A stretch of DNA of 64,000 bases from Eimeria praecox (lineage: Eukaryota): contig OY986948.1 of assembly GCA_963920595.1 (NCBI GenBank), positions 4,712,001 through 4,776,000 on the forward strand. The letters are read 5' to 3'. Positions 1-64,000 of this stretch are shown piece after piece. The position numbers and the translations under genes were made by a program. Every line of letters begins with the position of its first letter. Within the stretch, counting starts at the first letter, position 1. The notes under the pieces were generated by a model, which worked only from the letters and a program-made list of their open reading frames with translations, ran no database searches and was not told the DNA's origin.

Positions 1-132
1 ACGATTTCTAAAGTATCGTATGTGCTGAATACATTATGCGTAGGAGTATTCGGAAAGCAAGGAAATCTTAAACCAGGGAACTCCATCGCTAGGTGGTGCC
101 TCACTTAACTTTAGTGAAGTAGAACCTAGTCA

Positions 133-2795
133 GCAGCGCCTGAAAGACGCTAAAAAGAAATACCAGGCAGAACTGCTACAGCAGATGCGCGAAAGAGCCG
201 CAGAGCGTGAGGCTGAAAAAGCAAGGAGAAAAAGAGAAGACGAGGAGGAGAGGATTCGTCTAATCAGGGAAATAGAACAGGAGAGGGTGCGCGGTACAAA
301 CGAATACAAATGACGCATTCGGGAGAGCTGTGCTTGGCTCCCGAACTTGTGAGAAATAGCCTCCTAGGTTGTCTGTTGGCGTATGCGTTTCGATGCAGCT
401 TGCAAAGGAAGAAGAAGACGCATTGCAGTTAGTCAGATCAAAGCAGCTCGCTGAAGCCAATGCTGCCACAGTAGGGCCGCCGAAACAGGGGCAACCACGC
501 CAAGGTCCTGGTGCATCTCTCGACAATGATGTGGGCAGCCGGCCAACGTTAACGGGATTCAAGCGGAATGCGCGCGATCAAGAAGAGCCTGGCCAGCCAT
601 TCAGTGAAAACACTATTTATGTTCCCCAAGAAATCGAATTTAGGCGAGATTCAGAAAACGGAGGAAGAGAGCACGAAATTCCCTGCGAAAGATTTCCTCA
701 ACAAATGCCTGCGACTGGCGTTGAAGTTGAACGTTGCCTGCTAATGCGTTTTGAGGCTCTACAAGCTGAAGTGAAATCGCAAACGGAAGAAATGCGCCAC
801 CTAAAGGATCAGCAGCGTCGTGTGCTTCAGCACATCCATCAGGGTACAGTATTTCGCAATGCATGCTGCGAGCGGCAGTGCTACTCCGCAAATGCAAGCG
901 ATTCCTGTGTATGGCACCCCGCGACACACCCACGCCACACGGCTATGAACACGAAGACAACCCCTGAACAGCATGTACTTCAAGCGCAATACGCTTTTGT
1001 CACTACGGTCCTAAAAAATGCGGGGATTTCTGATCCGGAAGATATGATGCGACGGCTTGCTGAAAGTGGAGCTATATCAATGAACTGCGATACTGCCTGC
1101 CCTGGAGTGGTGCCCCTGAACAAAGCCTCTTGCCCGTACAGCAGCGCACCACCCGACAGGCAGGGTCAACTAGTAGAAAAGCTTTCTTTATGTGAAGGGC
1201 AGGGGTGTGGGGTACCTCACGTCAGTTCAACCAAGCTGTCCACCGCGCGTGGGCTGAGCAACTCAAGCTGTTACTCAAACCACGAAGCCAAACCAGACGT
1301 TTTGCCGCAACAAGCAAAGGATGAATGCCAAAGCAGCAAAAACGAAGGCACTCAAGCTGAAGATCCGGAGGACCGCCCGCTACCGGCTCTGCTGAAACGC
1401 CAACAAGAGCCAATTCAGAGGAACCGGGAACCGGACCCGCATCTTCGTGATAGTGCGGCTCATCAACAGCAAGAGCCACTACAGGAGCAAACCATAAAAA
1501 CTGTTAACCCCTCAGAGGTGTCTGGAGAAAAGGAAAGTGATACGGCTGCAGGAAATGGCATTCAAACCAAATGGGAAGACAAGCACGAACCACCCGGTAA
1601 ACCTGTAGGGAGGACAAAACTGAGCACCTCTGCTGATACGCCTGCTGACCGGAAATGGCGGTTTAACGAATTATGGGCATGCTTATCTCATGGTTTCCCC
1701 CCGCCCCCAGCTCTTGGCCCTATCACGCGTGCACCGGATAGGGATCGCGATGATCCAATATCAGTATCCAGTAGCTGGTGCACTACCGAATGCGAGCCTG
1801 AGCTTCCTTGCCAGACTATCTTTGTACCGCACACATCGGATTTCACGACTCCAAGTGCCAGCAAACGACTACAGCAAGGCGTGGCAAGGCAGGGAGAAAA
1901 TTTTCCAAAGGACGGGTGGCTCCCAAGTAGCCAAATGGAAACGCTAGAAGAGTCTACTGCCCAGACATATATGCCTGAAGTGCACGGCCACCTCAGCAGG
2001 CAAGCACAGGAGCTTTACGAGACATTTGTTTCAAGAGTGGAAGGTGGGATAGCACATGAGGGAGTCAGTGTGGCAAAGGATACGCCTAAACTGATGGCGG
2101 GAAGGAGAGAAGAGGCCAGCAGATTCAAAGAATCCAATACGCACCAAGAGAGACAGCCTCTTGTACCCCGAGCTGAAGCGGGTTTCACTGGAAGCAAAAA
2201 CATGATATGCGATGATCAGCTGTGGCCGGGCCACGATCAACAAATATGCAGGGCGCTAAGTGTCGATGCTGCCCCTTTGAAGCTTCAGCAGCTTCGAAAG
2301 TGGGACTTCCAGATTCGCCAAAAGTACACCGCGGATGTCCCTCTTAAGGAGCGCTGTCTCCACCACCTTCAAACCGTAGCGAACCAGGCAGAGCCCCAAG
2401 GCAGCCCTACACAGAACACTTGCTTGCCACGTGTCCAGGAGCGATTCAAATCTAGACTATCGTGGGAAGCTGACACGGCACTCCCTACGGATGAAGGCTC
2501 CCCGGCCCAGTCACACGTAACGAAGGCACAAGTTAGCACATTCGGGCCTCGTCCATTCGTCCCACTGCTCCAGGCACCACTGTCACCCACAGCTCGACAA
2601 GAACAAAATCGCGCTGCGCAGGCCAACGTAGAGAGCACCAGCCCCACGCCCGCAAAACCACCTAGTAAGCACGTCTTGCCCTTGGATAAATCTACTCGCT
2701 CATCATCGGTCAACGCTTTCAACAAAAAGTCGCGCTTTACCAGAGCGTTTTGGGGGGCCATGCTTCCGCGGAGCAACTCAAGAACGCGTCAGTAA
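133..2795 (+). CDS. Hypothetical protein with an N-terminal charged coiled coil and long low-complexity remainder (spliced; 5' end uncertain or outside the window)
   Basis: Exon ~133-286 reads QRLKDAKKKYQAELLQQMRERAAEREAEKARRKREDEEERIRLIREIEQER, followed by a GT..AG intron (~287-398) that joins the 808-codon open frame ending in TAA at 2795. No catalytic motif recognised. Confidence 0.65.
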
Positions 2796-3417
2796 ATATG
2801 CTTCCCCCTTGTACTCGAAAACAATCATGATAGCGAATCAGTTAATGAAACCTTCTCTTCCATACTCCGTTCAAGCTCGTTAGTTAGGCACCAATGAAAC
2901 TTTCTCTTGCATTTGCTGTTTAAGCTTGTTGGTTAGGCGCCTCTCAACACCCCCTAAAACTTGCCTGATCACGACCTTTCCCCGCGCAATCTTACAAAAT
3001 GTATTAACTACCATCCTACAGTGGATTTCTGACGACGATCCTTGAACGGAGAATATTCCAGAGTATCTATTCTAAGATGTCAGCGTAGTACCGCAGTTGC
3101 ACGCCCTGCTACGCTGCAGGCGACAGCAAAAGAAAGCCTCGTAGGCTGTGATCGTGGGCAGTTTTGCTGCAGACCCCAGCAACGACGGCAGTTAGCAGCC
3201 AGAAACTAACGTACATTGTACTCATATTCTAGTCTTTGTATCTAAAGGGTCGTAATTATTGCTAGTGCTCACTCGACCTGGGCGCGCAGGCTGTGTGCAA
3301 TGCCTGACTAGCATGACTTGTATTGGCTATCTGGAGCAGTAAGTGCGGAAGAGGAAGCAGTCTCGAAATAACATCTTACACAAACGCCTTAGTGGTTTTG
3401 CGAGTTATAGGAAATAA

Positions 3418-6400
3418 TTAATCGATTGGCTGCTGGTTTGGCAGCCCACCCCAGGTCTGTGGATACCACTTTGGAAATACTCGGCGATATAGGGGCAGCA
3501 GAACCTACGGGCAGCACGATAAATCAATGCCCTTCTAGACATTCATTCGCCTCATTACGGGAAAGGCAGCCGTAGGGATGCAACTAGCCCACATCAAACT
3601 AAAAACAACCAAGCAACCTGCATTATTCAGGGCCTAGCAACAGAGGATTTCTCTCCTAGCTGTGTTATCCAACGCAAAGTACCATATCTGCCATGGCTTG
3701 TGAGAAACGTTCACACTTCAGCTTATGCCGGGAGAACACTGCCAGCAGGACAATCTACAAACGCGTGTAACCACTGCACAGGTAATTTGCTGCATGAATG
3801 ACTTGGTGACTGCGCTTGTGTTGGTAACCACCGAGCACCTTACCTCATCATTTTGCTTTAGGTAGTCACTAAATTTGCACTTCATGTATCCATGAGTACC
3901 CAATGGCTCGACAATATTTCCGCGCAGCCCTCTCTTTGTGTGCAGCTCAACTGGAGCAAACCACCTGCACGCAAGTGACCATACGCACGCTCTCCCGATA
4001 GGCTGGCACGGCCCTATGCAGCTATATGCATCGTTTCAGCGCTTTCAGTGGGCCTTGAGGGTTAGATGACACAAAATTCACACCTGCTGCAAGGAGTATG
4101 GAAACTGCTGCCTTAGGGCTTCCAGTAAAAGTTACACCACTCACCGCACGTCGTCGGGATTGAAAAACATGAACCGCACAACTGCCTTGCGCCTGTGAAC
4201 CTTGAATGGATGACCACTGAGGAGTACACGTTTAATAATCAAACGGCTACTCGCTCTATTCACTGGAAGAACGGAGCCCCATGCTGTAATGCGCACTTTG
4301 TCGGATGCTGCTCAGTTCACAATTCACAGCAGATTGAAAAACACCGGCAATTGTGGAAATGATTGCAGCATGCCCTCCCATGCACCATGAAAACAAGAGC
4401 GTCTTCCGTCTATGTCCGTACCTGATTGGTCAGACCGAAGCATGATGCAGGGCGACGGTGGCAGTACCAGTGGTGAGTATACAGTCGCTGTAACGGTTGT
4501 GCCTGGTTCTGCCCAGCGCTTAAGTTTCCACTTCGCTGCGCTACGCACGCCGTGCCTCGGCTCTTCTGAATAAATTGGGGAGGCCGGGAATCTACAAAAT
4601 TCAGGGAGAGCCAAACATAAGTGGCAAAGGCATATGAGCCAAAAGAAGCATGCGTAAATGGCCAGTGATGCATCTGCACGTGCAAATGCAGGGAAATTCA
4701 CCTTCGGAATCCGCATGCCATCAACAGGGGATCCTTGCCCTTTATTGGCGCATCATCACAAAAAGTTACTTGGGTGTGAACTACCGCCACCTGGCTCTCG
4801 TGCTGCAGCAGCTGAGACACTAAAAGAAAATCGGGAACTATCACATCTTTATCTGTGCTGGCTATAGCACCAGGCGCAAGACTCTGAACATGAACAGCAA
4901 AGCGATTAGCCACCCGCCGAGCCATCGCGTCGACCAAAGCCTCCTCAAGTTCCTTGCCACTCAGAGGGGGATGCTGCTGCACCAGCTGCTGTAACATGTA
5001 TGAATGACGCAGCGGCATCAACAGGCGGCAAAACCTTCCTGAGAATCCTCCTGTGGGCTGACACATTTCTGCATGAGCGCGGTGAGCATATGCCGCCAAA
5101 CCCTGACGACCACACAACGCAGGGGTGAGATAGTGGAGAGAATGCAACAGCGGAATCCTTTAGCCCCTCCCCCCCCCCCTCAAAAAAAATAAAAAAAAAA
5201 TGGATAAATAAAGAAATCGTCAGCATGTTAGGCGCTCATCACATGACAAAGGGCAAGCAAGTGCACAAAATCATCTACCTTCACGCTGGATACATCGATA
5301 ATGCGCCCGTAGCCCAGAGGCAAGTCTTCATTCTGAGGCCAAGGAGACGATCGGAAGCTCTTTAAGCCGCGGTACTTCTGGAAGCGCTCCTTCGCAGGAA
5401 TATCCAACGGAGTGTCGACCTGAGCTCGGCGCGTCACAGCCAACAAGGGCAGTGCTGTCGCCTCTCCATCAAGCTTGTTGCAAGGGTAACATGGTGCAAC
5501 GAACATTTTTGAACTTACTTGGTCTGGAAACTCTCTCTCCATCTCTGCCGCCTCCCGACGTTGGGCGGCATACGCCTCACTGAGCACCAAACAACCGACA
5601 TAATCCCTCACCGCACAATACCGAGCATTGCTTGCTTACGGGTGCTTACACCCTTGATGAAGGGGTCTCCTCCCCAATACTGATGTCCAAATTTAAACTA
5701 CAAACAACTATCCGGACGCACTTATCTGTTTTCATTTGCTGTTGTTCTGCACCGTTTAAAGGCTTCCAATCATCCTCTGCTTCATCAGGTGCGCTCGACG
5801 CAGGTTCAACGTCCGCTGCGAAAGACACCATACCTAAAGAGCATCCTTAGTCCGCTTTACATCTGGGTGAGATCCTACCAGCGGCTGCACCGAACAGCGG
5901 CTGCACCGAATTTTGCGGTAGTGCAAGAAGAAGAAGCGCAGAGGAACTCGAAGGCTTACCACAAGCACCCCCTTCAGGTTGCATATCGACGTCGCTGTTT
6001 GTATTTACCTCCTCGCGGTCGTCATCAGTGCCGTCTGTGTCTGACTCTAGCCAAGCTCGCTCGTAATCCCCTACATCCTTAGGGACGCGGACACGCCTCT
6101 TGTGAGCAGCTGGCAAAGTTTCTTCATGGCCGGCCATCTCGTCTTCTGTGGGCCAGGTTTGCTCCAAGGCAGCCACGTCTAGTGGCTGCAAGGGTTGGGA
6201 TGCTTCGATTACTTCTGTGGAGAGGCGGCACATGCACACCGAGTTCCGCATTCTTAGCCACTGGAAAAGGCAACCTCAACAGCAAACGGCTCCATGAATG
6301 CATCAGGCCGGACCTTAGACGGCTGTGCACGGTTTGTTGAGCAACGGAGACTAACCTTGCAGGCTTTCCTCAAGGGATTCCATTTCAGTTGTCGTATGAC

Positions 6401-8005
6401 CTGATGCAGCGGACTCCCGCCGTTTCGGCGCTGGCCCCACAGGCTCAATCCTGGAAAGCACGAAGTCGCCAACGCCTGTAATGTGCACAGGCAGCCTACA
6501 AGTCCGCAACGCATAAACGAAGCCGGCTGCTTGCTCGCGCATTCCACTACAGGGCCGAATATTCCTGCATGAGCTCGTTATGGCACAGGCGGGCAACGGG
6601 ACAGACACTCGAATTGTGACACAAATATGTGCATGCACAACGATAGCTCTTGGTTGCTCACTTGCAAGTGAGGCCGGCTCCTCGGACAAGTCCCCAAGCT
6701 TCAAGGCAGGGCTCAGGTTGCACCGTAGGGTTTTCCGACAAGGAGTGCCACCCTATACGCCAGCTCAAAGCGAGTAAGTGCCCGCGCCTTCTGCAAGCAG
6801 CTGCTTCCGCTCCTTTTGCTAAATTTTTCGCACTTAGGTCGGTCTGGGTCAATGCAGCAGCTGCCCCCAATGCCCGCAAAACATTGCGCCAGTCCGATGA
6901 ATTTGCGATGCTAAAGAACTTTCTACAGAACACAGCGCAGCACGCCAAAAGCACACTTAACGCTGACTGAGTTATATCGTGCTCGGCGGGTGGTGAGGGG
7001 AGCAGTGAGAGCGGTGGTCCAAGGAAAATTCCCACTATGACGGTGTTCCCCGTCAGCTTTTGAAATAAACTCTGTGATGCATGACAGCTGCCCAACGACC
7101 TATTTGCCTAAGACAGGGTTCGGGGATGACTTTTAATGTATTTACCTTTCGGCGCCAAACTCGGATTCAAAGAAGCGGCGCATGAACCTCAGACTTTCGT
7201 TCGCTGCACATTTTCCCTGGACGGCGCCCGGAGGGTCTATCAAGGAAGGATCTACACAGCCGATGCCGATCACCGAAGGCGGGAGGCCCTGAAGCTTGAG
7301 GGCCTGGAGTACTTTGTATCCCCGGCTACTAAAGGCACTGTTTTCATAATTGCAGTTGCCGCCAAAGAGGCATACCAACACGTCACAGCAACTGCAAAGA
7401 TCCATATACCTCAGCAGCTCACTTGGGCGTTCTGGTTGTCCCCCCTCCTGTTGCATTGCTTCGCCTGTCTCCGCTTCGTGTATGCGCGGCGCAGGGACGA
7501 GCAACACCTGTTGGTGGTGTCTTTTCGGTATTTCTGGGTTCCGTGCATATGCAGGCAATGTAAATAAGTAGCGGCAGTGATTCGGAAGGCTTTGGAAGGG
7601 CTGCTCCTTCACACCATTACTACCCATTACGGTCCCATCTTCCTCCATATCCCCATCCGACACCCCGCTAACCACCGCCCCATCCTTGCATACCAGTTGT
7701 CCCGTTAGCTCATTGAAGACGCGGTCGATACATATGGAATCCGAAAAAGGGAGGAGGAGGACTACCTTGGGGGGTGGGCCCGCGTTACTTGATATTTGCT
7801 GCTGGTGATGGTCACGGCGCAGCTGAAGGCGGCGCTGCTTAGAACGTTGCACACGCTCAGATTTCGTGATAGGCCTGTTGATGGAAAGAGCTGACGCATT
7901 TGTTGCCGCAATTCTTCGCTTTTCTTTGAGGGTTTTAGGCTTGGAAGATGACCCCTTAAATGCCTTGTTCTGCTGTTTCAGAATCGAACGATGGCGTTGA
8001 CCCAT
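3418..8005 (-). CDS. TSR1: Pre-rRNA-processing / 40S ribosome biogenesis factor TSR1 (BMS1/TSR1 family), multi-exon
   Basis: N-terminus [129 protein letters not shown]; last exon 3504-3418 reads [28 protein letters not shown] after a TAG acceptor. Confidence 0.93.
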
Positions 8006-11000
8006 GGTGCCGTGTGAGGCGGAAGATGGATTTGCTGAATGTCTGCACTATGAATGACACTGAGGATATGTGCAGAGCAGACAGGCGTATTGACGGTCTT
8101 CAGTTCCTGTGGAGGCCCAATATTGTAGGAAGGTGGGTGCCCAAGCCCTCGCAGCATCACCCCCAATATCCACAGTTCACAAGTGCAAGCCTAAAGGGAT
8201 CTCTATCCACTGGAAACTTAAGATTCAAAGATATGTGCTAAAATGATTCTGGTATTCTTCAGATACGCAGAGCATGCCCCTCTCGAAGCCCTTAGCGCAT
8301 TTGCCCACGGCATCATCCAGCCCCATAGATTGCAATTGTTTCACTTTAGTACACGATACGTGACAGTTCCTACAAATTAGTACGAGTAAACCTACGTTTT
8401 GTTTACTAAATTATGGCATTTCACGTGGTATTGCAGCTTTACTGCAGTACACTGGACTACCGTGTCCCACACACGCTGAGCAATTTGATCTGGCCCTGGT
8501 GCTGTGCATACCGGTTTCTGCGTGTTGGTGGGATTCGTGTCCCTACTTGCTCGCCGGCGCACGGTAGAGGACAAAATAAGTGCCTAACTGCACTCTACGG
8601 TACAGTCTGCAAGGCCAGCACATGTCGCAAATGGGTACTGGCCGTGCGGGCATGTGGGGCTGCCTTGAAACACTAGCTGAAGCTGCGTTGCAGCCCTTGG
8701 CAGGCCCACTCGTTTTCCTCGCCAGCCGATGCCCTTGCGCATCTTTGCCTAAGGCACCTGGAGGCGGAAAGGGAGAACAGGTGCTTTTTGCTTGCAGCGC
8801 ACAACAGTGCATGACTAAGGTCGAGGGTTCTTGTTACAGTGCGAGTACGAACATTACAAGGAGTATGCTCCAGATATCTCGTATCTTCTTGGTGTTGCGC
8901 CTTTTCCTGCTCGACAATTTGTGGCTGCATCCTATGCTGGTGCAACGCTTCTTGCTGCATCTCTTGCTGTTGTATCGGCTGACGTTGGAGCTTCGGTTCC
9001 TCGGGCTGAGGGTTCTGCGGCAACTCCCTAGGCCAAAATATGCATTCCTTCCCCAGCACATACAAAAGAATGGCCGTTTCCTAGACAAGGCCCGTCCTCA
9101 GCATGCTGTATAGCTGGTGGAAGGAAATCAGTCGCACCGTCCAGGTGCACAGGCATTCACTAGCAAGAGTCTACCATACCTCCACCCAAATTCCAAAACG
9201 ACCCCATCCCACTCGTCCAGGATTCCAGCCCCTTTTTGTCAGAGAAAAGAGCCTGAAATGCCACCACTGGTGCTGCTGCTGCCGCCGCTTCAGCAGCGGC
9301 TTCTGCTGCTGCGGTAGCAAGACGCCTTCAGGACTGTCTTCCTGCTTGCACAGCGGTACACAGGGATTACCTAGGATTTTACTGCCAGGCGAACACGCGC
9401 TCCATGCACTTGTGTTATGGCTGAGAGCTGCAGAGGGAGCAGGTAGCCCTTTCCTGCGCTGAGACCGTCTTGCCACTGGTGGTCTATTGCCAACTGCCGG
9501 CTGGGGTGGGAAGCCGGTATAAAACCGGAGATAAAGAAGATTCTCCCAGCAAAGAAATGCAGAACCCAAACCTAAACAAACAAATGGCATAGAATAAAAT
9601 TGCCTGCCAACCTACTAACCCTCTCGGCTTTCGGCTGACGCTCGGTGTACGGTTAGGTGGGCGAGGCAACTGCGGCACCCAAGAGAGGCCGGGCCACAAC
9701 GCTTAGCGGACAGCATTCAAACAGTTAAACTCGGTAGCCTGTAGCTGAATAAGAGTCTGGAAGGTGCTGTTACTGATGGAAAACAGCAAATTAGACAGCC
9801 CCATTGAGGCGGTGTGGGGCGGAAGGGGGATGAAGATGTAATCACCCCCCAACACTGGTCTTTGACCAATTCTAGAGGGGCAGCTACTTGTGCAACTGTT
9901 GGCAGTGTTAGTGTTGCTGCTACGCCGCCGCCTACCTGCTGCTGTTGTTGGTTTTAGTGCCCCTTCCCAGCATCGTTCTTCGCCCGCTTCTGTTGGTGCT
10001 TGGGTGTTAACCGGACCGAATCCCCCAAAGCTGTGGTTTTCGTAAGACCATAAAGACGGAGCACATGCATTTCTGCGTCGTTTCCTGCAGTGCCTTTGTA
10101 CTGAATAGGAACCTCTTCGCTCCTTTCTCCTTGGGACACTGACTCAACTCATTCTACTTGGAGAATGCAAATGTTGTTGGCAGCGCTGTGAGGTGAGGTC
10201 TCTCATCGCTTCCGTGCAATGTGTGCCTTAACAGTGCCGTCTGGAGGCAGCATGCATGCGCCCTCCACTGAGTCAAGCCTCGGCATAGTGAACTGATCCA
10301 GCATAGAACTCCCGTGTCATAGTCGTGACCCGTTTTTGAATAGAACTCGCATTTTGCCCCCACACGCCTATCAATTCTTTACTTCTGTCTGTCGTCCGCA
10401 GAGCGCAGTCACAGAGCTTGCGCCAACGGATGGGGCGGTAGATTGCACCTCCTCATCGTAATTTCGGCTATTAGACCCACTTGGCATTGTGCGTTGACTA
10501 GCGCTAGCAACTCCTGACCATTCGTAAGAGCTTAGAAAAGCACAGAGTTCACTCGAGGAGGACATACCTGTGCGACTGTCGCCTCTTTCGATCCCTGCAG
10601 TGCGCCCCGCTTTGCGTGAGGGCCCGGGCTTTTGGCTGCTCGCTTTGTTTGTTCCCCTGGCGGCCCTGTTTTACGCCCTGCGTTACGGCCTGCTTCTCGA
10701 AGGCCTTAGCTTTCTTCATGCCTCTGCAATCTTGAAATTTTGCGAACTTATCTATTGTTGCGGAAGCATGCAGCCCGCTCTGTAGGTTCTTCGCTGGCTG
10801 CTGTCGGGTACCGCTTCTAATCCTTTGTGGACTGGTCTAGCATTCAGTGCCCCACTACCCGTAGGCTCTAAATCTGGGCCGTTCCCAAACCCTCTTTCTT
10901 CTTATTCATCTTGGGACGTGGATGCGGTACTTCACTATCGGAGAGGATTCAATTGTTTCACCCCTTAGCTCCCCATCCGTGGCCAGGCGGGTTGCTGATC

Positions 11001-11574
11001 GCCTCTGTGGGAGACAGCCCTGATATAAACCAAGCATATGGAAGCACCGGGTTAACCACTGAAATTCTATGTAGCAATGACTGTAACCTAGTTAAAAATG
11101 GTCTTTTTAGTTTTCGAAAACCGTCTCTCCTACTCACTAAGCCGCCTTGCAGCGGCGGGTCGCGATTCGTTGCTTTGATCTGCCCCTATAAACCGTGAGC
11201 CATGCGGTGCTACCCAGTGTTACGAGGGGCCCACGATCTTATCGGGGAACTGCCGTGAGCTGCAATAGATTCAAAATTTTACAGAAAGAGCTTACAAAGG
11301 CAGATAAAATTCCGTCCTGCTCCAAGGCGTCCTGAGCACCGCTTTCCAAGGGCCTGTGTTGAAAGGTACACCGGGGGCGGCCTTTCAGGCGACTGAACGC
11401 AGAGTGTTGTACTTAGGACAGCACGACAGCCCCCAGATGCACGCAAAGCCAGTAACGATCGACTAGGTGCTTGTCGATTGTACAGCGTAGCGTGCACTGT
11501 CTTTATACGCTTACTTAATCCTTCGTAGTCATCCTGCTGGGATACGAGACCAAACATCACGCAGAGTACATTAC

Positions 11575-11697
11575 ATCCTCGCCCTTAACCAAAGAGCGTC
11601 ATGCAATAAAGTTAAAGACGTAGGGGAAGAGTTCCAGATCCTCGGTCTTAACCAAAGAGCGTCATGCAATAAAGTTAAAGACGTAGGGGAAGAGTTC
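11575..11697. repeat. Direct tandem duplication, 63-bp period, 2 copies
   Basis: cttaaccaaagagcgtcatgcaataaagttaaagacgtaggggaagagttc occurs at 11584 and 11647, each preceded by atcctcg. Confidence 0.9.
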
Positions 11698-13061
11698 TCA
11701 AGGAGCAGTTATTTCCCATCCAAACTAAAGGCCTCCCGGGAAAAGCTGCCTTAAGCCGCTACACCTGGTGGGGAGAATAGCCGGCCTGTCATGGGCTGCG
11801 ACGCAGGGGTTGTGCACACGAATCAAACACGTAATAAGAGTTCTCGATCTTAGACGAATGTCTCAGTGCACTGCAATAGAGTCAAGGACTTAAGGGTATT
11901 GCTGCCCAAAAATCGACTGGCCACCTTACGTGCTTCCCTGGCATCAGTTACAGCGCATCCTGCTGCCCACTAGTGCCACTAGTGCTGCAGGGCAGCCTCA
12001 CGTGCAAGCAGAAGATAACCATCTTCGCTGCATCTATTATCTCTGCAGACTGTTCCTGAGCCTTTCTACCTGCGTGCATGCAGACTGTCAAGGCCATTTG
12101 AATGCTCGCATGCTAACTTCCGAAAGACCATGCTGTAGCGTGCACGCAAAACCAGTGCCTCTGTGCTGCATGAGCTAGCAGTGTAGACTGTAGTGTAGAC
12201 TGTCTTAAACACTTACTTGATCCTCCATAGGGACACTACAAGCGAGTGTGGATACAACTACCAACACGACGCGGAGATGTTCCAGTCGGTGACCGAGCAC
12301 ACTGCAACAGCAATACGAAGAGGAGGTGAGATGATGCGTTGGCAAACGAGTAAACAGTGATACCCATTGTTTGATTCTCAAGCGCATGATAATTGATATA
12401 CACCCCATCATTGGAGGTCTTTGCAATGCGATGCTGGCACGCAAAATCTCAGCGTAGCTGTGTTGCCAGCACCTCTCGGCAGTGCCAGACGCCCGTTGCA
12501 TGCATTGCGTCCGAAGTCGTCAAATGAAGGAAAAAGGTACTTAACTCTTTCGTAAGATCAGCCATATTTATTTTCTCGGCGACCTTGATTTCTTGAGTTA
12601 CCTGACTCGGATTTTAGTCTCACTGCCTTTGACCAGACAACCAGCTACGTATAACCGTATCGTATGATCAATCAACCACATGGAAGACAACGGTTCTGAC
12701 AGAGCCTTGCATGTTTCCCTAGCTTCAAGTGAAGTTCAAGTTTGTACTCTTATTTTGTGTCTCGCATCCTGTAAGGGGTTCCTCGATATTGGTTGCCGTT
12801 TCTGTTGATAGGGAGCGTCCGGCTCCCTCCGGTTTGGGAGATACAGTGCCTTGTGGAGTTCCTTCAAGAGCAGGCTGCAGGAAGAGAAGTGGCGTAAATC
12901 TATTGTCTCATTTTGGGGACTTCAGGGATGCATACATCTTGGCCCCAGCCTTGGGCCCTGCAGACGCCAAAACCTGTACAACAACGATTTAGCTTCAACA
13001 CTGGCACCGCAGACCGTAGGCTTCCACAGGCATTAGGAAAGGCCTCTCTATAGCTGCATTA

Positions 13062-15877
13062 TTGAGCTCTAATTTATTCTGCATACTTCCGGAGGTGCCG
13101 CCCGCTGTGAGCTGCCCGGATATCGTTATAATGTCATCTTCGCCGTCTCCTTCCCCAGTCTCTGCTGGGAGCGATAACTCCACGGATTGCTTTCAAGACG
13201 CAGTTTCCCAACAGTTGAGCCTAGATGCAACAGCGCAGGATATGCTGCTGACCCCGAGCGAAGCTTTGGCGTACACACCGCAGCAGTCAGAGATACTGAA
13301 GGCAAGTTGTCTGACTTCTCCAACACATGAGATTCGTCCGGTTGTGCTGGTCGGGAGGGTTACATCACTTATTGTAGGCGCTTAGAAATATAACTTTCAT
13401 GCAGTTAAGAATAGACGAAAGCTGATTCTTAAGGGCGATTTGCCAGGAGATTGCGGTGTGTTGCGTTCCTGACGTCCTGCAGCCCAACCCGGGAGGCCGC
13501 CCAGTACGTCTAATCTTCGGCGACTTGGATTTGTTGCCTCATGAGGTTGAAGGCCTGTTCAAAGTACGACGGGAAATGGAGGTAGACAAGGAATTACGGG
13601 ATTCCCCCGTCTTTGCAGATGAGAGATATACACTTCGCTTCCTTCAAGGGTAAGGGAACTGGAACAAGACAAGGCCTGCCTAACTGCTCCGGCATTTTCC
13701 TTTCCCGCTGAGCATCAACTTGCAGAGGCGTACATTCCAGTGTCTTTCCTTTCTGGGTGCGGGCAATTGCTTTGTTAATTTAGAAATGACTGGGATACTA
13801 CCCGCTGTATAGCCGACATGAGAAGACATCTTAAGTGGCGTGCAGCTAATTTGCCCACACCCCGCGTTGCCGTAGAGCATCTATTGGTAAGTAACCAACA
13901 CCACCTTAATTCCGTGAGTTGTATATATTCTGCGTTGAACGCAGCCAATGAACATAACCGTATGCTTGCGCCTCGTGTGGACTTTACGCGTCTGTTCGTA
14001 CATGCTCATGGGCCGAGTATTATTTCAGCATGAAAGCTTGCAGTTGCCTTGGCACCGATAGGTGAAACTCCTGTGGAGATTGCGTATCCACCAGTCGCAG
14101 TGATGTTTATACGTTGATACGCCTACACTGCCAAACCGATGTTTTCCAAGTCTAAACACCGACGAGGTGAGCCGAATCCCAGGTCGGTCGGCCCGAAACC
14201 CAGGTTATCCTTGGGCATCTTCCTGCTTTACCCTTTGCTGCAGCCAAAAGGTTTCATTTACATTCACGGAAGAGATCATGCATTGCGGCCTATTCTCGTG
14301 ATTCGCTGCAAGCACCTTATGGATTCTGAAGTGGTGAGTTTCACTTAATGCATGATCATAAGCTTTGTGTGCTTACGGGTCTCCAGAAGCTTGTCCGTTC
14401 GTTGTAATACACATATGACTACAGGAAAAGAGTGAGCTATCCGGCCACTTAAGTAGAGTACTGCACTTGCTGCTGTGCGGCGAGGGGCGTGTGCTTTGCG
14501 TGTAGGGAGACGTCTTGCTGGTTGTTAAATACTGGCTCGGTTAGTCATGACTAGTCTGTAACACATTGTATGTCCATTCTTGCAAAGCTTTTCCGTGATA
14601 ATAGCAGCGCCGGGCTTTAGCCATTGGGTCACTGCTGCAATGCTGTATGGTGGCAGTTGCACATGTGAGTCGATTTACATACCACAACATGGAGAGCAAT
14701 TGTTCGAACAGCATTCGCGCCTTCAGCATATTTCCTATGGCTGTCTCAGAATTTACTTTGGGGAGGCTGCTGGTGAAGAACAAAGTGGAGCAGTGGCGCG
14801 TGATTGTTGACTTAGAAGACTGTAGCATTATGTGCACCCCCGTAGGCATTCTGAGGCATGTTTGTGACATGCTAACTGTGAGTCCTCCTCATTTGAATAT
14901 TCGTAGCCTTCCGCTTGGCCGTTAGTAGATTCACGGAAATCAATGCAATTGCTGTAACCATTCGTCATGCCCGTACAGCTCAAGCATTCGCAAGATCTTG
15001 GGTTGCATTTGTGGCTCCATGCGCACCGTTGCATTGATTGCACGTTTATTCCCCAGTAGAGCAACAGAAACAGTGGCAGTAAGGTTAGCGCTTCTGTTGT
15101 AAAGACCAAATGTCACCTGTAGCACACACATTTGAAATGCGGGCTTGAAACTTTTTCCTGCTGCCCTTCATATACATACGCTGTCAGAAGAGTGAGGCAA
15201 GGCGGATATACTGGCACTCCAGTTAGTTGTTTTTCTGGAGTAGGGCTTTATTTATATATTATTTATATATGCGATATCGGTGCGCCACAGAGAAACTACC
15301 GCGGCAGGCTCTATGGGATGCTAATCCTGAACGCCGGTTTTGTGTTCCGAAGGATATGGCAGCTGGTGTCTGTAGTGCTTCCAGAGAGGACAAAGTCAAA
15401 GATAAAACTGACTCCGTCTTGTACTGATGTGAGGAGCTCTTCGGGTTTTGCATTCACTGTTCACCCTTTTCGAGCAGTAGCGCACACCTACGTCATGACA
15501 CGCGATACTGTATAAGGTTCAGAAGCATATTTATCTACAGATAGTGGTTCTGGCAAGAATGCACACTTAGTATATTTTGCACCTTGAATTTTGACTGGAT
15601 TTTGCAGGATGATTTCCTGGCATCAGTTAATCAGAATCAAATTGAAGGTGAGTTGCTTCCATTCACCCAGGGTTCAGGGCTGGTCAGGCATTTTCAGTAG
15701 GCGTTGCACTGTGCTGAAGATGAGGGAAGCTTCGAAAACGACGAATTGATCGCTAGTTACTTGCAGCTGGAATCGATGCCCTTGTGCCCGTGGTGTGCAG
15801 AAAGATACGGGGGCACTTGCGCCAACGTGGAGGACTTTTCCTGGCCGGTGATGCCGCCCGGCCCTTTTGGCGCCTAG
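13062..15877 (+). CDS. CRAL-TRIO / Sec14-like lipid-binding protein, multi-exon (start uncertain, possibly ATG near 12680 or 13131)
   Basis: Exons with GT/AG ends read DERYTLRFLQG|NDWDTTRCIADMRRHLKWR, PKGFIYIHGRDHALRPILVIR, KVEQWRVIVDL, RNYRGRLYGMLILNAGFVFRRIWQLVSVVLPERTKSKI, VNQNQIE|RYGGTCANV..WPVMPPGPFGA* (TAG 15875-15877). Confidence 0.85.
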
Positions 15878-16645
15878 CCATGATCAAAGTGACCTCCGCT
15901 TATGCACGTACTTTTTTTTTCAGTTTCTTGCGCGCCCCCGTAGTTTCCCGTACTTTCGTTAAAAAATGACGTAGCTTCCACAAGCAACCCCAGCAGCTGC
16001 GGGAATATGCCTGTTCACTTTGACGGTGAGCAGCATCCGCCACACCAGCTAAAAGCAGAGGTGCCTATTGCTGGAATCTGAAGGGCTCCGCATGCTATTT
16101 GCTGCTGCAGTGTGTACCCCGCCACTGCATTCCGAAAAGAAACAGCCAATGAAAAGCCACCTACGGAAATGCAAACTACGTGTGGCGTACGAAAGGCACA
16201 AAAGGTTCATACCGTTGCTTCAGCACCGGCACGTCCTGGCCCAGAGAAGGTTGCTGTCGTCCTGTCCCCCGTGATGATCGCGCGCCACTAGGGCCCTGGG
16301 CGACTGGGGGATTCTCGCCTTTGCTAAAATGGTGACAATCAGCGAGGGGGCAAATCCTCCCCCCTCTAAGAACAAGCTAACTACTGTACACAACCGCATA
16401 TGAGTAAATGTTGTGGTGCATGGGTGCCTAAGCGCCATAACAGGAAGCATGATGCCCACTGCTGCTAAAGTCATCAGATTCAACCCTCTGCTGTTGCAGT
16501 AGGACACACCAGACCTCCGTGCGGGATATGTGCACCATATCGTTTGCCTGCACATCAGAGGCATCAGAGGCACCCGAGGAACTAGTATACCGAGTTTTAA
16601 CCGTAAACAATCATCCCTGAAAAACTTGCATGGCAATTAAACCAT

Positions 16646-19600
16646 TCAAAATCCACCTTGAGATCGGCGTTTCCGAGGGGCCAGGGGAGACTGCAGCAGA
16701 GGGTCAGACAACCGACAACCCATGCCGCCGCCCTTCATAATGTTTGGCCACTCCCCGCCCGCTTTTTTTACTGCTTTTTCGACCGAAACGCACATTTCTT
16801 TAGCTTGCTCCCCACGCGGCCGTTGCAGCAGCTGCTGCTGCACCTGCTGTTGCGGCCCCCGTAGCTCTTGCGAGACGGGTTTCTGTTGCTCTAAGCAAAT
16901 ATCGACTGCCTTATAAAGGGCCTTTTCCTTCAATACTGCGAGCTCGCCGAGGAGCAGGTAGTACTGTCTCCACCATATGCAACTGCCTTTGCCTCCCTGA
17001 AAGAGTATTTCCTGCTGCTCCAGATGCAGCTGCGGAGCACAGCTGCAACTGCAGTAAGTCACCAGGCCTGTGGCCTTCTCCATGCTGTCTGCGGCAACAG
17101 TCATTGCTGTTGATGCTGTGATACGGTGATCTGGAAATTCCCTCTGCAGCAATTTTAGAAGCAGCTGCTGTCTGAATGCTGCCTGTATCTCCACCAAGGA
17201 CCTCCTAACTTGCTGCAGCTGCTTCCACGCCACCGTTATGAGAGCTAGACGCCGACCAGCCGTCCCCTTGCAGCCGTTGCTGGTGCGCGTGGATCTGCTG
17301 CTGTGGGTACTGCAGCAATCCGAGTCAGAATGCACTGACCACCTTGCACTACTTGGCTTCAACTGACGACTGGATGCCGTTTTGGATACCCATGCACACT
17401 CGCTCCGAGCGGGCAACCCTACAGATGCATAATCCGGGCAACCGCTTTCCGTCTGGTGATGCTGCAGCAACCGAAGCTGCTGAAGCAGCAACTGCAGCGC
17501 CCGCTTGCATGAATACATGGTCGGCTTCACTGTAGCGACTGCGCATGCGCGCAGCAGCTGCGCTTCATGAGGCTGCAGCCGTAGCTCTGCCGGGGTCTTC
17601 GAGAATTCAGCATCCTCTGAGGTGGTTACAGGAACTCGTAGCTCACTGCAGCAGGCACCGCTGAAGGAAGCGCCTACTGCTGCAGTTTCATAATCCTTTG
17701 CAGCAGGTGGTGCTGCGTCTGCTGCTACAGAGAAACTCTCAGCTAATCCAGGACGCAGCGTAGACCGCTGTGGCGTTTTTGCTTCCCCCTGCGGGGGAAC
17801 TGCAGCAAGCCCCTGTTTACAGGGCGTAGGGGACACAGTTATTTCGAAATTGCTTCTTTTATTGCGTGTTGCGCCGTTGTCATCGTCGCTATCCCCTACC
17901 GTTGCTGCTGCTGCTCCGGGTGCTCGTGCTTGCTGTCTTGGAAACCGTGAGCCACGCAAACTCACTTTGTGCCGCTGTATCCCCAGAAGCGCTTCGAAAT
18001 GACGGTGAAATGCTGCTTCCAAATAACTCGTTTCCAAAGCAACGCCAGGATCAGGACGCTGCTGCATCTGCATGAGCTGAGAGCGCTCCAGCAATTCTTG
18101 CTGCAGTAGCTGCAGCGCATCAAATGCATCCGCCAAAGGGCACTCTACCATGCCTCTTCTGAATACGGTTTGGGACCCTGCTAAGGGTGTAGCTCTTGGC
18201 TCTATGTGTGCTTTTTTCGCTGCTTTCCAGTCTTGCATACGCTGCTGCTCCAGCTGCTGCTGCTCCCGTTTGTCGATTACCTGCAGCAAGCATTAGGCAG
18301 CAGCAACGAAGATGTGGTGTCATGTTGCGCCCTACCCTTCATGAGAATGTGCTACAAAGCAGGAATTGCGTGTTGCAACACGAGAAGAGGGTAAGTTTCT
18401 CTACGAAAGGGGCTGAGATCTTACGGTTATGAGAGGCATTCGCTGTTGCATGAATACCTCCTGCTGCAGCAGTTGCTGCTGCACCGCCAGCGGGGAGCTG
18501 CACCGCAGCAGCTGGAGCAGCAACGAATCGCCGTAACAGCAAGTGGCGCAAAGAGGGGACAGGCACGGCAAAATGACTACAACGCTGCTGCTGCTATCAA
18601 AACCTGCTTGGCCCCCACTTTTTGTGCTGTTCTCCTGGTTCTCTGGGAGTCTTCTACCAGATAGCTTCTTTGCTACTTCTGCTGTCGAAGCAGCTGCATT
18701 CGAATCAGTTGATGGTCCATGCCGCCTAATGGGGCGAGATAATCTCTTGCGCTGCAGCTGTCGCTGCCCGTGGCAACAAAAGTGTAGCTCAACCCCCTGA
18801 GTCTTGGAATAAGAGATCGAGTGCAACAGGTCTGCCAACGCAGCTGCCGCCCCACCAATGCATACTGTACAGTTGCTGTTGCTGTTGCTGGTGGTGCATG
18901 GGGTGCTGCTGAGTAGAACACACCGGCCCTGCTGTTTACATGGGCACTGGTAGGGCATATTCAGGGCAGCATTTTCTTTTCCTGCTGCTGCCCCTGTTGC
19001 TATGATGTGCGTCTCGCTGTCGGACCCCTGCACGCTGACGTCTCTGAAGTGTACCATTAGAGCTTCGGCACGGGCTGCTGTGGTGGCCTGTTGTTGCTGC
19101 TCTTGCATCAAAGATCCCCGTTCTAGCAGCTGGTCTACTTGAAAAGCAGACAAAACGCGGCGAAGCAGCAGTAACTGCTGCTGAGGGTGAGCTGCGCTCA
19201 TCAGCTCCACGCGGGCAGCAGCCGCAGCCGGTTGCTCCCTACTGCCACGGTACTGGGGATAGCAGCACCCCGAGCAACAGCAAGGCAGCTTTTGCTGCTG
19301 CTGTTGCTGTGTGACTACCTCCTTTTGCTGGGACGGGGGATGCAACAGCATGGAGACTGCTGCAACGAAAATCTGCGCCATTTGCTGCAGTCGCCCAGCG
19401 GCAGCAATCCTACAGCAGTAGCACATCCACGTGTAAACCCACATCCTTTCAGCACTTAGGCCAGCAATCAAGCAGCTGCGCACGCCAGATAGATTAGCAA
19501 GGGCAGATGAGTCATGGGCACAGCCACACAAACTATACAGGCCGCTCAGGGACAGAGCATTTCGCGTAGGCTCACGAATGTAGGATTCTGTCGGTACGGC

Positions 19601-22600
19601 TGCTGGCAATACCCTTCAGCAACAGCAACTGCTGTCGTTGCTTCTGCTGTACGTCGCTCGCGTGCTGCTGTGCCGTTTCCAGCAACCAGGTGCTGTCATC
19701 AAGACGCCGGCTTTCCACTCCAGATTTCTGGTGCGTGAGCTCACTCTGTCGCTGATCCTGCTCCAGCCTTCTCTGCTCTTGCTTTTCCCGCCTGTGCACG
19801 AGCTCTAGATCCTGGAGCAGCTTTTGCTTCTCGAGCAGCTCCTGTTTTACTTGCTTCACCTTCCTGCAGAGTGCAGGTCTCCTTCCTACGGGTGCTGCAG
19901 AGAGCTGCCCTACAGCGACTGCTGCAGCCGCTTCCTTCAGCAATGCCTGCTGCCTCTTATTCTCTGCCCAATATTGCAAAGAGAGCTTCTGCACGAGCTC
20001 ATGCTGCTCCTGAACATGCTGTTGCTCTAACAGCCGCGCTGCTTTCTCGAAGAGCGTCGCTTGTGATGCCCTACACTCTCCTGGCTGCTGCTGCAGCAGC
20101 GCAACGAGTTGCAGCTGCTGCTGCAGCAGCAGTCCTTGCTGCTGGTGCTGCACCATCAGCTGAAGCATTTGCAGAGTCTCCTGCTTCGTAACCTTTAGTG
20201 CTCTCAGCAGGTCTTGCCTCTCCCTCTGCAGCTTATTAGGGTACCGTCGACGCCGCTGCTGTCGTTGCTGAAGTTCCTGCAGTTGCCTCTGTAGCAAGGC
20301 AAGTTGCCACTGCAGCTTCTTCCTCTGTATCTGCTTGCTGCCTCCACCACTGCCCTCTCCTGCCGCATTGGCCGAGTCAACTGTAGGGTTCACGTGTTGT
20401 TGCTTAATGCTCTGTAACTCCTGCTGGTGTTGCCCCTGTGCCTCTGATTTCGGAATCTTCTGATAGATAAACCCTACATGGCTTTCAGCACTAGTGCCCA
20501 TTCGCATGCTTAGCTGAGGTACGCAGACGCAGCAACCAGTTCTCAGTCCCTCGGTCTACAGGCATGAAAGTGCTTCTGTGTATTAATCACTAAATCCCTT
20601 GTGCTTTACAGTCTAGCCTGTCTAGTCTAGCAATGAACGCTTACTCGGGTAACAAGGACTGCCTGCAACCCGAAACTGGATATCAGGTCGCCGTGGAATG
20701 AAACAAACACAAAGCTAGTCTGACTCCTGCAAGACAAACCAAACCCAAAATCCTGAGTAAAAGCAATCTACTTCTGCCTCTGCATGAGCACCCCCAAAAT
20801 ATTATTTCCCTCCAGAAAAACTCCCGATCATCAGTTGAACCTGGCCTCCAACCACAGGATTTGCGCTCCCCTCCATTCATGTGATCTGCCATTTGAAGTC
20901 CTTACATGAAAAGAACTTCCATACGCCTCTAAAAGACAAAGAATACGAAAGTCTTCCTGAACCTGTGTCTTACTGTCCTATACGCTACATCCTAAGCAGC
21001 ACGACGTACTCGTTAAAGAGCCGAACCGTATGTGCCATTACCCAAGGAGGCATCGCCAGGTCAAATGAGAAGACGTGAGAAATTCCTTCGAGAGAACAAA
21101 GACGGGAGCAATCGAATACGCAAAAGCTCGCGTTAAATCCGAATGCTGTTTCCAACAAACAGCGCTCAGCGCGACCCGCACCTACAGCAGCAGCAACTGC
21201 TGGTGCTAATGACGCGGATGCGTCAGGGTGGTCATCATTCCCTGAAGCTGCAGAGGCATCGAAGGCAGTTCCCCTGCCTTCGCGGCACTCCCTTTGAATG
21301 CTGCCCTGCTCTGCTGCTCCTGCGACTGTTCCTACAGCACTGATGCCAAAAGGCTGGCACAGTTCGCCCAGAGCATCAGTGATAAACTCCTCCGTACGCT
21401 TCCAGTTCAGCTGACCTCCCAGGTACAACTGCTGCAGCAGCAGCAGATCAACAAGTGCTGCAACACACAAGCATGATCGAAGATTCCGTGCCTTACAACG
21501 TGAAGCTAATGCCTTATACTTAATGCTGTATGCTTATGCAGGTGGGGTTTGCATACACAAATGATTTATGACCGAGATGGAATACACGTTTGAGTCCAAC
21601 TCTAAACCGAGTGTGAAGGTACAGCCGAATGCTGCCGCTGCCAACGAAGGAACTCCGCTGCCGCTGAGCAAAAATGCAGACAGAAATTCAAGCAGCATTA
21701 CTGTAGAGCCTTCTACACAAACGTTGTTGAGACAACAAAGACTTACTACACTTCACAGCACCATACGACATCCCATGTATATTTCGAGCTCCCCAAGCAC
21801 CTGCTCTGAAGCAGCAGCTCAGCTCTGCAACCATCAGCAACATCATGAAACTGGGCTGTCGCCACTGCTGCAGCATGAATCCCAGGTGCACAGCCACCAG
21901 TGCCCAGAGCAGTACCAGCTGCACCTGGCAGCAGCAAGTCGGACCTGCCAATGTCGAGGAAGGTGGAGTGCTCGTTGAGACCGAAGTGCCTGTTTAGTAG
22001 AGAAAACAACTTGAATAGAGAAGAAACGGAACTTTCCCCGTACGCTCCTGTGACAGGTGGGAACGCCAGCCGCAACAGGCACAGAACGTTCCCTGTACAC
22101 CTGTGTCAGGTGGAAGCGGCAATTGCCTCCTCGCAACAGAATATCCAGCGGATGCAAAAGAAGAAACAGCAGAAAACCTCAGCACCTCGGCAAAGTGGAC
22201 AAAGCGGAGGCAGCTTAAAAACTACCAGCAATATCAACACCACCAGGCAGAGAGCACGGGCATCAAAACGGCAAGCAGATGATTACCTTCAACACTGGTT
22301 GTAATTTTCATGATGGGCTTCTTCTGCAGTGACTTAACTTCTGCCAAGAAACTCTCACGCAAGGCCACAGGCATTCGCGGGATCGACGATCCCCACTTTG
22401 CTACTTCTATAGCAGAAGCTGTGCAGGTGTGCTCAACTTCAGCTCTACCACCAGTAACTACTGATGAACAGAACGAAAGTTCTTGCAATTTCGATGCATC
22501 TTCCGCTGCTCGAAGTGCAGCTGAGGCTGCCACAGGTGCAGTTTCTGCTGCATCAGGAGAACCACACTCTGCCAGACGCGCGGCAGCTGTTTCATCGTAA

Positions 22601-24142
22601 GCTTCTGATGCTGGCGCCTCTTCTCCTGGCAGCAGCCCAGATGCAATCCCATGCGATGTTTCGTGCATCCCACCTATCAGTTGCATACGACCAGTTTCTT
22701 CGGTGGCTACGCCTGGTCCTCCTCCTGCCTCGCCTACTCCTGCTGTATGCCCGAGCGCCCTTGCAACTTCTGCTTCAATTTTCCCCGTTTCTTCTACATC
22801 AACAACACTTTCTGCACCATCCACCGGAAGGCCAAAGCTCATACGAATTCCACAATCACACTTTGTATGTCCATCTATTGCTACTGCCGATGCTGCCATT
22901 CCAGTTGCTGCAGCCGCTCCTGCTGCACCAGCAAGAGGCTGTAGTCCACATGGAGAAGCCTTCGACAGCCCATCTGGCCCAGAAGGGATGTCGTCAGTAG
23001 TGCCGCTGTGCTGCTGCAATGCCTGCGGCTGCTGTAGCCCGACGGAGAGTCCCCCCGTGTCACGAGAGCTACGCATTACTCCTACAGCGGCTGCATCAAT
23101 TCTGATACGGTCAATGATAATCCTTTTGAAGTAACGATTTTATCATGCTGGTGCTGCTTTGCCTCCGCGATGGCCAGTTCGCAGCAACTCACCTTGGAGC
23201 TGCAGAGGCCGAAACTGGCGTGTCGGGGCAGGCACATGCATCCGTCACAGGAACCTGCACAAGAATGAGCATCGCTGTATAGTTTTGCAACAGCCACCCT
23301 ATGAGCGGGGAACGTGCGAGCAGTGTTGCTAAGGCTGTTCACTCGCGTCAAATCTGCGGGAAGTGAACGCAGTAGCTCAACGGGAACTAGCGTAGCTAGG
23401 GGATCCTTAGCAGCCGAGAGCAAACGTAAATCCACTTTTAAAATTGAGTAAAAAACAAATCGAGTGGTTTGAATATAGAAAGACATTCAAGCAGAAGAAT
23501 GGGGCCCCCCTTTAGCGTGTGTTGCGATCCGGGCACCTGCACGGGGGCCCCAAGGTCCCTCTGCTGATGCCTTGTACGCTGGCGTTGTTGCCTTTTACGT
23601 GTTGGCCGGCCCCTTTTTTAACCATAGCGAGCAGTCACACCCAGGTTTATCTGCATTAGCTGCATGCGTGTAATGGCCCTACAGCGCCATCGCACCTCAA
23701 CGGTTGCCAGTGTCCCCCCATTGCTGATTGTTACGAAGTTATGTGCATATTTCTTCTCCCACCCTGTAGTGCACTTCGTGCTAAACGCAGGGGCTGAAAA
23801 GCTACTCAACCTATTGAATAATTGGCAGTTTGATTTGCTGCTACTCCTTGAAAGCCTTCTGCTGCAGCATGTCCTCAAGCGGAGGTCCTCGGCCTGTACT
23901 TCGAGAAAATGCAAGCTACAATAGAGTCAAAGGCTCATCGCCTCCCCTCCAATCCCCATGTTTCCTGGGAACGAAGGCCCAAGACCTGGGGCTGGAGGGG
24001 ATGGGACCCGGCCTCTAATGAACTGCAAGGCTGTGAGGGCCCTCGATGTTAACTGGGGACCGTCGCGAGGTGCAATGGAGTCCAATACACAAAGAAAGAT
24101 TTCATAAAAAAGCAGCTGATCACACCTCCAGCTCCTAAGCAT
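16646..24142 (-). CDS. Large class-I SAM methyltransferase, DOT1 (H3K79)-like, with long Gln/Ala-rich C-terminal extension; multi-exon, 5' end uncertain
   Basis: Spliced core: TGAYGESS..FGLNEHSTFLDIGS|GSGVPSLAAAAFGCTFTLGLELD (SAM motif I split by the intron at ~21943/21667), SHVFSFD, exon ~20727-20645 SQTSFVFVSFHGDLISSFGLQAVLVTR spliced to LSMRMGTSAESHVGFIYQK at ~20513. That exon continues into the Q-rich frames 20507-19572, 19609-18401 and 18289-16646. Joining of the three tail frames and of the 5' exons is inferred. Confidence 0.65.
16800..20400. repeat. CAG/CTG (GCA) trinucleotide-rich low-complexity region, coding poly-Gln/Ala
   Basis: Dense short ctgctg/gcagca runs throughout. Such homopolymeric amino-acid repeats are an established hallmark of Eimeriidae genomes. 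Confidence 0.75.
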
Positions 24143-25369
24143 CCTGGAAACAGTGGCCTATGGGGTGAGGCTGGTGGGTCCATGTGCAAGCATATTATGA
24201 GCTGCAACGCACCTTGCTACAGTTAGTGGTGCAAAGCAGCACAGCCCGCACGCAAAGCCAATGGCCCCCTGATGCATGCGGTAACACTGTAAATTGCAGC
24301 GCATACAGTAGTTAAGCAGGTGCTTGGTCCTCCTTAGTGTGCCTTCGCATAGGTAGAGATATGAGTAATACGAAAGCAATAGCGCGCTAGTCCTTCCATC
24401 TCTGCTTGTTCTCAGGCGGAAGATAAAGCAAGCGCTTAACGACTGTATACAGTACACTGTAGGGTGATGGCGCATGCAACAGAGGGGGTATTAATTTTGC
24501 ATGCGTGCGAGGCTGCCTTGCTGCACTAGCTGCAGTACGATGCGTTGCGGCCCACGGGAGTCTGTCTCCGTCCATATCAGTTCTAAGCTCTTAGGCCGCT
24601 GCCCAGGACGCCTGGAGGGTAGACAGGTTAGCTGTTCTTGCAAGCTCTTTCTGTAGGCAATTTAACCTATTGCAACACACGACTGTTCTCAGATAAGGCC
24701 GAGGACTCTCATTACACTTGGCAGCGCCGCGTGCTTCTTGGTTTGGGAGGGAAGTGCGAGCAAAGAACCTCCCCCCACACAGCAGCACGCAGCACGCCGT
24801 GATTCATTGCAGTGTCTAGTAGCAAGTATGCTTGCAAAGAAAGAAAAAAGTATTCTGCAGAAATATATATTCCGTCCGAAGTTTTCTGCTCGACTTCTTA
24901 GCCTAACCTCGTATTACGAAGGTTGATTAGGATGTTCCTTCGGGCCAGCAAACGGCCAACCGCACGTCTCCTCGAAACAAACGCTGTATCATACACCAGA
25001 AAATGGTTGTACAATAAAAGCAGCTCATAAGAAATGCCTGCGCATTGGCAGGCTTTCAACTTACTACGGGCATCGCGACGCCTTTGCTGCCTGCAAGAGA
25101 TGGCGGGCGTCACGCGGCAGGCGCACTGGAGAAGTCCCTTGCTTCCGTAGATACGTACTTTCGTCTTCAAAATTAACCCAAGGTAATCCAGCAGCCTTGG
25201 GCATCTTTCTTATTGGTAGGAGAGAGGCAGTCGTTAACCGGCTGGGCCGTGTTGAGGGGGAGTAGGGGGTTTGAAAGGATGGAACTAGCCGCGATGATTG
25301 TGTCCATCCATCAGGGAGAGGGGAAATGCCAACTTATCCGCCGTATCTGAGAAAGAAGAAAGCAGGTGT

Positions 25370-25900
25370 GGAAATGCCCCAGATATGGAGCGTATGGGTA
25401 CTGCGGCTGTGAATATCTGTAGCGTCCAGAAACGACGAAAGCAATCGACATCACCTGCCAGAATGCCGCGATGACGCGCTGAGAGGCCCATCTGAGCCTT
25501 TTGCACTAGACAAGGCAGCATAATTCGAGATTACAGGAGCAGAGAAAAAGCTAAGGAACTTTAGAAGCAGAACTGAGCAGCGCCAACAGGGAAGCGAACA
25601 CAACGATCAGGGAAGCGGGTGAGCTACCACGCAACGTATGGGGGAGCACTGAGGCAAAAAGAAGTGACAACCGTACCTGCATGTCCCCTTCGAGTTAACT
25701 CTGTGCTGGTCCAAGCTAGTATTAATGGCCAAGATATGTCATTACTGGTTGGGACTGGCTGAGAAATGGGTCTGATAGGGGAAGCTAGGGGGAGGAGGTG
25801 CAACATACAAGCCTATTCGTTGGCGTAGTCTCTGCCATTAGGCTCTGCGGACGGCAAACAGAAATCGAAAGTCAAATTATGATGTACAATGTGAGGTCTA
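25370..25900 (+). mobile_element. Decayed LTR-retrotransposon gag zinc knuckle and aspartic protease relic
   Basis: From 25375 CPRYGAYGYCGCEY fits CX2CX4HX4C with C->Y, H->Y, C->Y changes. From 25703 VLVQASINGQDMSLLVGTG*EMGLI fits the retropepsin ING..LVDTGA motif, with ADG at ~25847. In-frame stops present. Confidence 0.6.
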
Positions 25901-26548
25901 CTCAGAAATGGTTCATATCACAATGAGGTGGGGCCTCTGTGCTGGACCAGTTCACCACGATAATCAAAGGCATAGTGCGGGTGTCTCAGTGAAGGGCGTG
26001 CATGCTGCCTCCTCGTCTCACTGTTGAGGTAAGTGTAGAGGAAAACGATGAGAGGGTGCGCCTCTTAGCATTGCTAACAGCATTCGCATGCTTTACGGTA
26101 AGAGAAGTGGAATCAGGACCCTAAGGAGAAAGAAGCTAGGAGACTCCTACTCATTGCAGAGCCGCCGCGGGAATCGATGGAGACATGCATGCACTGGAGT
26201 GCAACCATTGGAAGCGCCTGCTTTGGGGATGAGTAGCTCACAAAGGGGGGGTTGGGGCCTAAGCTTTTAAGAAAATGAGTTGTCTGTAGCGGTTCCTGGA
26301 TAGCCATAATTAGGCGGAGGGACTGTATATTGCAGGAAACAAAAGCTATTCCAGAATAGCTGGTATGCAGGCACTTATCAGCGTGATTTTGCACGTAACA
26401 GAGCAGCCGACACCGAAGGCTCGCAAAAAATCCATATTAAAGCTGCATTGCATAAGCTGGAAGTGGTTTCCGCTGAATGGGGACAAGCACATATATGCTC
26501 CCTAAAAATTGCTTCGCACAAGCGATCATCGAATGCGCACCACGGCTA

Positions 26549-28755
26549 TCAATCTCCTGGCCATTTAAAGCGATATTCTAGTTTTCTCTGAACCGTGCGA
26601 ATCGGTACAAGTGTGCCCAGGATCTCAGTCTCCTCCAGTTGCTGCTTTTTTAATGACGCGGCTGGCGCGAGCTCGAAAGCAGTTTGGTGATTCATGATGT
26701 AAGCGAAACAGTTATCTCCAGAAAGAACAGCGTAGGAACCTACCCAGTGAGCGGCGAATCTTGCGCCGCTCGTTCCCTTGCGAGCCTCAAATGGCATACG
26801 AATTCACTAGGGCCCAACCGCCTAGGTTGGAAGCTACCCCGAGTGTCACTGGTCATAGTTTCTTACCTGGAGTTCTTGTGCCTTCTTCATGCAGTCCTGC
26901 GCTGCTGCAAGCTGCGCATGGAAATTCCAGAGACAGCGGGCTAACGTGGTTGGCTTGGGGCAGCAGGCTCTAACGCCGGCTCAGACAATGGTATTTCGGT
27001 GTAGACCAGGGACGCCAGGAAGCAACGAGTGGAAGAGTGCACTGGTGCATTACAAGCCCTTTCCGCACAGAAAAGCAATAACAGCTACTCTGACCAACGC
27101 TTGTGGGCTGAAAGTCGCAAGGGCTGCACAAGCGTGCAGTCGGTGCATTCAGGGTGGCCGTCTGTCTTCGGCTGGTTCATGATGGTTATGCTATGGACAA
27201 TATTAACCCGCTTCATCTATCCCTGTCAGTAATAACGATATTCAGAAAACCACGGAGTTTCCATACATGAGTAATAGATTACGGGGCCACTAAATCTCCG
27301 TAGCTGAACGCTAGCACGGGATGGAACCGGTTGACTACGCTCAGTCTATCAACAACAACGTAGGCTAAAGTGCAAACACTAACTGCTCATAAGCCTGGTA
27401 TGAAGTCCATTGACGTCTTTTCCGTGTAATGGGAACAGAAGATGTTACAAAGGCCCAGAATTGAGAGTGCTCTGCTGCTTCTGCTCCTGCTGTTCGGGGC
27501 AGCGGACGGCATATCCCTCTGTTCCTAGACCACAAAAGAGCATCAGCATCCCCTCAACGGCTGTATTAACACTTCAATGACCAGCTAAAACATGGTCGCG
27601 CACTTTGTGCAAAATGCCTGTGCGAAGCTAATCTGGAACGTATAGCCGGCGGATCTGGCGGAGCGCACGCTTCGTCGGGTACCACAAGAGATGGCTGCCA
27701 ACGCAGCAGCGCTTAACCTCTCTTGTTGCTGACCGCGCCGAGGGGCCTAACCGGGTGAATAGGTAGCATATAAGAAGAACACAGTTTAAGAAGGACACCG
27801 GAGTCGCGGGTATGCGCAGTTGCAGAAGACAGTGCCTGACGGGTAGGGCGGCGGGAGAGTGCATCAAAGACCATGCAGGTGCTGCCCTTGATCTGATCGA
27901 CTGTGAACCCGTATTGCGTAAGTTGGCACAGCCACTTAGCACTCCCATGATTTTCGTTGTTTTGAAGCTTCTTCTTCAGGCGTGGCGTGTTAGGGATTGA
28001 TTGTTTGTTTGAACAACAAAATACTTGCCATACAGGTAATATTGATACTTTTATAACTGTCAACCAGACCGCGCAGAGCTCCTTTCCGCTTGCCGAATAC
28101 TTCTGCTCGCTATCCGCGAAAATATGTGAGTTGTGGGCAACTATATGGTGCTTCTTCGGGTCAGTGGCCCACTGAGAGAGCATCACCCCAACTGCTGCGT
28201 CACCGACATCAGTCGTTAGGGAGAAAGGATTGCCGGAATGGGGAGGGTTGAGTACTGCAGACGGTCTCAGGTGCCCGGTGAGGCTTCAGGCTGCTTCTTC
28301 TTCGGGTTATGTCGAAATTAGTTGTTCGTCTTCCTTTCGCGCATCCTTTAGATGGGTGGTGAAGCGACAAGATCCAGCAATGACGTCGTGATAGTAATGC
28401 AATGAGGAGGAACTTCTAAACGCTCATATGAGCCTAGAGATGCAACGGCCACGCCCGGATGGCCTTTATCGTCACTGGTTCTGGCTCGAGGAGTGATGCA
28501 AAGACATAAAATTCCAAAACCCTAATTGTTTAGATGGAAAAAAACATCAATGCATGCTCGAACCACTTCCCCTCGCTTGACAGTTTCAGAGCAAGCTGCA
28601 GGTGCTGCAAATGCTCCAGCACGCTCCAGCGCAAGACAGGCGCATTATCCTTGCACACTAATTCCTACCCCTCATTGTTTGGCTCGACGAAGTCGTTATT
28701 GACCTGTCGCTGCAGTGCGGCAGGCGTACTCGCTAGCGCAAAGGTCATACAGGTA
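26549..28755 (-). mobile_element. Decayed Ty3/gypsy chromovirus pol: RT (3' part), RNase H, integrase, chromodomain
   Basis: RT: MTFALASTPAALQRQVN..LVCKDN..EHLQHL (MPFGLxNAPAxFQR and YLDD equivalents, 28750-28590). RNase H: PFSLTTDVGDAAVGVMLSQ..SEQKYSASGKELCAV..DALSRRP. IN: TSMDFIPGL, QPKTDGHPECTDCTL..ACNAPVHSST. FAAHWVGSY is the GPF/Y module. EILG..LEYRFKWPG is the chromodomain. RT-RH-IN order is gypsy-type. Many stops and frameshifts. Confidence 0.88.
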
Positions 28756-28756
28756 T

Positions 28757-31700
28757 TGGGTCTTCGGTCACGTCGGAGAGCATTTCATACCAGTTCAATC
28801 TTTACCATCTTTAAAGTGCCTAACCGATCGCCCTGTTGTAAACTTTTCGGATGCAAATTGCACAGCCTTTCCTCTTCTGTCCCTGCCAGGTCTGGCACAC
28901 GGTCAACTAGTAGGCCTGCCACTCATAGGGATGTTTTCGTGCCGATCTGCTCAAACGATAGGAAAGATTGAAGGCGCAATCACCTACTCAGCAAAACGCA
29001 TACTTTATGGTTCTTCCCTGCAGGCGTCCGGAAAATGAGCAGCACCCGTTCGAACTCTGAGTTCTTGGGCCTACCGCATCGCACCCACCTCGTCCATACG
29101 CCCTTGAAACGGCACCTACGTAAGCTGCCAAATCCTTCCTTCTGCGTGCCTATAGTCATCTGCACACCCACATTAAACGCAAACACTTCTACCTCACGTC
29201 TTGGGCAGTGAAAGATAGGAGACCATTGTCTCGCTGTATGGACAACGAATGCCTTCAGCTAACAAGACACAAGCGTTATGCGTACTTCGGTAGTTTCCGC
29301 TTCGTAAAGCCCGTGCATGCTTGCAGTTAGAGTCACTTTGGACTCGGTGCCAACAAAGGCGCGCCCTCTCGCAGCAGCCTGCGCTGTGCCCATGAGGATA
29401 CGCCGAAGACTTTACATCGTTTTCGGGATCTTCCAGCACTTATGTTACTTTGCCGTCGCCTCCCAACCCAACGTCAGCGCTGACGAAGGAAGGCTGCGTG
29501 GCTGGGAAATCCCAGCAGGAAAATCTGAGGCTTTCGCACACCCCGATACCTACGCAAGCAGCTCCCTTTCTGCGAGCGCTCCAAGCGTTACCCGACACGT
29601 TGAGCCCACCCAAAATAAAGTGGCACAAGTGCGCACACGGCAGCCCGGAATCACCTAGAGACGCCTTTTCATGCTGTTTTGATTCCTGATAGCCCAGTGT
29701 CGGGAGGTTCTTTGGGTCTGGAAAAGGTGCTGCCACTGTAAAATCCCCTGCATCACCGTTTTGCTTGCTCTCTGCATATCACGCTCAGGCTCTGCTGGCT
29801 TCCCTTAAACTGTCGCAAGATCTTTTCAACGCCACTATCGCACTTGCTGTACCGCCTCAGGAACAACCGAACGAAGTCAAAGCCACAGAAGAACACACCA
29901 CATCTTGCCGGGCATTAGGCATCTGGGTGTGCATCATTGTTGCCCTTTCGATGGCCTCACTCTGCATTTACGGGGTTTGCGTACTAATCCGGAGGTGCAA
30001 GGCCTGCTCGACAAGCAACCAAACGCTTTCTGCCACCTTCTCTCCACGCCATCCGGCAGAACCTGTATCGCTACCCCCATTACCACTGCATGCACTTGGA
30101 CGCCCAAACTTCAAAGACATACAAGACAGCAAGAACACCTCCAGCGCAGCTCATGGCAGTTTCCGTCATCACGGGCCTCCCCTAAAGCATCCTGGGCCAA
30201 TTCGAGAGCAGATCAGACTCCCCCCTCTCCCAGCCACAATGCAGTCCAAAGGCAACCTCGAACTCCCAGCTTCATTGCCAGTCGCTCACCTTTGTCTTCA
30301 GCAGTATGCAGGCCAACAGAAATGCGCAGAGTCCCCTTTGCCTCCTCCTCTTGGCTTGTCAAACACCCCCAAAAAACACCGTCTTGGGGATTTTTGGAGG
30401 CGCCCCTGACTCGAGCTGCCAAAGGCACGAACATCTACCTTTTTCCTAGTCAGGATAATGCTACTTACGACACAGCTAGACCCTTCCTTCTTCGGAGCTC
30501 TTGAAGAAACTGAATGCGGAAAGGCAGCTATGTAGCAGGTCCGCCCGTAGTTTAGAAAGCCAGTGGCTGCGCGGCCTCCACCCAAAGTCACATCGAATCC
30601 CGCAGACCATACAGGGTCTAGCCACCCTTCCTCAGTCGCCCAGAACTCAAAGTCTGCTGGCAGAAACAACGCCCCGCTCCCAGTGTAACCTGCGAAGGGG
30701 AAAAGCCAACCATGGTTAGGTTCAGTGGACAGTGCAGCAAGCAGGGTCTAGAGCGACCTGCTGCTGGCCTCCACATTCAAATACCTTCAAAAACAACACA
30801 GCGTGAAGGTGTTGAGCTTCCATCCTACATTGAGGAGCAAGGGCAGCAGCTCATCTAGGTTAAAGCTCGTTAGCAAACGCAAGCCGTGCTTGTGCCCCAC
30901 CACGCTGGCGAAACAGGAGCGCAGTTCGTCCTAAGCTGCTGGCGAGCTAGAGCTGCCACAGTGGGCTCTGTTTAATCCCCCGACCCTCTAAAAGTGATGC
31001 TCCGCAAAGGTGAGCTAGCTTGAAATGTATGTGCCAGACTTCGGCTTCCTGCTGCCAAGATGCGCACCGCCTCTCTACAATGAAGGTGACCCCGGCAAGA
31101 CCCAGGGTGGAAATTCAGCACTGTTGCCAAACCAAGGTCGACGGACCCTCACGCTTTTTTTGGCAAAACCTTCCCTTTCAGCATTTTACCTAGACGGATG
31201 CTGGTTCAACAATTTTGTACTTTTCCACGAACCCGATGCACACCATCGGCCCGATGCCCGCACGTGCGCAAGCCGGTAGTCACGTGTATCTCACATTATT
31301 ATATCTTCTAGTTAGGGATGAATCTTTCAAATCCACGTTTTCAGCTCGCCTCCAGATGGGCTTCAGAGCCGGGAGCTGCCTGAACCTGCGCGTGTCTGGG
31401 CTTGGCCTTCCACAGCACAACGCCCAACGCAAACTCGATGAACTCGTCAGGACGGACCAAAACGAACAATTCGTTGTGGGATATGCGATGCGGACAATTT
31501 AAAAAGAACGACTAGCTCCTATTTCCACTGGGGGGTGCAGAACAGGCTTTTCGCATTGCTCATCGGCAGCAGAACCATGATGGGGCCCTGCCGTCGAGTT
31601 ATGCTCAAACCGCAGCTGTCGACCGGACCACTGCGGCGGTCACCGTTACTCTCTGTCACCACAACTACACACAACCATAATACCAGACATTTTGTCTTCG

Positions 31701-31800
31701 ACTTTTCCAATGAATTGTTTTTTTTATTTGAACTCGCAAGCTTCTGATTATCTTGAACGCTTTGGTTTCTTTGCACTCTAGACAAATCTAAATCTGAATG
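28757..31800 (-). mobile_element. Repeat-unit content (unit 1, repeated x8): decayed integrase, USP/C19 peptidase and Ty1/copia-type RT N-terminal fragment
   Basis: IN-like: CCR*AMRK, ASRSF*IVRIA, LFVLVRPDEFIEFALGVVL (~31575-31410). USP Cys box TGFLNYGRTCYIAAF (30564-30520), QNGDAGDF (~29765-29740), His-box-like KHARALRSGNYRS (~29322-29285). Copia RT: DACREE, then in internal units FTTGRSVRHFKDDKDGTDMKCSYRVVAQG (e.g. ~31923-31837). Confidence 0.7.
29765..30409 (+). CDS. Possible single-pass membrane protein ORF (214 codons, no ATG start) present in all 8 units; may be only an antisense open frame
   Basis: Hydrophobic stretch GIWVCIIVALSMASLCIYGVCVLI followed by RRCK and a Pro-rich tail. Starts at TTG and lies antisense to the USP relic. 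No family recognised. Confidence 0.25.
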   Translation: MLSAYHAQALLASLKLSQDLFNATIALAVPPQEQPNEVKATEEHTTSCRALGIWVCIIVALSMASLCIYGVCVLIRRCKACSTSNQTLSATFSPRHPAEPVSLPPLPLHALGRPNFKDIQDSKNTSSAAHGSFRHHGPPLKHPGPIREQIRLPPLPATMQSKGNLELPASLPVAHLCLQQYAGQQKCAESPLPPPLGLSNTPKKHRLGDFWRRP

Positions 31801-34800
31801 TGCGAGCATTGGGTCTTCGGTCACGTTGGATTATTTCCCTGCGCAACCACACGGTATGAGCATTTCATATCTGTTCCATCCTTATCATCTTTAAAGTGCC
31901 TAACCGATCGCCCTGTTGTAAACTTTTCGGATGCAAATTGCACAGCCTTTCCTCTTCTGTCCCTGCCAGGTCTGGCACACGGTCAACTAGTAGGCCTGCC
32001 ACTCATAGGGATGTTTTCGTGCCGATCTGCTCAAACGATAGGAAAGATTGAAGGCGCAATCACCTACTCAGCAAAACGCATACTTTATGGTTCTTCCCTG
32101 CAGGCGTCCGGAAAATGAGCAGCACCCGTTCGAACTCTGAGTTCTTGGGCCTACCGCATCGGACCCACCTCGTCCATACGCCCTTGAAACGGCACCTACG
32201 TAAGCTGCCAAATCCTTCCTTCTGCGTACCTATAGTCACCTGCACACCCACATTAAACGCAAACACTTCTACCTCACGTCTTGGGCAGTGAAAGATAGGA
32301 GACCATTGTCTCGCTGTATGGACAACGAATGCCTTCAGCTAACAAGGCACAAGCGTTATGCGTACTTCGGTAGTTTCCGCTTCGTAAAGCCCGTGCATGC
32401 TTGCAGTTAGAGTCACTTTGGACTCGGTGCCAACAAAGGCGCGCCCTCTCGCAGCAGCCTGCGCTGTGCCCATGAGGATACGCCGAAGACTTTACATCGT
32501 TTTCGGGATCTTCCAGCACTTATGTTACTTTGCCGTCGCCTCCCAACCCAACGTCAGCGCTGACGAAGGAAGGCTGCGTGGCTGGGAAATCCCAGCAGGA
32601 AAATCTGAGGCTTTCGCACACCCCGATACCTACGCAAGCAGCTCCCTTTCTGCGAGCGCTCCAAGCGTTACCCGACACGTTGAGCCCGCCCAAAATAAAG
32701 TGGCACAAGTGCGCACACGGCAGCCCGAAATCACCTAGAGACGCCTTTTCATGCTGTTTTGATTCCTGATAGCCCAGTGTCGGGAGGTTCTTTGGGACTG
32801 GAAAAGGTGCTGCCGCTGTAAAATCCCCTGCATCACCGTTTTGCTTGCTCTCTGCATATCACGCTCAGGCTCTGCTGGCTTCCCTTAAACTGTCGCAAGA
32901 TCTTTTCAACGCCACTATCGCACTTGCTGTACCGCCTCAGGAACAACCGAACGAAGTCAAAGCCACAGAAGAACACACCACATCTTGCCGGGCATTAGGC
33001 ATCTGGGTGTGCATCATTGTTGCCCTTTCGATGGCCTCACTCTGCATTTACGGGGTTTGCGTACTAATCCGGAGGTGCAAGGCCTGCTCGACAAGCAACC
33101 AAACGCTTTCTGCCACCTTCTCTCCACGCCATCCGGCAGAACCTGTATCGCTACCCCCATTACCACTGCATGCACTTGGACGCCCAAACTTCAAAGACAT
33201 ACAAGACAGCAAGAACACCTCCAGCGCAGCTCATGGCAGTTTCCGTCATCACGGGCCTCCCCTCAAGCATCCTGGGCCAATTCGAGAGCAGATCAGACTC
33301 CCCCCTCTCCCAGCCACAATGCAGTCCAAAGGCAACCTCGAACTCCCAGCTTCATTGCCAATCGCTCACCTTTGTCTTCAGCAGTATGCAGGCCAACAGA
33401 AATGCGCAGAGTCCCCTTTGCCTCCTCCTCTTGGCTTGTCAAACACCCCCAAAAAACACCGTCTTGGGGATTTTTGGAGGCGCCCCTGACTCGAGCTGCC
33501 AAAGGCACGAACATCTACCTTTTTCCTAGTCAGGATAATGCTACTTACGACACAGCTAGACCCTTCCTTCTTCGGAGCTCTTGAAGAAACTGAATGCGGA
33601 AAGGCAGCTATGTAGCAGGTCCGCCCGTAGTTTAGAAAGCCAGTGGCTGCGCGGCCTCCACCCAAAGTCACATCGAATCCCGCAGACCATACAGGGTCTA
33701 GCCACCCTTCCTCAGTCGCCCAGAACTCAAAGTCTGCTGGCAGAAACAACGCCCCGCTCCCAGTGTAACCTGCGAAGGGGAAAAGCCAACCATGGTTAGG
33801 TTCAGTGGACAGTGCAGCAAGCAGGGTCTAGAGCGACCTGCTGCTGGCCTCCACATTCAAATACCTTCAAAAACAACACAGCGTGAAGGTGTTGAGCTTC
33901 CATCCTACATTGAGGAGCAAGGGCAGCAGCTCATCTAGGTTAAAGCTCGTTAGCAAACGCAAGCCGTGCTTGTGCCCCACCACGCTGGCGAAACAGGAGC
34001 GCAGTTCGTCCTAAGCTGCTGGCGAGCTAGAGCTGCCACAGTGGGCTCTGTTTAATCCCCCGACCCTCTAAAAGTGATGCTCCGCAAAGGTGAGCTAGCT
34101 TGAAATGTATGTGCCAGACTTCGGCTTCCTGCTGCCAAGATGCGCACCGCCTCTCTACAATGAAGGTGACCCCGGCAAGACCCAGGGTGGAAATTCAGCA
34201 CTGTTGCCAAACCAAGGTCGACGGACCCTCACGCTTTTTTTGGCAAAACCTTCCCTTTCAGCATTTTACCTAGACGGATGCTGGTTCAACAATTTTGTAC
34301 TTTTCCACGAACCCAATGCACACCATCGGCCCGATGCCCGCACGTGCGCAAGCCGGTAGTCACGTGTATCTCACATTATTATATCTTCTAGTTAGGGATG
34401 AATCTTTCAAATCCACGTTTTCAGCTCGCCTCCAGATGGGCTTCAGAGCCGGGAGCTGCCTGAACCTGCGCGTGTCTGGGCTTGGCCTTCCACAGCACAA
34501 CGCCCAACGCAAACTCGATGAACTCGTCAGGACGGACCAAAACGAACAATTCGTTGTGGGATATGCGATGCGGACAATTTAAAAAGAACGACTAGCTCCT
34601 ATTTCCACTGGGGGGTGCAGAACAGGCTTTTCGCATTGCTCATCGGCAGCAGAACCATGATGGGGCCCTGCCGTCGAGTTATGCTCAAACCGCAGCTGTC
34701 GACCGGACCACTGCGGCGGTCACCGTTACTCTCTGTCACCACAACTACACACAACCATAATACCAGACATTTTGTCTTCGACTTTTCCAATGAATTGCTT

Positions 34801-37800
34801 TTTTTATTTGAACTCGCAAGCTTCTGATTATCTTGAACGCTTTGGTTTCTTTGCACTCTAGACAAATCTAAATCTGAATGTGCGAGCATTGGGTCTTCGG
34901 TCACGTTGGATTATTTCCCTGCGCAACCACACGGTATGAGCATTTCATATCTGTTCCATCCTTATCATCTTTAAAGTGCCTAACCGATCGCCCTGTTGTA
35001 AACTTTTCGGATGCAAATTGCACAGCCTTTCCTCTTCTGTCCCTGCCAGGTCTGGCACACGGTCAACTAGTAGGCCTGCCACTCATAGGGATGTTTTCGT
35101 GCCGATCTGCTCAAACGATAGGAAAGATTGAAGGCGCAATCACCTACTCAGCAAAACGCATACTTTATGGTTCTTCCCTGCAGGCGTCCGGAAAATGAGC
35201 AGCACCCGTTCGAACTCTGAGTTCTTGGGCCTACCGCATCGCACCCACCTCGTCCATACGCCCTTGAAACGGCACCTACGTAAGCTGCCAAATCCTTCCT
35301 TCTGCGTACCTATAGTCACCTGCACACCCACATTAAACGCAAACACTTCTACCTCACGTCTTGGGCAGTGAAAGATAGGAGACCATTGTCTCGCTGTATG
35401 GACAACGAATGCCTTCAGCTAACAAGGCACAAGCGTTATGCGTACTTCGGTAGTTTCCGCTTCGTAAAGCCCGTGCATGCTTGCAGTTAGAGTCACTTTG
35501 GACTCGGTGCCAACAAAGGCGCGCCCTCTCGCAGCAGCCTGCGCTGTGCCCATGAGGATACGCCGAAGACTTTACATCGTTTTCGGGATCTTCCAGCACT
35601 TATGTTACTTTGCCGTCGCCTCCCAACCCAACGTCAGCGCTGACGAAGGAAGGCTGCGTGGCTGGGAAATCCCAGCAGGAAAATCTGAGGCTTTCGCACA
35701 CCCCGATACCTACGCAAGCAGCTCCCTTTCTGCGAGCGCTCCAAGCGTTACCCGACACGTTGAGCCCGCCCAAAATAAAGTGGCACAAGTGCGCACACGG
35801 CAGCCCGAAATCACCTAGAGACGCCTTTTCATGCTGTTTTGATTCCTGATAGCCCAGTGTCGGGAGGTTCTTTGGGACTGGAAAAGGTGCTGCCGCTGTA
35901 AAATCCCCTGCATCACCGTTTTGCTTGCTCTCTGCATATCACGCTCAGGCTCTGCTGGCTTCCCTTAAACTGTCGCAAGATCTTTTCAACGCCACTATCG
36001 CACTTGCTGTACCGCCTCAGGAACAACCGAACGAAGTCAAAGCCACAGAAGAACACACCACATCTTGCCGGGCATTAGGCATCTGGGTGTGCATCATTGT
36101 TGCCCTTTCGATGGCCTCACTCTGCATTTACGGGGTTTGCGTACTAATCCGGAGGTGCAAGGCCTGCTCGACAAGCAACCAAACGCTTTCTGCCACCTTC
36201 TCTCCACGCCATCCGGCAGAACCTGTATCGCTACCCCCATTACCACTGCATGCACTTGGACGCCCAAACTTCAAAGACATACAAGACAGCAAGAACACCT
36301 CCAGCGCAGCTCATGGCAGTTTCCGTCATCACGGGCCTCCCCTCAAGCATCCTGGGCCAATTCGAGAGCAGATCAGACTCCCCCCTCTCCCAGCCACAAT
36401 GCAGTCCAAAGGCAACCTCGAACTCCCAGCTTCATTGCCAATCGCTCACCTTTGTCTTCAGCAGTATGCAGGCCAACAGAAATGCGCAGAGTCCCCTTTG
36501 CCTCCTCCTCTTGGCTTGTCAAACACCCCCAAAAAACACCGTCTTGGGGATTTTTGGAGGCGCCCCTGACTCGAGCTGCCAAAGGCACGAACATCTACCT
36601 TTTTCCTAGTCAGGATAATGCTACTTACGACACAGCTAGACCCTTCCTTCTTCGGAGCTCTTGAAGAAACTGAATGCGGAAAGGCAGCTATGTAGCAGGT
36701 CCGCCCGTAGTTTAGAAAGCCAGTGGCTGCGCGGCCTCCACCCAAAGCCACATCGAATCCCGCAGACCATACAGGGTCTAGCCACCCTTCCTCAGTCGCC
36801 CAGAACTCAAAGTCTGCTGGCAGAAACAACGCCCCGCTCCCAGTGTAACCTGCGAAGGGGAAAAGCCAACCATGGTTAGGTTCAGTGGACAGTGCAGCAA
36901 GCAGGGTCTAGAGCGACCTGCTGCTGGCCTCCACATTCAAATACCTTCAAAAACAACACAGCGTGAAGGTGTTGAGCTTCCATCCTACATTGAGGAGCAA
37001 GGGCAGCAGCTCATCTAGGTTAAAGCTCGTTAGCAAACGCAAGCCGTGCTTGTGCCCCACCACGCTGGCGAAACAGGAGCGCAGTTCGTCCTAAGCTGCT
37101 GGCGAGCTAGAGCTGCCACAGTGGGCTCTGTTTAATCCCCCGACCCTCTAAAAGTGATGCTCCGCAAAGGTGAGCTAGCTTGAAATGTATGTGCCAGACT
37201 TCGGCTTCCTGCTGCCAAGATGCGCACCGCCTCTCTACAATGAAGGTGACCCCGGCAAGACCCAGGGTGGAAATTCAGCACTGTTGCCAAACCAAGGTCG
37301 ACGGACCCTCACGCTTTTTTTGGCAAAACCTTCCCTTTCAGCATTTTACCTAGACGGATGCTGGTTCAACAATTTTGTACTTTTCCACGAACCCAATGCA
37401 CACCATCGGCCCGATGCCCGCACGTGCGCAAGCCGGTAGTCACGTGTATCTCACATTATTATATCTTCTAGTTAGGGATGAATCTTTCAAATCCACGTTT
37501 TCAGCTCGCCTCCAGATGGGCTTCAGAGCCGGGAGCTGCCTGAACCTGCGCGTGTCTGGGCTTGGCCTTCCACAGCACAACGCCCAACGCAAACTCGATG
37601 AACTCGTCAGGACGGACCAAAACGAACAATTCGTTGTGGGATATGCGATGCGGACAATTTAAAAAGAACGACTAGCTCCTATTTCCACTGGGGGGTGCAG
37701 AACAGGCTTTTCGCATTGCTCATCGGCAGCAGAACCATGATGGGGCCCTGCCGTCGAGTTATGCTCAAACCGCAGCTGTCGACCGGACCACTGCGGCGGT

Positions 37801-40800
37801 CACCGTTACTCTCTGTCACCACAACTACACACAACCATAATACCAGACATTTTGTCTTCGACTTTTCCAATGAATTGTTTTTTTTATTTGAACTCGCAAG
37901 CTTCTGATTATCTTGAACGCTTTGGTTTCTTTGCACTCTAGGCAAATCTAAATCTGAATGTGCGAGCATTGGGTCTTCGGTCACGTTGGATTATTTCCCT
38001 GCGCAACCACACGGTATGAGCATTTCATATCTGTTCCATCCTTATCATCTTTAAAGTGCCTAACCGATCGCCCTGTTGTAAACTTTTCGGATGCAAATTG
38101 CACAGCCTTTCCTCTTCTGTCCCTGCCAGGTCTGGCACACGGTCAACTAGTAGGCCTGCCACTCATAGGGATGTTTTCGTGCCGATCTGCTCAAACGATA
38201 GGAAAGATTGAAGGCGCAATCACCTACTCAGCAAAACGCATACTTTATGGTTCTTCCCTGCAGGCGTCCGGAAAATGAGCAGCACCCGTTCGAACTCTGA
38301 GTTCTTGGGCCTACCGCATCGGACCCACCTCGTCCATACGCCCTTGAAACGGCACCTACGTAAGCTGCCAAATCCTTCCTTCTGCGTACCTATAGTCACC
38401 TGCACACCCACATTAAACGCAAACACTTCTACCTCACGTCTTGGGCAGTGAAAGATAGGAGACCATTGTCTCGCTGTATGGACAACGAATGCCTTCAGCT
38501 AACAAGGCACAAGCGTTATGCGTACTTCGGTAGTTTCCGCTTCGTAAAGCCCGTGCATGCTTGCAGTTAGAGTCACTTTGGACTCGGTGCCAACAAAGGC
38601 GCGCCCTCTCGCAGCAGCCTGCGCTGTGCCCATGAGGATACGCCGAAGACTTTACATCGTTTTCGGGATCTTCCAGCACTTATGTTACTTTGCCGTCGCC
38701 TCCCAACCCAACGTCAGCGCTGACGAAGGAAGGCTGCGTGGCTGGGAAATCCCAGCAGGAAAATCTGAGGCTTTCGCACACCCCGATACCTACGCAAGCA
38801 GCTCCCTTTCTGCGAGCGCTCCAAGCGTTACCCGACACGTTGAGCCCGCCCAAAATAAAGTGGCACAAGTGCGCACACGGCAGCCCGAAATCACCTAGAG
38901 ACGCCTTTTCATGCTGTTTTGATTCCTGATAGCCCAGTGTCGGGAGGTTCTTTGGGACTGGAAAAGGTGCTGCCGCTGTAAAATCCCCTGCATCACCGTT
39001 TTGCTTGCTCTCTGCATATCACGCTCAGGCTCTGCTGGCTTCCCTTAAACTGTCGCAAGATCTTTTCAACGCCACTATCGCACTTGCTGTACCGCCTCAG
39101 GAACAACCGAACGAAGTCAAAGCCACAGAAGAACACACCACATCTTGCCGGGCATTAGGCATCTGGGTGTGCATCATTGTTGCCCTTTCGATGGCCTCAC
39201 TCTGCATTTACGGGGTTTGCGTACTAATCCGGAGGTGCAAGGCCTGCTCGACAAGCAACCAAACGCTTTCTGCCACCTTCTCTCCACGCCATCCGGCAGA
39301 ACCTGTATCGCTACCCCCATTACCACTGCATGCACTTGGACGCCCAAACTTCAAAGACATACAAGACAGCAAGAACACCTCCAGCGCAGCTCATGGCAGT
39401 TTCCGTCATCACGGGCCTCCCCTCAAGCATCCTGGGCCAATTCGAGAGCAGATCAGACTCCCCCCTCTCCCAGCCACAATGCAGTCCAAAGGCAACCTCG
39501 AACTCCCAGCTTCATTGCCAATCGCTCACCTTTGTCTTCAGCAGTATGCAGGCCAACAGAAATGCGCAGAGTCCCCTTTGCCTCCTCCTCTTGGCTTGTC
39601 AAACACCCCCAAAAAACACCGTCTTGGGGATTTTTGGAGGCGCCCCTGACTCGAGCTGCCAAAGGCACGAACATCTACCTTTTTCCTAGTCAGGATAATG
39701 CTACTTACGACACAGCTAGACCCTTCCTTCTTCGGAGCTCTTGAAGAAACTGAATGCGGAAAGGCAGCTATGTAGCAGGTCCGCCCGTAGTTTAGAAAGC
39801 CAGTGGCTGCGCGGCCTCCACCCAAAGCCACATCGAATCCCGCAGACCATACAGGGTCTAGCCACCCTTCCTCAGTCGCCCAGAACTCAAAGTCTGCTGG
39901 CAGAAACAACGCCCCGCTCCCAGTGTAACCTGCGAAGGGGAAAAGCCAACCATGGTTAGGTTCAGTGGACAGTGCAGCAAGCAGGGTCTAGAGCGACCTG
40001 CTGCTGGCCTCCACATTCAAATACCTTCAAAAACAACACAGCGTGAAGGTGTTGAGCTTCCATCCTACATTGAGGAGCAAGGGCAGCAGCTCATCTAGGT
40101 TAAAGCTCGTTAGCAAACGCAAGCCGTGCTTGTGCCCCACCACGCTGGCGAAACAGGAGCGCAGTTCGTCCTAAGCTGCTGGCGAGCTAGAGCTGCCACA
40201 GTGGGCTCTGTTTAATCCCCCGACCCTCTAAAAGTGATGCTCCGCAAAGGTGAGCTAGCTTGAAATGTATGTGCCAGACTTCGGCTTCCTGCTGCCAAGA
40301 TGCGCACCGCCTCTCTACAATGAAGGTGACCCCGGCAAGACCCAGGGTGGAAATTCAGCACTGTTGCCAAACCAAGGTCGACGGACCCTCACGCTTTTTT
40401 TGGCAAAACCTTCCCTTTCAGCATTTTACCTAGACGGATGCTGGTTCAACAATTTTGTACTTTTCCACGAACCCAATGCACACCATCGGCCCGATGCCCG
40501 CACGTGCGCAAGCCGGTAGTCACGTGTATCTCACATTATTATATCTTCTAGTTAGGGATGAATCTTTCAAATCCACGTTTTCAGCTCGCCTCCAGATGGG
40601 CTTCAGAGCCGGGAGCTGCCTGAACCTGCGCGTGTCTGGGCTTGGCCTTCCACAGCACAACGCCCAACGCAAACTCGATGAACTCGTCAGGACGGACCAA
40701 AACGAACAATTCGTTGTGGGATATGCGATGCGGACAATTTAAAAAGAACGACTAGCTCCTATTTCCACTGGGGGGTGCAGAACAGGCTTTTCGCATTGCT

Positions 40801-41064
40801 CATCGGCAGCAGAACCATGATGGGGCCCTGCCGTCGAGTTATGCTCAAACCGCAGCTGTCGACCGGACCACTGCGGCGGTCACCGTTACTCTCTGTCACC
40901 ACAACTACACACAACCATAATACCAGACATTTTGTCTTCGACTTTTCCAATGAATTGCTTTTTTATTTGAACTCGCAAGCTTCTGATTATCTTGAACGCT
41001 TTGGTTTCTTTGCACTCTAGACAAATCTAAATCTGAATGTGCGAGCATTGGGTCTTCGGTCACG

Positions 41065-41106
41065 TTGGATTATTTCCCTGCGCAATTGGATTATTTCCCT
41101 GCGCAA
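41065..41106. repeat. 21-bp tandem duplication private to the unit 4/5 junction
   Basis: ttggattatttccctgcgcaa is present twice here and once at the other internal junctions. With a 1-bp deletion in the T-run near 40960 it explains the 3100-bp spacing. Confidence 0.92.
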
Positions 41107-44100
41107 CCACACGGTATGAGCATTTCATATCTGTTCCATCCTTATCATCTTTAAAGTGCCTAACCGATCGCCCTGTTGTAAACTTTTCGGATGCAAATTG
41201 CACAGCCTTTCCTCTTCTGTCCCTGCCAGGTCTGGCACACGGTCAACTAGTAGGCCTGCCACTCATAGGGATGTTTTCGTGCCGATCTGCTCAAACGATA
41301 GGAAAGATTGAAGGCGCAATCACCTACTCAGCAAAACGCATACTTTATGGTTCTTCCCTGCAGGCGTCCGGAAAATGAGCAGCACCCGTTCGAACTCTGA
41401 GTTCTTGGGCCTACCGCATCGGACCCACCTCGTCCATACGCCCTTGAAACGGCACCTACGTAAGCTGCCAAATCCTTCCTTCTGCGTACCTATAGTCACC
41501 TGCACACCCACATTAAACGCAAACACTTCTACCTCACGTCTTGGGCAGTGAAAGATAGGAGACCATTGTCTCGCTGTATGGACAACGAATGCCTTCAGCT
41601 AACAAGGCACAAGCGTTATGCGTACTTCGGTAGTTTCCGCTTCGTAAAGCCCGTGCATGCTTGCAGTTAGAGTCACTTTGGACTCGGTGCCAACAAAGGC
41701 GCGCCCTCTCGCAGCAGCCTGCGCTGTGCCCATGAGGATACGCCGAAGACTTTACATCGTTTTCGGGATCTTCCAGCACTTATGTTACTTTGCCGTCGCC
41801 TCCCAACCCAACGTCAGCGCTGACGAAGGAAGGCTGCGTGGCTGGGAAATCCCAGCAGGAAAATCTGAGGCTTTCGCACACCCCGATACCTACGCAAGCA
41901 GCTCCCTTTCTGCGAGCGCTCCAAGCGTTACCCGACACGTTGAGCCCGCCCAAAATAAAGTGGCACAAGTGCGCACACGGCAGCCCGAAATCACCTAGAG
42001 ACGCCTTTTCATGCTGTTTTGATTCCTGATAGCCCAGTGTCGGGAGGTTCTTTGGGACTGGAAAAGGTGCTGCCGCTGTAAAATCCCCTGCATCACCGTT
42101 TTGCTTGCTCTCTGCATATCACGCTCAGGCTCTGCTGGCTTCCCTTAAACTGTCGCAAGATCTTTTCAACGCCACTATCGCACTTGCTGTACCGCCTCAG
42201 GAACAACCGAACGAAGTCAAAGCCACAGAAGAACACACCACATCTTGCCGGGCATTAGGCATCTGGGTGTGCATCATTGTTGCCCTTTCGATGGCCTCAC
42301 TCTGCATTTACGGGGTTTGCGTACTAATCCGGAGGTGCAAGGCCTGCTCGACAAGCAACCAAACGCTTTCTGCCACCTTCTCTCCACGCCATCCGGCAGA
42401 ACCTGTATCGCTACCCCCATTACCACTGCATGCACTTGGACGCCCAAACTTCAAAGACATACAAGACAGCAAGAACACCTCCAGCGCAGCTCATGGCAGT
42501 TTCCGTCATCACGGGCCTCCCCTCAAGCATCCTGGGCCAATTCGAGAGCAGATCAGACTCCCCCCTCTCCCAGCCACAATGCAGTCCAAAGGCAACTTCG
42601 AACTCCCAGCTTCATTGCCAATCGCTCACCTTTGTCTTCAGCAGTATGCAGGCCAACAGAAATGCGCAGAGTCCCCTTTGCCTCCTCCTCTTGGCTTGTC
42701 AAACACCCCCAAAAAACACCGTCTTGGGGATTTTTGGAGGCGCCCCTGACTCGAGCTGCCAAAGGCACGAACATCTACCTTTTTCCTAGTCAGGATAATG
42801 CTACTTACGACACAGCTAGACCCTTCCTTCTTCGGAGCTCTTGAAGAAACTGAATGCGGAAAGGCAGCTATGTAGCAGGTCCGCCCGTAGTTTAGAAAGC
42901 CAGTGGCTGCGCGGCCTCCACCCAAAGCCACATCGAATCCCGCAGACCATACAGGGTCTAGCCACCCTTCCTCAGTCGCCCAGAACTCAAAGTCTGCTGG
43001 CAGAAACAACGCCCCGCTCCCAGTGTAACCTGCGAAGGGGAAAAGCCAACCATGGTTAGGTTCAGTGGACAGTGCAGCAAGCAGGGTCTAGAGCGACCTG
43101 CTGCTGGCCTCCACATTCAAATACCTTCAAAAACAACACAGCGTGAAGGTGTTGAGCTTCCATCCTACATTGAGGAGCAAGGGCAGCAGCTCATCTAGGT
43201 TAAAGCTCGTTAGCAAACGCAAGCCGTGCTTGTGCCCCACCACGCTGGCGAAACAGGAGCGCAGTTCGTCCTAAGCTGCTGGCGAGCTAGAGCTGCCACA
43301 GTGGGCTCTGTTTAATCCCCCGACCCTCTAAAAGTGATGCTCCGCAAAGGTGAGCTAGCTTGAAATGTATGTGCCAGACTTCGGCTTCCTGCTGCCAAGA
43401 TGCGCACCGCCTCTCTACAATGAAGGTGACCCCGGCAAGACCCAGGGTGGAAATTCAGCACTGTTGCCAAACCAAGGTCGACGGACCCTCACGCTTTTTT
43501 TGGCAAAACCTTCCCTTTCAGCATTTTACCTAGACGGATGCTGGTTCAACAATTCCGTACTTTTCCACGAACCCGATGCACACCATCGGCCCGATGCCCG
43601 CACGTGCGCAAGCCGGTAGTCACGTGTATCTCACATTATTATATCTTCTAGTTAGGGATGAATCTTTCAAATCCACGTTTTCAGCTCGCCTCCAGATGGG
43701 CTTCAGAGCCGGGAGCTGCCTGAACCTGCGCGTGTCTGGGCTTGGCCTTCCACAGCACAACGCCCAACGCAAACTCGATGAACTCGTCAGGACGGACCAA
43801 AACGAACAATTCGTTGTGGGATATGCGATGCGGACAATTTAAAAAGAACGACTAGCTCCTATTTCCACTGGGGGGTGCAGAACAGGCTTTTCGCATTGCT
43901 CATCGGCAGCAGAACCATGATGGGGCCCTGCCGTCGAGTTATGCTCAAACCGCAGCTGTCGACCGGACCACTGCGGCGGTCACCGTTACTCTCTGTCACC
44001 ACAACTACACACAACCATAATACCAGACATTTTGTCTTCGACTTTTCCAATGAATTGTTTTTTTTATTTGAACTCGCAAGCTTCTGATTATCTTGAACGC

Positions 44101-47100
44101 TTTGGTTTCTTTGCACTCTAGACAAATCTAAATCTGAATGTGCGAGCATTGGGTCTTCGGTCACGTTGGATTATTTCCCTGCGCAACCACACGGTATGAG
44201 CATTTCATATCTGTTCCATCCTTATCATCTTTAAAGTGCCTAACCGATCGCCCTGTTGTAAACTTTTCGGATGCAAATTGCACAGCCTTTCCTCTTCTGT
44301 CCCTGCCAGGTCTGGCACACGGTCAACTAGTAGGCCTGCCACTCATAGGGATGTTTTCGTGCCGATCTGCTCAAACGATAGGAAAGATTGAAGGCGCAAT
44401 CACCTACTCAGCAAAACGCATACTTTATGGTTCTTCCCTGCAGGCGTCCGGAAAATGAGCAGCACCCGTTCGAACTCTGAGTTCTTGGGCCTACCGCATC
44501 GGACCCACCTCGTCCATACGCCCTTGAAACGGCACCTACGTAAGCTGCCAAATCCTTCCTTCTGCGTACCTATAGTCACCTGCACACCCACATTAAACGC
44601 AAACACTTCTACCTCACGTCTTGGGCAGTGAAAGATAGGAGACCATTGTCTCGCTGTATGGACAACGAATGCCTTCAGCTAACAAGGCACAAGCGTTATG
44701 CGTACTTCGGTAGTTTCCGCTTCGTAAAGCCCGTGCATGCTTGCAGTTAGAGTCACTTTGGACTCGGTGCCAACAAAGGCGCGCCCTCTCGCAGCAGCCT
44801 GCGCTGTGCCCATGAGGATACGCCGAAGACTTTACATCGTTTTCGGGATCTTCCAGCACTTATGTTACTTTGCCGTCGCCTCCCAACCCAACGTCAGCGC
44901 TGACGAAGGAAGGCTGCGTGGCTGGGAAATCCCAGCAGGAAAATCTGAGGCTTTCGCACACCCCGATACCTACGCAAGCAGCTCCCTTTCTGCGAGCGCT
45001 CCAAGCGTTACCCGACACGTTGAGCCCGCCCAAAATAAAGTGGCACAAGTGCGCACACGGCAGCCCGAAATCACCTAGAGACGCCTTTTCATGCTGTTTT
45101 GATTCCTGATAGCCCAGTGTCGGGAGGTTCTTTGGGACTGGAAAAGGTGCTGCCGCTGTAAAATCCCCTGCATCACCGTTTTGCTTGCTCTCTGCATATC
45201 ACGCTCAGGCTCTGCTGGCTTCCCTTAAACTGTCGCAAGATCTTTTCAACGCCACTATCGCACTTGCTGTACCGCCTCAGGAACAACCGAACGAAGTCAA
45301 AGCCACAGAAGAACACACCACATCTTGCCGGGCATTAGGCATCTGGGTGTGCATCATTGTTGCCCTTTCGATGGCCTCACTCTGCATTTACGGGGTTTGC
45401 GTACTAATCCGGAGGTGCAAGGCCTGCTCGATAAGCAACCAAACGCTTTCTGCCACCTTCTCTCCACGCCATCCGGCAGAACCTGTATCGCTACCCCCAT
45501 TACCACTGCATGCACTTGGACGCCCAAACTTCAAAGACATACAAGACAGCAAGAACACCTCCAGCGCAGCTCATGGCAGTTTCCGTCATCACGGGCCTCC
45601 CCTCAAGCATCCTGGGCCAATTCGAGAGCAGATCAGACTCCCCCCTCTCCCAGCCACAATGCAGTCCAAAGGCAACTTCGAACTCCCAGCTTCATTGCCA
45701 ATCGCTCACCTTTGTCTTCAGCAGTATGCAGGCCAACAGAAATGCGCAGAGTCCCCTTTGCCTCCTCCTCTTGGCTTGTCAAACACCCCCAAAAAACACC
45801 GTCTTGGGGATTTTTGGAGGCGCCCCTGACTCGAGCTGCCAAAGGCACGAACATCTACCTTTTTCCTAGTCAGGATAATGCTACTTACGACACAGCTAGA
45901 CCCTTCCTTCTTCGGAGCTCTTGAAGAAACTGAATGCGGAAAGGCAGCTATGTAGCAGGTCCGCCCGTAGTTTAGAAAGCCAGTGGCTGCGCGGCCTCCA
46001 CCCAAAGCCACATCGAATCCCGCAGACCATACAGGGTCTAGCCACCCTTCCTCAGTCGCCCAGAACTCAAAGTCTGCTGGCAGAAACAACGCCCCGCTCC
46101 CAGTGTAACCTGCGAAGGGGAAAAGCCAACCATGGTTAGGTTCAGTGGACAGTGCAGCAAGCAGGGTCTAGAGCGACCTGCTGCTGGCCTCCACATTCAA
46201 ATACCTTCAAAAACAACACAGCGTGAAGGTGTTGAGCTTCCATCCTACATTGAGGAGCAAGGGCAGCAGCTCATCTAGGTTAAAGCTCGTTAGCAAACGC
46301 AAGCCGTGCTTGTGCCCCACCACGCTGGCGAAACAGGAGCGCAGTTCGTCCTAAGCTGCTGGCGAGCTAGAGCTGCCACAGTGGGCTCTGTTTAATCCCC
46401 CGACCCTCTAAAAGTGATGCTCCGCAAAGGTGAGCTAGCTTGAAATGTATGTGCCAGACTTCGGCTTCCTGCTGCCAAGATGCGCACCGCCTCTCTACAA
46501 TGAAGGTGACCCCGGCAAGACCCAGGGTGGAAATTCAGCACTGTTGCCAAACCAAGGTCGACGGACCCTCACGCTTTTTTTGGCAAAACCTTCCCTTTCA
46601 GCATTTTACCTAGACGGATGCTGGTTCAACAATTCCGTACTTTTCCACGAACCCGATGCACACCATCGGCCCGATGCCCGCACGTGCGCAAGCCGGTAGT
46701 CACGTGTATCTCACATTATTATATCTTCTAGTTAGGGATGAATCTTTCAAATCCACGTTTTCAGCTCGCCTCCAGATGGGCTTCAGAGCCGGGAGCTGCC
46801 TGAACCTGCGCGTGTCTGGGCTTGGCCTTCCACAGCACAACGCCCAACGCAAACTCGATGAACTCGTCAGGACGGACCAAAACGAACAATTCGTTGTGGG
46901 ATATGCGATGCGGACAATTTAAAAAGAACGACTAGCTCCTATTTCCACTGGGGGGTGCAGAACAGGCTTTTCGCATTGCTCATCGGCAGCAGAACCATGA
47001 TGGGGCCCTGCCGTCGAGTTATGCTCAAACCGCAGCTGTCGACCGGACCACTGCGGCGGTCACCGTTACTCTCTGTCACCACAACTACACACAACCATAA

Positions 47101-50100
47101 TACCAGACATTTTGTCTTCGACTTTTCCAATGAATTGTTTTTTTTATTTGAACTCGCAAGCTTCTGATTATCTTGAACGCTTTGGTTTCTTTGCACTCTA
47201 GACAAATCTAAATCTGAATGTGCGAGCATTGGGTCTTCGGTCACGTTGGATTATTTCCCTGCGCAACCACACGGTATGAGCATTTCATATCTGTTCCATC
47301 CTTATCATCTTTAAAGTGCCTAACCGATCGCCCTGTTGTAAACTTTTCGGATGCAAATTGCACAGCCTTTCCTCTTCTGTCCCTGCCAGGTCTGGCACAC
47401 GGTCAACTAGTAGGCCTGCCACTCATAGGGATGTTTTCGTGCCGATCTGCTCAAACGATAGGAAAGATTGAAGGCGCAATCACCTACTCAGCAAAACGCA
47501 TACTTTATGGTTCTTCCCTGCAGGCGTCCGGAAAATGAGCAGCACCCGTTCGAACTCTGAGTTCTTGGGCCTACCGCATCGGACCCACCTCGTCCATACG
47601 CCCTTGAAACGGCACCTACGTAAGCTGCCAAATCCTTCCTTCTGCGTACCTATAGTCACCTGCACACCCACATTAAACGCAAACACTTCTACCTCACGTC
47701 TTGGGCAGTGAAAGATAGGAGACCATTGTCTCGCTGTATGGACAACGAATGCCTTCAGCTAACAAGGCACAAGCGTTATGCGTACTTCGGTAGTTTCCGC
47801 TTCGTAAAGCCCGTGCATGCTTGCAGTTAGAGTCACTTTGGACTCGGTGCCAACAAAGGCGCGCCCTCTCGCAGCAGCCTGCGCTGTGCCCATGAGGATA
47901 CGCCGAAGACTTTACATCGTTTTCGGGATCTTCCAGCACTTATGTTACTTTGCCGTCGCCTCCCAACCCAACGTCAGCGCTGACGAAGGAAGGCTGCGTG
48001 GGTGGGAAATCCCAGCAGGAAAATCTGAGGCTTTCGCACACCCCGATACCTACGCAAGCAGCTCCCTTTCTGCGAGCGCTCCAAGCGTTACCCGACACGT
48101 TGAGCCCGCCCAAAATAAAGTGGCACAAGTGCGCACACGGCAGCCCGAAATCACCTAGAGACGCCTTTTCATGCTGTTTTGATTCCTGATAGCCCAGTGT
48201 CGGGAGGTTCTTTGGGACTGGAAAAGGTGCTGCCGCTGTAAAATCCCCTGCATCACCGTTTTGCTTGCTCTCTGCATATCACGCTCAGGCTCTGCTGGCT
48301 TCCCTTAAACTGTCGCAAGATCTTTTCAACGCCACTATCGCACTTGCTGTACCGCCTCAGGAACAACCGAACGAAGTCAAAGCCACAGAAGAACACACCA
48401 CATCTTGCCGGGCATTAGGCATCTGGGTGTGCATCATTGTTGCCCTTTCGATGGCCTCACTCTGCATTTACGGGGTTTGCGTACTAATCCGGAGGTGCAA
48501 GGCCTGCTCGACAAGCAACCAAACGCTTTCTGCCACCTTCTCTCCACGCCATCCGGCAGAACCTGTATCGCTACCCCCATTACCACTGCATGCACTTGGA
48601 CGCCCAAACTTCAAAGACATACAAGACAGCAAGAACACCTCCAGCGCAGCTCGTGGCAGTTTCCGTCATCACGGGCCTCCCCTCAAGCATCCTGGGCCAA
48701 TTCGAGAGCAGATCAGACTCCCCCCTCTCCCAGCCACAATGCAGTCCAAAGGCAACTTCGAACTCCCAGCTTCATTGCCAATCGCTCACCTTTGTCTTCA
48801 GCAGTATGCAGGCCAACAGAAATGCGCAGAGTCCCCTTTGCCTCCTCCTCTTGGCTTGTCAAACACCCCCAAAAAACACCGTCTTGGGGATTTTTGGAGG
48901 CGCCCCTGACTCGAGCTGCCAAAGGCACGAACATCTACCTTTTTCCTAGTCAGGATAATGCTACTTACGACACAGCTAGACCCTTCCTTCTTCGGAGCTC
49001 TTGAAGAAACTGAATGCGGAAAGGCAGCTATGTAGCAGGTCCGCCCGTAGTTTAGAAAGCCAGTGGCTGCGCGGCCTCCACCCAAAGCCACATCGAATCC
49101 CGCAGACCATACAGGGTCTAGCCACCCTTCCTCAGTCGCCCAGAACTCAAAGTCTGCTGGCAGAAACAACGCCCCGCTCCCAGTGTAACCTGCGAAGGGG
49201 AAAAGCCAACCATGGTTAGGTTCAGTGGACAGTGCAGCAAGCAGGGTCTAGAGCGACCTGCTGCTGGCCTCCACATTCAAATACCTTCAAAAACAACACA
49301 GCGTGAAGGTGTTGAGCTTCCATCCTACATTGAGGAGCAAGGGCAGCAGCTCATCTAGGTTAAAGCTCGTTAGCAAACGCAAGCCGTGCTTGTGCCCCAC
49401 CACGCTGGCGAAACAGGAGCGCAGTTCGTCCTAAGCTGCTGGCGAGCTAGAGCTGCCACAGTGGGCTCTGTTTAATCCCCCGACCCTCTAAAAGTGATGC
49501 TCCGCAAAGGTGAGCTAGCTTGAAATGTATGTGCCAGACTTCGGCTTCCTGCTGCCAAGATGCGCACCGCCTCTCTACAATGAAGGTGACCCCGGCAAGA
49601 CCCAGGGTGGAAATTCAGCACTGTTGCCAAACCAAGGTCGACGGACCCTCACGCTTTTTTTGGCAAAACCTTCCCTTTCAGCATTTTACCTAGACGGATG
49701 CTGGTTCAACAATTCCGTACTTTTCCACGAACCCGATGCACACCATCGGCCCGATGCCCGCACGTGCGCAAGCCGGTAGTCACGTGTATCTCACATTATT
49801 ATATCTTCTAGTTAGGGATGAATCTTTCAAATCCACGTTTTCAGCTCGCCTCCAGATGGGCTTCAGAGCCGGGAGCTGCCTGAACCTGCGCGTGTCTGGG
49901 CTTGGCCTTCCACAGCACAACGCCCAACGCAAACTCGATGAACTCGTCAGGACGGACCAAAACGAACAATTCGTTGTGGGATATGCGATGCGGACAATTT
50001 AAAAAGAACGACTAGCTCCTATTTCCACTGGGGGGTGCAGAACAGGCTTTTCGCATTGCTCATCGGCAGCAGAACCATGATGGGGCCCTGCCGTCGAGTT

Positions 50101-53100
50101 ATGCTCAAACCGCAGCTGTCGACCGGACCACTGCGGCGGTCACCGTTACTCTCTGTCACCACAACTACACACAACCATAATACCAGACATTTTGTCTTCG
50201 ACTTTTCCAATGAATTGTTTTTTTTATTTGAACTCGCAAGCTTCTGATTATCTTGAACGCTTTGGTTTCTTTGCACTCTAGACAAATCTAAATCTGAATG
50301 TGCGAGCATTGGGTCTTCGGTCACGTTGGATTATTTCCCTGCGCAACCACACGGTATGAGCATTTCATATCTGTTCCATCCTTATCATCTTTAAAGTGCC
50401 TAACCGATCGCCCTGTTGTAAACTTTTCGGATGCAAATTGCACAGCCTTTCCTCTTCTGTCCCTGCCAGGTCTGGCACACGGTCAACTAGTAGGCCTGCC
50501 ACTCATAGGGATGTTTTCGTGCCGATCTGCTCAAACGATAGGAAAGATTGAAGGCGCAATCACCTACTCAGCAAAACGCATACTTTATGGTTCTTCCCTG
50601 CAGGCGTCCGGAAAATGAGCAGCACCCGTTCGAACTCTGAGTTCTTGGGCCTACCGCATCGGACCCACCTCGTCCATACGCCCTTGAAACGGCACCTACG
50701 TAAGCTGCCAAATCCTTCCTTCTGCGTACCTATAGTCACCTGCACACCCACATTAAACGCAAACACTTCTACCTCACGTCTTGGGCAGTGAAAGATAGGA
50801 GACCATTGTCTCGCTGTATGGACAACGAATGCCTTCAGCTAACAAGGCACAAGCGTTATGCGTACTTCGGTAGTTTCCGCTTCGTAAAGCCCGTGCATGC
50901 TTGCAGTTAGAGTCACTTTGGACTCGGTGCCAACAAAGGCGCGCCCTCTCGCAGCAGCCTGCGCTGTGCCCATGAGGATACGCCGAAGACTTTACATCGT
51001 TTTCGGGATCTTCCAGCACTTATGTTACTTTGCCGTCGCCTCCCAACCCAACGTCAGCGCTGACGAAGGAAGGCTGCGTGGGTGGGAAATCCCAGCAGGA
51101 AAATCTGAGGCTTTCGCACACCCCGATACCTACGCAAGCAGCTCCCTTTCTGCGAGCGCTCCAAGCGTTACCCGACACGTTGAGCCCGCCCAAAATAAAG
51201 TGGCACAAGTGCGCACACGGCAGCCCGAAATCACCTAGAGACGCCTTTTCATGCTGTTTTGATTCCTGATAGCCCAGTGTCGGGAGGTTCTTTGGGACTG
51301 GAAAAGGTGCTGCCGCTGTAAAATCCCCTGCATCACCGTTTTGCTTGCTCTCTGCATATCACGCTCAGGCTCTGCTGGCTTCCCTTAAACTGTCGCAAGA
51401 TCTTTTCAACGCCACTATCGCACTTGCTGTACCGCCTCAGGAACAACCGAACGAAGTCAAAGCCACAGAAGAACACACCACATCTTGCCGGGCATTAGGC
51501 ATCTGGGTGTGCATCATTGTTGCCCTTTCGATGGCCTCACTCTGCATTTACGGGGTTTGCGTACTAATCCGGAGGTGCAAGGCCTGCTCGACAAGCAACC
51601 AAACGCTTTCTGCCACCTTCTCTCCACGCCATCCGGCAGAACCTGTATCGCTACCCCCATTACCACTGCATGCACTTGGACGCCCAAACTTCAAAGACAT
51701 ACAAGACAGCAAGAACACCTCCAGCGCAGCTCGTGGCAGTTTCCGTCATCACGGGCCTCCCCTCAAGCATCCTGGGCCAATTCGAGAGCAGATCAGACTC
51801 CCCCCTCTCCCAGCCACAATGCAGTCCAAAGGCAACTTCGAACTCCCAGCTTCATTGCCAATCGCTCACCTTTGTCTTCAGCAGTATGCAGGCCAACAGA
51901 AATGCGCAGAGTCCCCTTTGCCTCCTCCTCTTGGCTTGTCAAACACCCCCAAAAAACACCGTCTTGGGGATTTTTGGAGGCGCCCCTGACTCGAGCTGCC
52001 AAAGGCACGAACATCTACCTTTTTCCTAGTCAGGATAATGCTACTTACGACACAGCTAGACCCTTCCTTCTTCGGAGCTCTTGAAGAAACTGAATGCGGA
52101 AAGGCAGCTATGTAGCAGGTCCGCCCGTAGTTTAGAAAGCCAGTGGCTGCGCGGCCTCCACCCAAAGCCACATCGAATCCCGCAGACCATACAGGGTCTA
52201 GCCACCCTTCCTCAGTCGCCCAGAACTCAAAGTCTGCTGGCAGAAACAACGCCCCGCTCCCAGTGTAACCTGCGAAGGGGAAAAGCCAACCATGGTTAGG
52301 TTCAGTGGACAGTGCAGCAAGCAGGGTCTAGAGCGACCTGCTGCTGGCCTCCACATTCAAATACCTTCAAAAACAACACAGCGTGAAGGTGTTGAGCTTC
52401 CATCCTACATTGAGGAGCAAGGGCAGCAGCTCATCTAGGTTAAAGCTCGTTAGCAAACGCAAGCCGTGCTTGTGCCCCACCACGCTGGCGAAACAGGAGC
52501 GCAGTTCGTCCTAAGCTGCTGGCGAGCTAGAGCTGCCACAGTGGGCTCTGTTTAATCCCCCGACCCTCTAAAAGTGATGCTCCGCAAAGGTGAGCTAGCT
52601 TGAAATGTATGTGCCAGACTTCGGCTTCCTGCTGCCAAGATGCGCACCGCCTCTCTACAATGAAGGTGACCCCGGCAAGACCCAGGGTGGAAATTCAGCA
52701 CTGTTGCCAAACCAAGGTCGACGGACCCTCACGCTTTTTTTGGCAAAACCTTCCCTTTCAGCATTTTACCTAGACGGATGCTGGTTCAACAATTCCGTAC
52801 TTTTCCACGAACCCGATGCACACCATCGGCCCGATGCCCGCACGTGCGCAAGCCGGTAGTCACGTGTATCTCACATTATTATATCTTCTAGTTAGGGATG
52901 AATCTTTCAAATCCACGTTTTCAGCTCGCCTCCAGATGGGCTTCAGAGCCGGGAGCTGCCTGAACCTGCGCGTGTCTGGGCTTGGCCTTCCACAGCACAA
53001 CGCCCAACGCAAACTCGATGAACTCGTCAGGACGGACCAAAACGAACAATTCGTTGTGGGATATGCGATGCGGACAATTTAAAAAGAACGACTAGCTCCT

Positions 53101-53389
53101 ATTTCCACTGGGGGGTGCAGAACAGGCTTTTCGCATTGCTCATCGGCAGCAGAACCATGATGGGGCCCTGCCGTCGAGTTATGCTCAAACCGCAGCTGTC
53201 GACCGGACCACTGCGGCGGTCACCGTTACTCTCTGTCACCACAACTACACACAACCATAATACCAGACATTTTGTCTTCGACTTTTCCAATGAATTGTTT
53301 TTTTTATTTGAACTCGCAAGCTTCTGATTATCTTGAACGCTTTGGTTTCTTTGCACTCTAGACAAATCTAAATCTGAATGTGCGAGCAT

Positions 53390-55480
53390 CATCTTTAAAG
53401 TGCCTAACCGATCACCCTGTTGTAAACTTTTCGGATGCAAATTGCACAGCCTTCCTGTTGCTGCGTTCATAGTCTTTGAGGTCAATGTAGACTGGCTTTA
53501 CGCTCATAGAGATGTTGTCGTAAAGTTTTGCTGAACCGGGAAGAGAGCTTGCATGCTCACTCGGGTACTCAGCAAGATGAACACTGTGTAATTCTTGCCT
53601 GCAGGCATCAAGAAGTTTGGAGATGGGGATCTATCCACATCGGAATTTCGAGCTCTTGGACTCTAGTTCCCTCCTTTGCGCAAAGCCATTCATGGCTTTT
53701 GTAAAATTCTGCTTCACTGCTCGGCTACGACATATCACAGAACTTCGGTTTATGAGAAAGCGTACCGCGAAAAGAAGCGAACACCTTCAAGCACAGGCTT
53801 TTACATCCGGTACACAGCTTCTTCAACCGTCTTACTTTCCCTTCCCTTTTACTCATATCAAAGATTGCCGGTGTTCCTCTTCACGTTTTGCTTTGATGAG
53901 CACCTTCATTTTCGTTTTTGTTTGCGTAGCAAGAGCCCTCCGATCTCATTTGCCATTTAATATTTTCGTGGTACCATTCATATACGCTTGCATACAGCAC
54001 GCATGCCAAGTTACAATCGCACAAGCATCCTGTAGTTACTTTCCCACCCATTTTAATATTGCATTCTGAGCTTCTGCTCATCGTCATTTGTGTCTTCTTA
54101 ATGTATCTCCCTCAGAGTTTTCTGGCCGCTAGAAGTGCTTTGCGCAAGCAACGATGCTTCCAGAGGTGCATTGTACTTCTTAAAGGCCTTAACTCTTCCA
54201 ATTTTAACGGATGGCACTCCCGAAGGAGGCTCTTCCGTAAATATTGCCGGGTTTTTCATCGCCATGTTCCAATATTTCAACACCTTCCTCCAGTTCTCTC
54301 TCTAAGCTCGCCGCATGCTGCTGAAAATCCAGTAGTTGCGCCTTCTCTCTCCATGCACTCTTCTGCTCTGTAAGACTGATGCGACACTCACAGTCGTTAT
54401 TTGTTCCTCGCACCACTGATGTTCTTTTCCCCCTTTCGAGAAAACATAGTAACCGTTCCTTGCTTCCCAACTGCCCCGACTACATCGCGTACAACATGAC
54501 GATGCATCCCTCAATCCAACAGTAACAAAACCAGCACAGCACTGCATCTGGGATTCAATTTGAACCCCAAATGCAGTGCTTTGCTGCATTGTGCTCCTTG
54601 CCAAACAGACAGACGCCTCGCCCTCATCGCTACAGCTGCACTTGATCCAGAGGTACATACTTTCGACCCCTGAGGGACGCATCTTCAACCCCAGGGTGAT
54701 CTCCTGCAGCTAACACCGCTGCCAGGCATCTCGTCCTCTTCGGCGTGGAAATTCGTGCATGTTTTCTGCTGTTCCCCCTTTGCCATATCTACTTTGGGTG
54801 CTCATCCAATTGCATTTTACTGGGTTGAAAGGGCTCACTTGTTGCAACAGCGAGCCATAATACAACCAGAACCCCAATTAACCACTACTCCTGTCAGTCT
54901 TATCACTCTCCTGTCTCTCTTCATCGCTGCCAGTTTGTCAGTAATCGCAACCAACTGCATCACCTCTACAGACTGCCTAATGAGTGTGTCCAATTGTTGC
55001 TCATTGCCACTATCTAATTTTTCTACGACAGATGTTTCCCTTACCCTAATGCTCTGCTGATTATCTTCAACAGTTGCCCGATCTAAGCTACCGAGACACC
55101 GCCGCCTTCTGTTACTAGCCACCCTCTGTTAGTAACAGCTACAACTCGCTGAAGACTGGGTTGCCGTTGCCACTCTAAGCACAATAGCCTCTACTGTTAT
55201 TACTACGACCGACGACTACAACACTGAAGAGCTGCAACTCTCGGTATCCCGTGCGACGCAAATTCCCGCGTGCACCAAAGGATGGAGGCCTTACAGGGCA
55301 ATTCTTTGTGCAAAGTCTGCGTTTGCAGTAGGCAAGGCACTTTACTGCCTGGCCGCTGAAGACGCCTTAAACTTACAATAAACTAGAAACTGATATATGC
55401 CAATAGCCAGTTCCCTTCCTTATGTGTAAAGACGAGGCAATATAATACTGTTCGTTCAACCAGTATCAGCCGTTCGCCTT
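53390..55480 (-). mobile_element. Second, diverged single-copy relic of the USP + copia-type RT module
   Basis: YYIASSLH (55447-55424; Cys-box equivalent), GEQQ/MHEF across a frameshift (~54778-54748; QQDAxEF), CNLACVLY (~54017-53992), NVKRNTGNL*YE (~53885-53850), then DACRQELHS..RKAVQFASEKFTTG*SVRHFKDD, colinear with the array unit. Confidence 0.65.
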
Positions 55481-55566
55481 CGCCGACGTCGGTATGCGGT
55501 GGCAACGGCGGCGTAAATGTGCAACACGAAGCCTGGTTGCATAGCAACGCAATACTGCACGGTACT

Positions 55567-58500
55567 TTATGGGAAACCTAAGGAGCAAACTGCTACTTGC
55601 CACCCTCCTGTGAAATAAAACGACACCGCGCCTAAAACTCCTACGCTTCGATCTAGAATGGCAATAACCGCATGCACTTGCCTGGATGTGTCGATGGGTT
55701 CAAACGGTAGCTCGGATGAAAGTGACTCCCTTGAATCTTCATGCATAGTCCCTGTGCTGCTTCTTGATTGAAGATCCAGCATATTGGATGGCGGGTGAGC
55801 AAACTTCGAGTTTGAGCGACGCATATCGCACACATTGGCGTCAAATGCGCTATGAACGGTAAAAATCGTGACTTCGCGGTGAATTACGCGGATTGTCTTC
55901 AGATGGACGAATGCTACATGCTGGCTGTAATACACACACATGCTCACACATGCTAGGACTTGAGCACACTGGAAAATATGAAATACACAACTGCTTGTTT
56001 CGGGCACAGCTATCATGCTCTGCATTTCGCGTTCCATCGGCAATACACGGATGCCATAACTACGCTGTAGCTATAGCAACACATCGTGGGGAGCAAGCAA
56101 CACAGCGCCCCTGGGTTTTCTGATGACTTCACGAGCTGCAATAGTGCAACGGCCTGCAACGACGACAACAAATACACTTACTCGAAGCAGCGAGGCTCAC
56201 TGTGCTCCTCCCTTTGAAAGGAAATTTTAAATTCTTTGGAGCAGCAAATCTGACCTGGCACGCCGTTGCTCTCTATATCATTCCCCACCAGAACGTCAAG
56301 TCCCCAGAGGTCATATCGGAGGCGTCTGCTGCCAATTACTCCACCAACGCATGAGCCCACGTGCAAACCGATGCGCATGTTGAGACCTGGCACCTGCATT
56401 TCTTCTCTAACCGCCTGCACGTGCTCTAGCATCTGCCTTGCCATGCAAAGAATCCTGCATGCCTTGTCTGTTTCCTGGCGGTCACGGCAGCACCCAGAGT
56501 CCCCTCCGCACACAGCCTCCCACTGTGAACGCCACTGAGAATTCGAAACCTCCTCTGTCTGTCCCCCAACGCGAGGAGCAACGCTGGGACCACTGAAGGC
56601 TTCTGGGTGCTTTGAAAAGGGTTCCTGCGCTGGCGAATCGATGTGCAAGCCTGAGACAGCTACATACGCGTCTCCGATTGTGCAGAGCTTGTACAGATTT
56701 AGCATTATGGTGTCTCTGTCGAAGCGGGTAAACAGACGCTGAACACACATACTGCAATGCATGCAACTGATGAGCCTTTGAGGTGGTGCCCTGCCTGACA
56801 GAAAACTGCACAACCTGCATTCTCCACAGGCGAAGCAACCTCAGCCCCTGGAAGCGCTAGCACACGCTTACTTGCAGCAGGGAGAGCACTTGCTCGGCAC
56901 TAACGCTCCTGGACCAAGCAGTAAACCCGCAGATGTCCGCAAAGAGAAATGCCAGTGACTCGTGTGAGTACGCCAACCTCAAATTGTCGTTCTGAAACTC
57001 AATAAGTAGCTCTTTAGGAAGCATATCATTCAGAAGCTCTAAGCTGCGCCGTTCCAATGCGCTCGCCTCCTGGTTAACGATGTACGTTTGCCGGTCGTCA
57101 TGCTCCTGCACAGGCCCACATGACTGAACAGTTCACCTCTGCGGCAAGTGCCCTAGCGAGTCAGTACACAAATTTGAGGGAACTGGTTGGGCGGGGTGTG
57201 GGGGGGGGTGGGGGGCGGGTTGAATAGAAACGAACGTACTCGAACATAGCAAGATATCAGATTAACCACGAGCAGCAGGCACACTATCAACATGCCGCGA
57301 AGGCGCTCCGTTGTCGGCTGAGAAACTAGCATAGCACTGCTGACGCTCGCCTGCGTTCGCATCAGTCCAGAACCATTTTAACAAAAGAGCAGAGTAGGCC
57401 TTTTTCGCTGTTCGCTCAAGCAATACGCCGGTACATCGCAGAACACCATCCGTCTTACTGTTATTAAAAGAGCATCCACAAAAATGATATGTTGGAACAA
57501 AAGGCCAGTATTGTGGTGAATTAATGTTAGGAAGAAAGAAAGCTCCACTGTATCGGCCGTGTGCCACTCAGAGGCGATCTTCTTCCTGAATAGCCACAGC
57601 AGTGCAATGCGTTCCCAAAGGAAGCAACATAAACAGGTGCTTTCTCGTAATTTCAGCTTCGCTTAGCTTCCGCGCTTAGCCGACAGAGCCAGTGCTCTTG
57701 TCACTCGCACGTATACAACGAAGCTGTTTGCCGTTCTCCTAAAACATGTGCAGTTCACGTACCCTGGATCCCTCGCATTTGTCAGTACAAACGCCAAAGC
57801 GGCAAAAATAAATAGGAGATTGAGCCAAAATATTAACCAGCGAATTCCCATCCACTGAATGCAAGCACACGCATGACGGTTGCCTTCTCGCTGCGGCGAC
57901 CACCCCCATCATGGGATGCACCATGGGATGCACCATGGTGTTGTACAGAACCCACTTCCCCCAAACAGTCCGCTAAAACCCTCCCCTTGCGTTGCATACT
58001 TACCGATATGCTCGCTCTTTGCCTGTAGTGAATGAGTAACCACAGCAAGAGGACTGTAGCAGCGACGAAAGACCTGGTGCTCCACACAAGCATGCGCTGA
58101 GTTTGGAACAACTCGCATGTGGCAGGTGATAGACGATCCATTGACAGAAAGGCGATAGATTCGTGCACAAACGCCACCTGCAAATTTACACATAGGTAAC
58201 CTTTCCGCAAACACCGCTAAAGAGCCCACCCTGGGCGAGCTGGTCCCCCTCTCATGTGCCGATGTGCTACGAGGCTCTATCGTGCAGTTCAGAAGACCTC
58301 ATGAACTGTCTGTCCTTCTTATCCCACCAAGAAGATGATGATGGCTTGTTCAATCGCGTTTATGTGCGCCTTGTCTGAGTAGAAACTGTGTTTGTAGCTG
58401 TCTTCCATGTCGCTCGAACAGAACCTTAGTCGCACCATATCGGTGCGCGCGTTCAATCCGAACGCCCTCGTCAACCTCGACGACAGCTTGAGTCGCCCAA

Positions 58501-61500
58501 TATCGTCCTCTCCTCCATTTGCTAGCCTGCACAGCGGCTCTTCAAGATCAGTACGCCCAGCACCACCCGTTCCAGCCCTTCTCCAGGGATTATCTGCCGA
58601 CGATGAAGCACTACGGCTGCGATTTCGGTTTGCCTGCCGTACCTGACTGCCACTTCGTCGGCGCCGGCTGCTTGAACCGAACTGCACTGGACTGAACACG
58701 GATGCCACCGCGTTTGTGATGCGTTGCATCCGCTCAGCCCCGCGCCACCGTGAAGAGCGCTCATTAGAAAGCGTAGAGCGCCCGTCTAAAGGAACTGACT
58801 CCTTTGCGAGTGAGACACACTCAGTGTTGCTGTCGCAGTCATTACGTCCGCATATTTCTGCAGCCACTCCACCGCCTAGTGCATCTAAAGAACTGGATGA
58901 CTGATGCAGAGCGCACCACGGTCGGCTCGCAGCGCAGTCGGCCGAAGACTCGCTTACGAGACTCATGCTTTGGCACCCTGCGCAATGAAAGGGTTCATCT
59001 ACAACTGGCACCCCGCGGGACGTCCCTCCCCCTGGGCTGTAACTATCAGGGCGATCCGCGAGCCTCTGGGAGGCGGCCTCTGGGTAGACGGTGCTCGACT
59101 TCGGAACTGTTATGTTGGGATCCTGCCAGTGGCGACTCCGATGTTGCCGAGGCCACTGAGACGCACCGTGGAAGTAAGATGAAACATCCTCACTCTCCTG
59201 AGGAAAGAGCAACGTGCTGCTCCCAGCTGAAAGATTTCTGCCGTGTCCCGCAGAGTCAGGAACACGGGCCGTAGCCTCATCCAGAGGAGTACGCATGCCA
59301 ACCACATGGTCGAGGAGGTATGTTTGCATAGGGCCTGAGCACAGGGTGTCAGTACCCACGGGTAGCCCGTTCTTCTTGGCACCATCAACCGTACCAAAGT
59401 AACGCAAACTGTTGCACTGGTCCCCCAAGAGGCTGCGACTATTCGGCTCCCGTCGCCCCCCATATCACTGCGTTCGCTCACCTTTGCCTTTGACGTCGAC
59501 AATCATTTCCCTCCATTTGAACTGCTGGTCATGAGCTACAAATCTATGTGTTGCTCCGCTTATGTGAATCCCGTCAGCGACACCTACGAAACACGCATGG
59601 ATTTCAGATGTATGCTCACGTGGTGCACAGAAACTAGCGCTGCATCACAACACGCCAACGAGGATACTCCGCGTCTTATGCTAACAAGAGCAAAAGGATA
59701 CGCCATTGAAACTTCTGTCGCTACTCGCCGGAGCAAAGGGAAGATAGTTGAGCCTTTGCCCCTCCCGATTAGAACGCACTGGTGCTCTTCATTCTTGAAG
59801 CGGTGTTAACTGTGTCACCAAATAACGCATATTGGGGCTTCCGGGAACCGACGACACCGCTGCACCACACGAAAATGTGTCGCGGCTTGTTTTGACGGAA
59901 AGTATCCTAATTGGTTCCATGGATTTGTTCGAAAACCCAGCTAGCCCAACCATGCAATGGGCCAATATGACCCAGCTTCTAACCTACCTGATTACATTCC
60001 CACTGTGAATGCCAATCTTCACACGGAGACGGCGTGTTTGCCGCTGTCCTCCGGAGTCGTTTACTCCCTGAGATGCATCGGCATCTCTAGGACTACTAGA
60101 CTGGCTCCGCGCCTCCTCCGGTCCCCTGGCTGGCGGCTCGGCCGAATCGTATGTAATATACATAGTCACTTGAAGCATTGCCAAGGCAGTCCTGAGAAGC
60201 ACCGAAGTAACAAAAAAGCCACATTAATATGATTTCCAGGTCAATTAAGAGGCCCATATACAAGCTCTGCCCTATGCTGATCTTCAACCGTGCTGCTGCT
60301 CACTCAACAGCACTGAACGCGCCTTGTTGGACTTTAAGTAGATCCCGTTCTCCGAACGTATCCCTCTCGTCGTCCATTTGCCCCGCTGCATCGTCAGCTA
60401 AAACTGGGTCGTTCAGGCCTGAGTAAGGATACGCTTCACACTCGGTTGGGCATAAACCGGTTCAGGAACCGTGTAATCTACCGAAATAAGGTGCTGCCAT
60501 GCAAACTACTCCCCTTGGTAGCTCCCTCGACCTCATTGAAGATGGTAGGAAGGCGAGCACCACACTCCCCATGAAATCTGCCGTGAAGATGTACTCGCAC
60601 GCGCAGCATGCTGGCTGGCAACGTCTTACCGGCGGCAGCAAGATATGTCTCAAAGACAGTTTCGATCTTTACCAGCTGGAACTGCTCGCTCAGCTTGTCG
60701 AAGCACAAGAAGAGCGCATCCAGAAGCTTCACCAGATCCTGCATGTGAGGGCATGCGCAGCGCAGACTCCCAAGCCTATAAGAAGTTGTGGCTGATGGTG
60801 GCAGCCTCAGTACGTGCCAAACCAAATGTAAGGTCACCCCGGCAGCGAAAAAGGTGAAATGTGAGAAGTATACTCAAGGCATCGTATAACAGTATACACG
60901 GACACTCCACTGCATGTAAGGTCACCCCGGCAGCGAAAAAGGTGAATGCGAGAAGTATACTCAAGGCATCGTATAACAGTATACACGGACACTCCATTGC
61001 TACAAAGATAAACACTAATGCAGCCACCCTAGGCGCATACCTGAGGCAACGAAAAGGCGCAAACAAGGTTATGAAAGTCCGCAACGTCGCAAAAGAGGAC
61101 CGAGAGAAAAAGCGGTGGTGAACACAAATAATAAGGAATTGCATTGGGCATGTTCATGGGCCTGAACCACAGAAAAGAACGAAGCAACGGAACGCCCTGC
61201 CCCCAAAACCCGCTGGCTCCGAAAGCTAAAAGATGCGCAACCGTAGCGAACTGTCTAACCGCGTGGTGTACACCAAGCCATTTAGCTTGCCTTGGATCTG
61301 TGTGAGTTGCAGACAGCATCTTGGCCACCACAAAGGAAGGCAGCATGGTATTCAGGATTTCTCTGCTCCGCATGCGCGCCGCTTGTACCTTTGTCCCATC
61401 AAATCCACATACAAACCGGAGCAACTTTGTACCCCAACCAGTTAGACAGCGAACTGCCTAGTGAACCACTCCCCCCCCAGCCATCCCCTACCTCTCCCAA

Positions 61501-64000
61501 GGCTGTGGGGAGGTGATGCGTACGCAGGTCAGCTTGCCTGAGTGTCAAGAAGGAAACGCTTCCGTTGATTGTATTCCTGACGGTAACAGCCGAACGCCAT
61601 GAGTGACACCAACCCCAAAACCCAGGGGATGTACGACAGAAGTTGCCATATGCACAGACAACGCGGTTCGCGCTGACTTAATACTTCCTCCGCAGTTGAA
61701 CCTATTTCATAAGCTGCAGCCACAGCTAGTAGTTCCTGTCTCGTGCGGAGAGGAGCCATCAGTTGATGGAGCTCCGAATCCACCGGGATGCACCGACCAA
61801 GACGATCCAAAGAGAAACCTTCTGCACAAGGAGTCGTAACTAAGGGAGAGAGGAGGCGAGGGGGAGATATAGTACACGCAAAACGACAGAAGTATGACTG
61901 GTTGTAAAACCCCAGGAAGTAGCGAATTGTGCTAGAAAGTACGTAAAACAAGTTCAGTGCAGTTGCCAGCTTAAAAGGTAGCCGCAGCATAACAGCAACC
62001 ACGAGGATAACGGATAGGCTGGTGTCCATCCCCTCCGCTGACTGCATAGCACAATACACGACAAAACGCATCACCAGGAAAGACGCTGTTTGGCAAACTA
62101 TGGTTTCAACGTGCAGGACTGGACAGCAACAGCGTGACGACTGCAAGTTCTGCTGCAAGCCGCCATGCACCAGCAAAACTGCGTATCGCAAACACTGCTG
62201 GGGTTCTTCCGCTGCACACGTTCAAATGCTGCCGAGCTCACCAGCCGGTAATCAACTATATTTTGCAGAAGCACGTACAGGACTGCTGCAGATCCGACGA
62301 AAAAGTCAAACCTACTGGCAAATGAACGACGGAAAGAACAAAGCAGCAGTCCAGCAAGGGGTGTTAAAGGTAGGAGCGACAAAATCAGATCGCCGAGACC
62401 TCTCGGAGTGCTTACGCCATTGTGAACATTATGCGTCACAAGATTGAATATAACCCCCAACACGAGGAAGACAGCCAACGTGCTCCGAAAGACAACTGTT
62501 GATCGACGCAACTCCCTCTCGCGGGCGGATTGATAGTCCGCCTCCAAGTAGGGATCACGGAAAGTCAACGTGATGCCCTTTAGGGCGTCATTTGCACGCT
62601 GCTCTGTTGCGGCTTCGTCGCATACAACAGCTGGTGCAGAAGGTGTGAAAGCCTCAAAGTCACTTTCAGATCCAAAGAAGCTTTCACTAGACCAGTCATC
62701 TTCCACCACCACATTGCTTTCCGAAAACATGCTGGTCGTGTCAGTCATCCCCCGCCGAAGGTTCCGCTCGTCTCCGCTGTCTGTCGTTGTCCCCATGCCA
62801 ACTAGAAGACCCCCTGCGGACGTTGTCAGATGCCGTCTCACCTCCCATGAAGGTGGATTTAGGATTGGGCTCTCAGATGCTGCAAAGCCATCGCATGGAC
62901 GAACACATGCAGCGTCTATGCGTTAACTGTAGGCGCATCCATGGAGTGTACAATGTGCAAGAAATCGGCAGGACAAATCGGAGTACACTGCCACCTCATC
63001 AAACACCTGTTGCCTTACCGATTGCAAGAGTCCTCGACGAACGAACGAGGGCCTTCCCCCTCGGGTGCAACGAGAGAGAGTGTCGCACGGCCTCTCCGTT
63101 CAGCAGCGAGAAAAAGAAAGGAGCAGGAAGTCGAGACGCTACTCTCTGGAGAAACAGCAAATGATGCCGTCTGTGATACGAGCACAGAGCGGCACCGGTG
63201 ATAAAACTGCGCCGGCAGAATGCTGAGCTGCACCCCACCTCCATCAGCCCCAGACAGCGCGTCTCCATCTGACAGTCCTGCACTTCATAATTTTCAGTGT
63301 TGCTCTCCAGTTCCCTTAGCATAAATGCATCCGTAGCTTCCAGCGTCCAGCATAACCTGCAGGTCTGTGGTGACATCTCCGCATCCTGCTTGCCTCGATT
63401 AAAGCAAACTGAGTAAGGCCGCTGCCGTTGCTGGTACCTACTGCCACAGTGCTCGATGTGCCTTGCAGGCAAATCGTCGGCACCTGTTTCTGGCTCCTCT
63501 GCGCACATGCCGTCTGCAGCTAGTAAGACCTTCTCCGGGCCAAGCAGCAGGTTGAAGCGCCTAAATAATCCGGCCACAAGCATTGCCACGGCAACGCAGG
63601 GAAGTAGAACAAGCCACCACGCAGGAAATCCATATGGCAGAAGGTGAAGCTGTCTCATGCCGCTGGTCCCTCCATAGAAAAGCAAGAACTGAAGAACAGT
63701 GAGGAGCCACGGGAAGCTAGCCAGGGCCATGACAATGCAAAGGGGTCGCAAGTGTGCGAAGCATGCCCCTATCCGCTTATAACAAAGCAGAATAAACATA
63801 TCAGATGCCTTTGTCTCTCGAAAATCCATCAGCAAAGCACTATCACGATGAGCCATCGACTCAATTCCGCAGGGGCGCATCGATGCATGCATGCTGGTTA
63901 GGTGCAAATCATCTACAGAGCTGTAAGGGCTTGCAATCGTCTCTCGGGCCGTCTGGAGCATGTACGCCTCCCGATTCTGATGAGAATTGATATCAGCTGC
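55567..64000 (-). CDS. GC: Apicomplexan membrane guanylyl cyclase, C-terminal cyclase half (two TM blocks and two class III cyclase domains); 5' part lies beyond the window, exact stop uncertain
   Basis: C1: [85 protein letters not shown]2: [81 protein letters not shown]. Hydrophobic exons precede each domain. Confidence 0.93.
60826..61000. repeat. Intronic direct tandem duplication, 88-bp period, 2 copies
   Basis: atgtaaggtcaccccggcagcgaaaaaggtgaa...cggacactcca.tgc starts at 60826 and again at 60914, with about 3 differences. It lies between two cyclase C1 exons. Confidence 0.9.

Follow-up and report, generated by a model that had tools for sequence, protein, structure and literature searches.

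The window, which is the whole 64,000-nucleotide stretch of Eimeria praecox DNA that we analysed, holds eight copies of a 3080-bp unit of dead DNA in tandem. In our preferred reading, to which we give a probability of roughly 40%, this DNA was amplified by crossing-over between two bounding repeats, A and A', and it holds the relic of a compact USP domain brought by a mobile element. A compact USP-type deubiquitinase gene would have arrived on a mobile element and would have decayed amid other transposon relics. A and A' would then have mispaired, and unequal crossing-over would have led to a neutral tandem amplification that included the USP relic. By analogy with known protease passengers, the living passenger might have removed ubiquitin either from proteins of the element itself or from host factors for repair and silencing. 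The USP is compact and has transposon relics around it, which makes a mobile element its probable carrier. Compact USP domains were also found beside an Ulp1-like protease on two fetched transposon-like contigs. The features discussed below are collected in Table 1.

Table 1. Features of the array, its unit and its left flank (positions in the window)
Feature	Position	Strand	Remarks
Tandem array	28778..53389	.	8 copies of the 3080-bp unit, one period of 3100
Repeat A	28757..29070	-	also at 31800-32150 and in every unit; junction version carries a copia-RT-start-like word
A', old diverged copy of repeat A	53390..53661	-	bounds the array; likely crossover substrate
Likely decayed compact USP/C19-like domain	29580..30576	-	unit 1, repeated in each unit
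USP Cys-box-like motif GFLNYGRTCYIAA	30505..30573	-	Cys codon 30537-30535
IVALKRS	29818..29838	-	in register with the USP palm LKRF box; 8 copies
Expected His-box region	29585..29775	-	two alternative weak candidates, neither with a catalytic His
Integrase-like interval of the earlier note	30620..31810	-	decayed DNA in which no profile stands out clearly from chance
Decayed Ty3/gypsy pol (RT C-half, RNase H, integrase)	26690..28748	-	abuts the array, outside the unit

The eight copies are mutually 99.3-99.7% identical by self-BLAST, and anchors space them by six steps of 3080 bp and one of 3100 bp, which bears out the tandem unit described in the earlier note. The array is real and no assembly artefact, because contig depth over the unit is raised in run X1 (370 versus 51-55 in the flanks) and in run X3 (about 3900 versus 507-522), and in run X2 a contig joint steps back by 3080. 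The depth in X1 and X3, which belong to two studies, lies about 7-fold above the flanks; copy number cannot be read from it exactly, and the window may itself come from one of the runs. In run X1 the depth profile of the unit is flat, and thus no second copy at 80% identity or above is seen there, nor is there one in X3; older copies lie out of reach of this threshold. The left flank, unlike the unit, draws many diverged contigs.

Variant columns of the array are common to neighbouring units, which is the pattern expected from stepwise unequal crossing-over. A and A' flank the unit as direct repeats. They share 74.8% identity over 226 bp; about 60 bp are near-identical and the diverged rest is 66-75% identical. 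Their DNA likeness scores 67.8 versus 4.7±4.7. Unequal crossing-over between A and A' was very probably the mechanism that built the array. The differences between the two repeats are spread evenly over the codon positions (21/87, 26/86 and 21/87), with no excess in the third position. A and A' thus diverged by neutral decay, with no selection acting on the frame compared. The two repeats may represent old LTRs; inspection by eye revealed neither a primer site nor a target-site duplication around them.

The earlier note described the copy as dead, and it is: stops interrupt all three minus frames, with 9, 14 and 15 of them in the minus frames of 29551-30600. The unit would make no enzyme today. 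The amplification is local and most likely neutral. Rfam gave no match at E≤1 in 26000-35000, a tRNA search found none, and two plus-strand open frames in the unit had no Pfam match. The DNA of the unit was also unmatched in five eukaryote-contaminated genomes, an uninformative set. Besides the gypsy relic, a split cyclase gene was noted in the window.

Standard searches of the unit were blank. Pfam returned no family at E≤10 on the three minus frames, so the UCH, rve and RVT_2 similarity that would be expected from the earlier note did not appear. One frame read across two units had no match in the PDB, and a search of 1.84 billion protein representatives with one frame per segment gave no match at E≤0.001. 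In both cases the query included the frame with the USP reading and the RT-like word, and it covered the integrase-like part in one frame. A word-based homolog search was blank as well, but this is a weak blank, since the same method missed even the clear gypsy RNase H.

We therefore describe the unit mainly by profiles built from natural relatives, which were collected by motif scans, and by aligners tolerant of frameshifts and neutral decay. The USP profile was made of giant-virus USPs (57, then 66 sequences), and three members sampled from it are recognised as UCH at E values no worse than 1e-45. The copia profiles covered the integrase and RT-RNase H, and the gypsy profile covered pol. The motif names QQDAxEF, LKRF, GHY, MPFGL and KARLVA were checked against fetched sequences. 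The gypsy relic in the left flank served as a positive control for frameshift-aware scoring and the control worked (126 bits versus 21±1.5; forward score 140 bits); the same relic is found by Pfam as RT_RNaseH_2 at E 4e-12 and by HMMER at E 1.6e-20. Many profiles and settings were tried, and all p-values are uncorrected for this multiplicity. Shuffles are too lenient for the local DNA: at 53661-55200 even decoys beat them. We also ran decoy profiles on real tiles, where 1 of 1188 trials reached 11.7 bits or more (14.3 bits) and 8 of 1188 reached 6.3.

The USP-like interval spans about 330 codons and leaves no room for sizeable introns. It opens with the Cys box, for which the USP consensus is G-x-x-N-x-G-N-T-C-[YF]; GFLNYGRTCY of the unit reads as such a box. 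It is present with its Cys codon in 8/8 copies, and the intact codon reported earlier is thereby confirmed. The box alone beats 300/300 shuffles and 46/46 real tiles. HMMER gives it a P of 0.044 and hhalign a probability of 2.7% (E 0.017), and beyond the box plain HMMER and hhalign detect nothing of a USP.

Frameshift-aware scoring of the whole domain gave a USP forward score of 12.0 bits, which none of 300 shuffles reached and which was the best of 162 real tiles (the others lie at -2.1±3.1, with a maximum of 6.4). Under the same whole-domain test, no score above 0.9 bits was obtained with the gypsy or copia profiles or with any of 10 decoy or reversed ones. The USP block chain reached 49.7 versus 27.8±3.7. 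Its strongest block after the Cys box is IVALKRS, which contributes 11.3 bits and lies in the same frame as the Cys box. By the Viterbi method the whole USP gave 3/100, and with the Cys box removed the forward score gave 7/200. One 'decoy' that scored high on the unit proved to represent another USP family. An independent, shallow profile of animal and transposon USPs scored 1.8 bits, with 1/150 in full shuffles and 24/150 in anchored ones, and placed the interval outside its top 8 tiles.

The further boxes are a different matter. The earlier note had taken DAGDF for a QQDAxEF-like box and H..LRSGNY for a His box. In USPs the QQDAxEF box is expected about 60-90 residues after the Cys. The word DAGDF is there, at 29754-29740, but it lies 261 codons past the Cys as against about 84 columns in the profile, and it is therefore not the QQDAxEF box of such a domain. 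The best site of the QQDAxEF block is elsewhere and at chance level (19/100 and 42/100), and the block chain places this box at EDKGERL, at 30299 and in another frame. The second word, H..LRSGNY (CKHARALRSGNY, 29325-29290), is likewise present and is the best site of its block; its role as a His box is at chance level (37/100 and 44/100), and the whole-domain fit stops at 29580, before it is reached. The USP His box, GHY, carries the catalytic His and is followed by the catalytic Asp/Asn. The candidates within the expected region are AGDF at 29751 and a CH..SGNA stretch near 29590, the latter placed partly by eye, and the catalytic His is kept at no candidate site under any reading. In sum, the USP proposed in the earlier note has moderate support as a whole domain, but two of its three box assignments fail. 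Judging by the sequence, we consider it somewhat probable that 30576-29580 descends from a USP domain.

Could the unit be old junk, in which the Cys box and the later blocks are look-alikes picked from many motifs? The blank standard searches, hhalign included, would be expected if so. A motif reader in effect compares about a hundred tiles with hundreds of families, and the single decoy trial above 11.7 bits indicates that such a score can arise on real DNA. The same bases can moreover be read as a copia RNase H (1/40 and 9/40) and as a gypsy RT. On the other hand, when the Cys box is kept and the rest shuffled, the blocks past it are seen to keep the USP spacing (0/150 by block chain, 2/200 by forward score), and in the block chain 20 decoy or reversed profiles gave z values of at most 1.7 versus 5.9 for the USP. 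We regard a chance resemblance as doubtful, and a decayed USP relic remains our preferred explanation.

Next in plausibility is the setting proposed in the earlier note, a Ty1/copia element with a USP between integrase and RT in its pol, now dead and amplified. In Ty1/copia LTR retrotransposons rve comes before RVT_2. The unit resembles them in that a borderline match to an RT start follows the USP on the same strand, and differs in having no measurable integrase and no continuation into RT or RNase H. The RT-like word, CSYRVVA(QG), does exist, at the 7 internal junctions only; at the left end, within the copy that the earlier note had described, a gap of 27 bp removes it, and at the right end of the array a longer gap does. 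On A and A' jointly the copia RT N-part was the best of 21 profiles (1.9 bits, 1/300). The RT start was matched by 0/100 shuffles, yet 2/46 real tiles scored higher, and it gains about 3 bits over the null where the flank gypsy relic gains 140. A copia RT-RNase H following the junction was at chance level.

The integrase-like stretch yielded no measurable signal: 20/46 real tiles score as well, and the other tests gave 68/100, 19/100, 11/40, 24/60 and 68, 29 and 15/100. An integrase-core-like path ending at 31104 was obtained at 0/12, in one setting only. A second, weaker USP-like stretch lies upstream of A', at 54897-53962 (6.3 bits, top of 15 profiles), where all decoys were also raised. Such a stretch would fit two copies of one element. 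The two USP-like stretches, however, share no DNA likeness (28/60), although A and A' are alike.

No intact relative with integrase, USP and RT was found among the 1.84 billion representatives or the fetched copia and gypsy ORFs, and none of the 81 copia and 67 gypsy ORFs holds a USP. Since the copia profiles came from contigs with the canonical copia RT motif, they may overlook a distant alveolate lineage. Viral contigs scanned for copia motifs yielded a single phage match and otherwise two blank results. The word 'copia' is absent from the main text of three papers on Eimeria or apicomplexan repeats (PMC4199364, PMC9141347 and PMC11912684). Of the ancestor proposed in the earlier note, the USP part is moderately supported while the copia setting is weak, and we hold this origin of the unit to be unlikely. 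It is equally improbable that coccidians once hosted a Ty1/copia lineage whose pol ran integrase, USP, RT, and that the array and the stretch upstream of A' are its relics.

The USP interval could also be an older relic of a Ty3/gypsy RT-RNase H, a family that is known from Eimeria and adjoins the array. A Viterbi alignment of gypsy RT-RNase H to 30489-29504 scored 40.7 versus 21.9±3.3 (0/100), and two gypsy blocks find their best ungapped sites in PKKEGSSC and ERELLA, which lie roughly in register. The local forward score was 3.9 bits. Against this, the alignment needs about ten frameshifts, the block chain picks another register, and the whole-domain score is -9.7 bits (3/60). The unit has no DNA likeness to the flank gypsy relic, and a gypsy protease in the unit was at chance level. 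For the same bases gypsy RT-RNase H is the weaker reading than USP, and as an account of the interval we find it quite unlikely. That two unrelated families both beat shuffles on the same bases is a warning.

Two related candidates were rejected. One supposed that repeat A supplies the N-half that the flank gypsy RT lacks, as a continuation of the same age. On A' this gave 0/100 with one profile and 22/100 with a broader one, and it failed the joint test on A and A' (93/300 and 26/300), a failure that also counts against a gypsy origin of the interval. The other saw in the unit two older gypsy RT-RH repeats of 1.5 kb each, joined as a dimer, and was dropped too: no DNA likeness supported it, and 30620-31810 read as such a repeat gave 2-7/80 and chance level in other tests. 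Another candidate is a retrocopy, a processed pseudogene derived from a host USP gene that was never a standing part of an element. It would agree with a single, compact locus in retroelement-rich DNA where no element domain is firmly linked to the USP. But no parent was found among the 1.84 billion representatives, and the few cellular USPs tried fit the interval less well than compact viral-type ones do, which makes this origin very unlikely.

We then compared the unit with known systems. With the USP/peptidase C19 family (Pfam UCH, PF00443) of the compact giant-virus type it shares the Cys box G..N.G.TCY, the LKR box and the overall spacing over about 330 codons. It differs from PF00443 USPs in lacking a Pfam match and the catalytic His, in its stops and frameshifts, and in its weak QDAxEF and His boxes. 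In PMC9289625 an orchid gypsy element is said to carry an m6A demethylase domain. Planarian Burro gypsy elements carry ubiquitination-related domains, as described in sections of PMC6431247. Both are precedents for passenger domains in LTR polyproteins, and both are gypsy, not copia, elements. A USP in an LTR element is not named in the sections of PMC6431247 and PMC6338049 considered here.

Closer precedents come from DNA transposons. In sections of PMC2836005, C19 is described as fused to a Trichomonas transposase, and OTU and Ulp1 as occurring in Ginger1, Mutator and Helitron; the role proposed there for such protease passengers is in transposition, via ubiquitin-regulated DNA repair. Part of PMC11417382 describes UCH in Helitron-like HLE2 elements. 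Like these C19/UCH transposons, the unit has a ubiquitin-type cysteine protease in mobile DNA; they are intact and multi-copy, whereas the unit is dead and sits at a single locus. Because the Trichomonas transposase-C19 fusion and the HLE2 UCH have been described, a USP passenger in mobile DNA is already known. In the literature searched, which left supplements, Repbase and subscription papers outside its scope, there was no element with integrase, USP and RT, and no LTR element with a deubiquitinase.

Eimeria retroelements are described as chromoviruses or gypsy elements in parts of PMC4199364 and PMC9141347. The left flank, at 28748-26690, is likewise decayed gypsy pol, and gypsy RT-RNase H also aligns with part of the unit. 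Decay has gone much further in the unit than in the flank relic, and the unit is single-locus, in contrast to the many diverged contigs drawn by the flank.

The copia setting, if true, would bring one more retrotransposon superfamily to a phylum from which, in the portions of the literature cited, gypsy and LINE-like elements are reported. It would also provide an LTR polyprotein with a deubiquitinase, and a ubiquitin-based host defence against retroelements would become testable. The unit shows the limits of trust in the motif reading of decayed DNA. The array itself is a dead relic, and it probably represents a further instance of a USP borne by a transposon, here in a protist parasite.

The left end of the eight-copy tandem array is flanked by a decayed Ty3/gypsy pol relic, which starts abruptly where the array's left end falls and, judged by eye, carries a chromodomain-like end. 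Many diverged contigs map to the relic, and it therefore belongs to a dispersed family.

Features around and within the array
Feature	Position	Strand	Basis
Decayed Ty3/gypsy pol (RT C-half, RNase H, integrase)	26690-28748	-	Pfam and profile scores
Two overlapping stop-free frames, ~235 codons	29693-30409 and 29809-30504	+	ORF reading
Second, weaker USP-like stretch, upstream of A'	53962-54897	-	6.3 bits
Multi-exon adenylate/guanylate cyclase-like gene	~56180-63000	-	PF00211; extent by eye
Long open frames and Tsr1/BMS1 C-terminal fragment	360-2795 (+), 16646-20555 (-), 4701-5159 (-)		ORF reading and Pfam

Among the decoys, the unrelated profiles scored on real DNA tiles, a single trial reached at least 11.7 bits. 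It gave 14.3 bits at 25501-27040 (-) with a profile that, by its N-terminus, resembles a giant-virus major capsid protein. We counted this score as chance.

Each unit carries the two stop-free frames on the strand opposite its USP-like stretch, and a Pfam search of both gave no match. The second USP-like stretch lies beyond A', the old diverged copy of repeat A that bounds the array on the right, and opens with LTGVVVNWGSGCIM. Here the scores of all decoys were elevated together with that of the USP profile, and a gypsy protease-RT profile matched the region in one test and not in another. No DNA likeness between this stretch and the array unit was found.

Elsewhere in the window, Pfam supported the cyclase-like gene (PF00211, E 5e-27, 56181-56840) and the Tsr1/BMS1 fragment (PF04950, E 9e-7), and gave nothing above cut-off for long open frames of 811, 548, 404 and 327 aa.

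Many prokaryote species representatives (L236-L316) have contigs bearing long gypsy-type polyprotein ORFs (67 ORFs), and some carry split USP genes, apparently with introns. Both are eukaryotic contamination. Two further short contigs, L367 (G018:C43) and L368 (G006:C458), are likely eukaryotic and lie within bacterial genome bins. On both, a similar unknown region is followed by a compact USP domain and then an Ulp1-like protease, recognised by Pfam (C48) on one contig and by eye on the other. They look like a single family of DNA transposons.
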